Below are positions 1-64,000 of a stretch of DNA of 64,000 bases, piece by piece. Positions within the stretch are counted from its first letter, which is position 1. Each line of letters opens with the position of its first letter. The notes below the pieces were generated by a model. The model ran no database searches and was not told where the DNA came from. It worked only from the letters and a program-made list of their open reading frames with translations. Both the position numbers and the translations under genes were made by a program. Origin of the DNA: an uncultured Nitrospirales bacterium (lineage in GTDB: Bacteria > Nitrospirota > Thermodesulfovibrionia > UBA6902 > BMS3Bbin08); assembly GCA_964574765.1 (NCBI GenBank), contig CAZNPC010000001.1, positions 28,720 to 92,719 on the forward strand, written 5' to 3'.

Positions 1-676
1 TGTTGCAATGGCCGCACAGGGAGCTAATATCGCGGTGGCCGATACCAACATTGAAAAAGCGGAAAATACGATTAAAGAAATCCGCGCTCTCGGTGTCAGG
101 GGAATTGCTGTAAAGCTTGATGTTTCCATGAAAGATGAGGTCTCATCTGCTTTTAATGCTGTCATTACAGAATTTGAAAAGATCGACATTCTTGTCAATA
201 ATGCGGGCATTACCAAAGATGCCCTGATTATCAGGTTGAAAGAGGATGATTGGGACGCTGTTCTCGACATCAACCTTAAGGGCACATTTCTCTGCAGTAA
301 AGAGGCTGTTAAATACATGGCGAAAAAACATTACGGAAAAATAGTAAATATTTCTTCTGTTGTGGCATTTACGGGCAATCCCGGCCAGGCCAACTATAGC
401 GCGTCCAAGGCCGGCATTGTGGGCCTCACGAAAACTATTGCGAAAGAATACTCAAGCCGCGGCATAAGGGCAAATGCCGTCGCGCCTGGATTTATCCAGA
501 CAGCAATGACTGACGCATTATCTGATAAAGTAAAAGATGAAATGAGAAAGAGCATACCGCTTAACACGTTCGGCACACCTGAAGACGTCGCCAGTGCGGT
601 TGTCTTTCTCTCCTCGCACGATTCCGATTATATAACCGGCCAGGTTTTTCATATAAACGGCGGTATGTATATGTAA
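1..676 (+). CDS. fabG: 3-oxoacyl-[acyl-carrier-protein] reductase FabG, 5'-truncated by the window edge
   Basis: SDR motifs NNAG and YSASK (Tyr-x3-Lys) and GIRANAVAPGFI. The N-terminal TGxxxGxG cofactor motif is absent, so the gene starts upstream of base 1. An acpP-fabF operon follows. Confidence 0.85.
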   Translation, partial: VAMAAQGANIAVADTNIEKAENTIKEIRALGVRGIAVKLDVSMKDEVSSAFNAVITEFEKIDILVNNAGITKDALIIRLKEDDWDAVLDINLKGTFLCSKEAVKYMAKKHYGKIVNISSVVAFTGNPGQANYSASKAGIVGLTKTIAKEYSSRGIRANAVAPGFIQTAMTDALSDKVKDEMRKSIPLNTFGTPEDVASAVVFLSSHDSDYITGQVFHINGGMYM

Positions 677-730
677 CCAATTGATAATTTACAATTTACA
701 ATTGACAATTAAAAAAACTGGAGGTGTTCT

Positions 731-967
731 ATGGAAACAGAAGTAAAAGTTAAGGATATAATTTCTAAACAGCTGGGCATTGACATGGAGAAAGTTACGC
801 CCGAGGCCTCGTTCATGGACGATCTTGGCGCGGACTCTCTTGATACTGTTGAACTTGTAATGGCTTTCGAGGAAACGTTCAATATTGAAATTCCCGATGA
901 AGACGCTGAAAAAATAATAAAAGTCAGTGATGCTATAAGTTACATAAAAAATAAATCGGGAAATTAA
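731..967 (+). CDS. acpP: acyl carrier protein
   Basis: 78 aa. Phosphopantetheine-attachment motif [19 protein letters not shown] about 8 nt upstream. Sits between fabG and fabF. Confidence 0.9.
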
Positions 968-995
968 TTCCTTTGTCTGTTTCAGGTTCTGCAAT

Positions 996-2240
996 ATGAA
1001 AAAAAGGGTCGTCGTAACCGGTGTGAGCATGATAACTCCCCTCGGCACCGGCACAGAAAAATCATGGGAAGGCCTGCTGGAAGCGCGTTCAGGCATCCGC
1101 AGGATAACACAGTTTGACGCTTCGGCATTTCCATCTCAAATCGCAGGTGAAGTGCCGGATTTTGATATCGACCGGTTCATTGAAACGAAGGAACAGAAGA
1201 AAATGGACAGGTTTATCCACCTTGGTTTCGCCGCCGGCATTATGGCCATGGAGGATTCCGGACTTAACGTCACTGAGGAAAATGACGAGAGGGTTGGAGT
1301 AATCGTCGGTTCCGGAATAGGCGGTCTTACCACAATACAGAAATACCACAAGATACTTCTTGAAAAGGGCCCCAGAAAGATCACTCCTTTCTTTATACCT
1401 ATGCTGATAATTAATCTGATCGCCGGGCAGATATCTATACGTTACGGCGCTAAAGGCCCAAACTCGTCTGTTGCAACGGCATGTGCCAGCGGAACTCATT
1501 CCATAGGAGACGCGTTCAAAATTATCCAGAGGGGAGATGCCGATGCTATGATAGCCGGCGGCTCGGAAGCAGTCATAAACTCTCTTGCCATAGGCGGTTT
1601 TACGGCAATGAAGGCATTGTCCACGAGAAACAGCGAACCTGAACTTGCAAGCCGGCCCTTTGACAGTGAAAGAGACGGCTTTGTGATGGGTGAAGGCGCC
1701 GGAATTCTGGTTCTTGAGGAACTGGAGTCTGCGCTGAAAAGGGGAGCCCGCATCTACGCCGAGATTATCGGCTACGGTATGTCCAGCGACGCATATCACA
1801 TAACAACACCTGCTTTGGACGGCGCCGGCGCCGCCAGGTGTATGAACTCGGCAATCAGGGACAGCGGCATCAGCCCTGACGAAGTTGATTATATCAATGC
1901 TCACGGTACATCTACAAAGTACAATGATGAACTGGAAACTGCCGCCATTAAAAAAATATTCGGGGAACACGCCCGCAAACTTGCTGTCAGTTCCACTAAA
2001 TCAATGATAGGCCATCTGCTGGGGGCCTCAGGAGGAGTGGAAGGCGTGATATCTGTCCTGAGCATCTATAACAATATCGTCGCCCCTACTGTTAACCTGA
2101 CGAATCCTGATCCGGAATGTGACCTGGATTATGTGCCTCATAAAGCACGGAAAATGGATGTCAATGTCGCAATGTCTAATTCATTTGGTTTCGGCGGTAC
2201 AAATGCAAGTATCCTTTTCAGAAAATATCCGGCTTCTTGA
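996..2240 (+). CDS. fabF: 3-oxoacyl-ACP synthase II (KAS II)
   Basis: 414 aa. Active-site Cys in ATACASGTHSIG, His motifs NAHGTSTKYND and GHLLGASG, C-terminal FGFGGTNASILF. Confidence 0.9.
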   Translation: MKKRVVVTGVSMITPLGTGTEKSWEGLLEARSGIRRITQFDASAFPSQIAGEVPDFDIDRFIETKEQKKMDRFIHLGFAAGIMAMEDSGLNVTEENDERVGVIVGSGIGGLTTIQKYHKILLEKGPRKITPFFIPMLIINLIAGQISIRYGAKGPNSSVATACASGTHSIGDAFKIIQRGDADAMIAGGSEAVINSLAIGGFTAMKALSTRNSEPELASRPFDSERDGFVMGEGAGILVLEELESALKRGARIYAEIIGYGMSSDAYHITTPALDGAGAARCMNSAIRDSGISPDEVDYINAHGTSTKYNDELETAAIKKIFGEHARKLAVSSTKSMIGHLLGASGGVEGVISVLSIYNNIVAPTVNLTNPDPECDLDYVPHKARKMDVNVAMSNSFGFGGTNASILFRKYPAS

Positions 2241-2922
2241 AGAAAAGATAGAATACAAGTTCAGGAAGAAGTCTTTAATCAGAGAAGCTCTCACTCATAA
2301 GTCATTCGCCAGTGAAGACGGCGCGAAATACTGCTTCAACGAAAGAGTTGAATTTCTCGGTGACGCGGTGCTGGGACTTATAGTATCGGAATATCTGTTC
2401 AACTCTTATCCGGACCATTCCGAGTCGTCGATGTCAAAAATAAAGGCATACGCGGTACGTGAGGCCACACTTGCGGAGGTATCTTCAAAACTCGGATTGG
2501 GTTCGTATCTTCTCCTGGGAAAAGGAGAAGAGTCAAGCGGCGGCAGAAAAAAACCGTCTCTTCTGGCTAATGTATTTGAAGCGGTTCTGGCTGCTGTCTA
2601 TCTTGACGGCGGTTATAAGAAAGCGAAAAAATTCGCGATTGACAGTCTTAATGACAAGATACGGGATCTTGTTGATAACAATCTCGTTTATGATTTTAAA
2701 TCCCGGTTCCAGGAGATTGTTCAGGAAAAGTTCGGAATCCTGCCGAGCTACAGGATATACAGCGAAGAAGGCCCTGAACATAAAAAAGTATTCAAAGTCA
2801 GCGTCCTCGTTGCCGGTGATCTGTGTGGTACAGGCACGGGCGGAAGCAAGAAAGAAGCAGAACAACAGGCCGCCAGGGCAGGACTGAAAAAACTGGAAAA
2901 GCGGCCTAAGAAGAAGATATAA
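2203..2922 (+). CDS. rnc: ribonuclease III
   Basis: RNase III signature ERVEFLGDAVLGLIVSEYLF and a C-terminal dsRBD (KKEAEQQAARAGLKKL). The ORF-track start at 2119 lies deep inside fabF, so an internal ATG at 2203 is chosen. The start is uncertain and overlaps the fabF 3' end. Confidence 0.75.
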   Translation: MQVSFSENIRLLEEKIEYKFRKKSLIREALTHKSFASEDGAKYCFNERVEFLGDAVLGLIVSEYLFNSYPDHSESSMSKIKAYAVREATLAEVSSKLGLGSYLLLGKGEESSGGRKKPSLLANVFEAVLAAVYLDGGYKKAKKFAIDSLNDKIRDLVDNNLVYDFKSRFQEIVQEKFGILPSYRIYSEEGPEHKKVFKVSVLVAGDLCGTGTGGSKKEAEQQAARAGLKKLEKRPKKKI

Positions 2923-3020
2923 TTAGCAGCGCATTGCAAAATTAACAATTATCAATTAACAATTAACATTTACCTGCCCCGTGTCCTGATCCGTCAGGAT
3001 TTACGGGGACAATTATCAAT

Positions 3021-4055
3021 ATGACTCTCACTTATAAGAAAGCAGGGGTTGATATCTCCGCGGGCAATAAACTGATCGACCTCATCAAACCTGTGGTGCG
3101 CTCAACTTTCAGACGAGAGGTTTTAGACGACATAGGTTCTTTCAGCTCGCTTTTCAGGCCTGACCTGACCGGTTTAAAAAAACCGGTATTGATAAGCAGT
3201 ACTGACGGGGTCGGCACTAAACTGAAAATAGCGTTTATGATGAACAGGCATACATCTGTCGGCATCGACCTTGTCGCCATGTGTGTTAATGATATCCTTA
3301 CAAGCGGCGCTGAACCTCTTTTTTTTCTGGATTATTTCGCTACCGGCAGGCTGTCTGCAAAAAAAGCGTCTGATGTAATAAAAGGGATTGCCGCCGGCTG
3401 TAAGATTGCCGGCTGTTCACTGATTGGAGGAGAGACGGCCGAAATGCCCGGCTTTTACGCCACGGGTGAATACGACCTGGCAGGCTTCTCTGTCGGAATA
3501 GTCGATCAGGCCGGTATCATCAATGGATCAGGCATCAGAAAGGGAGATGTTATTATTGGACTCGCATCAGACGGCCTGCACAGCAACGGTTACTCACTCG
3601 CAAGAAAAGTCTTCTTTGATATCGGCAGATATAAGCCCGGGAAGATAATCAGCGGTCTCCGGCGATCAATCGGCAGTGAACTGCTTAAACCCACAAAGAT
3701 CTATGTTAAACCTGTACTTAACGTGCTGGCGAATTATCGAATTAAAGGAATGGCTCATATTACCGGCGGAGGTATAACTGAAAATATACCCCGCATTCTA
3801 CCTGGGAAACCCGGCTTAAAAGCAATAATAGAAAGGCAGAGCTGGCCTGAACAGAAAATATTCAGCATTATTCAGAAAAAAGGCGGAATATCTGATAAAG
3901 AAATGTTCAGAACCTTTAACATGGGGATCGGTTTCGTGCTTGTTGTTAAAGAGGCCGATGCAGCGGGTGTTCTGAATAAACTGCGGTCTGCCGGTGAAAA
4001 GGCGCATATTATAGGACATATAGAAAAGGGGAAAAGGGGAGTAACGTACGCATAA
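3021..4055 (+). CDS. purM: phosphoribosylformylglycinamidine cyclo-ligase (AIR synthetase)
   Basis: MTLTYKKAGVDISAGN N-terminus. PurM family motifs (STDGVGTKLKIA, DLVAMCVNDI). Confidence 0.9.
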   Translation: MTLTYKKAGVDISAGNKLIDLIKPVVRSTFRREVLDDIGSFSSLFRPDLTGLKKPVLISSTDGVGTKLKIAFMMNRHTSVGIDLVAMCVNDILTSGAEPLFFLDYFATGRLSAKKASDVIKGIAAGCKIAGCSLIGGETAEMPGFYATGEYDLAGFSVGIVDQAGIINGSGIRKGDVIIGLASDGLHSNGYSLARKVFFDIGRYKPGKIISGLRRSIGSELLKPTKIYVKPVLNVLANYRIKGMAHITGGGITENIPRILPGKPGLKAIIERQSWPEQKIFSIIQKKGGISDKEMFRTFNMGIGFVLVVKEADAAGVLNKLRSAGEKAHIIGHIEKGKRGVTYA

Positions 4056-4177
4056 CAAATAGCTCAAAGTTCATAGCTCATGGCTCATAGTACGGATAAA
4101 CAAAATAATTTGCTGTCGGTTATCAGTTATGTCTTTTTTGCTATGAGCTATAAACTATCAGCTATGAGCTTAAACAT
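4056..4177. repeat. intergenic repeat family A copy between purM and purN
   Basis: catagctcatggctcatagta ... gctatgagctataaactatcagctatgagct. The inverted AGCTCATAG/CTATGAGCT ends give a MITE/REP-like organisation. Confidence 0.5.
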
Positions 4178-4822
4178 ATGTTAACCATCGGTGTTCTTGC
4201 ATCAGGAAGAGGTTCAAATTTTCAGTCGATAATCAACAGCATCGACTCCGGCTATCTTAAGGCGAAAATCGCCGTGCTTATTACGGATAATAATGATGCG
4301 TATGCGATTGAAAGGGCGAAAAATAGCGGGATTGAATCAATTGTTATGCGGCAAAAGGATTTTCCTGACAACGACTCATATTACACAGAGATCTCAGACG
4401 AGCTGATGAAAAGAGGAGTAGAGCTTACAATACTCGCGGGATTTATGAGAGTTGTAGGTAAAACTCTTATTGAAAAATTCCGCAACAGGATTATGAACAT
4501 TCACCCTGCCCTCTTACCTTCTTTCCCCGGACTTCACGGACAAAAACAGGCCCTGGATTACGGCGTGCGTCTGTCAGGATGCACTGTGCATTTTGTGGAT
4601 GAAGGAGTTGACACAGGCCCTGTAATAATTCAGGCCGCTGTGCCTGTTTATGACGCTGATACAGAAGAGAGTCTTTCAGAAAGAATACTTGAGCAGGAGC
4701 ACAGGATATTCCCGTACGCGATAAAGCTTTTTTCCGAGGGTAAAATGTCAGTTTCAGGAGGCAGGGTCATCGTAGAAAGTAACAAAGATGATTCTGTTTT
4801 GATTAATCCGCCCCTTAAATGA
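4178..4822 (+). CDS. purN: phosphoribosylglycinamide formyltransferase
   Basis: GVLASGRGSNFQSII and HPALLPSFPGLHG...GCTVHFVDEGVDTGPVIIQ formyltransferase motifs. Adjacent to purM. Confidence 0.9.
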   Translation: MLTIGVLASGRGSNFQSIINSIDSGYLKAKIAVLITDNNDAYAIERAKNSGIESIVMRQKDFPDNDSYYTEISDELMKRGVELTILAGFMRVVGKTLIEKFRNRIMNIHPALLPSFPGLHGQKQALDYGVRLSGCTVHFVDEGVDTGPVIIQAAVPVYDADTEESLSERILEQEHRIFPYAIKLFSEGKMSVSGGRVIVESNKDDSVLINPPLK

Positions 4823-4852
4823 TCATCTCCCGGCAGCGTCCCATAATTGAGT

Positions 4853-5245
4853 CTATTGCAGAGCGACTTCACGGTGATCCACAGCGTCTTTTACAACTCC
4901 AAGAAAGTCTTCCATTCCAAATGGTTTATCCACGCATTTAAAAGCGCCGTATTCCGAAGCCTGCTTTATCGTACTGTGCGACAAATATGCCGAAATAAGT
5001 ATTACTATCGACTTAATGCCTGACGCCCTGATCTCCGCGAGCAGTTCAAGTCCGTCCAGGCCCGGCATTTTCAGATCAGTGATAATTATGTCATAACGGG
5101 ATGACTTCAGCATCTTTAACGCCTGCTCACCGCTTTCAGCAACATCAACAGACAGATCCAGCCCTTTCAGCGCTGTCTGCAGTGACCACCTTATCAGCTC
5201 TTCATCATCGATAACCAAAGCCTTAATTTCTTTCGCTGATGTCAT
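4853..5245 (-). CDS. stand-alone response-regulator receiver domain protein (CheY-like)
   Basis: Receiver motifs ALVIDDE ... IIITDLKMPGLDGLEL ... with no output domain. Start set at MTSAKEIK, preceded by a GGAGGG RBS. The ORF track begins 11 codons earlier. Confidence 0.75.
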   Translation of the reverse strand: MTSAKEIKALVIDDEELIRWSLQTALKGLDLSVDVAESGEQALKMLKSSRYDIIITDLKMPGLDGLELLAEIRASGIKSIVILISAYLSHSTIKQASEYGAFKCVDKPFGMEDFLGVVKDAVDHREVALQ

Positions 5246-5457
5246 TGAATTATAACCCTCCACTGAACATTGCTGCAATTTTCAAGCCAGAGGAGTTAAA
5301 GCTCAAAAAAAACTTTGCCTTTTAAAATATCCCTACATGAAAACCCTTAAAATCAGCTCGGGAAATCTCCGATAATTCAATGCGTTGGCTTTATACGGCT
5401 GTTATGGAAATTAGTGAAAACACTCAGCGAGGCGGTATTTCACGCAGTAGTGAGGTA

Positions 5458-7695
5458 TTATGGATCAGAATCTGTGACTGACCCGCCGTGACACCCTGAA
5501 ACTCCCTGCGTGGAACAGTTGTTATTACCCATGCCGCTTTTCACATAGCCTCCAGGGGTCGCGGCTTTTTTAAACGCAGTTATTTTAAGGCTGTTACCGC
5601 CGTAATTGTACGGGTCAAGGTCAGGGTTCGCAGCATTAGTCCCGTATCCGATCAGACGTGACCTTTTTGCTCCATGAGGCACAGCTATATGGCACGTAAC
5701 ACAAGTCTGGTTCTGGTGGCCACTCCCGCCGCCGCCGCCACCGCCGCCCGAGCTTACTTCATGAACATTATTGTACCAGCCGGTCTCGCTTCCACCGGGA
5801 TACAGAGGGTGACAGTTTTTACAGAACAGGCCGCCGTATGAAGTAAAACTGTCTTTATCGCTCAACTTCCAGAGCTGTGCGTCGTTTCTGAGTGGCCAGT
5901 ATTGGTTTGGGCCCTTAAGCATATATTTTGAGTTTGAGCCATGCGGTCCTCTAGGGTCAGTAGTGTCCTCACTTTCGGCGCCATGACAGTCTGAGCAATA
6001 CATTGTCTGATCACCTTCACTTTTCCATGGCGTACTCATCTGAGCATCTGTAAGCGCTTTAGGAGGATATGAACCGGGGAATGACGCTCCGGCAGTACCG
6101 GTGAGCATGTTATTCAATGTGACCCTCACAGGATGGGCTGATTTATTGCCCCTGCTGAATTCCCATGCCTGATCAGTTATGACAGCTCCTGATCCAGTAG
6201 TATAGATCGTATCGGGCGAACCTAAATTTCTGATGGCGTACGATGAATGACATTTAAAGCATATCTGGTACTCTTTATCCGCGCTGTTCATTGTTCTGTA
6301 AGAAGATAAAGCAATATCACTCCATAAAGGATCATCATTTGGATGATCAACTCCCGTAACTCCCAGAAGGGCATTTGAAACATCATTCGTCGATGCATCC
6401 GGTAACTGAGGATACCATTGATTGACTGCAGAAACATGAGTTCCCTTGAGAGTCTGATGAGGATTATGGCAGTCTACGCATTCCGCATGCTCATTGCCAA
6501 GGTCCCATCTGAGATCGTCGGCATCATACGAGACGCCAATCTGAAGAACATCAAGGTTAGTATGCCTTACAGGTGGAAGAGCATCAACAGGATGTTTGTA
6601 AAACGTCTGAAACATATCATAAATTTTCAACTCTTTTGGAACACCCACTCCGGATCCATGACACGATGTCGATGCAATACCGCTTATATAAAAACACGTG
6701 TCCTCCTCAGCCTTTCTTAATAAATAGGGAGAACCTCCCCCACTGTGAACTTTATGGCATGACGCACATCCAGCCTCAGCTACTGTATCCGGTGTACCGT
6801 CCGGAATGGGCTGTGTCTCAGCCACCGGATCGTCTATTGCCGTAGCATCAGTCTGATGAATACTTCCAACCCAGTTTGTTTTTTCATGACACCTGTCACA
6901 AATATCATTGATCGACTGTGCCAGACTGCCGCTGTTCAATACAAGGAACTTTTCGTTAGTGGTATGCGGGTCATGACATGAGGTGCACTCGACATATGAA
7001 TCGCCTGAATAATTATACAGCCTGACTTCATAGTAAGTACCGCCAATCCCCTGTACAGGAGGTTTGCTTACTCCGGATTTCAGTTCAATAGACCTGGGGC
7101 CGCCTGTATCAAAACTGATCTGTGCATTTTCATCATACTTGATCGCCACGGGATGATCATCCTGGAGATTGATCCCAAGATTGCCTGCTGACGCATCAAG
7201 TAATTCACCGGTTCCATTCTTAACTCCTGTCATACTTATTGTTGTAAAAGTACCGGTGGCGGCGTCATAAGTACTTCCACTGAGGTTATATACACTTCCT
7301 ATCGCAACTGTACCGTCATGACAGCTCAGACAGAGTCGTGACCTGTAACCAACTGCCGGGAATGTGCCCAAATCCGGTGAAACTGCATAACCAGGAGAAT
7401 CAACTCTCTGCAGATACTCACTGTCATACATCGTATAACTCGCCGTACTTAATTTATGGTTCCATAGAGGCTCAGCCGGTTGAGCATTATGAGGGGCATG
7501 GCAAAAAGAACATAATTTTGTCTCTGATGCTGCCTTGACAGTGCCGGTGCTGGTTGCTGAGAGATTATGCTTTGTAGATGCAACATCTACTTCAGTCACA
7601 TCAACTGCCCATGATAAAGACGCAATAGCGGTCATAGCAGAGATAACTATCAATTGCAAATACAGCTTATATCTTCTTATGGTCATTATTTTCAT
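5458..7695 (-). CDS. secreted multihaem c-type cytochrome (about 10 CXXCH)
   Basis: Ten CXXCH motifs (CSFCH, CLSCH, CTSCH, CDRCH, CASCH, CVDCH, CFKCH, CSDCH, CKNCH, CVTCH). N-terminal signal peptide (MKIMTIRRYKLYLQLIVISAMTAIASLSWA). Gly8 linker. Start uncertain between 7734, 7695 and 7686. Confidence 0.8.
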   Translation of the reverse strand: MKIMTIRRYKLYLQLIVISAMTAIASLSWAVDVTEVDVASTKHNLSATSTGTVKAASETKLCSFCHAPHNAQPAEPLWNHKLSTASYTMYDSEYLQRVDSPGYAVSPDLGTFPAVGYRSRLCLSCHDGTVAIGSVYNLSGSTYDAATGTFTTISMTGVKNGTGELLDASAGNLGINLQDDHPVAIKYDENAQISFDTGGPRSIELKSGVSKPPVQGIGGTYYEVRLYNYSGDSYVECTSCHDPHTTNEKFLVLNSGSLAQSINDICDRCHEKTNWVGSIHQTDATAIDDPVAETQPIPDGTPDTVAEAGCASCHKVHSGGGSPYLLRKAEEDTCFYISGIASTSCHGSGVGVPKELKIYDMFQTFYKHPVDALPPVRHTNLDVLQIGVSYDADDLRWDLGNEHAECVDCHNPHQTLKGTHVSAVNQWYPQLPDASTNDVSNALLGVTGVDHPNDDPLWSDIALSSYRTMNSADKEYQICFKCHSSYAIRNLGSPDTIYTTGSGAVITDQAWEFSRGNKSAHPVRVTLNNMLTGTAGASFPGSYPPKALTDAQMSTPWKSEGDQTMYCSDCHGAESEDTTDPRGPHGSNSKYMLKGPNQYWPLRNDAQLWKLSDKDSFTSYGGLFCKNCHPLYPGGSETGWYNNVHEVSSGGGGGGGGSGHQNQTCVTCHIAVPHGAKRSRLIGYGTNAANPDLDPYNYGGNSLKITAFKKAATPGGYVKSGMGNNNCSTQGVSGCHGGSVTDSDP

Positions 7696-7753
7696 ATTAA
7701 TCCGGTATATACTTAATATTATATCAAAAATCATGCCATAAGACCCTGAATCT

Positions 7754-8836
7754 TCATTCTTTTTCCTCTGCAGTGGGTTTTTCTTCTGTTTTTAGATATC
7801 TGAACACCTGTACTCTGCTGTTAAATACATCTGCTACATATATATTATCCCTGCTGTCAATAGCTATGCCCGCCGGCAGCAAAAAAGAGCCAACTCTTCG
7901 GCCTGACTTGCCGAATACAAGGAGCAATTGTCCTGACAGATCAAAGAGCTGGACAGCCTCGAACAAGGTATCAACAACATAGATATTTCCTTCACTGTCA
8001 ATAGCAATTCCTCTTGGATTACCCATATCACCTGTGCCGTCACCATGTTTTCCAAACTTCGCTACAAACTTTCCTTTCTTATCAAAGACCTGAATTCTAA
8101 AATTGAGAGAGTCAGCAATGTATAATTTATCGTCATCAGCTATGTATATAAAAGTAGGATGGTTCAACTGTCCGTCTTCTTCTCCTTTTTCACCGAATGA
8201 AAACTTATATGTACCATCGGTTTTATAAACATATATCCTGGCATCTACAGTATCTGTTATGTATATCTCGCTGTTTTTATTGTCGATCGCAAGCCCTGTC
8301 GGCCTTTTAAAAGAGTCCTGCCCCGGGGGAGGCTTAAAACTCCTTAAATACTTGCCCTTCCCGGAAAACACATATACCTTCTTCTGAACTGAATCAGACA
8401 CATAAATGTTACCCTGACTGTCTGAAACAGCGCTGACAGGAGAAGCAAATCTGCCCTTGTCTGTTCCTTCTATAATGCTGTATTTGCCGTTCTTAATATC
8501 AAATATATGTACTGCCAGAAGAGCCGTATCAGTAACGTATATCTTGCCCTTATCATCAATGGACACTCCAAACGGCTTTAGTATCCTGTTTTCAATATCC
8601 CTGCCGGCAATAAACTGCCATGCCTTTTTCAGGAAGCTCTTTTTTGCTCCAATATCATCCGGAGTGCTGATACTTTTGACAAACTCTATCCTTGGTTCAT
8701 ACGGCGGCTGAGGCCAGACCATTCTCTCCTGCGGTTTTTTTGACGCTTCTTTCGTAGAACTCATGCCCAACATAAAAATGGACAAAAAAACCAGTATTAC
8801 AAAGTATATCTTTTTACGATTTATCATAACAGCCAT
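7754..8836 (-). CDS. NHL-repeat beta-propeller protein, secreted
   Basis: Six repeats of the type IYVTDT / IYVADS...RIQVF (NHL repeat). N-terminal signal/TM segment. Confidence 0.75.
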   Translation of the reverse strand: MAVMINRKKIYFVILVFLSIFMLGMSSTKEASKKPQERMVWPQPPYEPRIEFVKSISTPDDIGAKKSFLKKAWQFIAGRDIENRILKPFGVSIDDKGKIYVTDTALLAVHIFDIKNGKYSIIEGTDKGRFASPVSAVSDSQGNIYVSDSVQKKVYVFSGKGKYLRSFKPPPGQDSFKRPTGLAIDNKNSEIYITDTVDARIYVYKTDGTYKFSFGEKGEEDGQLNHPTFIYIADDDKLYIADSLNFRIQVFDKKGKFVAKFGKHGDGTGDMGNPRGIAIDSEGNIYVVDTLFEAVQLFDLSGQLLLVFGKSGRRVGSFLLPAGIAIDSRDNIYVADVFNSRVQVFRYLKTEEKPTAEEKE

Positions 8837-8896
8837 ATTGTTTATATTTTAGATCAATATTTGCCAAGATACAATATTTATTGGCCTACAGTTCTA

Positions 8897-10540
8897 TTAA
8901 AATTTTCTTGTAGCCTGGACTTTCAACCTGTTTAAGGTGGTCGAAATATCCCGATTATCTTCCATACTCCAATTATATCTCACAGTCAGGAAAATCCGTC
9001 TTATTCTGTAGTTTATATCAACATTGGCTGAAATAGCTGTCGAATCTGAGGTCGGTGAAATCCTGTAAGATGCAGCCTGTGTCAGGCTAAGGTTCCTGTA
9101 CAAAACAAAATGTAAATCCTGACCAGCGCTGTATACCTCCCAGCTGGTATCCCCGCGCTCAATTGATGCCCTTGCACTCAGACCCATTTTGGCCCTCCAG
9201 CCCAGCGGCACCTCATATCTCAAACTCCCTTTACCCGTAATATGCCTTTCATCAGCAAGTGATGCTCGATTCATTACAGAATAATTTCCACTGGCTTCGG
9301 CTTGCAGTCTTTTTATGTAATTGTTTGATCCATTTATGTTCACATTATACGCGTATGTACTGTCACTATCTGATGAACTCGTATATGAAGCGCCAGCGCC
9401 TGTGTTAAGAGATGTCTTTATCCTCCGGAATGATTTGCCGAGGCTTGAAAGAACATCAGCGTTGTAATGCGAACTGTTTGTCTCTCCCTGAGAGGCTCCG
9501 TAGCCGGCTCCTGTACGCGCGGTAAATTTTATTTTTGCAGGAAGAGTAGCTGAGTAACTCAATGATCCCCTCGCCGACTCTGAAGTACTTTCTCCGTGCG
9601 AACCTCTTCTCGATGATAAAAAAATCCCTCCATTAGACAGGAGATTTCTGCTAATCCTGTATTCAGCAGACGTATTATTATTCACTGTTATATTTGATCC
9701 AGCAGTATCATTAGCATAATTAAATGTAGTACCGCTTTTGCCGTAGAATTTGGAAGACGGCTGGTAGTGAAGCACAGATGAAGCTCCCATATTCGCATTT
9801 TCACTTTCTGTGTCATAACCCGCATTTGCGCTTAATTCCAGACTCGTAACCCTTGACAATCTGTGATTTGAGTGGGCGCGTAAATTTAATGTATGGGAAC
9901 CAGTTTCACTGTCAGTCAATCTGTCAAGGGTGTTCCTATAATCATAGCTCAAGCTCGCATCTGCATTTTTCCATTTCTTGCTCAAGTCCATATGCAGTGC
10001 TCGTCTCCTATCATCCAGTTTACTCCTCCCTGTTCTTTCACGATCATCCTGTGTCACCCAGTATTTGAGGGTCGGATATTTTCTCAGTTTCACAGAGCCC
10101 CTTAGCGCAAAACCCGTTGTTGTCTGCTCCAGCATTGGCGTTCCTGTATTCAGAGTACTGAAACCGTTTTGTGTGTTTCTGTACGCGGAAATACTAAATG
10201 GCATCGCGCTTGCCCTAATAAAATCGAGAAGAATGTTGTAATCAAAAGATTCAGATTCAAAAGAAGAACCGTCAAACTCCCTGTCCTCCTGCGCATACAC
10301 GCCGGTTAACGAATATGAGAGCAAATTTCGATGTAACAAATACCTTGAGTAGTTTAGTCTGTATGTTTGTTGCAGTGACGATTGTGAACTAATCTGAGAA
10401 TTTGATTCTCTCTCACCATTCTGATAGGTTAATTGTATACTACCGCTAATATATCTTCCCATGGCGTTAGTGACAAAATACGGAAATAGCATTAACATAA
10501 CAACCATAATTCCAATATATAATGTTGAATTCTGTTTCAC
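8897..10540 (-). CDS. putative outer-membrane beta-barrel protein
   Basis: Signal peptide, Ser/Thr/Asn/Tyr-rich amphipathic alternation throughout, C-terminal ...ATRKF with terminal Phe typical of OM barrels. No enzymatic motifs. Confidence 0.5.
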   Translation of the reverse strand: MKQNSTLYIGIMVVMLMLFPYFVTNAMGRYISGSIQLTYQNGERESNSQISSQSSLQQTYRLNYSRYLLHRNLLSYSLTGVYAQEDREFDGSSFESESFDYNILLDFIRASAMPFSISAYRNTQNGFSTLNTGTPMLEQTTTGFALRGSVKLRKYPTLKYWVTQDDRERTGRSKLDDRRRALHMDLSKKWKNADASLSYDYRNTLDRLTDSETGSHTLNLRAHSNHRLSRVTSLELSANAGYDTESENANMGASSVLHYQPSSKFYGKSGTTFNYANDTAGSNITVNNNTSAEYRISRNLLSNGGIFLSSRRGSHGESTSESARGSLSYSATLPAKIKFTARTGAGYGASQGETNSSHYNADVLSSLGKSFRRIKTSLNTGAGASYTSSSDSDSTYAYNVNINGSNNYIKRLQAEASGNYSVMNRASLADERHITGKGSLRYEVPLGWRAKMGLSARASIERGDTSWEVYSAGQDLHFVLYRNLSLTQAASYRISPTSDSTAISANVDINYRIRRIFLTVRYNWSMEDNRDISTTLNRLKVQATRKF

Positions 10541-10778
10541 ATTAAGTTTTAGTTGATATTAGATAAACAATAAAAACAAGTTCGCAAATTTCTTATTAGT
10601 ATTTTAAATACAATATATTCTTTGATTTCGGGGCATTAAGCACCATAAAGACCTTCCCCCCACCCATAATATTATGAACTATTTACAAATACACAAGTTC
10701 AAATTATAGACTATTTCAGATGTTAAAAGCCACTTTGCGTTGAACTTATGAACTGCTCTTTTTTAGGCGGATAAATTA

Positions 10779-13199
10779 CTAATTTGTTGTTACTGATTGC
10801 AGTTTAAATATCTCTTTTTTTGCTTTCCTTGAAAAATAACCTTTCGGCTCGATCCTCAGATATTCCTGAAAATGGTATATGGCATTGCCCCTGTCATTCC
10901 ATTTCAAAAAAACAAGGGCAATGCCATAGTGCGCATTGGCGTAATTAGGATCAAGATCAAGCGCCTGTTTCTGATACATATGTGATCTATCAAACAGGCC
11001 CAGATCGTAATAAATATATCCTATATTATTGTACGCAGCCGGATTAAACCGGTTGACCTCGATCGATCTCTTAAGCTCTTCAAGCGCAAGATTGTGTTTT
11101 TTTGCAATGTATGCGGCAAGCCCCTTCTGAAAATGCTCCTCGCCCATATTATTTTTTTTTGCCTGTTCATACATTAACAATGCTTCATTATATTTTATCT
11201 GATCATCGTTTTCCTGATATAAAGACATAAGAATAGGATATATGGAAACAATACGATTATTCATCTTCAGCGCTTTTTCAAGATATCTAATACACGTTTT
11301 ATTATCGTTCATTTCCATATAAGCAAGCCCAATATTATGTAGAATGACAGCATCGTTTTTTAATTTAAAGGCCTTTTTGTAATATTTTATGGACTTTTCA
11401 TACTCCCCGGTCTTACTGTAAGCAAAAGCAAGCCCCTGATACGCGTTATATATGTTGCTCATGATGGGATAGTCCTCTACTTTTGACAGAGCTTCAATGG
11501 CTTCTTTATACATCCCCTTATCGTTATAGATGAATCCGAGAAACGTGTATGCCATTGACGACCCTGTTTCATTAATGTTTCTTTTCAATTCACTGATAAG
11601 ACCTTCCAGATAATTCTTATCATGCAGTCTGGACCTTACTGCAGATGCGCCGTTTGCCGGTACAACATAGCGGTATTCATCCTGTTCAATTATATGTTTA
11701 AACTCGTCACCTCTTTTAAGATACACCATTGACAGATCATCCCAGTACACAAGCGCCCAGTCTTTTGATGAAAGGCCAAAATCTATATCTATGTCAACTT
11801 CCCTGAAGAATTTCTCAAGAAGCACATAGCTTAGGAGTGCCACATTAAATCCGTACTTTTCATGGAGTTCCTCCAGAAGTTTCGGCCGAGTCCTTGCCAC
11901 ATCAAGAGATTCAAGCAGTTCCCTTGATATATTTCCCCTGCCATCCACAAAGGCTGACCTTTTTGGAAAATCCCTCCACGTTATATAACCTCCCCAGTGA
12001 AAGGCATTGAATATTCTGCCGTAAATATTTCTTTTATCAAGATACTGAAGCGCCAGTTCAGGAAGATATTCATTATTGTATCCAAAACCGAACTTCTTTC
12101 CCGGCGTCGTAAAAGGCTTGATCTCCAGGCAGGCGAGTGTCGTAATGATAATAAGAACTGTAATAAGACTTGCATTAAGAATTCGCCACGCTTTGCCGTT
12201 GATCTTTATCTGAGCCGCAATATTCCTGACTATTACGGGTGCGCCGACAATGCCAAGCAGAAACATAAATCTTAATCCTGAAAAAGCCATATAAATGAAT
12301 GGCGCCACCAAAAACACATGAATTATCGAGATCCTTTTTATGTTTACAAAAAATGAAAGAATAATGGCAGCTGTCAGGAAATAGACCATCTTAAAATCTT
12401 TCCAGAGAGGTTTTTGAAGCTCTGTGATTTCATCAGCATACCAGCTCGTCCCTGACATCATCTCCGTTGGAGCGGAAAACGAATAAGAAGTATATGGATT
12501 CAAAAGGGTAGCTACCAGTACTGCCATGAACACCAGCATAATGACCGCCAATTGCCTGTTTGTCGGTGTAAACGGAAGTTTTAATTTATATCTCCTGTTC
12601 AGTATCCGATGCAAAATGCCGCCGATTATAAAGGCGCTAAAAGGCACTATGACCAGAACTGTGCTCGGATGCATGTTGACCCATATTATCTGGGTAAGGG
12701 GCAATATATATATATACTTCTTGCCTTCATGAACAAAAGCATTAAGCGAATAAATTAAAAACGCCAGAAAGAACATCAGTGCTATATCCGGCCTTTCCAC
12801 AATTCTGTGCCTGATCATAAACACAATGAATATTAAGACCGCTATTGAAGCGATATGCTCCCTGTCCGGAATAAGCGAATCCTTCAGAAGTATATAAATA
12901 GCCCCTGTTACAATTGCGGCTTTAAGCAGTATAACGCCATACAGGCTGAATGCCGCGTAAGCCAGGTAGAAAACAACATCAAACAGCCATTCAGGGTCGG
13001 CAAAGCCCCTGTTCAGGCTTGGATAGGAAAAAGGCTCATTATCCGGGAAGCCCCTGTTGTTTACGATCTCCCTGCCAAGGCTGAGATGAGTCCCGGCGTC
13101 ATAAGATTCAATCTTTATTATGCCAAGGATAAAAACACACGCCAGAAAAACCGTAATTAAGATGCGGGTTGTCCTCTCCGTCTTCGCGTAACTGGTCAT
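10779..13199 (-). CDS. polytopic membrane protein with C-terminal TPR repeats (GT-C-like or DUF2723-like putative glycosyltransferase)
   Basis: About 13 predicted TM helices in the N-terminal 500 aa, then a TPR array (YNAYQGLAFAYSKTGEYEKSIKYYKKAFKL... ALDLDPNYANAHYGIALVF). Confidence 0.5.
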   Translation of the reverse strand: MTSYAKTERTTRILITVFLACVFILGIIKIESYDAGTHLSLGREIVNNRGFPDNEPFSYPSLNRGFADPEWLFDVVFYLAYAAFSLYGVILLKAAIVTGAIYILLKDSLIPDREHIASIAVLIFIVFMIRHRIVERPDIALMFFLAFLIYSLNAFVHEGKKYIYILPLTQIIWVNMHPSTVLVIVPFSAFIIGGILHRILNRRYKLKLPFTPTNRQLAVIMLVFMAVLVATLLNPYTSYSFSAPTEMMSGTSWYADEITELQKPLWKDFKMVYFLTAAIILSFFVNIKRISIIHVFLVAPFIYMAFSGLRFMFLLGIVGAPVIVRNIAAQIKINGKAWRILNASLITVLIIITTLACLEIKPFTTPGKKFGFGYNNEYLPELALQYLDKRNIYGRIFNAFHWGGYITWRDFPKRSAFVDGRGNISRELLESLDVARTRPKLLEELHEKYGFNVALLSYVLLEKFFREVDIDIDFGLSSKDWALVYWDDLSMVYLKRGDEFKHIIEQDEYRYVVPANGASAVRSRLHDKNYLEGLISELKRNINETGSSMAYTFLGFIYNDKGMYKEAIEALSKVEDYPIMSNIYNAYQGLAFAYSKTGEYEKSIKYYKKAFKLKNDAVILHNIGLAYMEMNDNKTCIRYLEKALKMNNRIVSIYPILMSLYQENDDQIKYNEALLMYEQAKKNNMGEEHFQKGLAAYIAKKHNLALEELKRSIEVNRFNPAAYNNIGYIYYDLGLFDRSHMYQKQALDLDPNYANAHYGIALVFLKWNDRGNAIYHFQEYLRIEPKGYFSRKAKKEIFKLQSVTTN

Positions 13200-13226
13200 A
13201 TATTTATTATAGTATGTTCCGTAACA

Positions 13227-13589
13227 TCAGTGTTTTTTATCCTTAAATTCACTTTTTAATATCGCGAGTTCCTGGGTCAGGTCTTTAACCTGAAGGCTTA
13301 ATTTTGAGATTATAATAGAAAAATGAATTGATATCGCAAGAAGAAAGAGTATTGAAAAGATAAACAGAGTGGTAGTGGGCTCTATCGCTCCGATCAGATT
13401 TGTAATAAATACAAGCGGTTTATACCACACTACCAGTATTATCATACTAAGCCCGGTTAATATCCATAACCATGCATATTCTTCTTTAAGCCTTCTCTTC
13501 CTTAAAAGCTCGATTATAATAATAAATATGATCACAGAGGTTATGACAGCAAAGATCTTTTGATGAGTGGACATGTGAATAAAAGACAT
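13227..13589 (-). CDS. small membrane protein (DUF2304-like), partner of a DPM1-like GT2
   Basis: 120 aa with 3-4 TM helices and an EEYAWLWIL motif. Immediately downstream of a dolichol-phosphate-mannose-synthase-like GT2, the usual context of DUF2304. Confidence 0.5.
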   Translation of the reverse strand: MSFIHMSTHQKIFAVITSVIIFIIIIELLRKRRLKEEYAWLWILTGLSMIILVVWYKPLVFITNLIGAIEPTTTLFIFSILFLLAISIHFSIIISKLSLQVKDLTQELAILKSEFKDKKH

Positions 13590-13672
13590 TTTCTACTCCC
13601 CTCCCCACGGAGATATATTATTACGTTTTATCAATGTGATTAGTATAGGCAGACCTGTATAATTAACCCTTT

Positions 13673-14404
13673 TTATTTTTTATGAGATAGTTCAGTAAAC
13701 CCCTCTCTCCTTATCATTGTTAGAATTATCGATAGAACCATTTTAAAGATATAATAAACAGGCTTAATACCCGAATGCATGGATATTGCTGAACCATACA
13801 TTTGTACCGGTACTTCCTTTATTCTGAACCCTGATCGCTTCAGCATTATCAGCGTATCTGCGTCAGGAAAATCCGCAGGGTATCTTTCATTGACGTAAAA
13901 ACGGAGCACATCCATGTTCAGTGCCTGATAACCTGATGTTGAATCAGTAATCGGCTGTTTCATTAAGATCGATGCAATGGAACTGAACATTCTCATGCCA
14001 AGCTTTCGCATAAAAGCGATCTTATAAACGTTCTTACCTATAAATCTTGAACCTATAATGACGTCGGCTTCGTTGCTTTTAAGTACCTTTAGAAGATCTG
14101 GAATATATGAGGCGTCATGCTGCCCGTCCCCGTCAAGTTGAACGACACAGTCATAACCATTCTTTAAGGCATATTTATAGCCTGTCTGAAGGGCGGCTCC
14201 ATAGCCGAGATTAAATGCATGGCTTATCACCAGCGCACCTTCCTTAAAAGCCTCGGTAGCACAATTATCAGTTGAACCGTCATCCACAGCTACAATCCTT
14301 GCATCCGGGGCCACCTGTTTGACATCAGCCACAACCTTCTTAATATTTAGCTCTTCGTTATACATTGGTATTATGATAAGAGTATTATCATATTTAGTCG
14401 TCAT
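13673..14404 (-). CDS. GT2 family glycosyltransferase (polyprenyl-phosphate sugar synthase, DPM1-like)
   Basis: IIIPMYNEELNI ... VDDGSTDN ... DGDGQHD GT-A motifs. 243 aa. Confidence 0.8.
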   Translation of the reverse strand: MTTKYDNTLIIIPMYNEELNIKKVVADVKQVAPDARIVAVDDGSTDNCATEAFKEGALVISHAFNLGYGAALQTGYKYALKNGYDCVVQLDGDGQHDASYIPDLLKVLKSNEADVIIGSRFIGKNVYKIAFMRKLGMRMFSSIASILMKQPITDSTSGYQALNMDVLRFYVNERYPADFPDADTLIMLKRSGFRIKEVPVQMYGSAISMHSGIKPVYYIFKMVLSIILTMIRREGFTELSHKK

Positions 14405-14502
14405 GGTTCAGATACCTTCTTTCACTCCAGATGTATTTATAAGCTCATATTTAACCACAAAGCAGTAGTGTATTTATTGTCCTCAATTATTTCAAGCTGT
14501 AT

Positions 14503-15948
14503 TTAATATTTCCTCAAAATTGATAGAGACGCCTTGAACTTGTTTAAAAAGTCAGTTAAACCATGTAATTTTTTTAGTCTTTTTAGAATATATGATGGCC
14601 TGAAATAAAACCTGAGATATGCTTTTCTTATGATCTTTTCCATGTTTTCTTTAGTAAGATGAGGGAATGATATAAGAGATTGTTTCATAGGATCTATGGG
14701 AACGTACTCATCAGCAATCATCCATTTGTTTTTCTTTGCGATTTCATGAAAGTTTGTATGGGGGAATGGTGTGCAAATTGAAAAAAGGGCGTAATCCACA
14801 TCGAGTTTTATAGTCTCTGAAATAGTGTATTCAATGGTCTCTTTTGTTTCAAGCGGACAACTGCCTATTAAAATATTAAGTTCAGGTTCAATTCCATATC
14901 TCTTAAGCATGTTGACTGCAGTATAAATCGATTCTACTTTTAGGTCCTTTCTAATATAATCAAGTATCTCCTGATTAAATGATTCAATTCCAATGTCGAT
15001 ATATTTACAGCCGGCTTCTGCCATTGCCTTTATCAATTCATTGTTTTCTAAATGATCTGCCCTTGCAAGGCAAGACCATTCCATATTGAGGTCTCGTATG
15101 CCATTACATATTTCAATAATTCGGCTGCGATTCCACACAAATTGGTCATCTAAAAAAGAAAAAGATTTAAAACCATGCTTGTGCAGCATTTTTATTTCTT
15201 CAATAATATTATCGGCCGACCTTAATCTTACCGGGGGTTTTTCCATTGCAGAACTACACCTTTTGAATTCAATCTCACGAGCAAAATCAAGAGAGTTTGG
15301 GACGCAATAATAACAATTGTAGGAACATCCCCGTGATGAGATCATAGTAGTAAAAGGCAGTGCACATAATTTAGGATTGTGATAGTTTGCCGGTTCAAGA
15401 AGTGTCCTATCCGGGAAAGGAAGTCGGTCGAGATTATCAATTAATTTCCGTCTCACAGTATCAACTTTATCGCCGTTCCTGAGACAGCTAATGCCCTCAA
15501 CATTTACAGGTTCTGCTTTTGATTTAATAACATCCACCAACTCTTTAATGCTATCTTCAGGTTCCCCTCTTATTACAAAGCTATTACTATCAATAAATTC
15601 AGAAGGGTTAACTGTGGGTTCAGTGCCCATGAAAATGAATTTCGCATCACTATTTTTCTCACTTATAATATCTCTTGCGCTAAGGTCTGTTTTTTTCGAG
15701 AGAAAAACTGTATAAAAAACGTATATGTCTGAGTCATCACTTGCTGCAAATTGATAAAATTCATTTTTTCTTACCTTTTCAATCGGTAAATCTCTTACGA
15801 TGACATCATAGCCAGCCTCTTTCAGAACTGTTGCCGGATAGAGAACAAAAATATTAGGTTGGGTGTAGATGCCGTAGTTGCAGCCAAAAATCCTTTCAGC
15901 CGCTGGCTTTCCATCAAGAGGAGGAGGTGTAAGAAAGGTTATCTTCAT
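14503..15948 (-). CDS. B12-binding-domain radical SAM protein (class B)
   Basis: Rossmann-like N-terminal domain, then CX3CX2C (GCSYNCYYC) radical-SAM cluster motif. 481 aa. Confidence 0.75.
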   Translation of the reverse strand: MKITFLTPPPLDGKPAAERIFGCNYGIYTQPNIFVLYPATVLKEAGYDVIVRDLPIEKVRKNEFYQFAASDDSDIYVFYTVFLSKKTDLSARDIISEKNSDAKFIFMGTEPTVNPSEFIDSNSFVIRGEPEDSIKELVDVIKSKAEPVNVEGISCLRNGDKVDTVRRKLIDNLDRLPFPDRTLLEPANYHNPKLCALPFTTMISSRGCSYNCYYCVPNSLDFAREIEFKRCSSAMEKPPVRLRSADNIIEEIKMLHKHGFKSFSFLDDQFVWNRSRIIEICNGIRDLNMEWSCLARADHLENNELIKAMAEAGCKYIDIGIESFNQEILDYIRKDLKVESIYTAVNMLKRYGIEPELNILIGSCPLETKETIEYTISETIKLDVDYALFSICTPFPHTNFHEIAKKNKWMIADEYVPIDPMKQSLISFPHLTKENMEKIIRKAYLRFYFRPSYILKRLKKLHGLTDFLNKFKASLSILRKY

Positions 15949-16958
15949 TACTTTATCTCGCTGTTTTTAATTGGATATATTAATTCTCTCATAAAACCCG
16001 TTGACCATGCAAAAAATATTATTGATATCACAGCAGGCACCCGCAAAGATACCTTAAAAGAACCAGTTTTAAATAGTGAGACCAAAAAATATATAAAAAG
16101 AAATAGTGCGTATATAAGGAATAAAGACGCAAACAACGGGCGAGAGAAGAAAAGTACAACAATGCCCATTGGCGGAGTTATCCCCACAAGTATATGAAAC
16201 ACATTGATCATCCTTTTGTCCCGTTTGCCTACCTGAAGCCTGCCTATGGCATACCTGTACATCTGCTTCCACAGCCTTACATGGGTCGGCCGCCTGTAAT
16301 GCCAGACAAAAACATCAGGCGTATATAAAAGGCTGTAGCCATTATCAATAATTCTTTGATTCATTTCAGTGTCGTCACAGGTGAGCAGGCCCTCGTCAAC
16401 AGGCATCACCTTTTCCAGTGCCTCCCTTTTATATATAGCGTTGCAGCCCGGTATGCTTCTTACTTTTTTTATTTCTTTTAGATTTCTTGCATGTACTGAC
16501 CCGGCCGCGAAGATCGCCTGACCGAAGACAAATCCCACTGCTTTGCCAAACAGGGTCTCATTTTCAGGGGTTAGATTTGGGCCCCCTACCCCGGCAATCG
16601 TTTCATCATCAAAATATTTAATAGAATTCTTCAACCAGTTTACGTCTGCAACGCAGTCCGCATCAGTAAACGCGATTATATCTCCTCTTGCCTGCTTAAA
16701 GGCAATATTTCTGCCGGGCGATACCGTACCTGAAGGATTTGCAACGACTCTTGCCCCAAGCTTTTCTGCTATTTTGACGGTATTATCAGTGGACTGGCCG
16801 TCAGCAACAATGATTTCATAAGAATTTCGCGGGTATTCCAGGGCATTTAAGGCATTAAGGCATTGTTCAATAAGGCGCTCCTCGTTCTTTGCGGGAATAA
16901 TAATAGAAACAAATGGGACCGGACTTTTTGTCTTGAACTCGTCAATTTGATTATCCAT
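15948..16958 (-). CDS. GT2 family glycosyltransferase with C-terminal TM helices
   Basis: VSIIIPAKNEERLIEQCL ... IIVADGQSTDNT ... FTDADC. Confidence 0.8.
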   Translation of the reverse strand: MDNQIDEFKTKSPVPFVSIIIPAKNEERLIEQCLNALNALEYPRNSYEIIVADGQSTDNTVKIAEKLGARVVANPSGTVSPGRNIAFKQARGDIIAFTDADCVADVNWLKNSIKYFDDETIAGVGGPNLTPENETLFGKAVGFVFGQAIFAAGSVHARNLKEIKKVRSIPGCNAIYKREALEKVMPVDEGLLTCDDTEMNQRIIDNGYSLLYTPDVFVWHYRRPTHVRLWKQMYRYAIGRLQVGKRDKRMINVFHILVGITPPMGIVVLFFSRPLFASLFLIYALFLFIYFLVSLFKTGSFKVSLRVPAVISIIFFAWSTGFMRELIYPIKNSEIK

Positions 16959-17005
16959 TATTAATATTTCAATTGCATTATTCGATAATTATATGGAATC
17001 ACGGT

Positions 17006-17923
17006 TTATTTGTTTTTAAAGTATTCAACAGTATTGATCAAGCCGTCCTCAAGAGACATATCGGGCTGCCAGTTTAAAACTTGACTGGCTTTTTTATGAT
17101 CAATTACGCTTCTCATCTGTTCTCCGGTCTTTTGCGGCCCGTGAACTTCATTTGCCTTACTCCCTGTTATTTTTACCAACATCTTATATATGGTATTAAC
17201 ATCAGTCTCAAGAGCTGTGCCTATATTGAAAATGCCTCCTTCGCCAGTCATGATCGCCATGCGGTTTGCCTTAACTACATCTCCAACATATACAAAATCT
17301 CTTGTTTGTCTGCCGTCTCCATTTATAACCGGCTGTTCATTGTGAAGGAGTTTCTGTATGAAAATAGCGACAACACCTGCTTCACCATAAGGGTCCTGCC
17401 TTGGTCCATATACATTGCCATATCTGAGGACCACATAATCAAGGCCGTAGTTAGACCTGTAATAGAACAAATAGTTCTCTACTGCTAATTTTGCCACTCC
17501 GTAAGGACTTATGGGTCTAAGCGGATGACTTTCATCAGCAGGGAAAATATCCTGCTCGCCGTAGATCGCGCCGCCTGTAGAAGCGAATATCATTTTTTTT
17601 GAATCGTATTTAATGCAATTCTGCAGGATGTTTATAGTACCTATAATATTGGTTCTCGCATCGAAAGCAGGGTCTGCCACAGAGCGCCGCACATCAACCT
17701 GTGCCGCGTGATGATTTACAAGATCAGGTTTGACCTCCTGAAAGATCTTTTCCAGATCAGGAGATCCGATATCAGCTTCAAAAAACCTTGCTTCCGGATT
17801 TATGTTTTCCCTGCGGCCTGAGGACAGATTATCAATAACAGCCACATCTTCACCCTGTTTAATGTACGCATCTACTATGTGAGAGGCTATGAACCCGGCG
17901 CCGCCGGTTACTAGTATTTTCAT
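17006..17923 (-). CDS. NAD-dependent nucleotide-sugar epimerase/dehydratase (GalE/WbpP-like)
   Basis: [20 protein letters not shown] Rossmann motif. YxxxK in YGVAKLAVE. Confidence 0.8.
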   Translation of the reverse strand: MKILVTGGAGFIASHIVDAYIKQGEDVAVIDNLSSGRRENINPEARFFEADIGSPDLEKIFQEVKPDLVNHHAAQVDVRRSVADPAFDARTNIIGTINILQNCIKYDSKKMIFASTGGAIYGEQDIFPADESHPLRPISPYGVAKLAVENYLFYYRSNYGLDYVVLRYGNVYGPRQDPYGEAGVVAIFIQKLLHNEQPVINGDGRQTRDFVYVGDVVKANRMAIMTGEGGIFNIGTALETDVNTIYKMLVKITGSKANEVHGPQKTGEQMRSVIDHKKASQVLNWQPDMSLEDGLINTVEYFKNK

Positions 17924-17944
17924 GACTGAATTATTTAAACACCC

Positions 17945-18162
17945 TCTTAACCACTGAAAACACTAAAACCACAGAATTTGTAAAATTATTTTTAAAAATT
18001 TTCATTTTTTGCAAAGCCTTTTCAGCGTATTCAGTGACCTCAGTGCCTGCCCGCCAGTCTGTTTGGTGGGGTTCATATTTTCATAGTTAATCGCCAATTG
18101 TCCGTAGTTAGTAATTAGTTTTTACCTCTTTCACTATTTTTTTTCAGTGTACTCTGTGTTTT
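17945..18162. repeat. MITE-like intergenic element bounded by 15-bp perfect terminal inverted repeats (aaccactgaaaacac ... gtgttttcagtggtt)
   Basis: Inverted repeats at 17945-17959 and 18148-18162. The interior shares the block ttcagtg(a/c)ctcagtgcctgccc...gccagtctgt with 59838-59895. Confidence 0.55.
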
Positions 18163-18179
18163 CAGTGGTTACTATGAGC

Positions 18180-19106
18180 TCATAGCTTTTCAAAATACTC
18201 AATCGTTTTCTTCAGCCCTTCTTCCAGTTTTACTTTTGGCTCCCACTTAAGCAGTTCCCGCGCAAGGGAGATGTCAGGCTGGCGCTGGGTTGGGTCATCT
18301 TCGGGAAGGGGTTTGTTTATTATCTTTGATTTAGAGCCGGTCATTTCAATGACCTTGTTCGCCATTTCCAGGATACTGTTCTCAACAGGATTGCCCAGGT
18401 TAACAGGGCCTGTAATATCGTCCGTGGTGTTCATGAGCCGCACCATCCCGTCTATCAGGTCATCGACATAGCAAAAGCTCCTTGTCTGGCTTCCTTCACC
18501 GAAAACTGTTATATCCTCACCTTTTAACGCCTGAACAATAAAGTTGCTGATAACCCTGCCGTCGTCAGGAAGCATCTTTGGTCCGTAAGTATTGAATATT
18601 CGTGCTACTTTTATTTTCAGTTTATGCTGGCGGTGATAGTCAAAAAAAAGGGTCTCTGCGCACCTCTTCCCCTCATCGTAACAGGACCGCGGCCCCACAG
18701 GGTTCACGTTTCCCCAGTAGCTTTCAGTCTGTGGATGAACTGTCGGATCTCCGTAGACCTCGGACGTGGACGCCTGAAATATCTTTGCCTTTATCCGTTT
18801 GGCAAGCCCGAGCATGTTAATAGAGCCGTGAACAGATGTCTTAGTTGTCTGCACAGGGTCAAATTGGTAATGTATGGGAGATGCAGGACAGGCAAGGTTA
18901 TAAATTTCATCGACCTCAACATACAGCGGAAAACATATATCATGCCTCATTACCTCAAATAAAGGGTTCGGGAAATGCTTTGCTATATTTGAACGCCGCC
19001 CCGTATAGAAATTATCAACACACAGAACATCATGGCCGTCATTGAGTAATCTCTCACACAAATGACTTCCTAAAAAACCTGCTCCGCCAGTAACTAATAT
19101 CCTCAT
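18180..19106 (-). CDS. uxs: UDP-glucuronate decarboxylase (UDP-xylose synthase)
   Basis: [41 protein letters not shown], highly characteristic of UXS/ArnA-decarboxylase type SDRs. Confidence 0.8.
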
Positions 19107-19261
19107 TTTCGCTCCTCAATATAGTTCATAGCCTTCGACCCGAGCTCAGGCCGAGGGTTTGATAGTTCATAGCTCATAGCTCATAGTAAAAACACTTAAA
19201 ATAGCCTTTAGTTCATAGTTGATATTATAGTTTATAGGTTAAACTTATAATAGCATATTCT
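19107..19261. repeat. intergenic repeat family A (AGCTCATAG / CTATGAGCT palindromic ends), copy between uxs and GT2
   Basis: The stretch gatagctcatagtaaaaaca(c/t)ttaaaatagcc(t/c)ttagttca(t/c)agtt(g/a)atattatagt is about 92% identical to 58606-58668. Related copies lie at 4056-4177 and 18164-18177 (perfect 14-bp palindrome CTATGAGCTCATAG). Confidence 0.6.
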
Positions 19262-20311
19262 CTAGCCGTCAGGGCTGCAATTTCCGGACTTTTCAGTCTT
19301 TGAAAGCCGCACAAACTCTTTGAACGCTAAAGTGAATGAAACTATGACTGATTGTCTAAATAAATAGCTGTCTTTGACCTTTCTCCTTGCCTGTATTTCC
19401 CTTCTCTTTCTCATCAACTCAGGCAGGTATCTGAGAAAAGAAAAATACGCCTTGATCATCAAAAAGGCCGATCTGAACTCCAGCTTTAAAAAAAAACCGA
19501 GCATTTTTACAAAATGATAAGGCAGTGACACAAACAAAGCGATAAACACGTTATGGAGCTGATAGTTCTTGACTATATTAAAAAGGGCGTTCCTTGTGCC
19601 GTAAAACACCCTTACCGGCACATCACGTTCTGTGCCTGAGGTCCCGCCGAACTTATGGTAGATCACAGACTCAGGCACATATTCCACTTTTTTGCCAAAA
19701 AGCCAGTATCTCCAGCAGAGGTCTGTATCCTCAAAATACATGAAATGTTCCTCATCAAAACCGCCTATTCCCAGGAATTCCTCTTTTCTGACCATCATGG
19801 CAGCCGCGCACACGCACCCCCTGAACCTTCTGACATTATATTTTTCAGAATCCTTATCCATAAAACCTATGTCAAAGCCACTGCCTGTGATAATGATGCT
19901 GGCGCCTGCTGAGTTCACTGTGTCAGGCCTGTCAAGAAGCAGTATCTTGCTTCCAACCGCGCCGACATTTTTGTCTTTCATTAGCGCGTCAACAAGCGGG
20001 TTCAGCCAGCCCGGGGTCACAACAGTGTCATTGTTCAGGAACATTACGTACTCGCCTGCGGCATTCCCGGCCCCGATATTATTCGCCTTTGCAAAGCCCG
20101 TGTTTTCATCAAGTGCAATGACCCTTACCCATGGAAAGTTTTCCCTTGTGAACTCAACACTTCCGTCTGATGAGGCATTATCTATCATAATGGTCTCGAT
20201 CTTATCAAGGGGGTAATTGCTCTGTTTCAGTGAGTCAAAACATTTTCTCAGGTACTCGATCCCGTTATAATTAACTATAACTATCGAAACGCCTGGAATT
20301 AATTCAGTCAT
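19262..20311 (-). CDS. GT2 family glycosyltransferase
   Basis: VSIVIVNYNGIEYLRKCFDSL ... IMIDNASSDGS ... FLNNDT. Confidence 0.8.
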   Translation of the reverse strand: MTELIPGVSIVIVNYNGIEYLRKCFDSLKQSNYPLDKIETIMIDNASSDGSVEFTRENFPWVRVIALDENTGFAKANNIGAGNAAGEYVMFLNNDTVVTPGWLNPLVDALMKDKNVGAVGSKILLLDRPDTVNSAGASIIITGSGFDIGFMDKDSEKYNVRRFRGCVCAAAMMVRKEEFLGIGGFDEEHFMYFEDTDLCWRYWLFGKKVEYVPESVIYHKFGGTSGTERDVPVRVFYGTRNALFNIVKNYQLHNVFIALFVSLPYHFVKMLGFFLKLEFRSAFLMIKAYFSFLRYLPELMRKRREIQARRKVKDSYLFRQSVIVSFTLAFKEFVRLSKTEKSGNCSPDG

Positions 20312-20376
20312 ACATTCAATCCTGTCATGATCTTTCTATATTTCATGTCCCGCACAATCGTAAAAAACAGATTTAT

Positions 20377-21765
20377 CTACTTTTTTATAAGGCCGAAAAA
20401 TATAAGTGGTTTTTTGACCGCCTCCTTGATGTGCGGATGGCGCAGGAAAAAAGGCATCATCTTTGTTCCTAATCCAAGCAACAAGCTGTTCCTCATAACA
20501 GGGCTGTCCATGCCCACTGATTCCATCAGGGCGCGGTTGAGAAATTTATAGTCCACACCTTTTATTTTGGCCTCGGTCGGATTTCTTCGGTAACTGTCAT
20601 GACTTTTGATCAGGGACAGATTATGTTCCATACAATATTTGAACAGATCGCTGCCCGGATGGGGCGTATAAAATGCCGGGCTGTAGTGTTCCGGTTTAAT
20701 GGTCTGTATCATCTTTATGGTATCCATCACCTCTTCTCTGGTTTCAGTCGGGATTCCCATCATATAATTGGCCCATATTTCAACGCCGTACTTTCTGCAG
20801 ATTTCCGCACTTTTGAAATTATGCTCCACTTTCGTTCCTTTACGAAGAAAATTTAATACCCTCTGATTTCCGCTTTCAAATCCGATAAACATCAACTTAA
20901 GACCGGCATCTGACATAAGCGCTATCATGTCTTCATTGCGACAGATTATATCAGCCCTGCTCTGACAGGCAAACGGCTGATTAAATCCCTTTTCCCTGTA
21001 CAGCCTGCAAAATTCGATTACCCAAGGCCTGTCTTCGGTAATGCAGTCATCATGGATCATCATGCTTTTGAAGTTATACTTTTCGTTTAGCATACACAGT
21101 TCCTCGATGACATTTGAAGGACTGCGGCGCCTTACCTTTTTCCCAAATATTAATCTCTCAGCCGGCTGGCAATAATTACAATTAAATTTACATCCCCTGC
21201 CCGCGATCAACGTCACAAACGGCCTCTCAAAGCCTTTAACAGGGAGAGGATATTCCAGATCTTTGAACAGATCTCTGTCTATAAAAGAAAGTTTGTCAAG
21301 GTCTTCAGGAAACACACCTTTAATTACCCGCGGCGGTTTGTTGCCTTTTTCAGTATCCCTTAATAGTTCAACAAATGATATCTCTCCTTCTCCTGTTATA
21401 ATATGATCAACCGCTGTTTCTTTTATCAGCTCTTCCGGTACTATGGTCGGGTGGGGCCCTCCGGCAACCGTTACAGTCTGCGGAGAAATTTTTTTTATTA
21501 TATTTATGGCCTTCATGGCCGGATTATAATCCACGCTCATCATGGTCACGCCGACCACATCCGGCTTTTTTTCAGAGATGATCTTTCTGAAGTGTTTCCA
21601 ACTCTTTAGACAACGCAGGTCGATCAGCTCGGTTTTATATCCCTGATCCCGTGCGTAAGCGCTAATACTGCATAACCCGTGGCTTATCCAGGACTCCTCC
21701 ATCCCGTTTCCATAACTGTTAAACCCTATGCCCGATATACCGGGGAACAATAAAATCGTTTTCAT
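20377..21765 (-). CDS. B12-binding-domain radical SAM protein (class B), second copy
   Basis: N-terminal Rossmann/B12-like domain, then CX3CX2C (GCKFNCNYC). 462 aa. Paralogous in architecture to 14503-15948. Confidence 0.75.
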   Translation of the reverse strand: MKTILLFPGISGIGFNSYGNGMEESWISHGLCSISAYARDQGYKTELIDLRCLKSWKHFRKIISEKKPDVVGVTMMSVDYNPAMKAINIIKKISPQTVTVAGGPHPTIVPEELIKETAVDHIITGEGEISFVELLRDTEKGNKPPRVIKGVFPEDLDKLSFIDRDLFKDLEYPLPVKGFERPFVTLIAGRGCKFNCNYCQPAERLIFGKKVRRRSPSNVIEELCMLNEKYNFKSMMIHDDCITEDRPWVIEFCRLYREKGFNQPFACQSRADIICRNEDMIALMSDAGLKLMFIGFESGNQRVLNFLRKGTKVEHNFKSAEICRKYGVEIWANYMMGIPTETREEVMDTIKMIQTIKPEHYSPAFYTPHPGSDLFKYCMEHNLSLIKSHDSYRRNPTEAKIKGVDYKFLNRALMESVGMDSPVMRNSLLLGLGTKMMPFFLRHPHIKEAVKKPLIFFGLIKK

Positions 21766-22829
21766 TTCCCGCCTCTTCCTGAAAATCTCCCTAAAATTTT
21801 CTCCACAACAGCGCGTCTAATGTTACTGAAAAAAAAGCGCTCCATGTATTCAGCAGATACTTTTTTTCTTTTCTGTATTTGAGTTCGTTTTCTTAGCATT
21901 AGCGGCACATACCTTAATGTCATAAACGGAACTTTCAATACAAACAGGTTCCCTTCAATCACCTTGGTGAAATAAAAACCTGTCTCTATAATCAGTATCC
22001 ATATGATATTTTTCAATGAACTCAGAAAGATGGCGTTTTTTATAATAGCAAGGCTCCTGTTGCGATAACCAATAAGAATATACTCTTTTTTCATTGTAGA
22101 ATTATTATGTCTGGTAGCTCCTCTGTTATGATAAGCAATCGCCGTCGGCGTATAAAGGGCCTTCCATCCGTACAATTGCGCGCGCCAGCATAGATCTACA
22201 TCTTCGAAATATATATAAAAGTCCTCATCAAAATATTCATCAAACAGTTTGATGTCTTCAAGCATATTTCTGCTCAGGAGAGGGGCAGCGCCTGAAGCGC
22301 CAAAAATATAATCTGCCTCATTATGATCACCGCTGTCAGTTTCATTGTTGTCTCTGTCTGAAGCAAACATCCCAAGCATTGTTATTCCAGTTGAATCTAT
22401 TATGTTTGTTCTTTTCTCATCTTTCAGAACATAAAGTTTTCCTGATACAATGCCAATCCCCGTTGCAGATTCAATAGCTTTAACCATCTCTTGAACAAAA
22501 TTAGGGGCAAGCACAATGTCAAAGTTAAGTGGAAGAATCAATTCACCTGATGATATTCTTATAGCCTGGTTATGCGCCTTGCTGAATCCTTCATTCCCGG
22601 CATTGGCTATAAGCCTTATTTCCGGATAATTATCAGAAAGAAATCTGACTGAGTCATCTGATGAATTATTGTCAATGATATTGATTTCAATATTTTCATA
22701 GGTCTGAGACTTTATAGATTCAATACAATTCCTTAAATAATTCAGGCCATTCCAGTTAACTATATTTATTGAAACAAGCTTCAATGTTTTCCCCCTAATA
22801 TCAGCTTTATTGTCAACTATCTGTTCCAT
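21762..22829 (-). CDS. GT2 family glycosyltransferase
   Basis: VSINIVNWNGLNYLRNCIESIKSQTY ... IIDNNSSDDS. Overlaps the rSAM stop by 4 nt. Confidence 0.75.
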   Translation of the reverse strand: MEQIVDNKADIRGKTLKLVSINIVNWNGLNYLRNCIESIKSQTYENIEINIIDNNSSDDSVRFLSDNYPEIRLIANAGNEGFSKAHNQAIRISSGELILPLNFDIVLAPNFVQEMVKAIESATGIGIVSGKLYVLKDEKRTNIIDSTGITMLGMFASDRDNNETDSGDHNEADYIFGASGAAPLLSRNMLEDIKLFDEYFDEDFYIYFEDVDLCWRAQLYGWKALYTPTAIAYHNRGATRHNNSTMKKEYILIGYRNRSLAIIKNAIFLSSLKNIIWILIIETGFYFTKVIEGNLFVLKVPFMTLRYVPLMLRKRTQIQKRKKVSAEYMERFFFSNIRRAVVEKILGRFSGRGGK

Positions 22830-24264
22830 CTTTCCTCTTAAATATTAAATTCAGCATTTTCCCTGTCCGGCGCTTAAACACATTTAAAACCATTTTGGTT
22901 AGTATACCCGCAAGTGCAATAATTCTGACAAAAAAAGGGATTTTACGGCCAAGCCGCCAAATCGTAAAGAATGCTTCAGACGGATTATTCCGTGTCATTT
23001 GCGTTATAAGTGAATATGCCCGATTCCTTTTACCATGTGCAAACGCAAAGGGCAAAAGCCATTCAGCGAGTTGACATTTATCGCTACAGTACCGACTAAT
23101 TCCGCCCTCAATATCATCATAGTCAATAAGGCCGCTTCCTGCTTTACTACTCAGCTCTGACCACACTTTCCCTGCAAGATATGAATTGTGCTTGCGCAAA
23201 AGAATACTAAAAAAAAGATTGTCCAACTGCCTCCCGCTTAAGCTGTCAGGGCCAAGACGATATTCATACATACATGTAACTTTATTAATATGCTGGAAAT
23301 CATACGACCTGGCCGCCTTTGTCCACAGGTCCCAATCCATGGCATTTGGTAAGTCCCTCTCAAAAAGGCCGACATTCTCAAAACAGTCTCTTCGATGAGC
23401 CATGCATAGAATAGGAATATAGTTGTTTTCAGCAAATCGTCCCGGATCGAAATCATACGAAAATTCCACTGCTTCTGACTTATGTTTCCATTCTCCGTCT
23501 ATATATACTTTGACAATACGTCGGGCATCGGTATAGGCAAAAGATGATGATTCCAGGGCCGTGACGAGATTCTGCAAATGGTCCGGAAAATATTGGTCAT
23601 CATCATCTAAATAGGCAATATATTTTGACCTGGATGCCAGAATTCCCTGATTAAGAGCATGTGACAGGCCGCCGTGTTCAACATATAGATACCGGATCTT
23701 ATCTGAGTGAAATGATTCAATAACAGCTTCGCATTCTCTTGAACCTCCATCATTAACAATGATTATCTCAAAGTCCTTAAAAGTCTGGTTCAGAACGCTC
23801 TCAATAGCCCTCTTAATATATTGGGCGCGGTTATAAGTCGGCATAATTACACTTATGGTACGCTCAGGAGGGTTATCAGTAAAAGCCTGCCGGATCAGGG
23901 ACAATTCCTTTTCTTTGACACTGGTGTATTTAGCCATAAGGCGGTCATACCTCATAACGGCATCACTGTTATCATCTTCAAGCAGTAATGCCTCTGCAGA
24001 ACAGATTGCAGCATAAATACTGCCTTTACTTTCAAAGTAGTTCAGTAAAAATGTCCAGGCAGTTGAATCCGCGGTCCCAAGCACGACTTTAGCCTTGGCA
24101 TCAATGAATTGAAACTCAGGGTTCAGGTCAATTTGCCGTCCGGCGGCAGAGAGGAACTTCGTGTAGTTTTCACCTGTAGGTCTGGCAGTTAAATTGCGAA
24201 CAGTATAGTCTGCCTCATCCGTACTGACGGCATCTGTTTTGTTTTTACTGTCCATAACACTCAC
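22813..24264 (-). CDS. GT2 family glycosyltransferase with N-terminal extension
   Basis: ISVIMPTYNRAQYIKRAIESVLNQTF ... IIVNDGGSRE ... YLDDDD. Confidence 0.75.
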   Translation of the reverse strand: MSVMDSKNKTDAVSTDEADYTVRNLTARPTGENYTKFLSAAGRQIDLNPEFQFIDAKAKVVLGTADSTAWTFLLNYFESKGSIYAAICSAEALLLEDDNSDAVMRYDRLMAKYTSVKEKELSLIRQAFTDNPPERTISVIMPTYNRAQYIKRAIESVLNQTFKDFEIIIVNDGGSRECEAVIESFHSDKIRYLYVEHGGLSHALNQGILASRSKYIAYLDDDDQYFPDHLQNLVTALESSSFAYTDARRIVKVYIDGEWKHKSEAVEFSYDFDPGRFAENNYIPILCMAHRRDCFENVGLFERDLPNAMDWDLWTKAARSYDFQHINKVTCMYEYRLGPDSLSGRQLDNLFFSILLRKHNSYLAGKVWSELSSKAGSGLIDYDDIEGGISRYCSDKCQLAEWLLPFAFAHGKRNRAYSLITQMTRNNPSEAFFTIWRLGRKIPFFVRIIALAGILTKMVLNVFKRRTGKMLNLIFKRKDGTDS

Positions 24265-24294
24265 TTACTCACAATATAATTGAATTCAAAAGCA

Positions 24295-25335
24295 TTATCT
24301 TTCGCCGGTTTCTCCTGTAGAGTCATTAACCTGATTGCGCTGAAAACGTAATTTTATAGATCGTAAAACATCGATCAGGGGCCTGGGCAGTAACGTAAGT
24401 ATCAAACATGCAGTAAAAAGCAGCCATGAGCGTCTGTACAAGGGGTTATTAATTACAGATCTCCATATTAATTTCAAAGCGCCCCTGTAGTCTTTTCCGC
24501 CGAACAGCACTGTGGCCCAGAAGTAATAATTTTGAGCAATTTCTTTTTTACTTTGAGACGAGAACCCTGGGATTGCATTATCAATAAAACTGTCGATTTC
24601 TTTCTCACTCATGGTCTGTAATCTGTCTTCCCCGTTTTGTCTTCTTTCTTTGGCCATCATAACAGCAAGACATGCATATTTATCCTGCATAGTTTTCCTG
24701 TTTACAGATATCGCACCGGGATTCACTCTCCATTTGTAAAGCGGTTCAGGTATATTGGCAATATCATACATCTCGGAAATGCGGAGCCAGAGATCGTAAT
24801 CCTGCGATGATTTAAATTCTTCCCGGTATAATCCAGACTTTCCCAGACATTCCCTTCTGAACATAACCGTTCCGTGCCCAAATTGATTTGTTGTTAACAA
24901 CTTCTCCTTCAATTCTCTTCGATCAGTTAAAGGCCTTACTTCATGAAGGACATTACCTTTTTCATTTATCATCAGATAATACGTGCCTACAAGACCGACT
25001 TCATTGTTTTCATTCAGAAAATTAACCTGTTTCTCAAACCGATCAGGTATGGATACGTCATCCGCGTCCATACGGGCGATATATTGTCCGTTGGACATAT
25101 TAATTCCCTTATTGAGCGACTTGGTCAGACCAATGTTTTTGTCATTTTCAATGAGCCTGATTCTGGGGTCCCTATATGATTCTAGGATCTCTTTTGTTCC
25201 GTCATTTGAACCGTCATTAATTATTAAGAATTCAAAATCTTCAAATTTCTGGCTCAGGATGCTGTCAACAGCTTCCCTGAGAAACTGTTCTCCGTTATAA
25301 ACAGACATTAATACTGTTACTTTAGGGACTTTCAT
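24295..25335 (-). CDS. GT2 family glycosyltransferase
   Basis: VTVLMSVYNGEQFLREAVDSILSQKF ... LIINDGSNDGT ... RMDADD. Confidence 0.8.
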   Translation of the reverse strand: MKVPKVTVLMSVYNGEQFLREAVDSILSQKFEDFEFLIINDGSNDGTKEILESYRDPRIRLIENDKNIGLTKSLNKGINMSNGQYIARMDADDVSIPDRFEKQVNFLNENNEVGLVGTYYLMINEKGNVLHEVRPLTDRRELKEKLLTTNQFGHGTVMFRRECLGKSGLYREEFKSSQDYDLWLRISEMYDIANIPEPLYKWRVNPGAISVNRKTMQDKYACLAVMMAKERRQNGEDRLQTMSEKEIDSFIDNAIPGFSSQSKKEIAQNYYFWATVLFGGKDYRGALKLIWRSVINNPLYRRSWLLFTACLILTLLPRPLIDVLRSIKLRFQRNQVNDSTGETGER

Positions 25336-25363
25336 ATCATATTCTTTAATTCATTTCTCCCAT

Positions 25364-27130
25364 TTACAACTGAATACCATTCTCCCTGAGCCAGACAAGA
25401 AGAACGAATATTTTCCAGTGATTATAATCAGGTTTGCCTAACAGTAGATGTTTTTTTAAACTTTCAATATATAAAGGCTTAACCAACTTTAACAGATTGG
25501 AACTTTCCTGATTGATTATCTCAAGCAGTTTTGTTTTAAATACATCCTCACCCATCCAGTACCGGACAGGTGCGCCAAATCCCATTTTCGGCCTTTCAAG
25601 AAAATCATCAGACATATCTCCAGACAATATTTCTTTAATAATAATCTTGCTTTTTTTGCTTGTCACTTTATCAGCCAGTGATAGTGCGTTTACAAAATTC
25701 ACAAGTTCATGGTCAAGAAAAGGGCATCTGGCCTCAAGACCGTTTGCCATCGAAGCAATATCCACTTTCTTGAAAAGATTATCAGGCAGTCTCTGATGCT
25801 GTTCATGAAAGATAATATCTTCTATCGAATTCAGCACAAGCTCATCAAAGTGTTCAAGCAATCCTGAGAGATCCAGATCGTAATTGAGCCTCAGTTCCTC
25901 TATAGAGCTGAAAGCCATCATATCCTGGTATTTACTCTTAAGGCTGATCTCTTTTGCGGGTCTGCCTTTTGCCAGATTTTTCAGGAAGGACAGGAATTTT
26001 AAATATTGTTTCATTAGATCGGCATACCGTGCGTATCCTCCAAACAGTTCATCACCGCCCTCACCTGTTAGAACAACTTTGAGGCTTTTAGACGCAAAAT
26101 CCGAGATCATGTACGTCGGCACACAGGCAGAATCCCCAAATGGCTCGGAATAACACGAAATTATCCTCTCGATTGCACGAAAATCAGGATTAATATCAAT
26201 GATATTGGGCTTTACGCCATATTTTTCGCTAGCGCGGCTAATATATTCATATTCGCTAATGTATGAACCAAACGTCGCAGAGAACGTTCTTATGTCGGGT
26301 TTTAATTTTGACGCATACTTTAAAACAGTTGTTGAATCAAGCCCACCGCTCAGAAATATGCCGACTTCCACATCAGCAATAAGATGTCTTTTTACAGCTT
26401 TTTCGAGCAAATACGAGGTATTATCCAGAATTTCGTGAAATTTCAGTTTTTCAATCCCGGATTCAGTATCATGGACAGAATATTTTCTAACTTTAATTCC
26501 ACTGGAATCAACAACAATGTAACTTTGGGGGGGCAGTTTATAAACATTTTTATATACAGCATGAGGTGCGGGAATGTAATTATAAAAAAAATAAAATGCA
26601 AGAGCCGACGCATTTAGCTCCATATCAACTTCCCTATGGTTTCGCAGAGCCTTCATTTCACTGGCAAATATAAAGTCTTTACCCGGGATGTAATAATATT
26701 CAAACGGTTTTTGACCAAATCTGTCTCTTGCGCAATATAAAATGTTTTCCTGAAAATCATAAATAGCAAGTGCAAACATACCGTTCAACATTCCGAACGC
26801 ATCAACCCCGTATGTTTCAAACAAATGAAGGATTACCTCAGTATCAGTTTTTGTCTTGAACTGGTGTAAAGTTAACTTATCCTTTAACTCACTGTAATTA
26901 TAAATTTCTCCATTAAATATAATGCACAACTCATTGTTTTCGTTGAAAATCGGCTGATTGCCAGTTTCGAGGTCTATAATTGACAGACGCCTGAAGCCAA
27001 GAGCTACATTATCTTTAATAAAGAAGCCTTTATCATCAGGACCCCTGTGCACAAGTGCAGAGGTCATTTTCTTTATAGAGTCACCGTCAGCCTTATTTCC
27101 AAATGAAAACTGACCTGCAATTCCGCACAT
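25364..27130 (-). CDS. asnB: asparagine synthetase (glutamine-hydrolysing) homologue, probable sugar-acid amidotransferase (WbpS-like role)
   Basis: N-terminal MCGIAGQF (class II amidotransferase catalytic Cys2). PP-loop SGGLDS. 588 aa. Located inside the glycan locus. Confidence 0.8.
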   Translation of the reverse strand: MCGIAGQFSFGNKADGDSIKKMTSALVHRGPDDKGFFIKDNVALGFRRLSIIDLETGNQPIFNENNELCIIFNGEIYNYSELKDKLTLHQFKTKTDTEVILHLFETYGVDAFGMLNGMFALAIYDFQENILYCARDRFGQKPFEYYYIPGKDFIFASEMKALRNHREVDMELNASALAFYFFYNYIPAPHAVYKNVYKLPPQSYIVVDSSGIKVRKYSVHDTESGIEKLKFHEILDNTSYLLEKAVKRHLIADVEVGIFLSGGLDSTTVLKYASKLKPDIRTFSATFGSYISEYEYISRASEKYGVKPNIIDINPDFRAIERIISCYSEPFGDSACVPTYMISDFASKSLKVVLTGEGGDELFGGYARYADLMKQYLKFLSFLKNLAKGRPAKEISLKSKYQDMMAFSSIEELRLNYDLDLSGLLEHFDELVLNSIEDIIFHEQHQRLPDNLFKKVDIASMANGLEARCPFLDHELVNFVNALSLADKVTSKKSKIIIKEILSGDMSDDFLERPKMGFGAPVRYWMGEDVFKTKLLEIINQESSNLLKLVKPLYIESLKKHLLLGKPDYNHWKIFVLLVWLRENGIQL

Positions 27131-27134
27131 TATC

Positions 27135-28253
27135 TCAATTAACCTCCTGTGCTCCCAACGCTTTTAAAACTCGCCTTGCAAGATTTCTAAACGGAGCAAA
27201 AATACTGCTGTAGTAGATTTTGCCAAGAAAAGAATTATCTAGGTGAAGCCTCAATGGTATGCTCATATATAGATTGATCGGACACAAAATGCAATAGTCA
27301 AATAGTTCCTCCCTAAACTTATTCCATTTTTCACTTTGCCATATATCAACTAGGTCTGAATCAAAAATATTACCCATAACGGGCTCATGCGAGTACTCAA
27401 CCATGTTGCATGGGTGTACATCTCCATTTGCAAGAATTAGCGCAAAGTTTTTTGGCCGTTGGCATGGAGTCATCTTAGCCTCTTTCGGCCTGTAAATTCC
27501 CTTAGCAAAATTTGCGATGGAGGTGATCTTTTCGCTGTAGCAGCTTTCTAGCGTAGAGATAGCATCTTGTCTAACTGAAGCCGGTAATTTTTTACAGAAA
27601 TCAATGGCCTTTGGCAGAGTATTTTCTTTAAAATCTGCGATTTCATTTTTATTGAGCAAAAATTTCTTATCAAAGTCTCCTTCAAGGTAAGTAAACGCTA
27701 TCGTTTGAGAGCCTAGATTATAATGAAGCTCTATCAGCTCAGGAAGAGATTTATAGTTTTCCCTCATAAGAAGTGTCTGAGTTATAACGCTGAATTTCGG
27801 GTATCTCTTCCTGAGTTCAGCAAATATTCGTACTGCACTTGTTGCCTTCTTCCATAAGCCAGGATTACACCTCATTTTGTCATGAGCATCCGGGTATGGG
27901 CTATAAAGTGATATGGCTATAGAATCTAAACCAGCCCGTAAAAGTTCGTATGCATATGCTTCTGTTATCTGACTCCCATTAGAGTTTAAATTAACGTACC
28001 AGCCTTTTCCTTTGGCTGCACTAATTAAGTCTGTCAAGCGCTTATAAAGCGTTGGTTCTCCGCCGCTGATATCAAGCCGTCTGGTTCCAAGCGATTCAGC
28101 GTTATCAAAGACCTTAAGCCATTGTTCAACTGACAACGACTTTCTTTTAATCAGTTCCTTATGGAGATCTTTTCTAAATGAGCATGTTGGACAGTTAGAC
28201 GTACACGCCAAAGTAGGTTTAATTACTAGTTGTTCAAGTTTATATTTAGTCAT
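27135..28253 (-). CDS. radical SAM protein with C-terminal auxiliary Cys cluster (SPASM/twitch-like)
   Basis: CX3CX2C (CTSNCPTC) near the N-terminus. C-terminal Cys-rich segment (PC...HPC...YCILC). Confidence 0.7.
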   Translation of the reverse strand: MTKYKLEQLVIKPTLACTSNCPTCSFRKDLHKELIKRKSLSVEQWLKVFDNAESLGTRRLDISGGEPTLYKRLTDLISAAKGKGWYVNLNSNGSQITEAYAYELLRAGLDSIAISLYSPYPDAHDKMRCNPGLWKKATSAVRIFAELRKRYPKFSVITQTLLMRENYKSLPELIELHYNLGSQTIAFTYLEGDFDKKFLLNKNEIADFKENTLPKAIDFCKKLPASVRQDAISTLESCYSEKITSIANFAKGIYRPKEAKMTPCQRPKNFALILANGDVHPCNMVEYSHEPVMGNIFDSDLVDIWQSEKWNKFREELFDYCILCPINLYMSIPLRLHLDNSFLGKIYYSSIFAPFRNLARRVLKALGAQEVN

Positions 28254-28279
28254 CTTTTATTCTTCCCTGAGTTAAAAAG

Positions 28280-37812: not shown

Positions 37813-38492
37813 TATTTACGCTCCTTTCGCATCTGTTTATACAGGAACTCTGCCATAAGAAAATCGAGTTCTTCGTCAATATCAAGGGCTTCGAGCCTGT
37901 TAATTTCGAACATAAGGGGCCTGTTTCCAATGCGGTTACGCCCTGATTCAAGATTTTCCCGGTTAAAGATATATATGTTCGAGTTTTCTTCAAACACAGG
38001 GGGCAAATCCTGTGTGCGAAGCAGTTCATCTGGATTGTGATTTAAAGGCCCTGTTTCCGCGCTCCAGAGGCGGCTTTGTAAGCGGCTGACTGAAAAAAGA
38101 GAGTCATAGGATGGCAGTTTGCTTAAGAAAGTATTGATGGCCGACGTAATGGTTTCCGGCCTCAACAGAGGATTGGTGCTGTGGGTCTGAAGATACCAGT
38201 CAGCATCTGTCTGGGTGACGTCGTACAGAAGGACCTCATTCATTGGTATACTGCCTGCCCTGAGATGTTCAGGCCGCTCAATGACGCGAACTCCGGGAAA
38301 TTTCTTAGCCGCATCTTTCTGAATAAATGCACTGTCAGTGTCTATCATAATTTCAGATATTAAGCGGCATTCGAGGAGAGTCGAGATTATATTATGGTAC
38401 AATGGGCGGCCATTAAAGGACCGATAGTTTTTCCCGGGCACGCGGTCACTTTCATGACGCATGGGCACAAGTGCGACGATTTTATCTGCCAT
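37812..38492 (-). CDS. acylneuraminate/CMP-sugar cytidylyltransferase family protein (CTP_transf_3)
   Basis: IVALVPMRHESDRVPGKNYRSFNGRPL ... IMIDTDS, the NeuA/KdsB/PseF-type nucleotidyltransferase N-terminus. Confidence 0.7.
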   Translation of the reverse strand: MADKIVALVPMRHESDRVPGKNYRSFNGRPLYHNIISTLLECRLISEIMIDTDSAFIQKDAAKKFPGVRVIERPEHLRAGSIPMNEVLLYDVTQTDADWYLQTHSTNPLLRPETITSAINTFLSKLPSYDSLFSVSRLQSRLWSAETGPLNHNPDELLRTQDLPPVFEENSNIYIFNRENLESGRNRIGNRPLMFEINRLEALDIDEELDFLMAEFLYKQMRKERK

Positions 38493-39138
38493 CAGACATT
38501 ACCTCCATGGAAGGTACTAAGACCGCTCTGGCCGGTGCGCCTTCCGCCCCCATAAGTTTCAAAGGCAGACATAAAAGCTCATATTGTCCGGGAATGGCAT
38601 CTGACAGATTGAGTCCCTCTAAAATAACTGTTCCCGCCTCAAGCAGGATGCGGTGGACATTCGGTGCACCATGATAACGCTGTATTGAAAGGTAATCGAT
38701 GCCGGCAAGCATAATGCCATTTTTAACTATCCACGCGGCTGCATCCTCGGTCAATGCTACGTAGTCGGGATTAAAACCTTCCTTGCTCCAGAGGCCTGAA
38801 TTTTTGGTTTTAAAGAGAATCTTTTCTGTACTATCCGGCAGGCTGAGTTCAGAAAGATCCCTCTCCCCTATCGAATCGACACTGGTCAGATCAGCTACAA
38901 AGACCGGGCCACATAAAATGTCAAGCGGAAGCAGATCTACACTTTCTCCGACTTCAATATAGTGTAACGGTGCTTCTACATGGGTACCAGCATGCACATC
39001 ACATTCAATGGTTGAGTCATTGGACATATCACCTTTTCCTATTCTCTTTACCCATTTATGACGTATACCGATACTCTCGGGCCAAACCGGCATTCCTTTA
39101 TACAAAGTTACCGAGATATCAATGATGCTCATAATCAA
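38482..39138 (-). CDS. cyclase family protein (kynurenine formamidase-like metal hydrolase fold)
   Basis: HAGTHVEAPLHY motif of PF04199. 218 aa. Confidence 0.7.
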   Translation of the reverse strand: MIMSIIDISVTLYKGMPVWPESIGIRHKWVKRIGKGDMSNDSTIECDVHAGTHVEAPLHYIEVGESVDLLPLDILCGPVFVADLTSVDSIGERDLSELSLPDSTEKILFKTKNSGLWSKEGFNPDYVALTEDAAAWIVKNGIMLAGIDYLSIQRYHGAPNVHRILLEAGTVILEGLNLSDAIPGQYELLCLPLKLMGAEGAPARAVLVPSMEVMSDGR

Positions 39139-40069
39139 TATAACTCCTTTTTTCTTTGTCTGAAGTATCCTGTTTGAGAGTTAAACCGGCCGGATAGTAA
39201 AAGCGGTCTCTTAACTGTTGTGAAACCGAACCATGCCGCACAAATCCCCTATACGTACCCCAGAACTGCATGAGTCTGAACAGGGGTATTCCGACAATGT
39301 TCTTAAAAAACATTCTGTCCTTCCATGAATGATAATAATCAGTAACCACGTTTGCTATAAATAGTTTTAAAAAATCCCATATGTGAAACCGCTCGTGGGG
39401 GTAAACTCTCTTAAGCGCCATGGCCTCACGCTTGTACCGATTATATATCTGGGAATAACTTTCATTGTGAACATGGATTATCTCTGCCGTGGCGCTGTAA
39501 ACAATCTTTTTACCAAGTTCAGACACACGCTCAGCCCAGTCAATATCCTCAAGCCCTGTCAGATCCTCATTATACGGTAAACGATCCCAAAAGGACCGTC
39601 GGATTGCAGCGTTGGCGTTATTGCAAAACGGGTGTTTCTGAGGATTTATAGAATGTTCGGGGTACCATTTTTTGTATATCTGGTGCTCAGTATACCTGGC
39701 TGTTTCATTTCCCCTCTGCTTACCGTAAACAAGGGCAACTGCCGGGTCATTAAATGGCGTGATTAGTTTTTCAAGCCAATCCTTGTACACAGGGTAGACA
39801 TGAGCGCTCGCTATGACTATAAACTCGCCGGTCGAGGCGGCGCAGCCCTTGTTTAAAGAACTACCAAATGAGAATTCCTCCGGATTAATTGATAATATCT
39901 TTACTGGATATCGCGAAGCAATAGAAAGTGTAGCATCGGTTGAGCCCGAATTTACCAGGATAATTTCCACGTCCTTTACCGTCTGCTCCAGTATCCCTGA
40001 CAGTAACCGTCCTATATGCCATTCTTCATTGTAGCATCTGATTATTAACGAACAGCGAGGCTTGTTCAT
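39119..40069 (-). CDS. GT2 family glycosyltransferase
   Basis: CSLIIRCYNEEWHIGRLLSGILEQT ... IILVNSGSTDAT. Confidence 0.75.
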   Translation of the reverse strand: MNKPRCSLIIRCYNEEWHIGRLLSGILEQTVKDVEIILVNSGSTDATLSIASRYPVKILSINPEEFSFGSSLNKGCAASTGEFIVIASAHVYPVYKDWLEKLITPFNDPAVALVYGKQRGNETARYTEHQIYKKWYPEHSINPQKHPFCNNANAAIRRSFWDRLPYNEDLTGLEDIDWAERVSELGKKIVYSATAEIIHVHNESYSQIYNRYKREAMALKRVYPHERFHIWDFLKLFIANVVTDYYHSWKDRMFFKNIVGIPLFRLMQFWGTYRGFVRHGSVSQQLRDRFYYPAGLTLKQDTSDKEKRSYIDYEHH

Positions 40070-41433
40070 TGACCGATTCCCATAGCATCAAATAAGGATT
40101 CAGCCGTATGGAACATGGAAAATGCCTCTATATTTCTTTCTGTATTGGAGTGATAGCGGGGAAAGTTGTCACATACCTTCTTTACAGCATTAACAAAACT
40201 CGATATATCGCCGGATTTAAAGATCTCTCCAGAACCGTATTGCTTTATCATATCTGCCATCCATGTGTCTTCAGGAACAACAACCACTTTACGTTTTCTT
40301 AGAGAATCAACAAACAACCCCGATGTTTGACAAGGGTATTCAGCTCTTGAATGGGGCATCAATATAATATCACAGTTAGAAACCTGCTCCTCATATTTAT
40401 CTTTTGGCAAATCTCCAATCAAATGTACAATCCGTTCCGTCTCTTTTTTAAACTCATCAACCATCTCACTCATGTCTTCAATCCCCAGATTGGTATTATG
40501 GCGCATGATAAAATTTACATGCGAGTATCCCTTTGCATTTACAATCCTCAGATACAGGTCTCTTACCAGATGGTATCCTTGCTTTATATGGGCATACCCC
40601 AAAAATCCGATAATAATCTTTTCTATGTTTTTTTTAAGTTGCTGGGAGACCCTGCTATGATCGGCAATCTTCCCTAAAGGAATAGGGAATACTTTGATCG
40701 AACGCCTGAAGTAGGGCGAATAGCAGGAAACTATTCTTTCTGAATCTGCACAGAGATTAACCCTTTGATCTGGATCATATTTTTCTACTGACCCCGATAT
40801 AGATCTCAACATACGTTCATATTTTGGTACAGACTCATTTCTACAAAACCCTGGGTCTAAATAAAAGAGGCCTAGATAGGCTTGAATATTCAAGGTGGAG
40901 TACCTTTCTAAATTTAAAAGCTTGGCAAAAACAGGAAAGTATAATGGGTGTGACGTGTACATGTAGATTGATATTTTGTCGTAATTATTTTTTGAGACAC
41001 GGTCCAGAATCATCTCTAATACTACAGAAAACGATTTAAGCACCCTAGTTTTGTAATTATCAATTAGGTTTTCGGCCAGCTTTAATAACGCTTTGCAATT
41101 GAATACCGTCTTAAGCTCAAATCCCCTTATGATCTGTAATCTGTCGAAGATCTCCATTGCCATAGTGTTAACTAACTTATGCGTTCTGGAGAGACCCCTC
41201 ATCTGGAAGGACTCATTTTCCTTCAGGATGGCTTTATATTGAAACTTTCTATCAAGGCCGTATTCTTCAGCTATATCCTCCGAGATGTCTCCGTTAACAA
41301 AATGCCAGATATTTACGCCCCTTTTCCGAGCCTCTTCATGAATATTATCTGCAAAATTTCTGTAGTGCCCAATGTTATCTAAAAAGCCTGGGTCGATATA
41401 GACTAAAAGCTCATTCATCGTATAATTTCTCAA
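40066..41433 (-). CDS. hypothetical protein, possibly a GT-B-like glycosyltransferase
   Basis: 455 aa. The C-terminal region (RKVVVVPEDTWMADMIKQYGSGEIFKSGD) resembles a GT-B C-domain. No firm motif. Confidence 0.35.
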   Translation of the reverse strand: MRNYTMNELLVYIDPGFLDNIGHYRNFADNIHEEARKRGVNIWHFVNGDISEDIAEEYGLDRKFQYKAILKENESFQMRGLSRTHKLVNTMAMEIFDRLQIIRGFELKTVFNCKALLKLAENLIDNYKTRVLKSFSVVLEMILDRVSKNNYDKISIYMYTSHPLYFPVFAKLLNLERYSTLNIQAYLGLFYLDPGFCRNESVPKYERMLRSISGSVEKYDPDQRVNLCADSERIVSCYSPYFRRSIKVFPIPLGKIADHSRVSQQLKKNIEKIIIGFLGYAHIKQGYHLVRDLYLRIVNAKGYSHVNFIMRHNTNLGIEDMSEMVDEFKKETERIVHLIGDLPKDKYEEQVSNCDIILMPHSRAEYPCQTSGLFVDSLRKRKVVVVPEDTWMADMIKQYGSGEIFKSGDISSFVNAVKKVCDNFPRYHSNTERNIEAFSMFHTAESLFDAMGIGQ

Positions 41434-42425
41434 ATGTGCTTTACCTCAACAACCCCAACCGGCTGATACCGCGGGTCCCATTTCCCCCACGGCATGCCGT
41501 TGCTACCTGACTTATAATAAAATGGAGCAAGTCTTTTATGCAGCTCGTTATTTTCTTCTTTTAGTTTCTTGAAAAGTTCGTCTTTCTGTGAAAAATTACT
41601 CGGAACATCTTCTGATAGCTTGAATAATTTTTTAAGACTGGTCTCGCTGTAACACCAACCCTTTGAGGACTCATGGAACCAGTCATCTGACTGCGAGGCG
41701 CTGACAGTTATAGATAATCGACCACCAGGTTTTGTAACACGCAATATTTCCTCCATACACTTCTCAAAATCTTCATGGTCGTTATGTTCCAATGCAGAGA
41801 TTGAAACAATACCGTCTACAAAATTATCGGGCAGAAAAACCATATCTTTAAGATCGCACTTGCATATAAAAATCCTTCCACAGTTCTCAGGGACACTGCT
41901 TTTAAGGATCTCGTTATAGCCATTACCTTTGGGGTGGTATCTGTTTTTTTCGATAATAGACACAGCGTCCCCTTCTTGCTTTATTCCCCCGCAAAGAAGA
42001 AGTGGTTGTAATATTTTATTAATAATGCCTCTTTTCAATCTTGCAATAGGAATATTGTAATTCCTTTGCAGGTGCCGTATATAACGGTTATCAAAGGTCT
42101 GCTCCTGGTCGTTAAGGCGATATATTACTTTTTTATATCGTTTAATGTGACGTCTGGAAAAGATACGGGTGGTAAAATCAGCGCTGATGACATTATAGCC
42201 CAATTCCGCGAGGATAAATTGTGCCAGCCCTGTCCCTGCCCCTGCATCCAGAATAAGAGACCCCCTTGGTAATTTCTTAACCTCCCTGATCATCCAGGCC
42301 AGGTCGAGATAGTAATGCCACCCTATCCCTTGTTTAAAATACTTCTGCATGCGCTTAACAATTTCCATCTCTTCATTATGGCTCTTAAACAGATCTAAAC
42401 TTAAGATTTCTATCTTATCCAGCAT
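41430..42425 (-). CDS. class I SAM-dependent methyltransferase
   Basis: LILDAGAGTGLAQFILAELGYNVISADF Gly-rich SAM motif. Confidence 0.7.
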   Translation of the reverse strand: MLDKIEILSLDLFKSHNEEMEIVKRMQKYFKQGIGWHYYLDLAWMIREVKKLPRGSLILDAGAGTGLAQFILAELGYNVISADFTTRIFSRRHIKRYKKVIYRLNDQEQTFDNRYIRHLQRNYNIPIARLKRGIINKILQPLLLCGGIKQEGDAVSIIEKNRYHPKGNGYNEILKSSVPENCGRIFICKCDLKDMVFLPDNFVDGIVSISALEHNDHEDFEKCMEEILRVTKPGGRLSITVSASQSDDWFHESSKGWCYSETSLKKLFKLSEDVPSNFSQKDELFKKLKEENNELHKRLAPFYYKSGSNGMPWGKWDPRYQPVGVVEVKHI

Positions 42426-42650
42426 GACTTTATATGTAAATCTTTTATTACAGGATTAATGATGTGTGCCAATTTTCTCATATTATATATATCTGATATT
42501 GCAATTTTCCTGTATTCGATTGTGAACTGGAAGAATGATATAAATCATACAGGCTTGCGAAGAAATATTAAATAGTTGTCTCCAATTGCAATACCAATGG
42601 TCTTTTTAATAAAGTAATACAGTGGTTCCTAGTCATCATAACCGCTTTTT

Positions 42651-43688
42651 TTACTTTCTTATAAAATAATCATAGATTATTCTCAATGGTTTTGTAACCT
42701 TCCAGCTGATGCTGTTAAGGAGCGCATCCCTCTCCTCCGTTAACCTGTTGACCTTTCTTACATGCCTGTTTATATCTGTTCCTTCATCCATTAAGACATT
42801 CCATGAAATCAATTCCTTCCGCATTTTCTCGGCAGGTCCGCTGACCAATGATTCTACTTCGTCGAAGTCATATCCCATCTCTTTAACCAGTTCCGGCCCG
42901 AGCTCTTTAAGATACGATTGTGCAAAATGTTTTTCCTGCGTAGATATAAAACCTTTTTCCCATTTATCCATATTACCAGCGGTCGGACGGATTGCTTTTC
43001 TTACTCCAACTTTGTCCCCGAATTTCCATTCAGTATTTAGCCGACTACCGTAATTAACCATGTTTTCATAATATGAAATACCAAGATATCCGCAAATCTT
43101 TTTAAGAATACTTCCAGTATTTACGATAAGTTCTTCATATTTAACCTTTAAACATCTATCTGGATGTTCCTTTACGCAGTCCACCAGTTTTTGTGGTGCA
43201 ATCATCAAATCGTCTTTATAGTTTCCAAGACGTGGCAGATCATCTTTAATCCATGTCTTTAAAATAGAGTTCAAAACCGCTAATGGGTTTCTAAAAAGAA
43301 TTATAAATTTTGCTGCCGGAAAGATTTCCATAAGTTCCGGGATGATATGGTAATACCGTGGTGTTTTATCAAGAAAGGTTTTTTTCTTCTGGTGCTTAAT
43401 CGCTTTCTCGTAAAAAGATAAAAGGAATGTCCTTATCTGCTTTTTATAAAACACTTCATCTGTTCCACTCTGTTTGAGGACTTCCTCCATCGCATTAAGG
43501 GCAAGGCTGGAATCATAAACCGTATCGATACCTTTTTTACGTAGGGCAAATAATGGATGAAGCGCTATCCATGGTTCGGATGTAGTTGCAATGTCAGGAT
43601 GACCGGCAAGCATCAGCTGGAGCATGGTCGACCCGGCCCTCGGCTGAGAGATTAGAAATATTAACTGTTCCCCTTGTAATTTGCTCAT
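42651..43688 (-). CDS. sulfotransferase (Sulfotransfer_3/Stf0-like)
   Basis: IFLISQPRAGSTMLQLML, a PAPS 5'-phosphosulfate-binding loop of the P-R-(S/A)-G-(S/T)-T type. Confidence 0.65.
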   Translation of the reverse strand: MSKLQGEQLIFLISQPRAGSTMLQLMLAGHPDIATTSEPWIALHPLFALRKKGIDTVYDSSLALNAMEEVLKQSGTDEVFYKKQIRTFLLSFYEKAIKHQKKKTFLDKTPRYYHIIPELMEIFPAAKFIILFRNPLAVLNSILKTWIKDDLPRLGNYKDDLMIAPQKLVDCVKEHPDRCLKVKYEELIVNTGSILKKICGYLGISYYENMVNYGSRLNTEWKFGDKVGVRKAIRPTAGNMDKWEKGFISTQEKHFAQSYLKELGPELVKEMGYDFDEVESLVSGPAEKMRKELISWNVLMDEGTDINRHVRKVNRLTEERDALLNSISWKVTKPLRIIYDYFIRK

Positions 43689-43869
43689 AACAATTATCGC
43701 TTATAATTCATCAAAGCAATATTATACATGGCACATTCCACCTACTGCGATCATTCATTAGTGTTCTTTAAGAGAGTCTGCATTATACCGTCTCTCTTCT
43801 TACTGTCTATGCCTTTTATAATATCAATAATATATGGAGTAATAGCTATGTTTTCTTCATCATTTCAAT

Positions 43870-44802
43870 CTAGCCAAGTGCATGTCTGATTTTGATTGCT
43901 CTGAGAATATACCGCCATATTTTGTCAATCATTTTCTTAATGGGTCCATAATGATTTTCGCTCCTAAATCGATATAGAGACTTAATAACTCGATTATTTT
44001 GCTCGATGTCTTTGTCCATTTCAAGTTGAAATGGCGCTTTTGAAATACTAACTTCGAACCTTTTTGTTACACCACAATGAACTCCGGTACCATCAAAACC
44101 AATATTATTAGTTAACGAGCGCGTGGGCGCGACAGTATAAGCGTTAAGAAGAAATTGCGTATAAAATATCCTCACATCCAGAGCATTAATTTCCCCTTCC
44201 GCCTCTCTCTTCAACATAGACAACAAATCCTCGCCACCTCTCCTGAATCTTCTGACAAGAGATTTATTTCTAATAAATTTATTGAAATCTATTTTGTCAA
44301 TTATTATTTTATCGTACCTATCTGCCCATATACCAAATCCCCATGCAGAGAATCTAGGAGATAAATAGACATCTTTTTTGTAATATCTTTCTAACTTTAC
44401 CGGTGGGGTATAGCCACATATGGCGAAAATATCTTCTCTCTCCTTATAAATAGTAAGCCCTTCATTTATAAATTCCAGAAACCCCGGAGCAGTGACGACA
44501 TCCTCCTCTAAAAAGATTATTTTCCCATAGTTATCAAGAAGCCATCGCATACCATCACGATTATTAGCAATACGATTATTTTTATCTCTTTCTGAAATAG
44601 TGACATTTTTAAACCCATCAAGAGTCTTTAAATAATTACGCACCTTCTTCACTTTGTCTTCATCGCCCGGCTTAGCAGCATCAGAAAAAACGTACAATTC
44701 GCTTTCTTTTGCCAAAGTGTTTTTTTGTAACGCTTCAACAGTTTGCTTTAATACTTCAACCCTTGAGTATGCGCTTAGTCCTATTGGTGCTAATGTCCTC
44801 AT
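43870..44802 (-). CDS. putative GT-A fold glycosyltransferase
   Basis: N-terminal APIGLSAYSRVEVLKQTVEAL (GT2-like start) and an acidic FLEEDVV motif. Otherwise unassigned. Confidence 0.4.
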   Translation of the reverse strand: MRTLAPIGLSAYSRVEVLKQTVEALQKNTLAKESELYVFSDAAKPGDEDKVKKVRNYLKTLDGFKNVTISERDKNNRIANNRDGMRWLLDNYGKIIFLEEDVVTAPGFLEFINEGLTIYKEREDIFAICGYTPPVKLERYYKKDVYLSPRFSAWGFGIWADRYDKIIIDKIDFNKFIRNKSLVRRFRRGGEDLLSMLKREAEGEINALDVRIFYTQFLLNAYTVAPTRSLTNNIGFDGTGVHCGVTKRFEVSISKAPFQLEMDKDIEQNNRVIKSLYRFRSENHYGPIKKMIDKIWRYILRAIKIRHALG

Positions 44803-44958
44803 TTAAGAAAGCTCCTTACCCGGCATATATGATTCAAAGTCCTTATAAATGCCAAAATGCTAATCTCTGAAGATTTCCACAAAAAACTCATATGTACCCT
44901 AGCATCTCGAAATAAATATGACTTTGACTGCACGACCTTTCAACAGAATATTCATAAA

Positions 44959-46155
44959 TCATCCATTCAGTCTATTTAGTTCTGGTGCTTTTTCGTGAGC
45001 TAATTTGATAATTTTACATATCGCGTAGATACAATCAGTAGTGACTACTTGACCACAGGGAAGCTGCATAATTCTTTCAGACAAATAATCTGTTATAGGA
45101 AAAGAGTCAAGCTGCCCCGGGAAATCATCGCAGTAGGGGATAGTTTTATGCAGCCCGGGTGAGAAATATTTTCTACTGGCGATGTTTTCGGCCTTTAAAA
45201 CTTTCATTAATAAATCCCTTGATATACCAAACTTGTCCGGTGAAACCTCCAGTACCACGTATTGATAGTTGCTGGTGTCTGTTGCAACGGGATATAGCAT
45301 GCGTATCCCAGGTATGCCGTTTAGTAATTCATCGTAGAGTTTAAAATAGGTTTCGTTTCGTTTCAGTATCATAGGATAGTCTTCAAGGCTTAGCAGGGCC
45401 ATAGCGGCTTGAGCTTCAGACATTCTTCCATTCCCAGTTATTGGAATGCTTATCGGCCTACCAGCACCATAGCTGCTGCGGATATTTCGAAGCTTTGATG
45501 CTATGTAATCATCATTAGTAGAAACGCAACCACCTTCAGTAGCATTAAGAACCTTTGTCGCATGTAAAGAAAAAACCGAAAGTGCCCCATAATTTCCAGC
45601 AGTCTTCCCTGAAAATGAATTTCCAAATGCGTGTGCCGCATCGAAATAAATCTGTAAATTATTTTGTTTTGCCAAGTCCTCTAGAACTTCTGGATTGCAG
45701 GAGTTCCCCCATAGATGAACACCTAATATTGCGCTTACATCATCATCAATCAGGGCGGCTATTTTTTCAGATGAAATCTGATGAGTTTCGGGGTCTACAT
45801 CACAAAATATGGGTTCTAATCCTGCCCATGAAATAGATTGTGCTGTTGCGGTAAACGTAAAAGCGGGGCAAATGACTTTACCTTTAAGGTCGAGAACCTT
45901 TGCCGCTATTAACAAAGCAATGGTCGCGTTGGTCATACAAATCACATGCTTGACGCCTAATAAACTTCTGAGTTTCTCCTCCAGTTCATCTGTCAGGGGG
46001 CCTTGGTTGGTATAGAATTGCCTGGTAAATATATCGCGAAATACAACTTCAAAGCGTTCCCATTCTGGGAAGTTAAGTTGCCCTACTGGAATTCTCCTCT
46101 GAAAAGCAGGGGCTGCACCAAGTATGGCAAGACTATTGATAGATGGTCTTTTCAT
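44959..46155 (-). CDS. DegT/DnrJ/EryC1/StrS family PLP-dependent sugar aminotransferase
   Basis: FSLHATKVLNATEGG (PLP lysine), DAAHAFG. 398 aa. Confidence 0.85.
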   Translation of the reverse strand: MKRPSINSLAILGAAPAFQRRIPVGQLNFPEWERFEVVFRDIFTRQFYTNQGPLTDELEEKLRSLLGVKHVICMTNATIALLIAAKVLDLKGKVICPAFTFTATAQSISWAGLEPIFCDVDPETHQISSEKIAALIDDDVSAILGVHLWGNSCNPEVLEDLAKQNNLQIYFDAAHAFGNSFSGKTAGNYGALSVFSLHATKVLNATEGGCVSTNDDYIASKLRNIRSSYGAGRPISIPITGNGRMSEAQAAMALLSLEDYPMILKRNETYFKLYDELLNGIPGIRMLYPVATDTSNYQYVVLEVSPDKFGISRDLLMKVLKAENIASRKYFSPGLHKTIPYCDDFPGQLDSFPITDYLSERIMQLPCGQVVTTDCIYAICKIIKLAHEKAPELNRLNG

Positions 46156-47357
46156 TTTCGCATCTGCTCCAGGTATTTTTTTAGCTGTTCTCCACTCTCT
46201 TGTATGAAGCCTAATATTGATGTTATGGCCTGAATGTCATCAGTAGATACAAATTCACCACAGGGCATAAGTAGATATTTTTCTGCAAGCAGTTCTGTCA
46301 CCGGAAGTTCGCCTTTTATGGTTTTGTAATCTGTTTTCTTCATATGAAGGGGAGGTGAATAGTAAGCCCTGGCCAACATATTTTCTGCATGAAGAATGTC
46401 CAAAGTATCCTTACGCGATACTGGCCATTCATCATTTATTTTCAAAAGAATATTCTTAAATCCTCGTTTTTCATTTTCATCGTATTTCACTATTTCAAGT
46501 CCAGCAATCGGCTCAAGAAGCTCGCGGTAATTATGGTAACGTCTACGATTACGAACAACCTGTTCTTCAAGGCCGTCTATACTGGCTAGAGTCATGGCTG
46601 CATGAATTTCGTTGAGTTTGGCATTGATTCCGGTCATGTCTACTTTGTCCTGACCAGAAAAACCAAAAGCACGCATTTTTTTAGTATTTTCAGCAAGTTC
46701 AAGGTCGTTTGTAGTCATATATCCTCCCTCGAAACCATTTAAAAGCTTACTTGCGTGCACAGAAAAGCATTCTGCCTGTCCAAAAGATCCAATCATTTTA
46801 CCCTTATAGGAAGAATACGGCGCTTCTACAGAATCAAAAAGAATTGGGATTCCGTGTTTGGCAGCCAATCCAGTAAGTCCGTCCACATCACATATATTTA
46901 CTATCGGATGTGCGATCAAAATCAAAGCTGTCTCGCTGGTAATACAGGCTTCAACAGTGGCTACACAAGCACCAAGCGTTTTTGAATCTATATCACAAAA
47001 ATTAGGGGTCAACTTAACCCAAGCTGCAAGATCTGCTAATCGTCTATATGTCATCGATGGCATAATGACTTCTTTTTTACCCTGTAAAGCGAGATGTTTC
47101 ATGCATAGCACCAATCCCCAAAACCCGCTACAAAATGTCACGCAATACCTGGTTTGATGAAGATCGGATAATCTTTTTTCCAACTCATGCACCATTGGTC
47201 CGTCGTTTGTTAGCCAACCACTGTCGAAGCTTTTTTTCGCATAAAACAAAAATCTTTCAATATCTGGTTTAACGAGATTAGAGGTCGATCGGATGGTAGA
47301 AAAAACAGGTCTGCCTCCAAACAGAGCTAAATCATTAATGTTTTTTTTGATATTCAT
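46152..47357 (-). CDS. DegT/DnrJ/EryC1/StrS family PLP-dependent sugar aminotransferase (second paralogue)
   Basis: FSVHASKLLNGFEGG (PLP lysine). 401 aa. A8 run within codons 4-6. Confidence 0.85.
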   Translation of the reverse strand: MNIKKNINDLALFGGRPVFSTIRSTSNLVKPDIERFLFYAKKSFDSGWLTNDGPMVHELEKRLSDLHQTRYCVTFCSGFWGLVLCMKHLALQGKKEVIMPSMTYRRLADLAAWVKLTPNFCDIDSKTLGACVATVEACITSETALILIAHPIVNICDVDGLTGLAAKHGIPILFDSVEAPYSSYKGKMIGSFGQAECFSVHASKLLNGFEGGYMTTNDLELAENTKKMRAFGFSGQDKVDMTGINAKLNEIHAAMTLASIDGLEEQVVRNRRRYHNYRELLEPIAGLEIVKYDENEKRGFKNILLKINDEWPVSRKDTLDILHAENMLARAYYSPPLHMKKTDYKTIKGELPVTELLAEKYLLMPCGEFVSTDDIQAITSILGFIQESGEQLKKYLEQMRK

Positions 47358-48079
47358 AATACAAGTAATCTATTAATCGGACGCCTGAGTATGACATCAT
47401 AACGATAATAGGCTGCGTAAAAACCCTCGGGCATTTCACGAATATCTATATCCCAACCAGCTTTATTCACTATATGGATAAAATCATTTTTGCTTCGCCA
47501 TATTCCAATAGGTGAGTTCTTGTCATCTAGAAGATGAGAAAATTCTTTGCCCTCTGGATAAAATAAGTGAGCACGGTCTCTATCTGGCAAATTACCAATA
47601 TACACCGTTTTAATATCAATAAATCGTTCAAATAGTCCACTCAAAACTATTTCCGCATCCTGAGAAGAAAGATAAGTAAACGCCCCGTAAATTAGACATT
47701 TGGTAAACCGTTCAGGCTCAGCTTCATTCTGCACATATGAAGCAGCATCAAATTCCTTAAAAATATAATCAGGAGCCTTTTCAAAGTTTGTTTTTGCAAT
47801 TTCAATGAGGTATTCAGAGTAATCCACTCCTTGAAACTGCAAGATATCATCAAAAAAATACCTTGAGAGTGCTCCGTTACCACAGCCAATATCCAACAAA
47901 ACATCCTCCGATGAAAATGCCAATCCATCTTTTATGGCGCTGACTATCATATTGATTTGATCTTGAGAAACGGGCACGCCATGCACAGTCCTGCTGACCT
48001 GTCCCCAAAAATCGTCTGATGCACAGCTTTTGGGGTGTTCCTTATGCAAATAGTCCCCATTTCCAGGTTTTTTTCTCAT
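47354..48079 (-). CDS. class I SAM-dependent methyltransferase
   Basis: LLDIGCGNGALSRYF motif. Confidence 0.65.
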   Translation of the reverse strand: MRKKPGNGDYLHKEHPKSCASDDFWGQVSRTVHGVPVSQDQINMIVSAIKDGLAFSSEDVLLDIGCGNGALSRYFFDDILQFQGVDYSEYLIEIAKTNFEKAPDYIFKEFDAASYVQNEAEPERFTKCLIYGAFTYLSSQDAEIVLSGLFERFIDIKTVYIGNLPDRDRAHLFYPEGKEFSHLLDDKNSPIGIWRSKNDFIHIVNKAGWDIDIREMPEGFYAAYYRYDVILRRPINRLLVL

Positions 48080-48145
48080 TTCAGTGACTCCCTAATAATA
48101 AAAATACTTCCAAGCATAGATATCCCGGTAAACTCATGTGATAAT

Positions 48146-48859
48146 TCAAGATCGCAGCTCACAGTCATCAAGAATTTTTTTCACTTCCTCAATATCATTC
48201 CACATGAGGCAGTCAATAATCGACAAACCCGCCTCAAAACTAGGACATGACTGCTTGTAAGGTCTCAAAAATGAATCCAAAAATTTAAGTTTTATATTCT
48301 TTTCGGCAAATTCAGCAGGACGAAATATATCTCTTCCGCCTATTGGATTGATATATTCTGAAGCTCCCATTTGTTCTGCAATTCGCAGAGCCCACTGACC
48401 AGGGTGATCAACATCCTTTATATTTATGCGCATTTTAGATAAAGTGTGAAATACACATTTAATATTTAGGTAGTTGCATGTATTCTGAATTGACCTCGTT
48501 AGAAGATTAACAAGTAAATCTTCATTGTCATTAAGATTTGAATTGACGAAGTCTATCACTTTCAAAAAGTTTGGTGCTTTTTTCTTGTAGGACTGCGTTA
48601 ATTGTCCAATGATTCTTGCTTTCCATTTAATGCCATTGTGAATCTTCATGTCATTAATCGGTGTTTTCCTCTCAGCCTTATGAAGAGGAATTAATATATA
48701 TTGCCATCCATCTTTAGGGTGAAGCACCCTGTTTCTATTAACCCACCCATGCCGAATATACTGAGGAATATCAAAAAAAACCCAATGATCAGCACTATTA
48801 ATCAGCTGAAAGTATCCAATATATGGGAAAAAATAGGGCTGCATAATGCCAACACGCAT
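48146..48859 (-). CDS. WbqC-like family protein
   Basis: MRVGIMQPYFFPYIGYFQLINSADHWVFFD, a characteristic WbqC-like N-terminus. Confidence 0.7.
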   Translation of the reverse strand: MRVGIMQPYFFPYIGYFQLINSADHWVFFDIPQYIRHGWVNRNRVLHPKDGWQYILIPLHKAERKTPINDMKIHNGIKWKARIIGQLTQSYKKKAPNFLKVIDFVNSNLNDNEDLLVNLLTRSIQNTCNYLNIKCVFHTLSKMRINIKDVDHPGQWALRIAEQMGASEYINPIGGRDIFRPAEFAEKNIKLKFLDSFLRPYKQSCPSFEAGLSIIDCLMWNDIEEVKKILDDCELRS

Positions 48860-48887
48860 CAGTCACTCTCCAATTTTTGTAGTTTCC

Positions 48888-49187
48888 TCAGGATGCAGCA
48901 AATACCTTACCATTATCCTCCAAACTTGCTCCCCATCCAAGACAGACCGTGCTACGACCATAGGCACTTCCTATCTCCACAATGTCACCCATAAGCTCGG
49001 TACTCTTGGCCATTTCAAAGAGCCAGCGGGCCTGTTTTTCACTTAACCAGCCATATACACCATTCCAGAGCGACCGGTAGTGTCTGAAATCATCTTTAGA
49101 ATAAAGCCGTTGGTCCAGCTTTGCTTTGATTTGACCTATTACGCCTAAATGATATTCTCGAATCAACTCCAGGCTTTTCTCCCTCAT
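48888..49187 (-). pseudogene. truncated N-terminal fragment of a class I SAM methyltransferase (99 codons)
   Basis: DIVEIGSAYGRSTVCLGWG resembles the SAM-binding start of O-methyltransferase family 3/Methyltransf_24. The ORF ends about 120 aa short of a full enzyme and cannot be continued in any frame. Confidence 0.4.
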
Positions 49188-49334
49188 TTTGCTGCATGCT
49201 CCTTAATTTTTGTTTCCTCATAAGTTCAGTTACTAAATATCGTCCCATCGCTGCATACCACCTCGACTAAGTCTCGTTTTTTGTCCTTTAATATCTTACA
49301 GGGAAGTTTTCCCTGTGACGGCTATAATATTTAA

Positions 49335-50615
49335 TCATGATTTTACTTCTCCTTCTGACGAGACCTTCCATTCCGCGTCTACAATCTGGATTAATCCATA
49401 GGATATCAATTCTCTGTTGATATGTTCCTCTGCATCCATTACTGCAAGTACTTCAAAGGGATTAATAAATTCCAGATGATCCAATCCAGAATGGGGCTGG
49501 CGAATCCCCAAAGTTAAGGAATACCACCCGGGAGTCAAGTAGACCGATGGGATATATACCTCACCTTCGATTATTTCGCCACTGTTGATATCGAATCGCT
49601 TTGTGCTGCAAAGTGTCGTAATACGCTCCTGACGGAAAGAGTTAATCCCAAATACAAATTGAACATTCTTTACTGAGTCGACTCCAACACACTGCATTTT
49701 CAGGGAGAATGATTCTCCAAATCTTATCTTTGAGGTCTTCATACCGTCGGCATTATACAGGCCGCTTTCACTGATACGAACCACAGTGCCGAAACCTGGC
49801 CGCCTTGAAAGATTATATAAATTATCGTTTTCTACTTGTTCTCTCATGTTCTCTAAATAGGTGTCTATAACTGGCACCACGTTTCCTTCTTTTATCGGGC
49901 TTCCATTTTCCAAAAGAATGGCTCTGTTGCATAGTCTTTGTACTGCCTCCATATTATGACTCACAAATAGCACAGTCCGTCCTCCTTTTGCAATGTCGCC
50001 CATCTTTCCCAAACACTTTTTCTGAAATTGAGCGTCACCTACGGCGAGCACCTCGTCTATTACCAGAATTTCAGGCTCAAGGTGGGCTGCAACAGCAAAG
50101 GCAAGCCTCACATACATCCCACTTGAATATCTCTTTACAGGAGTATCTAGGAATTTCTCTATCTCTGCAAAAGCCACAATCTCATCAAACTTAGCACTTA
50201 TTTCCTGCCGGCTCATACCCAAAAGAGCTCCGTTCAGAAATATATTTTCTCTGCCTGTGAGTTCCGGATGAAATCCTGTGCCAACCTCAAGGAGGCTGCC
50301 CACTCTGCCACGCATTCTTACTTCACCCTCTGTAGGTTCAGTGATCCTGCTCAGGATCTTCAGAAGCGTGCTTTTCCCTGCGCCATTCCTTCCAATAATT
50401 CCGATGACCTCCCCTTCATTGACTTCAAAGGAGACATCTTTTAAAGCCCAGATCTTATTTTCATCATGAGTATTCTGTGAAGAGTGAGAAGTAAGTCGTC
50501 TAAAAGGACTCGTCAATGTCTTTACTATCTCTTCGCGCAAGTTGCCGTAAGAGGCCCTCTCCCCGATCGTATACTGTTTTGATAGATTTCTTATTTCAAT
50601 AACAGGTTTAGCCAT
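49335..50615 (-). CDS. wzt: ABC transporter ATP-binding protein, Wzt/TagH-type with C-terminal extension (second system)
   Basis: Walker A GIIGRNGAGKST, signature YSSGMYVRL, Walker B ILVIDEVLAVGD. About 170-aa C-terminal domain. Confidence 0.8.
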   Translation of the reverse strand: MAKPVIEIRNLSKQYTIGERASYGNLREEIVKTLTSPFRRLTSHSSQNTHDENKIWALKDVSFEVNEGEVIGIIGRNGAGKSTLLKILSRITEPTEGEVRMRGRVGSLLEVGTGFHPELTGRENIFLNGALLGMSRQEISAKFDEIVAFAEIEKFLDTPVKRYSSGMYVRLAFAVAAHLEPEILVIDEVLAVGDAQFQKKCLGKMGDIAKGGRTVLFVSHNMEAVQRLCNRAILLENGSPIKEGNVVPVIDTYLENMREQVENDNLYNLSRRPGFGTVVRISESGLYNADGMKTSKIRFGESFSLKMQCVGVDSVKNVQFVFGINSFRQERITTLCSTKRFDINSGEIIEGEVYIPSVYLTPGWYSLTLGIRQPHSGLDHLEFINPFEVLAVMDAEEHINRELISYGLIQIVDAEWKVSSEGEVKS

Positions 50616-50620
50616 ATCGT

Positions 50621-51448
50621 TTAAATTACGTCTGCAAAATACCGCTCAACACGGCGAAAGTAAAATATACCACCCAGAAACACAACTAACCCGATTACCC
50701 CGGAGATGCCAAGCGACGTCCACGGGATAGGCATATGTCCGAGCACCGCAGGCCTGAAGGCCTCAATCACACCAGACATCGGATTCAGTGCAAGTATCCA
50801 GCTGTATTGTTCACCCAGGAGACTGCTCGGGTAGATAACAGGGGTTATGAACATCCATATCTGTATTATGAAAGGGATTGCATATTGTATGTCCCTGTAC
50901 CTCACGTTCATGGCACAAAACCACATTCCAAACCCTACAGCATTCATTATGGTGAGAAGCACTAAAACCGGAACCAGCAGTATTCCCGAACTTACAGAAA
51001 CTCCGTAATATATCATCATTATTCCAAGTACTACTGAAGCTATACAGAGATCTAAAAGTGCGGATATAGCAGGGCTGGCAGGCATAATTAGTCTGGGAAA
51101 ATATATCTTGGTAATCAGGTTCTTCTCAGTCACAACGCTGTTTGTGGATCGCCCGAGAACTGCCGAAAAATATTGCCATGGCAGGAGCCCAATATAGACA
51201 AAGATCGGATACGGCACTCCATCTGAAGGCATCTTTATAAGACGCCCAAATAGAACAGAAAAGACAAGCATTGTCAGCACCGGCTGCAATACAGCCCAAA
51301 TAACACCAAGGAATGTCTGCTTATACCTGACCTTGACATCTCTCCATGCAAGGAAATAAAGAAGTTCACGGAAGGCCCATATTTCACGGAAGTTGATAGA
51401 TATCCAGCCTTTTCTGGGTTTTATAATTATTTCGTTAACATTATCCAT
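50621..51448 (-). CDS. wzm: ABC-2 type transporter permease (Wzm, second system)
   Basis: Six TM helices. Start set at MDNVNEII (51448). The ORF-track start at 51535 would overlap fcl by about 95 nt. Confidence 0.75.
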
Positions 51449-52391
51449 TGTCAGCCATCCTGTTATCTCTATACCACCTGTAAGTCTCCTCAATTCCCTG
51501 TTGCAGGGTAGTCTTAGCCTTCCAGCCAAGTGCATTTATTTGAGTTACATCAAGGAGCTTTCTCTGCATTCCATCAGGTTTCGAGGTATCGAACTCAAGC
51601 CCGCCTTTATAACCGGTGATCTCCTTTATCATATGAGCCAGTTCATTTATGGATATATCCTCGCCAGTACCTACATTTATGATGTCTGGACTGTCATATT
51701 TTTCCATTAAGAATAGGCTTGCGTCTGCCAAATCATCAACATAAAGGAACTCTCTCCTTGGTTTTCCGGTGCCCCAAACGGTAATGGAAGGGTGTTTGTC
51801 CTCCTTCATCTGTACTGCTTCTACACATTTTCTTATTAATGCAGGAAGGACATGTGATGTTTCCAGATCGAAATTGTCATTAGGCCCATAAACGTTGGTA
51901 GGCATTATTGAGATAAAGTTAGTTCCATACTGTCTATTGTACGCCTGGCACATCCTGATACCGGCTATCTTTGCAATTGCGTATGGTTCATTGGTCGGCT
52001 CCAGTGGAGCAGTAAGCAGGTGTTCTTCCTTCATGGGCTGAGGACATAGTTTAGGATAAATGCAGGAACTGCCTAAAAAAAGAAGCTTTTTTACTCCATA
52101 AACATAAGCATTATGTATAACGTTAACCTGAATAGCGAGATTGCTGTATATAAAATCCGCGGGGTATGTGCTGTTTGCCAGTATACCCCCTACCCTGGCT
52201 GCAGCAAGAAACACATACTCAGGCCTCTCCCTTTCAAAGAATGCCTCTACCTCAGACTGATTGCATAGGTCCAGTTCTTTGTGTGTTTTATGGATAAGGT
52301 TGGTATGCCCCTCAGATTGCAATCTGCGAAGGATTGCAGACCCTACCATTCCCCTGTGGCCGGCAATGTAGATTTTAGAATCCTTCGTCAT
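51441..52391 (-). CDS. fcl: GDP-L-fucose synthase (GDP-4-keto-6-deoxy-D-mannose 3,5-epimerase/4-reductase)
   Basis: [19 protein letters not shown] ... [10 protein letters not shown] ... SSCIYPK motifs. Start set at MTKDSKIY. Directly downstream of gmd. Confidence 0.85.
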
Positions 52392-52525
52392 AAGCATTGT
52401 TAGAAGTATGAGGCATGAGGTTAGAGGGAAAAAGCTTGAGGTTAGAGGTTTAAGGCTTTTGCCTCCCTCTTCCAACCTCATTCCTCAAACATATTTCCTT
52501 AGTCCTAAAATCTCAAAACTCAATC

Positions 52526-52915
52526 TCATTTCACCTCAAATCTCTTTCTCCCCCTTACTGCATTCATTAATCCGTTTAGTTTGCGGTCTATCTCTTCTCC
52601 TTTTATTCTTACAGTGTTAGACTCATCTTCAGAAAATAACTTTCTTCGTCGATAAATTTCATTGAGAGTTATCGTTTCGTAAAGAGAGCCTTGAGCAATA
52701 CTTAAATATTGAAGAAACTCTTTCTTGTGTTGACGACCTTTTCCTTCTGCTATGTTTTGTGGTACAGAAGTTACAGACCCTTCCATCTGAGAAACTAAAC
52801 GCATATGTTTATTGAAGGGGATTTTTTCCAGCAATCCCAAAACATAATTTGCCAACTCCATTGCCAATTGCCAAACTTCTAATTTCTCAAATGGAAATAT
52901 ATATATTCCTTTCAT
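52526..52915 (-). CDS. four-helix-bundle protein (23S rRNA intervening-sequence protein family), second copy
   Basis: FEKLEVWQLAMEL ... NIAEGKGRQHKKEF ... AQGSLYE. RBS GGAGGT supplied by the first unit of the adjacent 40-bp tandem repeat. Confidence 0.7.
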   Translation of the reverse strand: MKGIYIFPFEKLEVWQLAMELANYVLGLLEKIPFNKHMRLVSQMEGSVTSVPQNIAEGKGRQHKKEFLQYLSIAQGSLYETITLNEIYRRRKLFSEDESNTVRIKGEEIDRKLNGLMNAVRGRKRFEVK

Positions 52916-52920
52916 ACTTT

Positions 52921-53180
52921 ACCTCCAGCCTCTGCCCTCTGTCCTCTTCTGTTATGTTTTACCTCCAGCCTCTAACCTCTGTCCTCTTCTGTTATGTTTT
53001 ACCTCCAGCCTCTAACCTCTGTCCTCTTCTGTTATGTTTTACCTCCAGCCTCTGCCCTCTGTCCTCTTCTGTTATGTTTTACCTCCAGCCTCTGCCCTCT
53101 GTCCTCTTCTATTATGTTTTACCTCCAACCTCGGCCTCAACCTTGTTTTTATCCTCATCCTCCAACCTCTGTCCGCTTCT
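52921..53180. repeat. 40-bp tandem repeat, 5 near-perfect plus about 1.5 degenerate units (acctccagcctctgccctctgtcctcttctgttatgtttt)
   Basis: Units at 52921, 52961, 53001, 53041, 53081. Units 2-3 carry the tctaacctct variant. The 40-bp period is not a multiple of 3. Lies between gmd and the second 4HB gene. Confidence 0.9.
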
Positions 53181-53210
53181 TTAAACTCAGCCTTGGCCTC
53201 AGCCTCAGCT

Positions 53211-54353
53211 TTATCTATTTGTCAGTTTATTCTTCGTCCAATGTATGCCCTTCCCCTGTAAAATCTTATTGCCCGCTCCCGGTGCGTCTATGCCGATCAT
53301 TTCCATATCTGCGTCTACCATTATCTTAACTAACTCTTTAAAATTTACTTTTGGCTGCCAGCCGAGTTGTTTCGTAGCCTTTGATACGTCCGCTAATAGG
53401 TAATCTGTTTCTGTGGGACGAAAATACCTTGGGTCTATCTCGATCAGAACATCTCCGATGTTGATGTTAGAGGTCGGGGGTTGGAGGTTAGAGGCTAAGG
53501 ATTTAACAATGCCTTTTTCCTTAACTCCCTTCCCCTGCCATTCAAGTTCGATTCCGGCATAACTGAAGGCCAACTCGGCAAATTCTTTGACCGAATGGCT
53601 TTCACCCGTACCTATGACATAATCATCAGGCTCATCCTGCTGAAGCATCAGCCATTGGCATTCAACATACTCAGGCGCAAAACCCCAGTCTCTTTTGGCA
53701 TCCAGATTTCCAAGATATAGTTTTTTCTGCTTATTGGCGTTTATATTGGCAATGGCCCTGGTAATTTTTCTGGTTACAAAAGTCTCCCCTCTTCTCGGTG
53801 ATTCGTGATTGAACAATATGCCGTTACACGCAAACATGTTATAACCTTCTCGATAATTAACTGTCATCCAGTATGCATATGCTTTAGCGCATGCATACGG
53901 ACTTCGAGGCGCAAAAATAGTCTTTTCGTTCTGAGGGGGAGGAGCTGAGCCGAACATCTCACTGCTTGATGCCTGATAAAATCTCGTTTTTATCCCGCTT
54001 CTTTTTACAGCCTCAAGTAATCGTGTTGAACCCAGGGCAGTTACTTCACCCGTATACTCAGGAATATCAAAGCTTACCCTTACATGGCTCTGCGCGCCAA
54101 GATGATATATCTCGTCCGGCTTGATGTTATAAACCAGATTTGTCAATTGCCCGGCGTCAGTAAGGTCACCATAGTGGAGCAATAACCTGGCGCCTGATAT
54201 ATGCGGGTCAACATAGAGGTGGTCTATTCTTCCTGTGTTGAATGTGCTTGCTCGACGGATAAGTCCGTGAACCTCGTAGCCTTTTGATATGAGCAATTCG
54301 GTCAGATATGAGCCATCCTGCCCTGTAATCCCTGTGATCAATGCCTTTTTCAT
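53211..54353 (-). CDS. gmd: GDP-mannose 4,6-dehydratase
   Basis: [47 protein letters not shown], a diagnostic N-terminus. 380 aa. GGAGGG RBS. Confidence 0.9.
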
Positions 54354-54406
54354 GGACCCTCCAGATTATATTCTTCATTATCAAAAAATTATTAGGTTAG
54401 GGTCAT

Positions 54407-54426
54407 CCTGCCTTCCGGCAGGCAGG
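54407..54426 (-). promoter_or_regulatory. GC-rich leader hairpin CCTGCC-TTCC-GGCAGG(CAGG) between ops-like element and gmd
   Basis: Perfect 6-bp GC stem with a 4-nt loop in an otherwise AT-rich leader. A near-identical hairpin is at 59864-59883 upstream of rfbA. Confidence 0.4.
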
Positions 54427-54545
54427 GATGCCGGTTTAGTTAGAAGGTCACGTAGTTGGTGTTGACTTAACCCTGAAACTAACTACTATACTGGCTTCTT
54501 TGCCCTTACCTTTACCCGCTTCCCTTTTGATATCACAGTCTCTAA

Positions 54546-54557
54546 ACAGGCTACCGC
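54546..54557 (-). promoter_or_regulatory. ops-like element GGCGGTAGCCTG (11/12 match to enterobacterial ops GGCGGTAGCGTG) in the leader between the nusG-like gene and gmd
   Basis: Reverse complement of 54546-54557 reads GGCGGTAGCCTG on the sense strand of the minus-strand operon. It lies 110 nt downstream of the NusG-paralogue stop and 190 nt upstream of the gmd start. Confidence 0.45.
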
Positions 54558-54662
54558 CATTCGGGTTATCAAAACCCGTTCTCTTGAACAAGTTCACAGT
54601 TTGCCGCGACATAATAAACTTTAGCCGTTAAAGAGACAGCTAAATTCAATCTCTGTTTATGA

Positions 54663-55154
54663 CTATGCCCTTGTCAATATCGCCCTATCAACGATAACGC
54701 TTGACTGATATTCAATAGCTGACAATAGCAGGACAATCCTTTCGCTTCCATTCACTTCCCTTTCGAATATTCCGGTGAAATCTTTAAGCGGCCCTTCAGC
54801 GATCCTGACCCTGTCTCCGCGTTCAAAATTCACAGGTTTCATAGCTATTACTCCCTCATGTTCCTGCGACTTGATAAAATCAATGATATTCTCTGAAACC
54901 GGCCATGGTTTTTCTGTATCGCCTACTACTTTTTTTATGCCTCTTGTGTACCTTATCATCCATAGATGCTTTTCAGGTTCAAACCGTGCAAATATATAAC
55001 AGGGGAATAATGACGAGACAGTCTCTCTGTATTTTCCCCTTATAAACCTCTTCTGTTGAAGCTGGGGGCTGTAAACCGTCAGTCCCGCCTCTTTCAGGCT
55101 GTTTATGACATATCCTTCTCTTTTAGGTTTTGTATAAATTGAATACCAGTTCAT
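54663..55154 (-). CDS. NusG-family paralogue (RfaH/UpxY/LoaP-like specialised transcription antiterminator)
   Basis: 163 aa. NGN-domain start MNWYSIYTKPKRE...V...L and C-terminal KOW-like GDRVRIAEGPLKDFTGIFE. Sits at the head of the long operon. Confidence 0.7.
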   Translation of the reverse strand: MNWYSIYTKPKREGYVINSLKEAGLTVYSPQLQQKRFIRGKYRETVSSLFPCYIFARFEPEKHLWMIRYTRGIKKVVGDTEKPWPVSENIIDFIKSQEHEGVIAMKPVNFERGDRVRIAEGPLKDFTGIFEREVNGSERIVLLLSAIEYQSSVIVDRAILTRA

Positions 55155-55237
55155 GGTTCGACAGGCTCACCATCGTGGATAGTTCAAGCTTCAAACCTCC
55201 ATCCTCAAGCCTCTTGCCTCACAGTTCATAGCTGTTT

Positions 55238-55804
55238 TCATTTATTTACCGGATATATACTTTTTATTAATTCCTTATCAACCCCAAGGGCTAGTAATTT
55301 TTGATACACGCTGTCCCTTCTCATATGCGTGGTGATAATTATGTAATCAAAATCAACTTCATTGACATTGCCAAAGGGCATAACAACTGTTTTGAAAAAT
55401 TTCCTGCCTTTTCCCTCATCATCCAATACGCCCAGAAAATTTAGATTACACTCCTGAAGAGACAGGTATGCAATCTCTGCAACCTCATCAGCTCCTGCAA
55501 ATACGACTCTCTTGACGCCACTATCCTGTAGTTTGATGAATAACTGCCTGAAATCCCTTCTTGCCTCACGGAATACCCTGTTATAGTTTTGCAGAAGATG
55601 GTATGTTAAACGGCTTTTTTCAGTAAAGCCCTTTGCAGTGAGAAAGTATGCATATCTTTTGGATGGAATATTCTTTATTGTTACAAAGCCCTTTGAGATA
55701 AGGTTTTTTATGTACGAATTAACAAGACCGAGTGCCAAATTCAGTCTTTTACTCAAATCTCTTTGAGATAGAGACTCGCCCCTTGAAATTTCATCAAGTA
55801 GCAT
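55238..55804 (-). CDS. winged-helix DNA-binding protein with C-terminal Rossmann-like (CoA_binding_3 / sugar-transferase N-domain-like) domain, putative locus regulator
   Basis: N-terminal wHTH (LSQRDLSKRLNLALGLVNSYIKNLISKGFV). C-terminal KRVVFAGADEVAEIAYL...NFLGVLDDEGKG...VDFDYIIITT pattern. Start set at ATG 55804. The GTG start at 55864 lies inside the conserved palindromic operator. Confidence 0.5.
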   Translation of the reverse strand: MLLDEISRGESLSQRDLSKRLNLALGLVNSYIKNLISKGFVTIKNIPSKRYAYFLTAKGFTEKSRLTYHLLQNYNRVFREARRDFRQLFIKLQDSGVKRVVFAGADEVAEIAYLSLQECNLNFLGVLDDEGKGRKFFKTVVMPFGNVNEVDFDYIIITTHMRRDSVYQKLLALGVDKELIKSIYPVNK

Positions 55805-55808
55805 TAAA

Positions 55809-55915
55809 GACTTGTAACCATCCTGATTATCAGGCTTTTTATCGTTCAGATTGTGAACGTTCACAATTTGAACATATCACATTTTAAATCAATTGTCAAG
55901 TAAAAAAAAGGAGGG
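55809..55915 (-). promoter_or_regulatory. sigma70-like promoter (TTGACA-N17-TGaTATGTT) with the 12-bp perfect palindrome GTGAACGTTCAC at about +1, upstream of the regulator/nusG-like genes; copy 2 of a duplicated module
   Basis: Minus-strand read: ccttttttttacTTGACAattgatttaaaatgTGaTATGTTcaaattGTGAACGTTCACaatctgaacgat. About 90% identical to 34449-34555 over about 107 bp. Confidence 0.55.
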
Positions 55916-55948
55916 AAACATTAATAGCCCGCATAAGTCCGGAAACTA

Positions 55949-56779
55949 TTATTTGCTTTCAAGATAGGCTTTTAGTCCCTGATTCCAGTGTCTGAGGGTC
56001 TCAATGCCCTCAAGTTTCAACATGTCATTTCCGAGCACTGAAAATGCCGGCCTTTTAGCCGGGCGATTGAGTTTTTCAGAGGATACCGGATTGATCCGCG
56101 CATTAACCTTTTTCAACCTTGCTATTTCAACGGTAAATTCGTACCATGAGCAAGCAGATGTGTTGGTTATATGATATATACCATATTCCCTGCCGATAAG
56201 CGCCTTTAATTTTCCCGCAAAATCATATGCGTAGGTCGGCGAACTAATCTGATCATTAACAACATCTATATCTTTTTTTTCAGCCAAAAGTCTCACTATT
56301 GTATCAACAAAATTCTTGCCGTTCCTTCCGAAAAGACCGGATGTCCTTACAATGTAAAACTTATTAGTCAGCATTTGAACAGAATTCTCTCCCTCAAGTT
56401 TTGAAAGTCCATATATATTTACGGGGTTAGGTTTGTCATGTTCGCTGTAAGGCTCTTTCTTTCTGCCGTCAAAGACATAATCAGTGCTGATATAAATAAC
56501 GGGACAATTAATCGCTTCGCAGGCTGAAACGACATTTCGAGTACCTGTACCATTAACAAGATATGCCCGTTCAGGATCGATCTCACAGCCATCAACGTCA
56601 GTAAAAGCCGCGGCATGGATCAGATAATCGGGTTTTATCTCTTTAATCCTGGATAAAGTTTTATCAAGATCCGTAATGTCAAAATCACTGCGGGTCAGCC
56701 ATACAACATCCTGATCGTGTAAAACCTGTTTAAGGGCAAAACCGAGTATCCCTGATGAACCTGTTACAGCAACTCTCAA
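55949..56779 (-). CDS. rfbD: dTDP-4-dehydrorhamnose reductase
   Basis: MRVAVTGSSGILGFAL ... RfbD family length and motifs (YxxxK in YGLSKLEGE). Confidence 0.85.
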   Translation of the reverse strand: MRVAVTGSSGILGFALKQVLHDQDVVWLTRSDFDITDLDKTLSRIKEIKPDYLIHAAAFTDVDGCEIDPERAYLVNGTGTRNVVSACEAINCPVIYISTDYVFDGRKKEPYSEHDKPNPVNIYGLSKLEGENSVQMLTNKFYIVRTSGLFGRNGKNFVDTIVRLLAEKKDIDVVNDQISSPTYAYDFAGKLKALIGREYGIYHITNTSACSWYEFTVEIARLKKVNARINPVSSEKLNRPAKRPAFSVLGNDMLKLEGIETLRHWNQGLKAYLESK

Positions 56780-57003
56780 TCCTTCAACCTTTCCTTATAA
56801 TAATAATTGGCCGCAAATTTGCACTTATCATATTAAAACTCGAAATTCGACGTAATATCAATATTTGAATGTTCAAAATTCTAAACTTTTAACTTAAAAT
56901 TATCATTGTTTGTAATATTAGTATTTTGGTCATTCGATATTGTTTCGTGCTTCGGTTTTCGTATTTCGAATTTAACCCTTCATAGGTCTGAGTGAGTCAG
57001 TGG

Positions 57004-58023
57004 CTAAATAGATTCTCCATACTGGGTCTTGTAATATTCCGCGTATTCTCCCGAAATGATCCTCTGCCACCACTGTTTATTGTCAAGGTACCATCCGACT
57101 GTATCTGATATGCCGGCCTCAAAGTCCATTTCAGGTTTCCAGCCGAATTCTTTCTCAACCCTTGCAGGGTCCAGCGCATACCGCCTGTCATGACCCGGCC
57201 TGTCATTTACAAAGGTAATGAGGCCGTTAAGCTTCCCTTCGTCAAGCTCGAGTTTTTCAGCTATCGCATTCAGGACTAAATTGATCGTTGATATGTTAGT
57301 CTTCTCATTTCTTGAACCGATATTGTATACACCACCCGGCCTGCCCTGATGCAGAATGATATCTAATGCCTTGCAATGATCGGATACATGGATCCAGTCC
57401 CTTACATTCTTACCGTCACCATATACCGGTATCGGCTTGTTGCTTACAGCGTTTAATATTACAAGAGGAAGAAGCTTCTCAGGAAACTGGTACGGGCCGT
57501 AATTGTTTGAACATCTGGTTACTATTGCCTTTACACCGTAAGTCTCAACATATGACCTTACAAGCAGATCAGATGATGCCTTGCTTGCCGCATACGGGCT
57601 GTTCGGCAAAAGAGGGGAATCTTCACTAAACAGGCCTTTTTCGATCGAACCGTATACTTCATCTGTCGATACATGCAGAAAAGTACACCCCCTGTTCTTC
57701 GAATACTCGAGAAGATTATTTGTGCCTATCACGTTGGTCTGTATAAATGGATCGGCCTTAAGGATACTTCTGTCAACGTGGCTTTCAGCGGCAAAATTTA
57801 CGATAGCATCCACATCTATGCCTTCGATGATCTGCCTATCGCATATATCACCTTTTACAAACGAGTAATTAGGAGAGCTTTCAATATCATTAAGGTTTTC
57901 GAGATTCCCGGCGTAAGTGATCTTATCCAGGTTGATCACATGATAATCAGGATGCGCAGACATAAGATGCCTGATGAAATTAGAACCAATAAACCCGGCA
58001 CCGCCTGTGACCAATATTTTCAT
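57004..58023 (-). CDS. rfbB: dTDP-glucose 4,6-dehydratase
   Basis: [21 protein letters not shown] ... HVSTDEVYG ... YAASKASSD, diagnostic for RmlB. Confidence 0.9.
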   Translation of the reverse strand: MKILVTGGAGFIGSNFIRHLMSAHPDYHVINLDKITYAGNLENLNDIESSPNYSFVKGDICDRQIIEGIDVDAIVNFAAESHVDRSILKADPFIQTNVIGTNNLLEYSKNRGCTFLHVSTDEVYGSIEKGLFSEDSPLLPNSPYAASKASSDLLVRSYVETYGVKAIVTRCSNNYGPYQFPEKLLPLVILNAVSNKPIPVYGDGKNVRDWIHVSDHCKALDIILHQGRPGGVYNIGSRNEKTNISTINLVLNAIAEKLELDEGKLNGLITFVNDRPGHDRRYALDPARVEKEFGWKPEMDFEAGISDTVGWYLDNKQWWQRIISGEYAEYYKTQYGESI

Positions 58024-58146
58024 TCCTGCTCCGCAGAATAGTTCATAGTTGTCCCCGCAAATCCTGATGGATTAAGACGCGGGGCAGGCCGTTGTTCATT
58101 GTTAATTGCTAATTGATAATTTTTCATTTTGCAATGTTATTTTCTA

Positions 58147-58587
58147 TTAGTCTATTTTAAACTGCGAATCAGGTTCATTTTCATACCTGACTTCATCCGC
58201 CTCTTCCTTTTTCCCCCGGCCTCTGTAAAGCCGGTCAGGCATATTAATGACATAGCTGTCGGAAGATCCGATATTCTTATATGCATGCACAATTCCCGGC
58301 GGTATAACCACCATTGTAGGAACATCTGAAGTATCTATTGTCTTATGCTCCCCGTATGTTGCTGATCCTTTTCTATTATCCCAAAGATATATCCGGAACT
58401 TCCCGACCAGGCAGAAACAGTCGGTCTGTTCTTTATGTTCATGCGGGCCCCTGACAATCCCGGTTCTGGTCAGAGAAAGATACGCCATCATCGGCCTCAG
58501 AGATGTCTCATCCGACCTGATCATCTCGCCGACCCACCCCCGCCTATCTTCATTTAGTGAGATTTCTCTTATTTCCAGTCCGTCCAT
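58147..58587 (-). CDS. RmlC-like cupin: dTDP-sugar 3,5-epimerase or FdtA/QdtA-type 3,4-ketoisomerase (short, 146 aa)
   Basis: RGPHEHKEQTDCFCLVGKFRI closely parallels the FdtA motif RGFHAHKKLEQVLVCLNGSCRV. In the rfbC position between rfbA and rfbB. Confidence 0.6.
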   Translation of the reverse strand: MDGLEIREISLNEDRRGWVGEMIRSDETSLRPMMAYLSLTRTGIVRGPHEHKEQTDCFCLVGKFRIYLWDNRKGSATYGEHKTIDTSDVPTMVVIPPGIVHAYKNIGSSDSYVINMPDRLYRGRGKKEEADEVRYENEPDSQFKID

Positions 58588-58714
58588 GGTTAATCACCAA
58601 CTCTTAGTTGATAGCTCATAGTAAAAACATTTAAAATAGCCCTTAGTTCACAGTTAATATTATAGTCTATTCGCTACGAGCTATGAGCCAAGAGCTATCA
58701 GCTATTCACGTCCT
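58588..58714. repeat. intergenic repeat family A copy between rfbC and rfbA
   Basis: See 19107-19261. It also carries cgagctatgagccaagagctatcagct, matching 4150-4177 gctatgagctataaactatcagctatgagct. Confidence 0.6.
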
Positions 58715-59779
58715 TTATACTTCAACTACTGAATCATCACCTATCATAAGCCTTAGAGCTTTATGAAGAGTACTTTTGGATATCTTTACCCTGCGACCGA
58801 TAAGGCAGTCTTCCATCCGCTCAATATCCTTCACCTCACTGCCGGTCATAATGACTGAATGCTCCACTGAAGACCTTATTATCCTGACATTGTCCCCGAT
58901 ACTTGAATGAGGCCCGATAAAAGCGCTCTCTATCTCTGAATCTTCACCGATAATGACCGGTCCCCGGATCGTACTGTTCTTTATCATCGTTCCTTTCCCT
59001 ACGTATACTCTGCCGTCTACTCTGCTCTTTTCATCAACATGACCAAACATATCACCTCTTAGCCATTCATCAAGCACAACAGCATTTGCAGTAAGAATAT
59101 CGTCTTTTTTCCCTGTGTCAAGCCACCATGTATCAAGAATACGACTCTCCACCCTTTTTTTCGACTCTATCAGTTCCTGAATGGCATCGGTAATCTCCAA
59201 CTCTCCTCTTTTTGAAGGTTTTATCTTCTCTATAGCTTCATGTATGGCTGATGAAAAAATGTATATACCTACCAGGGCAAGATTAGATCTTGGCTCTTCC
59301 GGTTTTTCAACCAGGCGGACGACCCTGCCTTCTGCCGTTGTCTCAGCAACACCGAACTGTTTTGGATCGTTAACTTCTTTAAGTAATATAAGTCCCTCAG
59401 GACGCAGTTTATTGAATTCCTGAACAAATATGTTGATATCAGATCCAACAAGGTTATCACCCAGGTACATTACAAACGGTGAATCAGATAGAAAATCTTT
59501 CGCGGTCTTAATAGCATGTGCCAGTCCGCCGGGTATAACTTGAGTTATATACTCTATCTCTATGTTCCACATACTGCCGTCACCGACGGTATCTTTTATC
59601 TCCTGACCAGTCTCAGGCGATATGATTATTCCTATATCTTTAATACCTGCATTAACAATATTGTCAATGCAGTAAAACAATATAGGTTTATTGGCGACAG
59701 GAACAAGCTGTTTGGCTCCTGAATGTGTCAGCGGCCGCAGGCGAGTCCCCTTTCCTCCACTTAATATAATTGCCTTCAT
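58715..59779 (-). CDS. rfbA: glucose-1-phosphate thymidylyltransferase (long form with C-terminal left-handed beta-helix)
   Basis: MKAIILSGGKGTRLRPLTHSGAKQLVPVANKPILFY. Hexapeptide-repeat C-terminus. 354 aa. Confidence 0.85.
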   Translation of the reverse strand: MKAIILSGGKGTRLRPLTHSGAKQLVPVANKPILFYCIDNIVNAGIKDIGIIISPETGQEIKDTVGDGSMWNIEIEYITQVIPGGLAHAIKTAKDFLSDSPFVMYLGDNLVGSDINIFVQEFNKLRPEGLILLKEVNDPKQFGVAETTAEGRVVRLVEKPEEPRSNLALVGIYIFSSAIHEAIEKIKPSKRGELEITDAIQELIESKKRVESRILDTWWLDTGKKDDILTANAVVLDEWLRGDMFGHVDEKSRVDGRVYVGKGTMIKNSTIRGPVIIGEDSEIESAFIGPHSSIGDNVRIIRSSVEHSVIMTGSEVKDIERMEDCLIGRRVKISKSTLHKALRLMIGDDSVVEV

Positions 59780-60102
59780 TAATGTCTCTGTTTATTATTC
59801 ACAACAACTCTTCGACTTACTGTTCTCTCTTTTTTCAGTGTGTTCAGTGCCTCAGTGCCTGCCCCTGCCTACCGGCAGGCAGGCGCCAGTCTGTGCTTGC
59901 CTGCCAGTTTATTCTTGTCTGCCAGTCCGTTTGGCATGATGGCATGGTGGCGGGGTTATTAATTCGACAATATTATTATGATAGCTGAAACACCCCATAA
60001 CTTCAAATAAAATGGCATACAGAAAAATATACATATCCATTTACTTTAATTAAATTAACAAAAACAATTGATCAGTCAATTCAGTATCACATTGGACAGG
60101 AC

Positions 60103-60138
60103 AAAAAAAGGGTGTTCCGACTTTTATCGGAACACCCT
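60103..60138 (-). terminator. Rho-independent terminator downstream of the tetrahaem cytochrome gene
   Basis: Minus-strand read: GGGTGTTCCGA-ataaaag-TCGGAACACCC followed by T7. 11-bp perfect stem. Confidence 0.75.
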
Positions 60139-60157
60139 CAAATAATGCTGATCAATC

Positions 60158-60880
60158 TTACTTGTTATGACATGTGAGGCACAAGAAACTGTTGTCGTTG
60201 CTAAATCTCAGGAACGGCTCAAATTCGTTGTCGTGAACATTATGACAGCTTCCGCACTCAACTGTATAATTACCTCCGTTGGCAAACAACGGTACTGTCT
60301 TAAGGGTCCAGTATCCTGTAACCGTTGATTCACCTGAATCAATTGGCTGTAGATCAGGGTCTGCTGTAGGTGCAGGACCTGATAAATAATTCATACTAAT
60401 CGGATGATCATCTGCCAGAGACGTTCCAATTAATCCAGACCCGTTAAGGATAGCGCCACCAAAACCACCGGTAAGCCAACCTCCTACAATTGTGTTCATA
60501 CCGGGAACATAATTATCTGGCGAAGGATTATTCACTGAGTCGATTGCCACAGTACCATCATGACAACTCAGACATGCCCTTGAAACCCCGGATGGCTGCA
60601 TATCTGCACCATCTCCGACCATACTTCCGAATGGGTCTCCGTAAACAGTATAGTTTGAAACTGCCGAATCTGCCCGGTTCCAAAGGGCTGCTGTTGTAGT
60701 TGATTGGTGAGGAGTATGACAGAACACACAGACCTCTTGGGTGCCTGTAGAAGTCATCTGCTCAGGCAACAGCATATTGTGCCGACTATTAGAAACGTTA
60801 GATGCATAGACCACAAAAGAAGCGCCTATTGCCAGCAAAATTATTATTCCTACTGATAAAGCTTTTTTCATTGTACTCAC
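60158..60880 (-). CDS. secreted tetrahaem c-type cytochrome, paralogue of the N-terminal region of the 5458-7695 cytochrome
   Basis: Four CXXCH (CVFCHTPH, CLSCHDGTVAIDSV, CGSCHNVH, CLTCHNK). Signal peptide. CLSCHDGTVAI block identical to the first cytochrome. Confidence 0.75.
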   Translation of the reverse strand: MSTMKKALSVGIIILLAIGASFVVYASNVSNSRHNMLLPEQMTSTGTQEVCVFCHTPHQSTTTAALWNRADSAVSNYTVYGDPFGSMVGDGADMQPSGVSRACLSCHDGTVAIDSVNNPSPDNYVPGMNTIVGGWLTGGFGGAILNGSGLIGTSLADDHPISMNYLSGPAPTADPDLQPIDSGESTVTGYWTLKTVPLFANGGNYTVECGSCHNVHDNEFEPFLRFSNDNSFLCLTCHNK

Positions 60881-61090
60881 CTCCCTTAGCTTTTAGAGTT
60901 TTTTGTTTTATTTAGACTGACTGATTATACGCAAGATACGTGCCATTGTCTTCGAGTAGGAATTATAATCATAATATTGTTTAGAATCAATGGGTTATGT
61001 CCCACACCATAAGCCTCACTGAACCTTTTAGAACTTCTGCTTTTCTGTGTCTTTTTACTCATAAAGTGTGATTTAACTCACTATCCAGGC

Positions 61091-62152
61091 TTATTTTGAC
61101 TCCTGACTGATCTTATATTTCTCTCCCATATACTGAAAAATATTGATCCTTCTGTTATATTGGTCAGCAACGTAAATCCTATCGTTCTCATCAATATGCA
61201 TACCGGCGGGCAGCCAGAAACCACCCCTGCCTGTACCCACACTTCCGAATGCTAACAAAAGCTGGCCTTCATTGTCAAATACTTGAACATTATCAAAGGC
61301 GGCATCAACAACATAAATATGCCCCTCAGAATCAAGTGCAACTCCTTTAGGTCTTGCAAAACTCCCGGGGCCGTCTCCCAAAGACCCGAATTTTGATAAA
61401 AAAACACCGTCAGGATCGAATATCTGTATCCTGAAATTCATGCTGTCACTGACGTATACCTTGCCATCCTGATCAACAAATATGTTAACCGGAAGATTGA
61501 ATTCTCCGTCCTCAATGCCCTCTTCCCCGAAATTAAAGAGAAATTGTCCATCCATGCTGAATACATCAACAAGGTGTGCCTTTATGTCCACTACATAAAC
61601 TCTGCCAAGCGTATTGTTTACAGCTATGCCGCCGGGTCTTTCAAACTGGCCCATTGCACCGAGGACATGAGAGAACTTGCCATCCGGAGTATATACTACG
61701 ACCCTTTTAACCACGGCATCTGCAACATACATATTCCCTTTGGAATCAGATGCCACACCTATAGGTTTTCTAAGCGCGCCTGCCCCCGATTCTCCAAGAT
61801 AAAAAGACTTCCCCTCATTAAAATCATAAACAGCAACGAGCCCGGCCTGTGTATCCGATACAAGCATTCTTCCTTTGGTCATATTAACGTTATTAGGCTT
61901 CATAAGCAATTTAGTTCTTTCTTCCTCACCAACCACTATTCTTAAAAACGCCTTGGCAAATGATTCTTTTTTCACAGCATCCGCTCCTCTTACCCAGCCG
62001 ATCCATTTAATACGCGGCTCCTCCGGGGGAAGGGGCCAATACAGATCAGCCTGCTTTACAGTTTTGCCTCCGCAGGCTGTCAGAATCAAAAACAGAAAAA
62101 GGAAACCCCATGAGAAAAACGGAAATGTTTCTTTGCGAATAATCGTCATCAT
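61091..62152 (-). CDS. NHL-repeat beta-propeller lipoprotein
   Basis: Lipobox LILTAC after the signal peptide. Six NHL-type repeats (MYVADA, VYVVDI, VYVSDS...RIQIF, IYVVDA, IYVADQ...RINIF). Confidence 0.75.
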   Translation of the reverse strand: MMTIIRKETFPFFSWGFLFLFLILTACGGKTVKQADLYWPLPPEEPRIKWIGWVRGADAVKKESFAKAFLRIVVGEEERTKLLMKPNNVNMTKGRMLVSDTQAGLVAVYDFNEGKSFYLGESGAGALRKPIGVASDSKGNMYVADAVVKRVVVYTPDGKFSHVLGAMGQFERPGGIAVNNTLGRVYVVDIKAHLVDVFSMDGQFLFNFGEEGIEDGEFNLPVNIFVDQDGKVYVSDSMNFRIQIFDPDGVFLSKFGSLGDGPGSFARPKGVALDSEGHIYVVDAAFDNVQVFDNEGQLLLAFGSVGTGRGGFWLPAGMHIDENDRIYVADQYNRRINIFQYMGEKYKISQESK

Positions 62153-62293
62153 TCTTTATTATACCTCAGTGAATCATTAAATTCATCTGAATATTCCCCG
62201 GTTATCACAAGAATATTCATGACGGGCCTGACATTTAATTGTCATTTATTAATGCGCAGCTATGCTACTGATAAATAGTACTATTATGTTTTT

Positions 62294-63784
62294 TTATTCA
62301 ATCTTCAGTTTTTTCAGTTCGTTCTTCCTGATCTTACCTGTTGCCGTCTTTGGAAATTCGTCAATAAACCGGGCCCGCCTTGGAATTTTAAATCCGGCAA
62401 CAAGGCCTTTCAGGTGTTTTCTGATATCCATATCGTCAATAACAGTACCGTCCTTTTTCTTAATGTAAATAACCGTTGTTTCAGAACCCTTGCCGTCAGG
62501 AACACCAACCATCGCGCACTCTTCAACCGCGGGATGCAGACAGGCGGCATCTTCCACTTCACGCGGATAGATGTTCATCCCGTCAACTATTATTACATCT
62601 TTTTTTCTGTCGACAATATAAATATATCCATCCTCATCAATTCTTGCCATATCTCCTGTATATAGCCAACCTGATTTCAGGACCTCATCGGTTTCCGTCA
62701 CTTTATTGTGATAGCCCTTCATAACATTCGGCCCCTTTACCATAAGTTCACCAGGACCCCCCGCTGACTGTTCAGCACCATTCCCGTCATGCCTGAGAGC
62801 AACTTCAACACCGGGTATTGGCGGCCCTACTGATCCGGGTTTTCTGACCCCGTAAATCGGGTTAACCGCAACAACCGGCGATGCCTCCGTAAGGCCGTAA
62901 CCTTCGATCAGGGGTATTCCGAACTTCTCTTCAATCGCGGTTACCGTATCCACCGGAAGTGAAGAGGCCCCTGAAACACAGGCCCTGACCCTCACAAAAA
63001 GCTTAAGTATCATCTTTATAAAAAAAGGCACTTTCTTTCTGGCCAGTATGTTATACACAGCCGGAACCGCAACCAGCAATGTTATCCTGTCTTTCATAAT
63101 ACTGCTTATAACCCGTGAAAAAGGCTTTACAGATTCCAACAGGACAATGCTCCCTCCGGAATAGAATGGCAGGAGAACGCATACTGTAAAAGTAAACGAG
63201 TGAAAAAGGGGCAGGAACAGCAGGACCCTGTCCCTTTCTGAAAACTGAAATACCTGCCGGCATGATTCTGTATTTGACAGGAGATTGCCGTGGGTCAGCA
63301 TCGCGCCCTTGGGAAATCCCGTTGTCCCGGATGTGTATAAAATCACAGCTGTTTCATTGCTTTCTCCCGAATAACACGCCCTGATCTTCTGCGGTATATC
63401 CTCAAATACCAATGTCCTGACCCCCGGGACCTGTTTCTTTATATCAGGAATTAATTTCCTGTAAGCAGTGCCGTAGATCAGTATATTGCAGCCGGCGTCT
63501 TTCAATATATAGGAGATTTCACCTGCGATAAGAAAAGTATTTACCGGAACAGCAACACCGCCCGCCCTGAGAATGGCAAAGTAGGAAACTATGTATTCAG
63601 GACAGTTGTCCATTAAGATCGCGACTCTGTCCCCGGTGTTCAGGCCGGTTTCCTGCAGTCCTCCTGAAGTGAGGTTCACAAGATTATCGATCTCAGAATA
63701 CGTAATTTCGCGCTTATCAAATTTTAAGCACACTTTTTTAGCGCGCTTAACCGCATGTTCCGATAGAATTCTGTCAAGCGTCAT
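62294..63784 (-). CDS. long-chain fatty-acid--CoA ligase (AMP-binding enzyme)
   Basis: AMP-binding motif ILYTSGTTGFPKGAMLTHGNL. GYGLTE. PKTATGKIRK C-terminal lysine motif. Confidence 0.85.
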   Translation of the reverse strand: MTLDRILSEHAVKRAKKVCLKFDKREITYSEIDNLVNLTSGGLQETGLNTGDRVAILMDNCPEYIVSYFAILRAGGVAVPVNTFLIAGEISYILKDAGCNILIYGTAYRKLIPDIKKQVPGVRTLVFEDIPQKIRACYSGESNETAVILYTSGTTGFPKGAMLTHGNLLSNTESCRQVFQFSERDRVLLFLPLFHSFTFTVCVLLPFYSGGSIVLLESVKPFSRVISSIMKDRITLLVAVPAVYNILARKKVPFFIKMILKLFVRVRACVSGASSLPVDTVTAIEEKFGIPLIEGYGLTEASPVVAVNPIYGVRKPGSVGPPIPGVEVALRHDGNGAEQSAGGPGELMVKGPNVMKGYHNKVTETDEVLKSGWLYTGDMARIDEDGYIYIVDRKKDVIIVDGMNIYPREVEDAACLHPAVEECAMVGVPDGKGSETTVIYIKKKDGTVIDDMDIRKHLKGLVAGFKIPRRARFIDEFPKTATGKIRKNELKKLKIE

Positions 63785-64000
63785 ATCTCTTCACACCTTC
63801 CATTCCCTGAGACAGAAAAGCCTTTGTCCCTGTTTATTCCAATCTGATAATTATAACCAAAACTCCCGCTTTCATGGAACCCCACGTGCAAGCTCATGGT
63901 ACCTTATTATTATCCGCCGAAATATGTAGAAGCTTGCCCCTTCGGTGACATCTCGCTCGCTCGCCTCGGGGCGAAGCCACGGGCCTCGTCGTAGCCTTTG

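Follow-up and report, generated by a model that had tools for sequence, protein, structure and literature searches.

A 40-nt tandem array between gmd and fcl as the probable upstream arm of an intervening-sequence-like four-helix-bundle gene cassette

Between gmd and fcl of an uncultured Nitrospirales bacterium, a gene for a four-helix-bundle (4HB) protein of the PF05635 family is bracketed by inverted arrays of heptamers, and a 40-nt tandem array fills most of the space upstream of it. We propose, at a probability of roughly 60%, that this array is the upstream arm of a cassette resembling an rRNA intervening sequence (IVS), in which a PF05635 gene together with inverted heptamer arrays was inserted between gmd and fcl. 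The architecture of the cassette and its insertion, taken by themselves, are well supported, and the locus is better described as an IVS-like 4HB cassette whose 5' arm was recently expanded into a 40-nt minisatellite. Coordinates refer to the window, by which we mean the whole stretch of 64,000 nucleotides that was analysed, and features lie on its minus strand unless stated otherwise.

The tandem array and the 4HB gene

TRF reports an array of period 40 at 52918-53136 (5.5 copies, 96% matches, score 389), by far the strongest of the TRF arrays in the 64-kb window. Matching with a consensus 40-mer gives five head-to-tail units at 52918-53117 with 0, 2, 2, 0 and 1 mismatches, where 0 matches were expected from 100 shuffles, and these five units, also delineated by their heptamer pattern, form the expanded part of the 5' arm. 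On the plus strand, units 1, 4 and 5 carry a GC variant and units 2 and 3 a TT variant, with a further C>T change in one unit. The sequence of the unit in the direction of transcription (minus strand) is ACATAAYAGAAGAGGACAGAGGNNAGAGGCTGGAGGTAAA, and we observed that the unit is itself a higher-order repeat, composed of four GAGGNNN heptamers (AGAGGAC, AGAGGKK, AGAGGCT and GGAGGTA) and a 12-nt tail, TAAAACATAAYAGAA. In-register copies of 66% identity flank the array, the one on the gmd side being a degenerate unit and the one on the gene side extending into the start of the ORF. The gmd-4HB spacer measures 295 nt and is filled by the five units and about two degenerate copies that reach to 53210; this degenerate part of the 5' arm (53118-53210) comprises about two diverged units (53118-53178) and, right after the gmd stop codon, heptamers of the GCTGAGG type. 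A first-pass annotation of the window had recorded five near-identical 40-bp units in two variants that, with degenerate copies, fill this spacer, and both TRF and the consensus matches bear this out; the 40-bp repeat is real, but its make-up from GAGGNNN heptamers had been overlooked.

The annotation had also held that the array is neither a CRISPR nor coding, and we agree on both counts. The units are contiguous, with a start-to-start spacing of exactly 40 and no unique spacers between repeats, which rules out a CRISPR array. The period is not a multiple of three and TAA is present in two frames of each unit, so the array is non-coding, and a coding repeat is ruled out by these in-frame stop codons. 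The unit is not dispersed, being confined to one locus within the window, and among 105 fetched loci its junction occurs solely in contigs of the source organism. A genome-wide search for the unit, which the annotation had suggested, brought up no further locus: the junction is absent from 185,579 species-representative genomes (the source genome not being among them), and the scan of these returned two unrelated GAGG-heptamer hairpins, one in a deltaproteobacterial MAG and one in a Sumerlaeota MAG.

The gene downstream of the array (52526-52915) encodes a protein of 129 aa annotated as a "23S rRNA intervening-sequence protein". It matches the full PF05635 model (E 1e-29) and TIGR02436, "four helix bundle protein", as well as PDB 2GSC, the pentameric Xcc0516 (E 4e-16). 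The last unit of the array ends GGAGGTAAAGT-ATG, so the array supplies the Shine-Dalgarno (SD) sequence of the gene, as had been claimed: GGAGGT occupies 52926-52921 and the ATG 52915-52913, a gap of 5 nt, or 6 nt if counted from GGAGG. Each unit contains GGAGGT and three AGAGG sites, and the 5' arm has about 20 SD-like GGAGG/AGAGG sites; a start codon follows the last of these and none follows the internal ones.

The downstream arm and the inverse copies

The flanks of the insertion, defined by junction comparison, are gmd (GDP-mannose 4,6-dehydratase, 53211-54353) upstream and fcl (GDP-L-fucose synthase type, 51441-52391, start codon 52391-52389) downstream. In mRNA order, the gmd stop codon is followed by about 295 nt of purine-rich sense heptamers, the 4HB ORF, a 3' spacer and the fcl AUG. 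This spacer consists of 67 nt of GA-rich, degenerate sense heptamers directly 3' of the 4HB stop codon (52459-52525), which constitute a local competitor for pairing with the 3' arm, and then of 63 nt of CU-rich antisense heptamers leading to the fcl AUG. The latter are the 3' arm (52392-52458); they are complementary to the array and end at the fcl start codon, and fcl has no SD sequence of its own.

Fragments of the unit in inverse orientation beyond the 4HB gene had been noted before at 52425-52450, and we find them as two copies of GAGGTTAGAGG on the plus strand, at 52417-52427 and 52438-52448. Their presence therefore stands; what had been missed is that array and fragments belong together, each forming one arm of a single bracket around an inserted gene. 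The 3' arm holds two CCUCUAACCUC sites that match the TT-variant units perfectly, and the positions at which the units vary (TT/GC) are those that decide perfect GAGGTTAGAGG complementarity to both CCUCUAACCUC sites. Allowing at most one mismatch, GAGGTTAGAGG has nine matches against 0.86 expected.

A third plus-strand copy of GAGGTTAGAGG lies inside gmd at 53484-53494. It belongs to a CU-rich, heptamer-like tract of the coding sequence (53463-53496) that encodes the loop SNLQPPTSN and in which a run of 13 nt is perfectly complementary to the TT-variant units. We considered pairing of this tract with the array as part of the mechanism and downgraded it because the Ser/Leu/Thr/Pro-rich loop is present also in relatives that have no cassette; the tract is probably not involved.

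Inverted-repeat brackets around related genes

Loci of relatives (4HB protein identity 38-83%) were gathered by exact-protein look-ups and one metagenome scan. For statistics we used 63 non-redundant loci, with two 130-nt flanks per gene, and 74 neighbouring genes of the same loci as the control. Reading the loci directly, we observed that in nearly all of them sense repeats abut the start codon and complementary repeats abut or overlap the stop codon. The two flanks of a 4HB gene share a median of 7 inverted 7-mers, compared with 2 in the neighbours (Mann-Whitney p = 5e-7), and direct 7-mer sharing between flanks does not differ from that of the neighbouring genes (63 vs 74). The median number of MFE pairs joining the flanks is 35, against 17.6 with dinucleotide-shuffled flanks (Wilcoxon p = 4e-9, 63 loci), and 22 of the 63 loci beat all 8 of their own shuffles where about 7 would be expected, shuffled flanks also pairing end to end often. 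RNAduplex between the flanks gave a median z of -1.8 against dinucleotide shuffles; since such shuffles retain the purine/pyrimidine asymmetry that is itself the signal, these z-scores are uninformative, and we used 7-mer sharing and the counts of MFE pairs across the bracket in their place. Within 200 nt of the gene, 10.2% of the bases lie in TRF arrays, compared with 2.0% elsewhere in the same loci.

The repeat motif switches between clades, and it does so on both sides together. We distinguish at least five motifs (GAGGNNN, CTTGAGGAGCGCTTCG, GTTGTTGG, GTTGAGAGTTG and AGTAGTTR); where the 5' side carries GAGGNNN the 3' side carries NNNCCTC, and the corresponding partners of CTTGAGGAGCGCTTCG, GTTGTTGG and GTTGAGAGTTG are CGAAGCGCTCCTCAAG, CCAACAAC and CTCTCAAC, respectively. 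Higher-order units have arisen independently at three further loci, L031 (47 nt, 3.2 copies), L076 (50 nt) and L077 (48 nt). An inverted-repeat bracket is thus common to most relatives of the 4HB gene.

The window itself contains a second example. 4HB gene 1 (33081-33461; PF05635 E 5e-33) has arrays of AGTAGTTR-type 8-mers and their complements on both sides (32951-33579). These 8-mers are not SD-like, and the gene has a separate GGGAGG before its ATG; the ribosome-binding role ascribed to the 40-nt array therefore holds for the gene next to it and not for such flanking repeats in general. With at most one mismatch, (GAGGNNN)3 matches the window 21 times against 0.2 expected, and all 21 matches fall in four places: the array, the spacer 3' of the 4HB gene (in both orientations), the gmd tract and 55189-55220. 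The last is a (GAGGNNN)5 tract upstream of an RfaH-like gene in the same operon and has no 4HB gene, and TRF finds further arrays in the window, of GCTATGA, CAATTGA and AATTAAC. Ranked by a flank measure across 56 window genes, the two 4HB genes are among the top five (second and tied third), and a sugar-nucleotide dehydratase-type gene, itself flanked on either side by heptamer arrays, outranks both. Given the heptamer arrays that other spacers of the window carry without a 4HB gene, the repeats are enriched at 4HB genes and not exclusive to them.

Insertion and turnover at the gmd-fcl junction

A close comparison comes from two marine metagenome loci, L103 and L101, whose gmd is 91% identical to that of the window at the amino acid level and 87% at the nucleotide level. 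Their gmd-4HB spacer is 72 nt of GAGG-type heptamers, and it is followed by a 4HB gene only 39% identical to that of the window, by CU-rich heptamers and by an orthologous fcl. At the nucleotide level these loci can be aligned with the window until 28 nt past the gmd stop codon, where homology breaks off within heptamers, so that the first 28 nt or so of the degenerate 5' arm are still homologous to L103. At two other loci, L104 and L105 (gmd 86% and 82% identical), the next gene, for an epimerase, begins 3 nt from gmd, and there is neither a 4HB gene nor repeats. Occupied, swapped and empty sites are therefore all seen among close relatives.

Ten of the 13 closest non-redundant 4HB relatives adjoin gmd, an fcl-type gene or both. 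At these junctions gmd is only 57-71% identical and the 4HB protein 62-80% identical. Other close relatives of the 4HB protein (76-77% identical) lie upstream of mazG and have 3 to 5 heptamers. Most relatives are known from contigs of about 1 kb only, and two Logan assemblies of the present locus stop inside the array, which is consistent with the repeat arms breaking assemblies. In the loci examined, the cassette is not accompanied by a recombinase or transposase gene, and no target-site duplication was identified.

Copy number of the 40-nt unit

Variation in copy number had been raised as a possibility in the first-pass annotation, and copy number does differ. Locus L001, from another assembly and sample, is 99.8% identical to the window over 3.8 kb and has four units where the window has five, a difference that rests on short-read metagenome assemblies. 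The unit variants run T-GC, C-GC, C-TC, C-GC in L001 and T-GC, C-GC, C-TT, C-TT, C-GC in the window. The distinct TC variant and flanking SNPs in L001 argue for a real second allele, although collapse by the assembler could also have left four units. A further locus, L002, is identical to the window, with five units, and is possibly not independent of it. Three observations make the 40-nt amplification look recent and lineage-private: the units agree with the consensus at 95-100% identity, the unit is seen in this organism only, and a sister population has four copies rather than five. A selected role for the five-fold expansion itself is doubtful.

Predicted RNA folding and transcription signals

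Folded alone, the array is almost unstructured (316 nt, -39.9 kcal/mol, z = -1.9), and the 3' spacer alone forms a hairpin (-44.3 kcal/mol, z = -3.2). For the whole 836-nt stretch (53215-52380), both the MFE and the centroid structure contain 34 long-range pairs joining 53122-53186, the 5' side of the stem, to 52387-52427 (z = -3.5), and this predicted stem takes in the fcl start codon. In the ensemble, about 18 nt of the 63-nt CU arm pair with the array, about 14.5 nt with the GA tract and about 13 nt with the degenerate 5' heptamers. The 3' arm is thus split roughly equally among three partners, and the long-range stem is only one of several competing folds; moreover, a ribosome translating the ORF would disrupt it.

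No terminator-like site was found on the minus strand from gmd to fcl. There is one weak promoter-like site, at 53140-53111, and counts of promoter-like sites do not exceed those of shuffles. No Rfam family reached threshold in the 64-kb window; the sub-threshold matches are plant miRNA hairpins on the 3' arm only, with E about 0.2.

Discussion

How might such a locus work? A block of 40 nt, four heptamers and a 12-nt tail, would have grown to five copies through slippage or unequal recombination, within a cassette that presumably shares a transcript with gmd and fcl. Being rich in purines, the 5' arm would have little structure of its own, and its last SD-like site would act as the ribosome-binding site of the 4HB gene. 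Two partners would be available to the CU-rich, anti-SD-like 3' arm, namely the GA tract close by and, beyond the ORF, the 5' arm; pairing with the latter would give a double-stranded stem enclosing the fcl start. By analogy with rRNA IVS that carry the same ORF family, such a stem may be a substrate for RNase III, whose cleavage would split the message into its three cistrons and govern how 4HB and fcl are translated, and extra 40-nt units would mainly add alternative pairing registers. We put forward processing of the RNase III type, and the control that it would exert over 4HB and fcl, as a tentative proposal, built on this analogy and on the folding model.

The alternative that best survives concerns the expansion alone. 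The amplification may be a by-product of replication slippage, a neutral minisatellite with no selected role in which the SD sequence is incidental; this is compatible with a cassette origin and contests only the function of the expansion. The near-identity of the units, the restriction of their junction to contigs of the source organism, a close relative that does with just 72 nt of spacer and the independent origin of higher-order units of other lengths (47, 50 and 48 nt) all agree with neutrality. That the GC/TT positions are the ones deciding CCUCUAACCUC complementarity would be unexpected if the sequence were irrelevant, but this is a weak argument from two sites. We regard neutrality of the expansion as a serious contender, at less than even odds.

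A second possibility is that the heptamer arrays act at the DNA level, as substrates for the insertion, exchange and loss of 4HB genes by homologous or slipped recombination or through an unknown recombinase, RNA structure being secondary. The different 4HB gene at the same gmd-fcl site of a close relative, with homology breaking within the heptamers, fits this, as do the existence of empty sites, the placement of 10 of the 13 closest relatives at gmd/fcl-type junctions whose gmd is so divergent (57-71%) and the confinement of most relatives to contigs of about 1 kb, where assemblies break at the flanks. Against it, the cassette comes with neither a recombinase or transposase gene, in the loci examined, nor an identified target-site duplication, and gmd, 4HB and fcl could move as one block. 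We consider a primarily recombinational role unlikely.

The array might instead tune translation, in keeping with the suggestion of the first-pass annotation that copy-number variation could modulate expression: its roughly 20 orphan SD-like sites would be places where ribosomes stand by or load, or else decoys, and copy number would set 4HB translation. GGAGGT plus three AGAGG in every unit, internal sites that no start codon follows, a predicted single-stranded array and a varying copy number are what this would lead one to expect. Yet in other clades the repeats on either side of 4HB genes do not resemble SD sequences, and relatives of the same clade manage with 3 to 5 heptamers, which makes such tuning quite unlikely in our view.

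Binding of protein is a further candidate: the GGA/GAGG motifs could be bound by the 4HB pentamer or by a CsrA-like regulator, leading to autoregulation or titration. The repeat motif does tend to differ between 4HB clades, and a 15-mer of the unit outside the heptamers agrees in 14 of its 15 positions with the stretch of the ORF coding for the family's QNIAEG signature, a score attained by 0 of 300 shuffles. However, repeats of this GAGG type also surround a 4HB gene only 39% identical, two 4HB genes of one genome carry different repeats, and GAGG arrays exist where there is no 4HB gene; a binding array is therefore very unlikely. An array created or mis-sized by the assembler has a negligible probability, since, even if two Logan assemblies end inside it, the window and L002 both read through the array into unique sequence on either side, L001 is a distinct allele from a separate sample (four units, TC variant, flanking SNPs), and the internal unit variants break the periodicity and make correct assembly feasible.

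We return to the cassette reading, which draws on a known element. The IVS of Coxiella burnetii is 428 nt long and contains the S23p ORF, of the PF05635 family; its ends are inverted repeats that form a stem cut by RNase III, and before the ATG it has an AG-rich SD region and, depending on the strain, 2 or 3 tandem GACAGAT heptamers (PMC4990558). The present element shares with the ORF-bearing 23S rRNA IVS of Coxiella and Leptospira the S23p/PF05635 ORF and inverted-repeat ends that pair around it, this pairing being predicted here and in competition with other folds. Like the Coxiella IVS it has variable tandem heptamers upstream of the ATG, here as five versus four higher-order units, and an SD region inside the 5' arm. 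Unlike an rRNA IVS, whose site is helix 25 or 45 of a 23S rRNA gene, it lies between gmd and fcl in an mRNA operon, with no rRNA in the window, and its arms are long arrays, the 5' arm measuring about 295 nt with a 40-nt higher-order repeat. The Coxiella ORF is reported to be decaying, whereas the present one is preceded by a strong SD sequence and its clade is both large and well conserved. Not being in rRNA, the element is not a strict member of the 23S rRNA IVS.

The second comparison is with the TAACTGA heptamers, direct repeats of Beggiatoaceae, Cyanobacteria and Bacteroidetes that end just before start codons, differ between strains by 7-nt indels and occasionally have reverse-orientation copies inside ORFs (PMC4679880). 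As in these TAACTGA repeats and the cyanobacterial STRR, intergenic tandem 7-nt units here run toward a start codon, the last heptamer lying 5 nt before the ATG, and the window holds several other heptamer arrays. The differences are a motif, GAGGNNN, that is SD-like and corresponds neither to TAACTGA nor to an STRR consensus, a 40-nt higher-order unit and complementary arrays across a specific gene family. A term search of the paper on TAACTGA heptamers finds no mention of the PF05635 family, and a link between PF05635 and heptamers is not reported there (PMC4679880).

Two further systems resemble the locus in part. The mycobacterial MIRUs are units of about 40 nt arranged head to tail between co-oriented genes of operons, with a copy number that depends on the population. 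With such VNTRs the present array shares the head-to-tail unit of about 40 nt, the position between co-oriented operon genes and a differing copy number (between alleles from short-read metagenomes); unlike the MIRUs, its unit occurs at one locus and is not dispersed, and it lacks small ORFs that span the unit and are coupled to the neighbouring genes. A relative of PF05635, Avd, serves diversity-generating retroelements as their accessory protein; it is a four-helix-bundle pentamer that acts with structured RNA. The 4HB gene studied here differs from it in being associated with short tandem repeats.

PF05635 has thousands of members, and we know of no function for them outside diversity-generating retroelements. 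Members are also on record from within cas loci (PMC3936711) and, in CPR bacteria, from insertions in rRNA (PMC11270868). In the non-subscription literature searched, non-rRNA PF05635 genes are not described as repeat-bracketed cassettes.

Both rRNA intervening sequences and bacterial heptamer repeats are long-standing puzzles. A PF05635 ORF within a variable heptamer bracket in an mRNA operon ties the gene family, the rRNA IVS and the heptamer repeats together. At this locus, the arrays place structured RNA of variable length before genes of polysaccharide synthesis; repeat arrays of this kind also break short-read assemblies. The locus offers a concrete, testable system for questions of RNase III cleavage, of expression and of binding between protein and repeat.

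More interesting than the array itself would be the generalisation to the whole PF05635 family. We hypothesize, as a suggestion that we hold with less than even confidence, that non-rRNA PF05635 genes are widespread IVS-like cassettes with inverted, clade-specific arrays of short repeats, lodged between co-transcribed genes, which would be excised or processed as RNA by RNase III and gained, lost or swapped through their arms, the gmd-fcl junction being markedly preferred by one clade. If this is true, the rRNA IVS that gave the family its name would be a special case, and heptamer hairpins that carry no ORF would be empty versions of the same element.

A 15-mer shared by the repeat unit and the 4HB coding sequence

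Outside its four GAGGNNN heptamers, the 40-nt repeat unit upstream of the four-helix-bundle (4HB) gene in the gmd-fcl interval carries the 15-mer AAAACATAACAGAAG (mRNA sense; e.g. at 52946-52960), and the 4HB ORF itself contains a segment, AAAACATAGCAGAAG (52744-52758), that is identical to it at 14 of 15 positions. When the ORF was dinucleotide-shuffled 300 times, no shuffle gave a match of this quality. The same ORF segment encodes QNIAEG, the signature motif of the 4HB family.

Heptamer arrays in other genomes and elsewhere in the window

Heptamer tracts of the GAGGCAA/GAGGCTG type, with GGAGGTAAAA as their end, were observed in a deltaproteobacterial MAG (L003, 2170-2260) and a Sumerlaeota MAG (L004, 6330-6400); in the former the complement comes after the tract, giving a hairpin. 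No 4HB gene was seen on reading approximately 900 nt around each match.

Within the window, many further intergenic spacers (678-710, 2940-2972, 4056-4177, 17924-18179, 19107-19261, 58024-58146, 58588-58714 and 59780-60157) contain tandem heptamers whose sequence is different (GCTATGA, CACTGAA, CAATTGA, AATTAAC). At 4056-4177 a strong hairpin is predicted from two inverted heptamer arrays (z = -5.0); it may correspond to the repeat bracket of the 4HB gene, but with no ORF inside. We also observed a conserved GC-rich hairpin, GCCCCGYGUC...CAGGAUUURCGGGGAC, in two copies (2972-3012, forward strand; 58046-58086, reverse strand), both of which adjoin heptamers of the AATTAAC/TTGTTAA type.

The surrounding polysaccharide cluster

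The first gene of the polysaccharide cluster (54663-55154) encodes an RfaH/UpxY-like NusG paralogue that scores below the curated cut-offs of both the RfaH and UpxY models, and a terminator-like hairpin (54620-54644) lies between it and gmd. A 68-bp segment is present twice, at 34449-34516 and 55809-55876, with 93% identity; it includes a promoter-like TTGACA-17-TATGTT and an inverted TGAACGTTCA motif. The first ~19 codons of a winged-helix gene (55238-55864) fall within the duplicate. The 34449-34516 copy precedes the first wzm gene, whose reading frame it does not share. On a by-eye reading, the 653-nt spacer at 34462-35114 appears to hold remnants of a putative glycosyltransferase gene (a GT2-like N-terminal part, then a stop).

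Variation in the gmd loop and in the 3' arm

A CU-rich, heptamer-like tract at 53463-53496 codes for the variable surface loop of gmd, SNLQPPTSN. This loop is expanded in some relatives (SSASSLQPPTSSLS; loop regions compared at ~920-1070 of loci L022 and L023), and a Ser/Leu/Thr-rich gmd loop is found even in relatives without the 4HB cassette. Between two near-identical loci, L064 (638-740) and L066 (1090-1190), the loop differs in that L064 has it swapped, in frame, for a GTTCAAR-heptamer hairpin. In these same two loci the 4HB stop codon is followed by at least 13 CTCCAAC heptamers (L064, 1397-1500; L066, 1840-1931), an expanded 3' arm; growth is therefore possible in either arm of the bracket.

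Follow-up and report, generated by a model that had tools for sequence, protein, structure and literature searches.

Introduction

Is a surface-glycan locus outside the enterobacteria served by an antiterminator of the RfaH type, and is this factor loaded by an ops element as in E. coli? The question is raised by a stretch of 64,000 nucleotides (here called the window), in which a paralogue of NusG is followed by an ops-like sequence and a long series of glycan genes. RfaH and ops are the textbook case of a transcription factor which is loaded by a DNA signal on the non-template strand, and glycan clusters containing wzm/wzt are a classical class of RfaH targets. RfaH has been described as about 95% proteobacterial (PMC7593976), the details of its recruitment are known from E. 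coli alone, and for relatives of RfaH which are encoded in cis, loading is assumed to be independent of ops (PMC7819879, PMC13015549). A first-pass annotation of the window proposed that the leader of an operon of about 44 kb contains a functional ops, preceded by the gene of a RfaH-like paralogue. The comparative analysis described here makes it probable that the locus encodes a RfaH-type, ops-loaded processive antiterminator, although the glycan operon which it serves would measure about 20 kb. The features are compiled in Table 1.

Table 1. Features of the RfaH-like locus and of the adjoining glycan clusters; positions refer to the window.
Feature	Position	Strand	Basis
marR-like gene, 208-aa winged-helix regulator, related to MarR / MarR_EPS	55238..55864	-	Pfam, NCBIfam
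Candidate promoter of sigma-70 type, TTGACA-17-TATGTT, TG-extended	55871..55899	-	10/12 match
Tandem GTTCA-N5-TGAAC pair over TSS and start codon of marR-like gene	55844..55873		palindrome count
RfaH-like NusG paralogue, NGN and KOW-type C-terminal domain, 163 aa	54663..55154	-	ORF, Pfam, NCBIfam, AlphaFold
Palindrome TGAAC-N2-GTTCA, 5' of hairpin	54585..54596		identical in close relative
Hairpin CGGGTT-ttgat-AACCCG, JUMPstart-like	54562..54578	-	fold, covariation
Spacer AAT between hairpin and ops	54559..54561	-	sequence
ops GGCGGTAGCCTG, predicted pause T11 (54548)	54547..54558	- (non-template strand)	motif search, comparative
gmd (GDP-mannose 4,6-dehydratase), first gene past ops	53211..54353	-	TIGR01472, 550 bits
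Glycan cluster 1, likely ops-governed unit	35115..54353	-	domain annotation
Terminator-like hairpin and T-run directly past last ORF of cluster 1	35096..35110	-	sequence
Second promoter TTGACA-17-TATGTT	34511..34539	-	copy of marR-like promoter region
Second tandem GTTCA-N5-TGAAC pair	34484..34513	-	palindrome search
Glycan cluster 2	10779..34461	-	domain annotation

Results and Discussion

Identity of the NusG paralogue

The initial reading of the 163-aa product as an NGN plus KOW protein was borne out. Residues 1–94 are the NGN domain of NusG (Pfam, E = 2e-17); the KOW part received no Pfam call, but a profile alignment pairs the protein, up to its residue ~160, with residues 3–161 of RfaH, and the AlphaFold model (pLDDT 90.6) contains a C-terminal beta-barrel in addition to NGN. 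Among NCBIfam models the score was highest for RfaH (TIGR01955, 108.3 bits, cut-off 144.5; NF006534, 88.3 bits, cut-off 124), followed by UpxY (NF033644, 69.9 bits, cut-off 100), NusG (51 bits, cut-off 135.7) and LoaP (NF033641, 46.7 bits, cut-off 125), the equivalog or family cut-offs being missed in each case. When a profile of the paralogue family was compared with the PDB, E. coli RfaH was matched with 91 bits and E. coli NusG with 39, and the NGN domain of the AlphaFold model could be superimposed on the RfaH structures 2oug and 5ond with 1.7–2.0 A. The gene is surrounded by glycan genes, not by secE/rplK. The protein is a specialised member of the NusG family, distinct from the housekeeping NusG, and judged by these sequence comparisons its closest characterised relative is RfaH.

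Across 79 homologues, the positions equivalent to K10, Y54, T72, R73, G74, V75, I93, F130 and R138 of E. coli RfaH show no variation or almost none; the putative DNA-contact patch, which in the window protein consists of K9 and Y69-T70-R71-G72-I73, is conserved in the family. The T6 pocket of E. coli RfaH is made of four side chains, including H20, R23 and Q24; the window protein has S19, E22 and A23 at these places, which are variable family-wide. The HTT motif (H65-T66-T67), which E. coli RfaH needs for anti-pausing, is not conserved either, the window protein having H-L-W and the family H/Y-x-H/W/R. E. coli RfaH is autoinhibited by an alpha-helical KOW domain, which is converted to a beta-barrel, the interface being formed by E48-R138, I93 and F130. 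The equivalents of I93, F130 and R138 are conserved, and at the position of E48, Glu was found in 37 of 54 ops-linked homologues and Ser in the window protein. Since the AlphaFold model has a beta-barrel and no alpha-hairpin, and since E48 is replaced by Ser in this lineage, the window protein may lack the fold-switch logic by which ops is made indispensable in E. coli; AlphaFold alone cannot settle metamorphism.

The ops element in the window and in related loci

The element GGCGGTAGCCTG is situated on the minus strand; for the genes around it this is the coding (non-template) strand. It begins 105 nt past the last base of the paralogue stop codon, i.e., with 104 nt between them instead of the 110 nt of the first-pass annotation, whose statements on presence and strand were correct, and its end is followed after 193 nt by the ATG of gmd (54353). 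As had been noticed, it is identical to GGCGGTAGCGTG of E. coli in 11 of 12 positions; the sole mismatch is at position 10. With one mismatch or less allowed in the 12-mer, this was the single match in the window (0.03 expected), no second ops being found in the whole 64 kb, and near-matches to a 9-mer were at chance level (7 versus 5.1 expected). The bare 8-mer GGCGGTAG likewise occurs once; however, 0.82 copies are expected, and at least one was present in 60 of 100 shuffles, so that the window alone cannot carry the argument. That position, and not counts in the window, has to carry the weight had been recognized from the start. An ORF of 54 codons which spans ops (54448..54612), and which was called as a 60-aa gene in L202 and L203, was considered as a leader peptide and treated as an artefact, because its frame and start codon are unconserved across loci.

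The related loci (78 with a paralogue) belong to Nitrospirota, Desulfobacterota-type and other MAGs, going by the taxonomic labels of the MAGs. In 48 of them the exact 8-mer is present at most 400 nt past the paralogue stop on the same strand, compared to 11 copies elsewhere in 1.06 Mb, which corresponds to a 151-fold enrichment (Poisson P ~7e-86). When variants are included, the arrangement of gene, then ops, is found in 54 of the 78 loci, always with ops on the non-template strand. In about 24 loci no ops was seen in the locus DNA examined, and loci without an exact or variant ops contained chance-level matches only and nothing intermediate. Positions 2–5 and 7–9 are identical in all 54 sites, but this invariance of the core is not independent evidence, because the pattern by which the sites were picked fixes these positions. 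Outside the selection pattern, C is found at position 10 in 45 of 54 sites, a pyrimidine at position 11 in every site and G at position 12 in 51. For E. coli it was reported that bases 3–8 of ops serve RfaH and that T11 and G12 serve the pause (Zuber 2018, PMC5995543); the retained Y11/G12 of the relatives mirror these measured requirements. In a relative with a 90% identical protein, T11 of ops is replaced by C, and the leader is near-invariant from the stop codon to 50 nt past ops and divergent beyond.

Four metagenome contigs carry a marR-like gene, then hairpin and ops, then glycan genes, with no paralogue between, which argues that ops may be a portable loading site, usable in trans. In a scan of metagenomes with GAATGGCGGTAGCCTG, 121 sites were obtained; some 70 lie within long ORFs and are apparently chance matches, and eight near-identical contigs (L093, L102, L121 and others) had a context which was not interpretable. 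T6 of ops is changed to C in L057 and L079, where Y8 of the protein is changed to Q, and in L037 and L052, which have Q at the R23 position; with four loci only, this co-variation between ops and protein is suggestive.

The hairpin preceding ops

In the related loci a stem of 4–9 bp is followed by 2–4 nt and then by ops. The uninterrupted stem has a mean length of 5.04 bp, compared to 3.56 ± 0.18 in shuffled sequences. In an alignment which was fitted to the model, 91.4% of the stem cells are paired (52% when shuffled), double-sided changes number 123 (40.5 when shuffled), and all seven pairs covary; the stem includes G-U pairs on the sense strand. A covariance model of hairpin and ops (R1) had a single match in the 64-kb window, with E ~5e-5. 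The Rfam model of JUMPstart (RF01707) recognized the E. coli rfbB leader, used as positive control, with 60 bits, and had no match at E<=1 between 52 and 58 kb of the window or at E<=10 in eight related loci; none of the other Rfam families had a relevant match in the leader of the window or in these eight loci. Palindromes of TGAAC and GTTCA with N0-8 were found three times (0.54 expected), which is weak taken alone; the copy 5' of the hairpin is possibly a further site of the regulator or a small upstream hairpin.

The MarR-like regulator and the start of transcription

The 208-aa regulator contains HTH_24 (Pfam, 5.5e-10), the winged helix comprising residues 20–108, followed by a C-terminal half of about 100 aa to which no domain was assigned; with 56.3 bits it missed the cut-off of MarR_EPS (TIGR04176, 88 bits). 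Homologues with 52–62% identity adjoin the paralogue in L001–L011. The promoter is present at the same distance in L003, L004, L011, L103, L145 and L180. Its -10 element ends 6 nt upstream of the start codon, and for this reason the mRNA of the marR-like gene is probably leaderless. The palindrome GTTCA-N5-TGAAC has four copies in the window (0.08 expected) and is found at fixed places in 47 of 204 loci; it is the probable operator of the MarR-like regulator, as far as its occurrence and placement in the sequences tell.

Between paralogue and ops, no sigma-70 promoter was found in the window's clade except a weak, unconserved 9/12 match at the end of the gene. In clade B a strong promoter is fixed about 60 nt (55–70 nt) upstream of ops. 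The block AGTTCAGTGCCTGAACGCAC of clade B was considered as a homologue of the 5' half of JUMPstart ('CAGTGC') and rejected, the better explanation being a GTTCA-N5-TGAAC operator at the TSS. The first-pass annotation placed ops in the operon leader; it does precede gmd, but in the window's lineage it is probably intercistronic, in the order marR-like, rfaH-like, ops, gmd, and not part of a promoter-proximal leader.

Glycan clusters and the likely extent of an ops-governed unit

The gmd gene has a strong Shine-Dalgarno sequence (GGAGGG). Cluster 1 comprises gmd, an epimerase, wzm/wzt, WbqC, aminotransferases, methyl- and sulfotransferases, GT2 and enzymes for CMP-sugars; in cluster 2 a second wzm/wzt, GT2s, radical SAM enzymes, Asn synthase, epimerases and the TPR protein are found. 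Both had been taken together as one co-directional operon of about 44 kb with few gaps. The genes between 54353 (gmd) and 10779 (TPR protein) do form a co-directional series for glycan biosynthesis, but several larger gaps (of 653, 475 and 296 nt) and an internal, duplicated promoter interrupt it. This copy of promoter and operator (34484..34539) is 78% identical to 55780..55960 and retains a remnant of the first ~20 codons of the marR-like gene, fused ahead of wzm2; there is no ops at it. Because of this ops-less copy at 34.5 kb and the terminator-like hairpin at 35.1 kb, an ops unit of about 20 kb is likelier than one of 44 kb. Transcription of cluster 2 could begin at its own promoter or be due to polymerase reading on from cluster 1. 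Within cluster 1, matches to promoter and terminator consensus sequences were at chance level, and such scans were uninformative.

Alternative explanations

The alternative which survives best, and which we nevertheless consider unlikely, is that the hairpin and GGCGGUAGCCUG together are an RNA element, read in the transcript by another factor or by the paralogue, in the manner of LoaP, which binds a hairpin of leader RNA. The hairpin covaries and its sense-strand G-U pairs point to a folded transcript, JUMPstart is filed by Rfam as an RNA motif, and the residues of the T6 pocket of E. coli RfaH are unconserved. Yet the invariant K9 and T70-R71-G72 are the equivalents of the DNA-contacting K10 and T72-R73-G74, of the two families RfaH (108 bits) is nearer to the paralogue than LoaP (47 bits), and the 12-mer equals the DNA signal of E. 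coli wherever RfaH or pausing needs it (PMC5995543).

Less probable still would be a generic strong pause or RNA-processing signal of glycan leaders which acts independently of the paralogue, for example in transcription-translation coupling or as a hairpin stabilising the 5' end. Such a signal would accommodate the fit of ops to the consensus elemental pause, the four contigs with hairpin and ops but no adjacent paralogue, and the 24 of 78 paralogue loci without a nearby ops. The central bases G4–G8 of E. coli ops, however, are dispensable for pausing (PMC5995543) and should drift in a site which serves only as a pause, but the 8-mer was found unaltered in 48 of the 78 loci; moreover, its 151-fold positional enrichment next to the paralogue gene would hardly be expected if the two had no functional connection.

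There is very little likelihood that GGCGGTAGCCTG is a double-stranded operator of the adjacent MarR-like regulator. The marR-like gene does accompany ops even where the paralogue is missing, but GGCGGTAGCCTG is non-palindromic and strictly strand-specific, in clade B it is located 55–70 nt downstream of a conserved promoter, and the GTTCA-N5-TGAAC palindrome over the TSS is a far better candidate. A chance occurrence of the 12-mer beside a NusG paralogue, for which the expectation of 0.82 bare 8-mers in the window could be quoted, is refuted by its recurrence, with relative position and strand retained, in 48–54 of 78 independent loci; the covariance model, moreover, has a single match in the window (E ~5e-5).

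Proposed mechanism

The preferred reading thus remains that of an ops-loaded antiterminator of the RfaH type. The notion of a RfaH-like paralogue with ops at a glycan operon outside the enterobacteria has held, as far as sequences can tell, on account of the 54 of 78 loci, the retained Y11/G12, the hairpin and the homology to RfaH. Conservation and homology also support a functional ops; pausing, DNA binding, antitermination and the co-transcription of the marR-like gene, the rfaH-like gene and ops are, like the operator assignment, what we infer from the observed sequences, positions, conservation, covariation and RfaH homology.

RNA polymerase would start most likely at the marR-like promoter, or in sister clades at the promoter which is conserved some 60 nt ahead of ops, and would transcribe the leader, the nascent RNA of which should form the short hairpin. 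At a distance of 14 nt past the hairpin, polymerase would arrive at T11 of GGCGGTAGCCTG, where the sequence agrees with the consensus pause (G at -10, a pyrimidine at -1 and G at +1). In the paused complex, G4–A7 of ops would be exposed on the non-template strand and could be bound by the NGN domain of the paralogue through K9 and Y69-T70-R71-G72-I73, the domain binding also to polymerase. The paralogue would then ride with polymerase and keep the housekeeping NusG off, and pausing and Rho-type polarity would be suppressed over the cluster headed by gmd (~19 kb), perhaps over the next 24 kb too. Initiation of both glycan units would probably be controlled by the MarR-like regulator on GTTCA-N5-TGAAC.

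Comparison with known systems

With E. coli RfaH the window protein shares the family and the fold (29% identity; 1.7–2.0 A rmsd for NGN), the conserved K10, T72, R73, G74, Y54, I93, F130 and R138, and long surface-glycan operons as targets, which are deduced here from gene content; the element has, as GGCGGTAGnnTG of E. coli, 12 nt on the non-template strand, with positions 1–9, 11 and 12 identical. Differences are that the window gene adjoins its own target, whereas the E. coli gene stands alone; that H20, R23, Q24 and HTT are not conserved and E48 is Ser; that a beta-KOW is predicted by AlphaFold and not an autoinhibited alpha-hairpin; that a strong Shine-Dalgarno sequence precedes the first target gene, which is not typical of RfaH targets in E. 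coli; and that the host probably belongs to the Nitrospirota, not to the Proteobacteria. JUMPstart (RF01707) is similar in having a short hairpin directly 5' of ops in an untranslated region before polysaccharide genes. In the rfbB JUMPstart of E. coli a 5-bp stem is followed by 1 nt and ops, whereas the spacer in the window has 3 nt; from stem to U11 pause there are 12 nt in E. coli and 14 nt in the window, and the sequences of stem, loop and 5' flank are unrelated.

On enterobacterial plasmids with PrfaH (IncX) or ActX (PMC11880322), a RfaH-like gene is linked to the operon under its control, and the transcription unit contains an ops-like site, as in the window; in the PrfaH plasmids, however, the site is located ahead of prfaH and downstream of its promoter, while the window ops follows the gene, and hosts, partner regulators and targets (conjugation there, glycan synthesis here) are different. 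UpxY and UpxZ of Bacteroides provide another case, in which each capsular-polysaccharide operon is headed by the gene of a NusG paralogue together with a second small regulator. By the NF033644 score of the window protein (70 versus 100) UpxY belongs to another family; it is described as acting in the 5' leader, ahead of the upxY gene itself, no ops-type DNA signal being mentioned (PMC7819879). The partner in the window is a winged-helix DNA-binding protein and not of the UpxZ type. The predicted clade of monomorphic beta-RfaH proteins (2026 preprint, PMC13015549) has also a predicted beta-barrel as C-terminal domain, has lost some ops-contact residues, and its genes are found beside long LPS-type operons; ops-independent recruitment in cis was proposed for it. 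In contrast, a canonical ops with hairpin is strictly conserved beside the window-type gene, and because of this, ops appears to have been kept by a protein which is encoded in cis and has a predicted beta-state.

Conclusions

Because the pairing of gene and signal recurs in dozens of related genomes, the RfaH/ops system would appear to reach much further across bacteria than described so far; in dozens of non-proteobacterial genomes a canonical ops and a JUMPstart-like hairpin are linked to RfaH-like genes. The loci provide a natural set of variants, with pocket residues that differ while the DNA stays the same, for the question of which residues specify ops, and also for autoinhibition versus ops dependence, the role of the long neglected JUMPstart hairpin, and the evolution and spread of the system. 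The model R1 could be a simple marker for annotating leaders of glycan operons in uncultured anaerobes.

A wider reading is put forward only tentatively, and we would at present rather doubt it than accept it: ops recognition might be a property of a wide RfaH-like clade (Nitrospirota, Desulfobacterota, other phyla) with a cis-encoded, possibly non-autoinhibited beta-KOW factor, which would read the same 12-mer with partly different side chains, in a cassette of four parts, namely a MarR-type regulator, the GTTCA-N5-TGAAC operator, the RfaH-like factor and hairpin-ops. If true, this would contradict the ops independence of cis-encoded RfaH homologues in the beta-state, and the use of ops would be earlier, or wider by transfer, than in the model in which the DNA contacts came last. 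Recognition of ops would then be no late invention of the proteobacterial, trans-acting, fold-switching RfaH.

The ops element and its conservation

The first-pass annotation had reported an RfaH-like NusG paralogue followed by a match to the E. coli ops core, the 12-nt non-template-strand DNA signal which loads RfaH; both are real. The site GGCGGTAGCCTG differs from the E. coli site GGCGGTAGCGTG at position 10 only and begins 104 nt past the stop codon of the paralogue; its end and the gmd ATG are 193 nt apart. At up to one mismatch, the 12-mer is found once in the window, which is unexpected (0.03 matches expected), whereas the single occurrence of the 8-mer core is not (0.82 expected), and the caution already voiced about chance hits of the bare 8-mer was thus correct. 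Feature coordinates are listed in the table.

Coordinates of features of the paralogue/ops region and of the distal gap (window positions)
Feature	Position	Strand	Remarks
Promoter TTGACA-17-TATGTT, extended TG (TTGACA-17-TG-n-TATGTT)	55899..55871	minus	conserved, 5' of marR-like gene
Tandem GTTCA-N5-TGAAC pair	55844..55873		over transcription start and start codon of marR-like gene; overlaps promoter
marR-like winged-helix regulator, 208 aa	55238..55864	minus	homologues 52-62% identical in L001-L011
RfaH-like NusG paralogue, 163-aa ORF	54663..55154	minus	Pfam NusG NGN, residues 1-94, E=2e-17
Hairpin CGGGTT-ttgat-AACCCG	54562..54578		5' of ops
ops	54547..54558	minus	same strand as paralogue; sequence match
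gmd	53211..54353	minus	gene 3' of ops
Terminator-like hairpin	35110..35096	minus	within 653-nt gap
GT2 N-terminus fragment ending in stop	~34780..34900		within 653-nt gap
Second GTTCA-N5-TGAAC pair	34484..34513

A search of the protein collection yielded 61 homologues of the paralogue, one at 90% identity and the remainder at 58% or less. By a genome scan (one genome per species) 559 relatives were obtained, the best 80 of which were fetched with flanks as loci L001-L080; most are MAGs labelled in the records as Nitrospirota or Thermodesulfovibrionia, other labels being Nitrospinota, Deltaproteobacteria/Thermodesulfobacteriota, Aquificota, Ignavibacterium and Calditerrivibrio. Downstream DNA was usable in 78 loci, and 48 of these have exact GGCGGTAG on the gene's strand within 400 nt past the paralogue stop; only 11 copies occurred on both strands of the remaining 1.06 Mb, which amounts to a 151-fold positional enrichment (Poisson P ~7e-86). 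With the variants GGCGGCAG and AGCGGTAG the count rises to 54 of 78. The best matches in motif-less loci were at chance level (3-5 mismatches); therefore, the motif is either intact or absent.

Across the 54 sites, core positions 2-5 and 7-9 do not vary; as the selection pattern fixed these positions, this is not independent evidence. Outside that pattern, position 10 is C in 45 sites and position 12 is G in 51, while positions 11 and 13 are pyrimidines throughout (54/54). In E. coli, RfaH recruitment depends on bases 3-8 of ops and pausing on T11/G12; the element also exemplifies the consensus pause (Zuber et al. 2018, PMC5995543). Some layouts are odd: ops lies 63 nt 5' of the gene in L041, 3.5 kb downstream in L065, and on the opposite strand, at the head of a divergent operon, in L075. 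In L202 and L203, the loci with the 90%-identical paralogue, the non-coding DNA that begins at the stop codon and runs about 50 nt beyond ops shows the same degree of conservation as the coding sequence, with T11 to C as the sole change within ops; further 3' the leader is divergent, with indels, up to the gmd ribosome-binding site.

A 54-codon ORF (54448..54612, minus strand) starts 18 codons 5' of ops and reads across it; its counterpart was called as a 60-aa gene in close relatives (L202, 984..1166). As a leader peptide it is probably not real, its frame and start being unconserved across the family. Between ops and gmd there is also a GC-rich hairpin with a GGAA tetraloop (CCTGCC-GGAA-GGCAGG, 54407..54422, minus strand), with no T-run after it and no conservation in the 90%-identical relative.

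A hairpin in front of ops

In nearly all ops-positive loci a stem-loop ends 2-4 nt before G1 of ops, the spacer being 3 nt in 39 of 54 and usually AAT, AAC or GAT. Stem sequences are diverse (34 distinct among 54); the mean uninterrupted stem is 5.04 bp, compared with 3.56 +/- 0.18 bp in dinucleotide shuffles and 3.4-4.15 bp at other anchor points of the same loci. A covariance model, R1, built from five geometry-matched sequences, found one site per ops-positive locus and, in the window, exactly one (54545..54581, E ~5e-5, filters on or off). In the R1-derived alignment, which is fitted to the model, 91.4% of cells pair (52% when shuffled, 25-48% in slid controls), double-sided changes number 123 against 40.5 +/- 5.4, and each of the seven pairs shows covariation. 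The presence of sense-strand G-U pairs points to the transcript as the molecule that folds.

At a 3-nt spacer, the stem end is 14 nt from the U11 pause and 12 nt from C9. E. coli polymerase at U11 backtracks by 2-3 nt, and RfaH loading is possible from C9 to U11 (PMC5995543). The stem could perhaps cap backtracking or serve as an exit-channel pause hairpin.

The E. coli rfbB leader, detected by the JUMPstart model RF01707 (60 bits), has a 5-bp hairpin, one nucleotide and then GGCGGUAGCGUG. The window element shares this hairpin-then-ops architecture, but its stem, loop and flanks are unrelated in sequence and its spacer is 3 nt; RF01707 did not detect it.

The RfaH-like paralogue

RfaH was the top NCBIfam model for the paralogue (TIGR01955, 108 bits, below the cut-off of 144.5), ahead of UpxY (70), housekeeping NusG (51) and LoaP (47 bits). 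Identity to E. coli RfaH is 29% over 147 aligned residues, and the family profile scored 91 bits against RfaH structures and 39 bits against E. coli NusG. In an AlphaFold model (62 sequences, pLDDT 90.6) the predicted NGN domain superposes on 2oug/5ond at 1.7-2.0 A; since the C-terminal domain is predicted as a beta-barrel, the best full-length structure match is 8phk, "fully recruited RfaH".

A residue table of the window protein and 79 homologues, in E. coli RfaH numbering, showed invariant or nearly invariant equivalents of W4, Y8, K10, Y54, T72, R73, G74, V75, I93, F130 and R138. H20, R23 and Q24, the residues that make up most of the T6 pocket, are not conserved in this set, and neither is the HTT anti-pausing motif. 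At the E48 position, 37 of the 54 ops-linked homologues have Glu, and the window's lineage has Ser. In the four loci with a T6-to-C ops (GGCGGCAGCCTG), residues close to the predicted DNA-binding patch depart from the usual ones, namely Y8 to Q in L057 and L079 and Q at the R23 position in L037 and L052; this may be protein-DNA co-variation, in four loci only.

Because of departures from strict RfaH in score cut-off, pocket residues, HTT motif and predicted fold state, the paralogue/ops module is filed as a new variant within the RfaH/ops kind, and the paralogue is not classed as an RfaH orthologue.

Regulator, promoters and candidate operator

In L001-L011, the window's clade, a homologue of the 208-aa winged-helix protein abuts or overlaps the paralogue start. 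Winged-helix models match this protein at residues ~20-108 only, the C-terminal ~100 aa being without family match; sister-clade equivalents are shorter (~105-140 aa). With its end 6 nt 5' of the start codon, the -10 element of its promoter points to a probably leaderless mRNA. No sigma-70-like promoter was found between paralogue and ops in this clade, and the simplest reading is a single transcript of marR-like gene, rfaH-like gene, hairpin-ops, gmd and onwards.

In the sister clade B (L016, L019, L030, L043, L046, L050, L051, L054, L067, L078) paralogue and ops have a promoter between them, TTGACC-17/18-TATATT; the distance from the end of its -10 to ops is 58-69 nt (nine of the ten loci falling within 58-62 nt), and a short marR-like gene follows ops. 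Thus, clades differ in where the paralogue gene sits with respect to the promoter, and in both layouts ops is always read by polymerase bound for glycan genes.

Four copies of the palindrome GTTCA-N5-TGAAC are present in the window (0.08 expected), and it recurs in 47 of 204 fetched loci, always in fixed places: as a tandem pair at the marR-like start, as a single copy right after the -10 of the clade-B promoter, or, in another clade, 5-55 nt 5' of the paralogue. Such placement would be expected of the operator of the co-inherited marR-like regulator, which it probably is.

Glycan gene clusters

The genes from gmd to the TPR protein specify an ABC-transporter-type glycan pathway with two wzm/wzt pairs, WbqC, DegT aminotransferases, methyl- and sulfotransferases, many GT2 glycosyltransferases, radical SAM/B12 enzymes, an Asn-synthase homologue and CMP-sugar enzymes. 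This co-directional glycan run had been taken for a single operon of ~44 kb; the run itself stands, but not as one tidy operon, in view of a 653-nt gap (34461..35115) and a second promoter copy. The gap region contains, besides the terminator-like hairpin and the GT2 fragment, a second copy, 78% identical, of the promoter and operator pair of the marR-like gene together with its first ~20 codons, joined to the 5' side of the second wzm; therefore, two glycan clusters are present. Cluster 1 (~19 kb) has ops in front, while cluster 2 (~24 kb) has its own promoter copy and no ops. Read-through from cluster 1 into cluster 2 is possible.

The stretch 34420..35115 is a recombination scar between the clusters, and the true start of the second wzm is probably ATG 34425, with the Shine-Dalgarno sequence GAAGGAG. 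Two PF05635 genes ("23S rRNA-intervening sequence protein", four-helix-bundle proteins), paralogous to each other, occur inside the clusters (52526..52915 and 33081..33461, minus strand), and a PF05635 gene also follows gmd in L203. Genes for dTDP-rhamnose synthesis (rmlD-, rmlB-, rmlC- and rmlA-like; 55949..59779, minus strand) lie directly 5' of the marR-like promoter, and the glycan region therefore reaches past the cassette on both sides. Past the TPR protein, positions 5458..8836 of the minus strand encode a 547-aa protein with no family assignment, an NHL-repeat beta-propeller and a multihaem MtrC/paired-CXXCH cytochrome, which are unrelated to glycan synthesis.

Sites without an adjacent paralogue

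In metagenome contigs, exact matches to GAATGGCGGTAGCCTG numbered at least 121, on at least 120 contigs. Among the matches listed, at least 23 had an RfaH-like gene upstream and ~70 were chance-like sites inside long ORFs. In at least two of those listed (L148, L195) the same extended ops precedes a more distant NusG paralogue (LFPGYLF type, ~200 aa) by 62-71 nt, so that another family branch shows a UpxY/PrfaH-like arrangement with ops ahead of the gene; in L148, ops is at ~452 and the gene at 513..1115. Eight near-identical contigs among those listed (L093, L102, L121, L146, L159, L162, L169, L172) carry the 16-mer, with a 6-7-bp stem 5' of it in seven, the L146 contig ending too near the site; no recognisable genes were found near it in this group, where ORFs look spurious.

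Four listed contigs (L100, L103, L145, L180) contain, in this order and with no intervening paralogue, a homologue of the 208-aa regulator (57-61% identical), hairpin-ops and glycan genes (a sugar dehydrogenase-like gene, a Wzx-like flippase). This suggests that a single paralogue may serve several ops-led loci of one genome, so that the factor could also act in trans. Paralogues of loci without nearby ops keep the same conserved residues, which suggests action on sites elsewhere in their own genomes.

Discussion

RfaH has been reported from 23 of 117 phyla, ~95% in Proteobacteria, with one cluster associated with an HTH regulator; its recruitment is known in detail for E. coli only, and DNA contacts were proposed to have come late (Wang et al. 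2020, PMC7593976). Full-text literature on JUMPstart, ops and ops-like elements was gammaproteobacterial only, mostly enterobacterial, and the literature searched (subscription-only papers excepted) contained no report of such an element, ops or JUMPstart-like, being conserved outside Proteobacteria. For cis-encoded homologues in the beta-state, ops-independent loading has been proposed (reviews, PMC7819879; 2026 preprint, PMC13015549).

The interpretation in the first-pass annotation was largely right as to RfaH-type loading, though only partly as to a single operon. RfaH-type loading at a paused polymerase is predicted as the most likely mechanism, and it would be embedded in a cassette with a MarR-like regulator and its candidate operator.

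Follow-up and report, generated by a model that had tools for sequence, protein, structure and literature searches.

The window, as we call the whole stretch of 64,000 nucleotides that was analysed, contains on its minus strand a gene for a two-domain regulator that has glycan genes on both sides. The coding sequence and the parts of its product are located as follows:

55238 to 55864, minus strand: regulator coding sequence, 208 amino acids, GTG start at 55864, stop codon at 55238-55240 (from the list of open reading frames and the N-termini of homologues)
55640 to 55834, minus strand: winged helix-turn-helix (wHTH), residues 11-75, three helices and a beta-hairpin wing
55523 to 55636, minus strand: single long helix, residues 77-114
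55250 to 55519, minus strand: C-terminal mini-Rossmann-like domain, residues 116-205
55484 to 55501, minus strand: glycine-loop equivalent F-A-G-A-D-E, residues 122-127

The peptides KRVVFAGADEVAEIAYL, NFLGVLDDEGKG, VDFDYIIITT and LGV, from which an earlier sequence-only reading had described the protein, all lie inside the minus-strand open reading frame that ends at 55238. That reading had the protein begin at the ATG at 55804 (M21), which is probably 20 codons (60 nt) too short. We prefer the upstream GTG at 55864 because the N-terminus MNV(H/Q)N(L/M)N...D-Y-K-S-L, which is conserved in homologues, starts at this codon (41 homologues), because the first helix of the wHTH comprises residues 11-26 in the structure model, and because this GTG lies exactly 7 nt past the -10 hexamer. 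In close loci, the start codon at the equivalent position was ATG in 33 of 34 cases and GTG in one. An origin as a remnant of a larger enzyme is ruled out, given that more than 2,200 homologues of about 190-220 amino acids have the same two-domain layout. A truncated remnant of a fused sugar transferase, which had been named as an outcome that would overturn the two-domain reading, was rejected because the product of the downstream gene is a NusG paralogue and members throughout the family measure about 200 amino acids.

The structure model used was obtained from a two-clade alignment and had a pLDDT of 88.9, while an earlier model from a shallow alignment was poor in the wHTH (pLDDT about 55); fold comparisons were made as searches against the PDB. 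In the model, residues 1-12 are disordered. The proposed combination of a wHTH with a small Rossmann-like domain was confirmed by these analyses. As to the MarR/Rex-like character ascribed to the wHTH, the MarR part held, the domain being PadR/MarR/TIGR04176-like by sequence, but the Rex part did not. The sole DNA-binding Pfam model above its cut-off was the generic HTH_24 (39.1 vs 21.9 bits). The MarR models PF01047/PF12802 stayed below their gathering scores (21.2 vs 24.6 bits and 23.7 vs 27 bits), and the Pfam PadR model gave no match. The long helix formed by residues 77-114 is probably a dimerisation element, by analogy with short PadR and Sso10a proteins.

The C-terminal domain had been described as CoA_binding_3-like, and its fold is indeed like that of the N-domains in sugar enzymes of the WbpM/WbaP and PglD/NeuD types. 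Its nearest relative, however, is Pfam PF22674 (C2185-like_N; 2g6t) and not CoA_binding_3 (PF13727) or PglD_N (PF17836), neither of which matched the window protein in hmmscan at E<=1. The domain shares its fold with the N-domain of 2g6t, and a family-profile search of the PDB returned 2g6t with an E-value of 0.018; PerB, a member of the NeuD/PglD family, appeared in the profile search with a non-significant E-value of 2.5. The window protein itself scored 19.5 bits against PF22674, below the 27-bit gathering cut-off, in a partial match of residues 160-198 (E 1.2e-3). Only 3 of 88 diverse family members matched PF22674 at E<=0.01, and a precomputed PF22674 match is listed for most homologues. 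Judged by these sequence scores, ties of the domain to any ligand-binding family are marginal. Kinship to 2g6t was also considered for an MptE-like gene in the window (35115-35951) and was discarded, as no PDB match was obtained.

At E<=1e-10, the family comprises at least 2238 homologues in 976 clusters at 50% identity. Its members are found mostly in Nitrospirota and Desulfobacterota, with relatives that include Nitrospirota/Thermodesulfovibrionia, and cultured Desulfosarcina carries family members too. No characterised member was found in databases or literature, nor any experimental work on the family or on TIGR04176 in the literature, where 'MarR family EPS-associated' occurred only as an incidental mention. 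Literature searches for C2185 or CAC2185 returned nothing useful. The suggestion that the fusion represents an uncharacterised family was thus borne out: a curated full-length model does not exist, names in the source databases are generic and literature searches came back empty. As the combination of Pfam domains is present in thousands of database proteins, the architecture is therefore unstudied rather than unseen.

Upstream of the regulator coding sequence and reaching into it, a promoter and an operator overlap:

55871 to 55899, minus strand: promoter P1, TTGACA (55899-55894), 17-nt spacer, TG-n-TATGTT (-10 at 55876-55871)
55844 to 55873: operator O1, a 30-bp palindrome composed of two adjoining GTTCA-N5-TGAAC units, -9 to +21

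In a promoter scan, P1 gave 10 of 12 matches together with an extended -10 TG. Its predicted +1 is 55864, and because this position coincides with the first base of the regulator start codon, the regulator mRNA is predicted, from promoter geometry, to be leaderless. The arrangement TTGAC-N17-TAnnnT-N6/7-NTGAAC was found in 74 of 80 related loci, and a Shine-Dalgarno (SD)-like motif before the regulator in none of 78. In E. coli, GTG is a poor initiator of leaderless messages, which counts against the leaderless model, the start codon in the window being GTG.

A palindromic operator next to the regulator gene of this glycan operon had been postulated, and its presence was confirmed: the 30-bp palindrome at 55844-55873 exceeds by far what chance would produce. 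O1 overlaps the -10 hexamer, the predicted transcription start and codons 1-7 of the regulator. In the whole window, only four exact copies of GTTCA-N5-TGAAC exist, as two doublets, one at each of two promoters. In 80 related loci (748 kb), 138 exact copies were counted where 0.7 were expected, and 130 of these 138 lie at the regulator's own start (-150 to +60), with conserved positions at -9 to +6 and +7 to +21. At least one exact operator was found in 76 of the 80 loci, that is, a conserved palindrome over the gene's own core promoter, as would be looked for in an autoregulated repressor. The operator accompanies the regulator gene over 30-100% protein identity and two phyla, and it is kept in a fused relative with 37% identity. 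Deltaproteobacterial relatives have a second box, which lies upstream of the -35 with its centre about 50 bp before the main box.

The first codons of the regulator gene reflect the operator. Codon 2 is AAC, codon 3 is GTT and codon 7 is AAC in 34 of 34 genes each, while in the rest of these 34 genes AAC accounts for 44% of Asn codons and GTT for 35% of Val codons. Codon 4 reads CAN (His/Gln) and codon 6 reads NTG (Leu/Met/Val). Since the AAC, GTT and AAC codons are fixed, the residues encoded by codons 4 and 6 vary and residues 1-12 are disordered, the constraint on the first codons acts on the DNA and not on the protein.

A second copy of promoter and operator is found 21 kb downstream of the first, at the head of a second Wzm/Wzt glycan module:

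34511 to 34539, minus strand: promoter P2, TTGACA-17-TG-n-TATGTT, predicted +1 at 34504
34484 to 34513: operator O2, two abutting exact GTTCA-N5-TGAAC units, -9 to +21 as in O1
34415 to 34504, minus strand: mini-ORF MNVQNLNDKKPENQDGYKSFTDEGEQDVR*, 29 codons, predicted leaderless (read from the sequence and the alignment with P1)
33580 to 34425, minus strand: Wzm2, ABC-2 permease (PF01061, E 3e-14), first structural gene of the P2 operon

When P1 and P2 were aligned, the -35 and the segment from -14 to +57 were about 93% identical and the spacer had diverged. The mini-ORF retains the first 19 residues of the regulator, and its stop codon overlaps the SD-preceded ATG (34425) of wzm2. This ATG, behind GAAGGAG, is the likely start of wzm2, for which the longest open reading frame begins at 34461. 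Additional cassettes are present in related loci L041, L063, L069 and L072, and those in L063 and L072 keep the N-terminal codons, analogous to P2.

Two further features follow the regulator gene:

54663 to 55154, minus strand: RfaH-like NusG paralogue, 83 nt downstream of the regulator
54547 to 54558, minus strand: ops-like element GGCGGTAGCCTG, within the leader of 310 nt that separates gmd from the RfaH-like gene

The product of the RfaH-like gene matched Pfam NusG (E 2e-17) and, below the 144.5-bit cut-off, the NCBIfam RfaH model TIGR01955 (E 3.7e-31, 108 bits). For comparison, the ops consensus of E. coli is GGCGGTAGnnTG. Just 3' of the regulator or NusG paralogue, 21 of 80 loci have an exact, equally oriented element, and 33 of 73 have one with at most one mismatch. 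In two papers on RfaH evolution, no mention of Nitrospirota or Desulfo- taxa was found. The gene after the regulator was determined for 64 related loci and encodes most often a Wzm permease (17), an NDP-sugar dehydratase/epimerase (12), a UDP-sugar dehydrogenase (6), a NusG paralogue (6) or a nucleotidyltransferase (5), or else a flippase. The location in exopolysaccharide loci by which TIGR04176 proteins are known thus applies to the window and to these 64 loci.

Taking these results together, we consider it reasonably probable that the product of the gene is a one-component repressor from an uncharacterised family, that it is autoregulated through its operator and that its C-terminal domain oligomerises, senses a ligand, or both. 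In this protein, a winged helix of the PadR/MarR type would be followed by one long helix for dimerisation and, at the C-terminus, by a mini-Rossmann domain of the C2185_N type, and its dimers would recognise the 15-bp inverted repeat GTTCA-N5-TGAAC. We infer that binding to this repeat represses. Lying between -9 and +21 of a promoter that is strong and has an extended -10, the two abutting repeats would cover the edge of the -10, the start of transcription and codons 1-7, so that occupancy of the operator would occlude RNA polymerase and shut the regulator's own promoter. Transcription from P1 would otherwise proceed through the RfaH-like gene and the ops site into a glycan operon of at least 20 kb, and the near-identical cassette 21 kb downstream would place the second Wzm/Wzt glycan module under common control. 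Negative autorepression is the well supported part of this proposal. Counted against the proposal was the finding that, in a scan of the window, the rml genes immediately upstream of the regulator lack the operator.

The C-terminal domain most likely would set the oligomeric state, with two dimers per 30-bp site, and/or sense a nucleotide-type metabolite of the pathway and so tune DNA binding. The existence of a nucleotide-sugar or CoA ligand, as postulated from the sequence alone, is no more than conceivable, the indirect evidence being mixed. The most conserved residues of the domain (G124, E127/E130, D148 at the end of strand 2, G153, F156 and D173) occupy the canonical positions of a nucleotide site, namely the glycine turn, where strand 2 ends and where strand 4 begins, and the family consensus G-A-G-E-x-A fits the GxGxxA fingerprint. 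Also, in two independent assemblies, relatives of the regulator (P0158/P0271) are naturally fused to a sugar-1-phosphate nucleotidyltransferase. The fold-related DUF of WbaP dimerises and binds, or is stabilised by, UMP, UDP and UTP (PMC10942596). In the clade of the window protein, an invariant Asp replaces the second glycine of the turn (G-A-D-E instead of G-x-G-E in the family). Together with Glu127, this Asp places two acidic side chains where the pyrophosphate usually lies in Rossmann domains, which makes it doubtful that the window protein has a canonical dinucleotide or NDP ligand.

This degenerate turn also speaks for a simpler version of the autorepressor, possible though rather doubtful, in which the C-terminal domain is ligand-free and purely oligomerises two dimers on the 30-bp double operator for simple negative autoregulation or dosage control. 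Operators that are paired, either abutting or about 50 bp apart, would suit a dimer of dimers, the related DUF supplies most dimer contacts in WbaP (PMC10942596), and stand-alone relatives made of a wHTH plus helix (TIGR04176, 105 amino acids) manage without the domain. Difficult to reconcile with oligomerisation alone are the clustering of conservation at nucleotide-site positions instead of on one surface, the GxGxxA-like turn retained in the wider family and the nucleotidyltransferase fusions. At the other end, we put forward only tentatively a joint reading in which the C-terminal domain senses a by-product that is a nucleotide or a nucleotide-sugar, a portable cassette is made up of promoter, operator and leaderless mini-ORF, and RfaH/ops antitermination acts in series. 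A transcription factor would then read the activated-sugar pool directly and exert feedback on whole glycan operons; the cassette, with its operator in the first seven codons, would be copied to new operons along with the N-terminal peptide of the regulator, and the system would operate in series with an RfaH/ops module in Nitrospirota and Desulfobacterota.

Whether the regulator is an activator or dual regulator of glycan promoters rather than a repressor was also considered. The extra box of deltaproteobacterial relatives, just beyond the -35, occupies a class I activator position, and some MarR/PadR-like proteins do activate transcription. The universally conserved box, however, overlaps the -10 hexamer and +1, and P1 and P2 have a -35 close to the consensus, a spacer of 17 nt and an extended -10; an activator should therefore be unnecessary at such promoters, and we regard activation as improbable.

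It is still less probable that the protein represents a diverged redox sensor of the Rex type, in which NADH/NAD+ at the Rossmann domain would control repression of glycan synthesis. General plan and size are alike (a wHTH plus Rossmann domain, about 210 amino acids), and the central 16 bp of O1, TTGTGAACGTTCACAA, resemble the consensus of Rex boxes. Membership in Rex was nevertheless rejected on sequence tests, as no Pfam match to PF06971 (Rex DNA-binding) or PF02629 (CoA_binding) was obtained at E<=1 and no Rex chain at E<=10 in the family-profile search of the PDB. Moreover, the protein lacks a GxGxxG motif, its C-terminal domain of about 90 amino acids appears, in the structure model, to lack the swapped C-terminal helix of Rex, the half-sites of the family operator unit are in the order opposite to that of Rex boxes, and the genomic context is always glycan synthesis and not respiration or fermentation.

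Least credible of all is that the palindrome belongs to another conserved factor or works at the RNA level, as a hairpin in the 5' end of the leaderless message: it is partly transcribed (+1 to +21) and GUUCA-N5-UGAAC can pair as a hairpin of 5-6 bp, but the site follows the regulator gene across the entire identity range and both phyla, the boxes of distant relatives (-9 to +6; upstream of -35) are unable to form an RNA hairpin, no Rfam match occurs in the window, and the RNA reading was dropped when the 5' ends of both transcripts folded no better than shuffles (+1 to +65, z about -1.2), with folds that differ between P1 and P2.

To our knowledge, hardly anything has been established on how surface-glycan clusters are regulated in bacteria other than model Proteobacteria and Firmicutes. 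The autorepressor proposal supplies testable items, namely a regulator family of about 1,000 clusters, a 15-bp operator, two target promoters in one gene cluster and a predicted leaderless architecture, and the operator motif can be used now for regulon mapping in metagenome-assembled genomes. If the C-terminal domain does sense a nucleotide or NDP-sugar, the pool of activated sugars would feed back on transcription, of which few cases exist, and a function would be assigned to the orphan C2185_N fold.

Among known systems, TIGR04176 ('MarR family EPS-associated transcriptional regulator', NCBIfam) resembles the regulator in its occurrence in exopolysaccharide loci, and its model matches residues 20-108 (E 2.7e-15, 56.3 bits, below the 88-bit cut-off); its proteins of about 105 amino acids, however, lack the C-terminal domain. 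Short PadR (PadR-s2) and Sso10a wHTH proteins are likewise single-module proteins of about 100 amino acids, unlike the two-domain regulator. In comparison with Rex repressors (5zz5, 3keo, RSP 3wg9), the regulator has no detectable sequence homology, its wHTH is of the PadR/MarR type and followed by a long helix, and its Rossmann domain is shorter. A likeness to BirA and NadR, as DNA-binding regulators joined to a pathway enzyme, holds for the fused relatives P0158/P0271 only, where this enzyme is the sugar-1-phosphate nucleotidyltransferase; the window protein is unfused, and an effector role for the product of the fused enzyme in those relatives would be conjecture. In 2g6t (CAC2185, a structural-genomics protein), the PF22674 domain is N-terminal in a protein of 306 amino acids, whereas in the regulator it is C-terminal and follows the DNA-binding part. 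Finally, the CoA_binding_3-type DUF of WbaP/WcaJ and PglF/WbpM (3nkl) and the N-domains of PglD/NeuD/VioB are fused to enzymes, whereas the corresponding domain of the regulator is fused to a DNA-binding domain.

Our analysis best supports the regulator as an autorepressor of two glycan-module promoters, and we describe it as a one-component winged-helix (wHTH) repressor with a Rossmann-type accessory domain. The architecture noticed in the sequence-only reading is confirmed and its interpretation partly supported. We now add a precise operator, the RfaH/ops module that follows the regulator, and a putatively leaderless 'operator-in-codons' cassette used more than once within glycan clusters. 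The regulator gene and its control elements are:

55238..55864, minus strand: regulator coding sequence, a single ORF of 208 aa with a GTG start (ORF listing)
55899-55871, minus strand: promoter P1, TTGACA (55899-55894), 17 nt, TG-n-TATGTT (55876-55871), with the GTG start six bases further on
55844-55873: operator O1, two abutting boxes GTTCA-N5-TGAAC that jointly form a 30-bp palindrome

All peptide strings quoted in the sequence-only reading were found within the C-terminal half of this ORF. The start proposed there, ATG 55804 (M21), is probably wrong, because the N-termini of homologues, the structure model and the promoter favor GTG 55864. An alignment of 41 homologues (58-69% identity) opens with MNV(H/Q/R)x(L/M)N and has N7, D15, Y17, K18, S19 and L20 (nearly) invariant, the first wHTH helix takes in residues 11-26 in the better AlphaFold model, and GTG 55864 coincides exactly with the +1 predicted from the promoter.

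For the N-terminal half, HTH_24 was above the Pfam cut-off (E 5.5e-10, residues 20-62), MarR/MarR_2 were slightly below it, and the NCBIfam model TIGR04176 ('MarR family EPS-associated regulator') matched residues 20-108 at E 2.7e-15, with 56 bits versus a cut-off of 88 bits. A first AlphaFold model from a shallow alignment resolved the C-terminal mini-Rossmann-like domain (C-domain) alone. The second model, built from an alignment of 97 sequences from two clades (A3), reached a mean pLDDT of 88.9. In it, residues 1-12 are disordered, 11-75 form the wHTH, 77-114 a single long helix and 119-205 an alpha/beta domain. Searches with the regulator and its family gave no match to Rex, CoA_binding, CoA_binding_3 or PglD_N. 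PF22674 (C2185-like_N) scored 19.5 bits against the C-domain (cut-off 27 bits), a weak sequence link, and the family profile matched 2g6t (E 0.018), with which its motifs align persuasively, and PerB at just E 2.5. The fold first assigned, of the CoA_binding_3 or PglD type, is therefore right in kind, and the nearest family is C2185_N.

The homologue search returned 2238 matches; those listed have about 206-244 aa, the same layout and, where named, generic names ('DNA-binding MarR family transcriptional regulator'). When 50%-identity representatives were searched exhaustively with HMMER, 976 clusters reached E<=1e-10, and 92 of the best 150 were full-length two-domain matches. In a collection of species-representative genomes, 177 stretches encode a relative, and the best 80 come from Nitrospirota/Thermodesulfovibrionia, Nitrospinota and Thermodesulfobacteriota ('Deltaproteobacteria'); the cultured Desulfosarcina alkanivorans, D. 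ovata and D. variabilis belong to a distant clade. This large family is unstudied: no curated full-length model exists and no publication on it was found. Its size and uniformity exclude an enzyme remnant, such as the truncated sugar transferase considered in the sequence-only reading. Fusions to a sugar-1-phosphate nucleotidyltransferase occur in a few members, one of which is present in two independent assemblies:

L081:6001-7434 and L082:6001-7434 (loci from other genomes): fused relative P0158/P0271, 477 aa, regulator family plus sugar-1-phosphate nucleotidyltransferase

Its regulator part is 37% identical, it lies inside an NDP-sugar cluster with DegT, E1_dh/transketolase-like and epimerase genes, and it keeps the box over the -10, as GTTCATCAGATGAAC.

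Whether the C-domain has a nucleotide-type ligand is doubtful, though a real possibility. A sensor role is favored by conserved residues at canonical nucleotide-site positions (G124, E127/E130, D148, G153, F156, D173), by the turn G-A-G-E-x-A retained in the wider family, by the nucleotidyltransferase fusions and by the fold-related WbaP DUF, which dimerises and binds UMP, UDP and UTP (PMC10942596). It is disfavored by the marginal sequence links to ligand-binding families and by an invariant Asp that replaces the second glycine of the turn in the clade of the window protein (F-A-G-A-D-E). A C-domain serving oligomerisation alone is a serious alternative.

P1 is a 10/12 promoter match with an extended -10 (promoter scan), and O1 covers -9 to +21 (+1 = 55864), overlapping the -10 hexamer, the start site and codons 1-7. 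Exact boxes occur only four times in the window, as two doublets. Allowing <=1 mismatch raises the count to 7, against an expected 2.07 and fewer than 7 in each of 100 shuffles. The palindromic operator suspected beside the regulator gene is borne out by 80 related loci (748 kb), where 138 exact copies were found versus about 0.7 expected, 130 of them between -150 and +60 of the regulator start, with at least one box in 76 loci. The box consensus is (t/g)(a/t)a(t/c)GTTCA(t/a)aa(t/c)aTGAAC(a/g). Close relatives have a double site at -9 and +6, and deltaproteobacterial relatives have one box over the -10/start and a second about 50 bp away, close upstream of the -35. At L069:2630-2757 and L074:3403-3530, three boxes in a row, about 47-66 bp apart, precede a homologue with a seemingly conventional leader and an MDNNKK start, a promoter layout of another kind in this family.

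Codons 2, 3 and 7 are AAC, GTT and AAC in all 34 close loci (elsewhere in these regulator genes, AAC makes up 44% of Asn and GTT 35% of Val codons); codon 4 follows the pattern CAN (His/Gln) and codon 6 the pattern NTG (Leu, Met or Val). As judged from the sequences, the constraint on the first codons acts on DNA, not on protein, which fits a model in which residues 1-12 are disordered. The arrangement TTGAC-N17(+/-1)-TAnnnT-N6/7-NTGAAC is present in 74 of 80 loci, and no SD-like tetramer lies 4-16 nt upstream of the start in any of 78 cassettes. This geometry places the start codon at the predicted +1 and points to a leaderless arrangement. The GTG start of the window is shared by one of the 34 close relatives.

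Regulator dimers very probably bind GTTCA-N5-TGAAC, where half-site centres are 10 bp apart, the spacing expected of a wHTH dimer, and binding probably represses: the regulator would occlude two strong promoters and so control two ABC-transporter-dependent glycan modules. A role as activator is disfavored because the box overlaps the -10/+1 and the promoters are already near consensus. Action of the palindrome at the RNA level is likewise disfavored, since folding is not significant and boxes of distant relatives are placed in untranscribed DNA. Rex-type NADH sensing fails sequence tests and the genomic context is unsuitable.

The repressor would act at a second cassette about 21 kb downstream as well:

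34484-34513: operator O2, the second doublet, within a near copy of P1
34504-34415, minus strand: mini-ORF of 29 codons retaining the first 19 codons of the regulator

The promoter P2 reads TTGACA-17-TG-n-TATGTT-caaatt-ATGAACGTTCAAAATCTGAAC... and is about 93% identical to P1 at the -35 and from -14 to +57, the 17-nt spacer being mostly diverged. The ATG of a Wzm permease gene (34425), itself preceded by an SD, overlaps the stop of the mini-ORF. After P2 come wzm2, a PF05635 gene, wzt2, and genes for a sulfotransferase, glycosyltransferases, a radical-SAM/SPASM enzyme and an AsnB homologue. The regulator does stand beside a glycan operon, as originally noticed: downstream of P1 are the regulator, an RfaH-like NusG paralogue, gmd, a PF05635 gene, an epimerase gene, wzm1, wzt1 and WbqC, then methyltransferases, two DegT aminotransferases, a sulfotransferase, GT2 enzymes and others. 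Of the genes found downstream of the regulator in 64 loci, Wzm permeases are the most frequent (17), followed by NDP-sugar dehydratase/epimerase (12), UDP-sugar dehydrogenase (6), NusG paralogue (6), nucleotidyltransferase (5) and flippase.

Additional cassettes near the regulator occur at the related loci L041, L063, L069 and L072, those of L063 and L072 keeping its N-terminal codons up to a D/G-Y-R-S/V motif. Putatively leaderless mini-ORFs follow duplicated cassettes at:

window 34415-34504, minus strand
L063:4641
L072:4397
L081:5937-5975

In three lineages they keep the N-terminal 14-19 codons up to (D/G)-Y-(K/R)-(S/V), and P1 and P2 differ in codons 8-19 by two synonymous changes and one conservative change. 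This may be a sign of gene conversion, or of selection that acts on either the peptide or the early part of the coding sequence.

Between the MptE-like gene and P2 (34540-35115) lie gene fragments, e.g., a GT2-like piece, which suggest a recombination junction where the second glycan module joined. Two paralogous PF05635 genes ('23S rRNA intervening sequence protein', a four-helix bundle) at 52526-52915 (-) and 33081-33461 (-) each adjoin a Wzm/Wzt pair, one per module, and the gap between gmd and PF05635 (52918-53136) holds a 40-bp tandem repeat (5.5 copies, 96% identity). The very large glycan cluster at 14503-48859 (-) encodes two sulfotransferases, several methyltransferases, two B12-binding radical-SAM enzymes, a radical-SAM/SPASM enzyme, AsnB, a CMP-type cytidylyltransferase and an MptE-like protein, a content that suggests heavily modified (sulfated, methylated, amidated) polysaccharides. 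Unrelated to the regulator, multihaem cytochrome (paired CXXCH) and NHL-repeat beta-propeller genes lie upstream of the rml genes at 60158-62152 (-).

Downstream of the regulator we found:

54663-55154, minus strand: RfaH-like NusG paralogue, 163 aa, adjoining the regulator
54644-54620, minus strand: weak terminator-like hairpin with a 9-bp stem and a weak T tract, located after the RfaH-like gene and before the ops element
54547-54558, minus strand: canonical ops-like element GGCGGTAGCCTG

The best match of the paralogue is RfaH (TIGR01955; E 3.7e-31, under the cut-off), and the hairpin could serve for attenuation before the site where the antiterminator loads. The host of the gene/ops pair appears to be a Nitrospirota-type genome; Nitrospirota and Desulfo- taxa are absent from two papers on RfaH evolution. 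An exact ops element in the same orientation is present in 21 of 80 loci, 100-190 nt past the regulator or about 80-100 nt past the NusG paralogue, and in 33 of 73 loci when one mismatch is allowed. The element in the window agrees with GGCGGTAGnnTG, the ops consensus of E. coli.

Follow-up and report, generated by a model that had tools for sequence, protein, structure and literature searches.

The surface-glycan locus of an uncultured Nitrospirales bacterium raises the question of why the same block of ~107 bp, carrying a promoter and a palindrome, stands in it twice, once at the start of a regulator gene and once ahead of the exporter gene wzm. The window, i.e. the whole analysed stretch of 64 kb, contains this co-directional locus of ~50 kb. 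The probable answer is a cassette of three superimposed layers: a sigma70-type promoter (TTGACA, 17 nt, TGnTATGTT), paired 15-mers GTTCA-N5-TGAAC that would serve as operator, and regulator codons 1–7 that would double as operator DNA. The regulator would repress its own gene through this cassette, and the copy before wzm would bring the same control there as the remnant of a deleted regulator gene.

Both copies lie on the minus strand, at 55809-55915 (copy 2) and 34449-34555 (copy 1), as an earlier note on this DNA had described. Their identity, put there at about 90%, amounts to 86/107 (80%) in a pairwise comparison and is highly uneven along the block: 7/17 (41%) in the spacer between the -35 and -10 boxes, 31/33 from the -10 box to codon 7 of the regulator, 32/35 over codons 8–19 and 93% from the -10 box to the block end. 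The palindromic 10-mer TGAACGTTCA occurs exactly twice in 64 kb (0.04 expected), and a 44-nt downstream segment is confined to the same two sites of the window. GTTCA-N5-TGAAC occurs four times (0.08 expected), as two abutting 15-mers per copy, and TGAACGTTCA is the junction of these two 15-mers; the perfect 12-mer GTGAACGTTCAC is present in copy 2 only. The two operators differ at two positions, both in N5 spacers, and all half-sites are intact.

Each cassette is the best sigma70-like match of its neighbourhood in a promoter scan (10/12 match), with TTGACA, a 17-nt spacer and TATGTT preceded by the extended TG, as previously noted. In copy 2, the -35 box is at 55894-55899 and the extended -10 TGATATGTT at 55871-55879, both on the minus strand. 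These elements are conserved across loci: a TTGAC box occupies this position in nearly all related loci, TATGTT is found in 57 of 80 aligned cassettes and the extended TG in 59. The corresponding elements of copy 1 are TTGACA at 34534-34539 and TGGTATGTT at 34511-34519 (minus strand). The last three bases of the copy 2 -10 are the first three of half-site GTTCA. Operator 15-mer O1, GTTCAAATTGTGAAC (55859-55873), covers the end of the -10, the predicted transcription start, the GTG start codon (55864-55862) and Asn2; O2, GTTCACAATCTGAAC (55844-55858), corresponds to regulator codons 3–7. The tandem operator of copy 1 (34484-34513) comprises O1 at 34499-34513 and O2 at 34484-34498. A palindrome does lie ~6 nt past the -10, but the conserved unit is not the 10/12-mer formerly taken for the operator: the candidate operator consists of two abutting 15-bp inverted repeats that extend from inside the -10 hexamer to about +21. 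Within each 15-mer the half-sites are 10 bp apart centre to centre, a spacing that fits one winged-helix dimer on one DNA face, and two 15-mers would leave room for two dimers.

The regulator gene (55238-55864, minus strand) encodes 208 aa and starts at GTG 55864, because its N-terminus, MNVxxxN...YKS, is conserved among homologs of 206–221 aa that align over 99–100% of the ORF. The start at 55804 assumed earlier has to be given up, and its Met (residue 21) is Leu in most homologs. With it goes the view of the palindrome as a 5′ UTR element at +1: the palindrome is codons 1–4 of the regulator, copy 2 is coding over its 3′ 56 nt (55864-55809), and the post-palindrome similarity, once read as a regulatory leader, is the first 19 codons of the regulator, in copy 1 those of a deleted-gene stump. 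In all 80 aligned cassettes the start codon (75 ATG, 4 GTG, 1 TTG) occupies positions 10–12 of the 15-mer and lies 6 nt past TATGTT, with no space for a Shine–Dalgarno sequence. Given this spacing, the regulator mRNA is probably leaderless, and transcription is predicted to start at the start codon itself. In this leaderless subfamily, the operator would have merged with the -10 and codons 1–7, and one 30-bp stretch would be promoter element, repressor site, transcription start, translation start and coding sequence at once.

Conservation of the motif in Nitrospirota genomes is nearly complete. The perfect 15-mer stands at the regulator start, overlapping the -10, in 79 of 80 genome loci, the 80th being masked by N, and only four other 15-mers occur in 769 kb; binding of a dimer at this place is putative. 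Codon choice was assessed in loci selected by amino acids only, which avoids a circular choice by a codon-containing pattern. The anchor Asn codon is AAC in 74/74 cases, against an AAC:AAT count of 308:273 elsewhere in the same genes (p 2e-19), the Val3 codon is GTT in 40/40 against 28% elsewhere (p 8e-22), and the Leu6 codon is xTG in 20/20 (p 6e-11). Codon 4 is CAn in 38/40, although the residue varies (H 19, Q 19, R 2). The operator constraint acts on DNA, not on protein, and codon choice is fixed (p 1e-10 to 1e-21). Genes downstream of the regulator in 70 related loci include wzm, flippase-like genes, gmd, epimerases and dehydrogenases, and the locus in the window is alike; this is the glycan/exopolysaccharide neighbourhood associated with family TIGR04176.

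The motif extends beyond these genomes. Metagenome sites were chosen as perfect double 15-mers, and their proportions are rough and hold among the matches listed. On that basis, 107 of 120 double 15-mers have a TTGAC box 15–24 nt upstream, and 13 have no obvious -35, some of them being longer arrays. Again among the matches listed, the 107 promoter-linked sites divide into 33 leaderless regulator starts, 50 sites that precede a regulator with a 24–642-nt leader, 15 that have none within 900 nt and 9 whose contigs are too short for a decision; a family regulator thus lies downstream of 83 of the 98 classifiable sites (85%), and the remaining sites with an identified downstream gene mostly precede nucleotide-sugar and glycan enzymes. 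On the matches listed, the reading of the block as a generic repeat is rejected. When sites are oriented by the -35 box and scanned with the family HMM, most apparent orphan double palindromes precede regulators of sister subfamilies; an apparent count of 81 ‘orphans’ had come from using ORF length to orient a motif that is self-complementary.

The sister subfamilies are full-length homologs of the regulator (41% identity, E 9e-50; 30% identity, E 1e-34), and two subfamilies count >2,000 relatives each. Those of the Desulfobacterales type have the same sites, but their regulators follow after the 24–642-nt leaders; one close relative also carries a Desulfobacterales label. In the 193-aa subfamily, where a convincing -10 was sought and not found, the operator begins 15–16 nt past TTGACA. 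Metagenome contig L110, with a leaderless regulator, a NusG paralog, gmd, fcl and then a second cassette before a UDP-sugar dehydrogenase gene, is an independent case of the two-cassette layout. Judged by sequence, the cassette marks the start of an uncharacterised family of glycan-locus regulators in two phyla, Nitrospirota and Desulfobacterota. The association of site and family places the site with the family's promoters; the identity of the binder does not follow from it. Of the dedicated circuit proposed in the earlier note, acting on the regulator's own promoter and on that before wzm, the core idea has strong comparative support from the genome loci, the metagenome sites (among the matches listed) and L110, and the anatomy does not stand.

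The regulator combines a winged helix (HTH_24) with a Rossmann-like C-terminal domain, the latter resembling C2185-like_N below threshold. HTH_24 passes its Pfam cut-off (39.1 vs 21.9 bits) and is the sole passing model as against the MarR type, since MarR (PF01047; 21.2 vs 24.6 bits) and MarR_2 (PF12802; 23.7 vs 27) remain below their gathering thresholds. The NCBIfam profile TIGR04176 gives 56.3 bits (E 2.7e-15), below its 88-bit cut-off, and its 105 positions match residues 20–108 only of a protein about twice the ~105 aa of a single-domain member. The most invariant stretch of the protein, ALGLVNSYxKNL (A44–L55), lies inside the HTH_24 match (residues 20–62) and parallels the invariant half-site. 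An AlphaFold model has pLDDT above 90 for residues 100–208, i.e. a confident extra C-terminal domain, and 43–56 for the winged-helix part, and therefore offers no structural argument on the dimer or on DNA contacts. Its best full-length Foldseek match, 3wg9 (RSP, Rex family), is weak (E 6e-3, TM 0.33, rmsd 15.6 Å, 211 columns, with a low-confidence N-terminal half of the query model), no Rex-named family appears among the Pfam and NCBIfam matches at E <= 0.01, and a GxGxxG motif is not present, the first beta-alpha turn reading VVFAGADEVAEIAY with one invariant Gly only. A sequence search of the PDB returns weak MarR/FabT matches only (6jbx FabT, 8za5).

The adjacent regulator, i.e. the winged-helix and Rossmann-like product of the gene that starts at the cassette, is the most likely binder of the 15-mers. 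As these cover the -10 and the predicted transcription start, their effect is probably repressive and autoregulatory: bound there, the regulator would block RNA polymerase and hence its own expression, and a ligand of the C-terminal domain would presumably relieve the repression. The copy 2 cassette would drive the regulator, an RfaH-like gene, ops, gmd, fcl and the genes beyond, in this order. It is tempting to extend the proposal to a Rex-like sensor of a nucleotide, nucleotide-sugar or redox cofactor that feeds back on surface-glycan synthesis through an operator identical base for base in at least two phyla, and whose gene, when lost, leaves a portable promoter with a leaderless micro-ORF. 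This wider picture is speculative and rather unlikely in full.

The second gene of the copy 2 operon, identified by profile searches, encodes an RfaH-like NusG paralog (54663-55154, minus strand). It passes Pfam NusG, scores 108.3 bits against the RfaH equivalog TIGR01955 (cut-off 144.5) and matches UpxY below threshold (69.9 vs 100 bits). Between it and gmd, the non-template strand of the transcribed leader contains an exact ops consensus GGCGGTAGnnTG, as GGCGGTAGCCTG at 54547-54558 on the minus strand. An ops element lies 68–108 nt after the paralog in 18 of 22 related loci (0.027 expected), and the one at 54547-54558 is likely to be the loading site of the paralog.

Copy 1 tells of a different history. 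On present sequence evidence it is a promoter, an operator and the 19-codon stump of a deleted second regulator gene. Its stump ORF (34415-34504, minus strand), of 29 codons reading MNVQNLNDKKPENQDGYKSFTDEGEQDVR before the stop, begins at the predicted transcription start, has regulator-derived codons 1–19, retains a weak family-HMM match (5e-6) and stops 8 nt past the wzm ATG. The ABC-2 permease gene wzm (33580-34425, minus strand) has its ATG at 34425 with a GGAG Shine–Dalgarno sequence; a second candidate ATG, at 34440, is the homolog of the L005 start. Downstream and in the same orientation is a probable wzt (31730-32950), an ABC ATPase named by the Walker-A motif in its translation. In L005 and L073 the regulator is directly followed by the same type of wzm, and in copy 1 the homologous wzm N-terminus begins ~7 nt after codon 19. 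Deletion of the body of a second regulator would thus have left the cassette ~7 nt from the ancestral wzm start, a position that would place wzm and the probable wzt under the same control via an internal promoter. Directly upstream, a decayed stretch with gene fragments (34556-35114, minus strand), including a 59-aa GT2 N-terminal fragment at 34777-34956, extends up to the point where the copies become similar, probably a rearrangement boundary. The activity of copy 1 as a promoter is putative. The leftover micro-ORF ends just inside the next gene, here as in L110, and might couple translation into it.

Copy 1 could instead be an inert relic of the deleted gene, with wzm transcribed by read-through from upstream. 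The decayed region and the stump ORF mark a rearranged area, the upstream RfaH-like factor and ops could carry transcription far toward wzm, and ~6 substitutions in the conserved part are too few to show selection. Yet the -35, the 17-nt spacing, the extended -10 and four half-sites are all intact, though the spacer between the hexamers has diverged, and equivalent second cassettes precede glycan genes on other contigs, L110 included; a relic without function is improbable. Doubts of another kind concern the binder. Association alone does not name it, and the double sites that miss the usual promoter context, with some multi-copy arrays, would suit an unlinked factor acting on the genes of the family and on some glycan genes, in which case the adjacent regulator would have different targets. 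Such a factor would need conservation over two phyla and coupling to three regulator subfamilies with different promoter geometry, whereas the great majority of classifiable sites (among the matches listed) are at the family's own genes and winged-helix regulators of the MarR type commonly autoregulate; it is accordingly quite improbable. Very improbable is the older view of the 10/12-bp palindrome (G)TGAACGTTCA(C) as an operator in a 5′ UTR before a regulator translated from ATG 55804. In its favour, both copies have a perfect 10-mer and copy 2 a perfect 12-mer, neither is found elsewhere in the window, and some 35 genomes of the close group carry the 10-mer as ATGAACGTTCA. About half of the 80 genomes, however, lack it and keep GTTCA-N5-TGAAC, and the region is coding, as homologs conserve MNV... 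and cover the whole ORF; Met21 is not conserved, ATG 55804 has no Shine–Dalgarno sequence, and half-sites 5 bp apart centre to centre would be awkward for a winged-helix dimer.

Readings in which the block acts after transcription fare worse. The third-position bias of the copies is compatible with a functional leader peptide: the five inter-copy substitutions in codons 4–19, the start codon aside, all fall at third codon positions, and here, as in L110, a short leaderless ORF runs across the start of the next gene. Divergence of both copies as coding genes, prior to the deletion, would produce the same bias. Sister subfamilies carry the same palindromes 24–642 nt before the gene, and the short ORFs behind them are not conserved. 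A riboswitch-like leader or hairpin is rejected as well: Rfam gives no match at the gathering score in the whole window and only chance-level ones at E up to 1 around both copies, the block folds no better than shuffles (z about -1.2) and differently in each copy, and the hairpin CCTGATAATCAGG is broken in copy 1, which has CCTGAAAATCAAG, and inconsistent among homologs. A role as RNA or leader peptide is extremely improbable, and a role as loading or antitermination site (ops-like, LoaP-like or UpxY-like) for the NusG paralog is hardly credible at all. The RfaH-like gene being second in the copy 2 operon speaks for it; but the conserved, exact ops sits elsewhere, by tblastn just 9 of 73 genome loci have the paralog directly after the regulator, against 79 of 80 with the palindrome, and the transcript would not include half of the first 15-mer. 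The cassette as promoter, operator and gene start of an autorepressing regulator is the reading retained here.

Its logic, an autoregulated winged-helix repressor combined with RfaH/ops, follows convention, and the gain is for annotation and comparative regulation rather than for any new mechanism. GTTCA-N5-TGAAC, single or tandem, provides a concrete cis-element, and a candidate binder, for a large unstudied family that heads O-antigen/EPS-type loci in Nitrospirota and Desulfobacterota, mostly of uncultured organisms. The motif can be used for regulon prediction in metagenome-assembled genomes and for the correction of gene starts, because gene callers and the earlier reading placed the start differently. 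Promoter, operator, leaderless start and codons impose overlapping constraints on the same 30 bp, where the fixation of synonymous codons is measurable. Copy 1 further suggests that a regulated internal promoter can arise through deletion of a regulator gene.

Literature searches on the motif, on the EPS-associated MarR family and on leaderless genes in Thermodesulfovibrio gave nothing relevant; their coverage was incomplete, so the system may already be described. Among known systems, the MarR-type autorepressors (MarR, OhrR, SlyA and relatives) resemble the proposed system in having a winged-helix gene at the head of the genes under its control and a palindromic operator over its own core promoter, often with two adjacent sites, and the regulator has weak sequence similarity to MarR-family structures. 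It differs in passing HTH_24 only, in its extra Rossmann-like C-terminal domain of ~100 aa, in a candidate operator that falls within the -10 and codons 1–7 of a gene probably without a leader, and in predicted targets that are surface-glycan genes. TIGR04176, the ‘MarR family EPS-associated transcriptional regulator’, is the best named family for the winged-helix half and occurs in exopolysaccharide loci, but its members are single-domain proteins, against 193–221 aa with a second domain here, and to our knowledge no operator has been described for it.

The Rex family has an N-terminal winged helix and a C-terminal Rossmann-like domain in ~210 aa, a build and size that the regulator would share. 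Rex operators are palindromes with GTGAA/TTCAC-like half-sites over promoters; half-site spacing and orientation differ here, FAGADE stands in place of GxGxxG in a protein without a Rex family match, and the predicted regulon is glycan biosynthesis rather than respiration and fermentation. Bacteroides capsule loci have a regulator pair with a NusG paralog (UpxY/UpxZ) as their first genes, and a locus-specific pair of this kind also comes first here. The partner, however, is a winged-helix, predicted DNA-binding protein with a candidate palindromic operator instead of a UpxZ-type inhibitor, and no invertible promoter is evident. The closest parallel to the second gene is RfaH/ops (JUMPstart), with an RfaH-like paralog and an exact ops on the transcribed strand at the head of the long glycan locus. 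Here, ops and the duplicated block are distinct elements, the paralog falls short of the cut-off for an RfaH equivalog, and it is encoded within the operon of its presumed action, directly upstream of ops.

Two minus-strand blocks, at 55809-55915 (copy 2) and 34449-34555 (copy 1), align as related sequences, and both carry TTGACA, a 17-nt spacer and TGnTATGTT, as the earlier note had described. Their identity, put there at about 90%, is measured as 86/107 (80%) and is very uneven along the block: 16/22 in the upstream T-tract and -35 box, 7/17 in the -35/-10 spacer, 31/33 from the -10 to codon 7 of the reading frame that starts in the block, and 32/35 in codons 8-19. Each copy is the best sigma70-like match of its neighbourhood (10/12, with extended TG), and (G/A)TGAACGTTCA begins 6 nt past each -10. 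The 10-mer TGAACGTTCA occurs only twice in the 64 kb, at the two copies (0.04 expected), and the 44 nt after it are likewise confined to them. This palindrome, previously taken for the operator, is present at both copies but is the junction of two 15-mers, the conserved unit being GTTCA-N5-TGAAC. Perfect 15-mers number exactly four in the window, two per copy (0.08 expected); in the rest of the window, one-mismatch versions are no more frequent than chance predicts. The two operator differences between the copies both fall within unconstrained N5 spacers, and every difference past the operator is at a third codon position.

Read from GTG 55864, the ORF downstream of copy 2 encodes a regulator of 208 aa. 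A search returned 2,238 relatives, the best of them 206-221 aa long and covering 99-100% of this form. In an alignment of 28 relatives, the N-terminus reads MNV(H/Q/R)x(L/M)N......YKSL, with conservation of 90% or more at M1, N2 and V3, and with N7, Y17 and S19 invariant. A start at ATG 55804, proposed earlier, does not hold: homologs conserve the N-terminus from 55864, residue 21, which this codon encodes, is Leu in most homologs of the alignment, and no Shine-Dalgarno sequence precedes the ATG. Nor is the palindrome a non-coding operator before the gene, because the N-terminus of the 208-aa form is conserved and (G)TG-AAC-GTT-CAC is therefore codons 1-4. Homolog gene calls over-extended upstream add the residues WYVQxMNV, the translation of TGGTATGTTCAAnnnATGAACGTT; the -10 is therefore identically placed in other species. 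As the gap from -10 to start codon is fixed at 6 nt, translation is predicted to be leaderless.

The same arrangement recurs in 80 fetched genome loci encoding regulator relatives (48-66% identity), all from Nitrospirota/Thermodesulfovibrionia-type MAGs except one labelled Nitrospinota and one Deferribacteres. All contain TTGAC(A/T), ~17 nt and (TG)nTATGTT-CAnnnn-ATGAAC. The conserved symmetric element is again GTTCA-N5-TGAAC, the first half of which overlaps the -10 (TAT-GTTCA); the start codon occupies its positions 10-12 (75 ATG, 4 GTG and 1 TTG in the 80 aligned cassettes), and its final bases with the start codon read ATG-AAC. A perfect 15-mer is found at the gene start in 79/80 loci, the 80th being masked by Ns, and only four more occur in the 769 kb of fetched loci. 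In closer relatives and in the window, a second 15-mer abuts the first and coincides with codons 3-7; distant relatives have a single 15-mer and a protein starting five codons later. In one locus (L011), an extra perfect 15-mer at 5917-5931, inside TGTTCAAAATATGAACA, lies upstream of the -35 and 84 nt upstream of the regulator start, and could serve as an auxiliary operator, for instance in looping.

Codon choice was examined in loci selected by amino acids only, with codons elsewhere in the same genes as background. The anchor Asn (equivalent of residue 7) is AAC in 74/74 cases (background 308 AAC : 273 AAT; p 2e-19), Val3 is GTT in 40/40 (background 28%; p 8e-22) and Leu6 is xTG in 20/20 (background 30%; p 6e-11). 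Codon 4 is CAn in 38/40 (2 CGA), with His 19, Gln 19 and Arg 2 as the residue. This pattern indicates that the constraint on operator codons acts on DNA. In the AlphaFold model of the regulator, residues 1-20 have pLDDT <50, consistent with an N-terminal tail made up mostly of translated operator; the C-terminal domain exceeds 90.

The main argument for the binder comes from metagenomes, where a scan for the double 15-mer gave at least 120 stretches, selected for perfect double sites. The motif is self-complementary, so sites were oriented by the upstream TTGAC, and regulators were called with the family HMM. Among the matches listed, 107/120 have a -35 box 15-24 nt ahead of the first GTTCA. 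These 107 listed matches divide into 33 where a leaderless regulator starts at the site (spacing 20-21 nt), 50 where a family regulator follows a 24-642-nt leader (spacing mostly 15-16 or 23-24 nt), 15 with no regulator within 900 nt and 9 on contigs too short to classify. The leader-bearing regulators form two sister subfamilies (~193 and ~205 aa), homologous to the window regulator over the whole length (41% identity, E 9e-50, and 30%, E 1e-34), with residue ~7 aligned to its residue ~18. The 193-aa subfamily shares the Pfam architecture of the window regulator and has >2,800 relatives, one labelled Desulfobacterales. The operator thus accompanies the family in at least two phyla and through three promoter geometries, as coding sequence or as 5′ UTR, which points to the family's own protein as its binder.

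Explanations based on translation initiation or on the encoded peptide are ruled out by this same persistence of the operator whether coding or 5′ UTR. RNA-level readings are rejected as well: the block has no Rfam match, the copies fold differently and with energies that are not unusual, and the short hairpin of copy 2 is broken in copy 1. A further candidate was a loading site for the NusG paralog encoded by the second operon gene. This RfaH-like gene (54663-55154) passes Pfam NusG and scores 108 versus 144.5 bits on TIGR01955; between it and gmd, the transcribed minus strand carries a perfect match to the E. coli-type ops, GGCGGTAGCCTG, at 54547-54558. Elsewhere, (C)TGAATGGCGGTAGCCTG, which embeds ops GGCGGTAGCCTG, follows the paralog by 68-108 nt in 18/22 loci (0.027 expected per 600 nt; named loci L002, L015, L019-L023, L034, L054, L088, L090, L100, L102, L121 and L142). 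Because the paralog has its own ops elsewhere and directly follows the regulator in only 9/73 genome loci (tblastn), the duplicated block is not its loading site. There is no ops downstream of copy 1. The RfaH-like gene stands upstream of its own ops at the head of Nitrospirota glycan loci.

Several metagenomic arrangements depart from the common one. Promoters of the 193-aa subfamily share an upstream stretch, AAAATATCAAA(T/A)nATT(A/G)CTTGACA, with TTGACA only 15-16 nt from the operator (L082, L093, L096, L098, L099, L116, L117, L126, L145, L165, L181, L189 and L198). As no convincing -10 hexamer is visible in them, a different promoter geometry or sigma factor may be used. Arrays of three to five GTTCA-N5-TGAAC units (L122 ~258-330, L159 4897-4969, L166 ~1370-1470, L179 ~2461-2560, L185 ~950-1050 and L112) lack an upstream TTGAC, some being inside long ORFs or high-GC contigs; they do not match the promoter/operator model, and a related protein may bind them in a different setting. 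Small-gene pairs separate the operator-bearing promoter from the regulator gene, which starts ~1.1 kb downstream, at L091 1787-2636 and L129 6901-7741 (also L158 and L186). By eye, the first gene of each pair is nucleotidyltransferase-like (...YVFGS...G....SD.D), and the two together look like a toxin-antitoxin module.

The regulator itself passes the Pfam threshold only for HTH_24, with MarR, MarR_2 and C2185-like_N below threshold. Its best NCBIfam match, over residues 20-108, is TIGR04176, 'MarR family EPS-associated transcriptional regulator' (56 bits, cut-off 88), and sequence matches in the PDB are weak ones to FabT/MarR. Foldseek matched the C-terminal domain to CAC2185 (2g6t; E 4e-4) and the full length to the Rex-family repressor RSP (3wg9; E 6e-3), with poor rmsd and a weak N-terminal half of the model. 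The combination of winged helix and Rossmann-like domain is Rex-like, as is the size of ~210 aa; by neither the family models nor the nucleotide-binding motif does the protein qualify as a Rex member. Conservation peaks at A44-L55 (ALGLVNSYxKNL), a segment that lies inside the HTH_24 match and, by typical winged-helix topology, would be the recognition helix.

Targets other than the regulator appear to be glycan genes. Assigned by Pfam, the genes after regulator-less cassettes encode GFO/IDH/MocA-hexapeptide fusion enzymes (L123 and L143; also L184, with an N-terminus near-identical to that of L123), a Polysacc_synt_2 (CapD/PseB-type) enzyme (L134), a UDP-glucose/GDP-mannose dehydrogenase (L110), epimerases (L147 and L200) and a wHTH-NTP-transferase-choline-kinase fusion (L149); an inserted DDE transposase follows in L092. 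L110 independently replicates the window layout: a leaderless regulator (family HMM E 6e-61), a NusG paralog, gmd, fcl, a second cassette (TTGACA-17-TATGTT-N6-ATGAACGTTCA...TGAAC) and the dehydrogenase, whose start is overlapped by a 43-codon leaderless ORF of that cassette (7353-7484). Genome loci L039, L051 and L055 also have a second cassette within 2 kb. In both leaderless-type non-regulator cassettes (window 34415-34504, minus strand, and L110 7353-7484), a short ORF of 29 or 43 codons runs from the predicted transcription start to 8-20 nt past the downstream start codon, and the downstream gene has its own Shine-Dalgarno sequence. With n = 2, the overlap could be translational coupling or coincidence.

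The most fitting reading of copy 1 is a regulator-wzm unit from which the regulator was deleted between about codon 20 and its stop. L005 (BMS3Bbin08), the closest genomic relative, and L073 both have a same-type wzm, starting MKTENVTVYSPD..., within a few nt downstream of the regulator; in copy 1, codon 19 is followed after ~7 nt by ATGAAGGAGAACAGGATGTCC, encoding MKENRMSDRITVYSPD..., hence the predicted deletion. The promoter and the two operators remain, together with an ORF of 29 codons (34504-34415) whose stop is 8 nt past the wzm ATG 34425; this ATG has a GGAG Shine-Dalgarno sequence. In the window, the family HMM hits nothing but the intact regulator and this stump. Differences of the kind seen between the copies would be expected had two functional paralogous or allelic units diverged under selection and the deletion come later. 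Immediately upstream of copy 1 is a decayed stretch containing gene fragments (34556-35114, minus strand); its end coincides exactly with the start of the similarity between the copies, which makes this edge a probable recombination boundary. Within the stretch are a 59-aa fragment of a GT2 N-terminus (34777-34956) and frame-shifted pieces (...FHISPNHFYQPISGYKDFEK* / DIWDQDSVLAGLNIQAEKYLKLLNTFF) that by eye look like a truncated sugar-methyltransferase-type gene. Since the locus is co-directional on the minus strand from ~63.8 kb to ~5.5 kb, copy 1 is predicted to be an internal promoter. L162 (1061-~700, minus strand) looks like the opposite event, an insertion between cassette and gene body: a leaderless-type cassette precedes an unrelated 65-codon ORF, and an intact regulator without the MNV start lies 347 nt downstream. 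Small insertions into operons are also suggested by two minus-strand genes for '23S rRNA intervening sequence protein' (four-helix-bundle). One, between gmd and fcl (52526-52915), is surrounded by arrays of a 40-bp unit (5.5 copies) and a 21-bp unit (2.8 copies), at 52918-53136 and 52400-52458; the other, between wzm and wzt (33081-33461), by 76-nt direct repeats, 72% identical (32997-33072 and 33495-33570).

The half-sites of one 15-mer are 10 bp apart, centre to centre, and therefore lie on one helix face; two abutting 15-mers would hold two dimers. The operator starts 15-24 nt past the -35 in each of the three subfamilies and would therefore cover the -10 and/or the transcription start, a repressor position in bacterial promoters. 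Judged from sequence, a probable circuit is one in which the regulator would repress its own operon (regulator, RfaH-like gene, gmd, fcl and onward) and the internal wzm-wzt promoter, with repression relieved by a ligand of the C-terminal domain. A full-text search of incomplete coverage returned nothing relevant on the motif, EPS-associated MarR regulators or leaderless genes in the group. An autoregulated winged-helix repressor with tandem palindromes, combined with RfaH/ops, is standard logic; new are the assignment of the operator to the family and the breadth of that assignment, the way in which the operator is fitted into the -10 and first seven codons, and a predicted regulated internal promoter arising by gene deletion.
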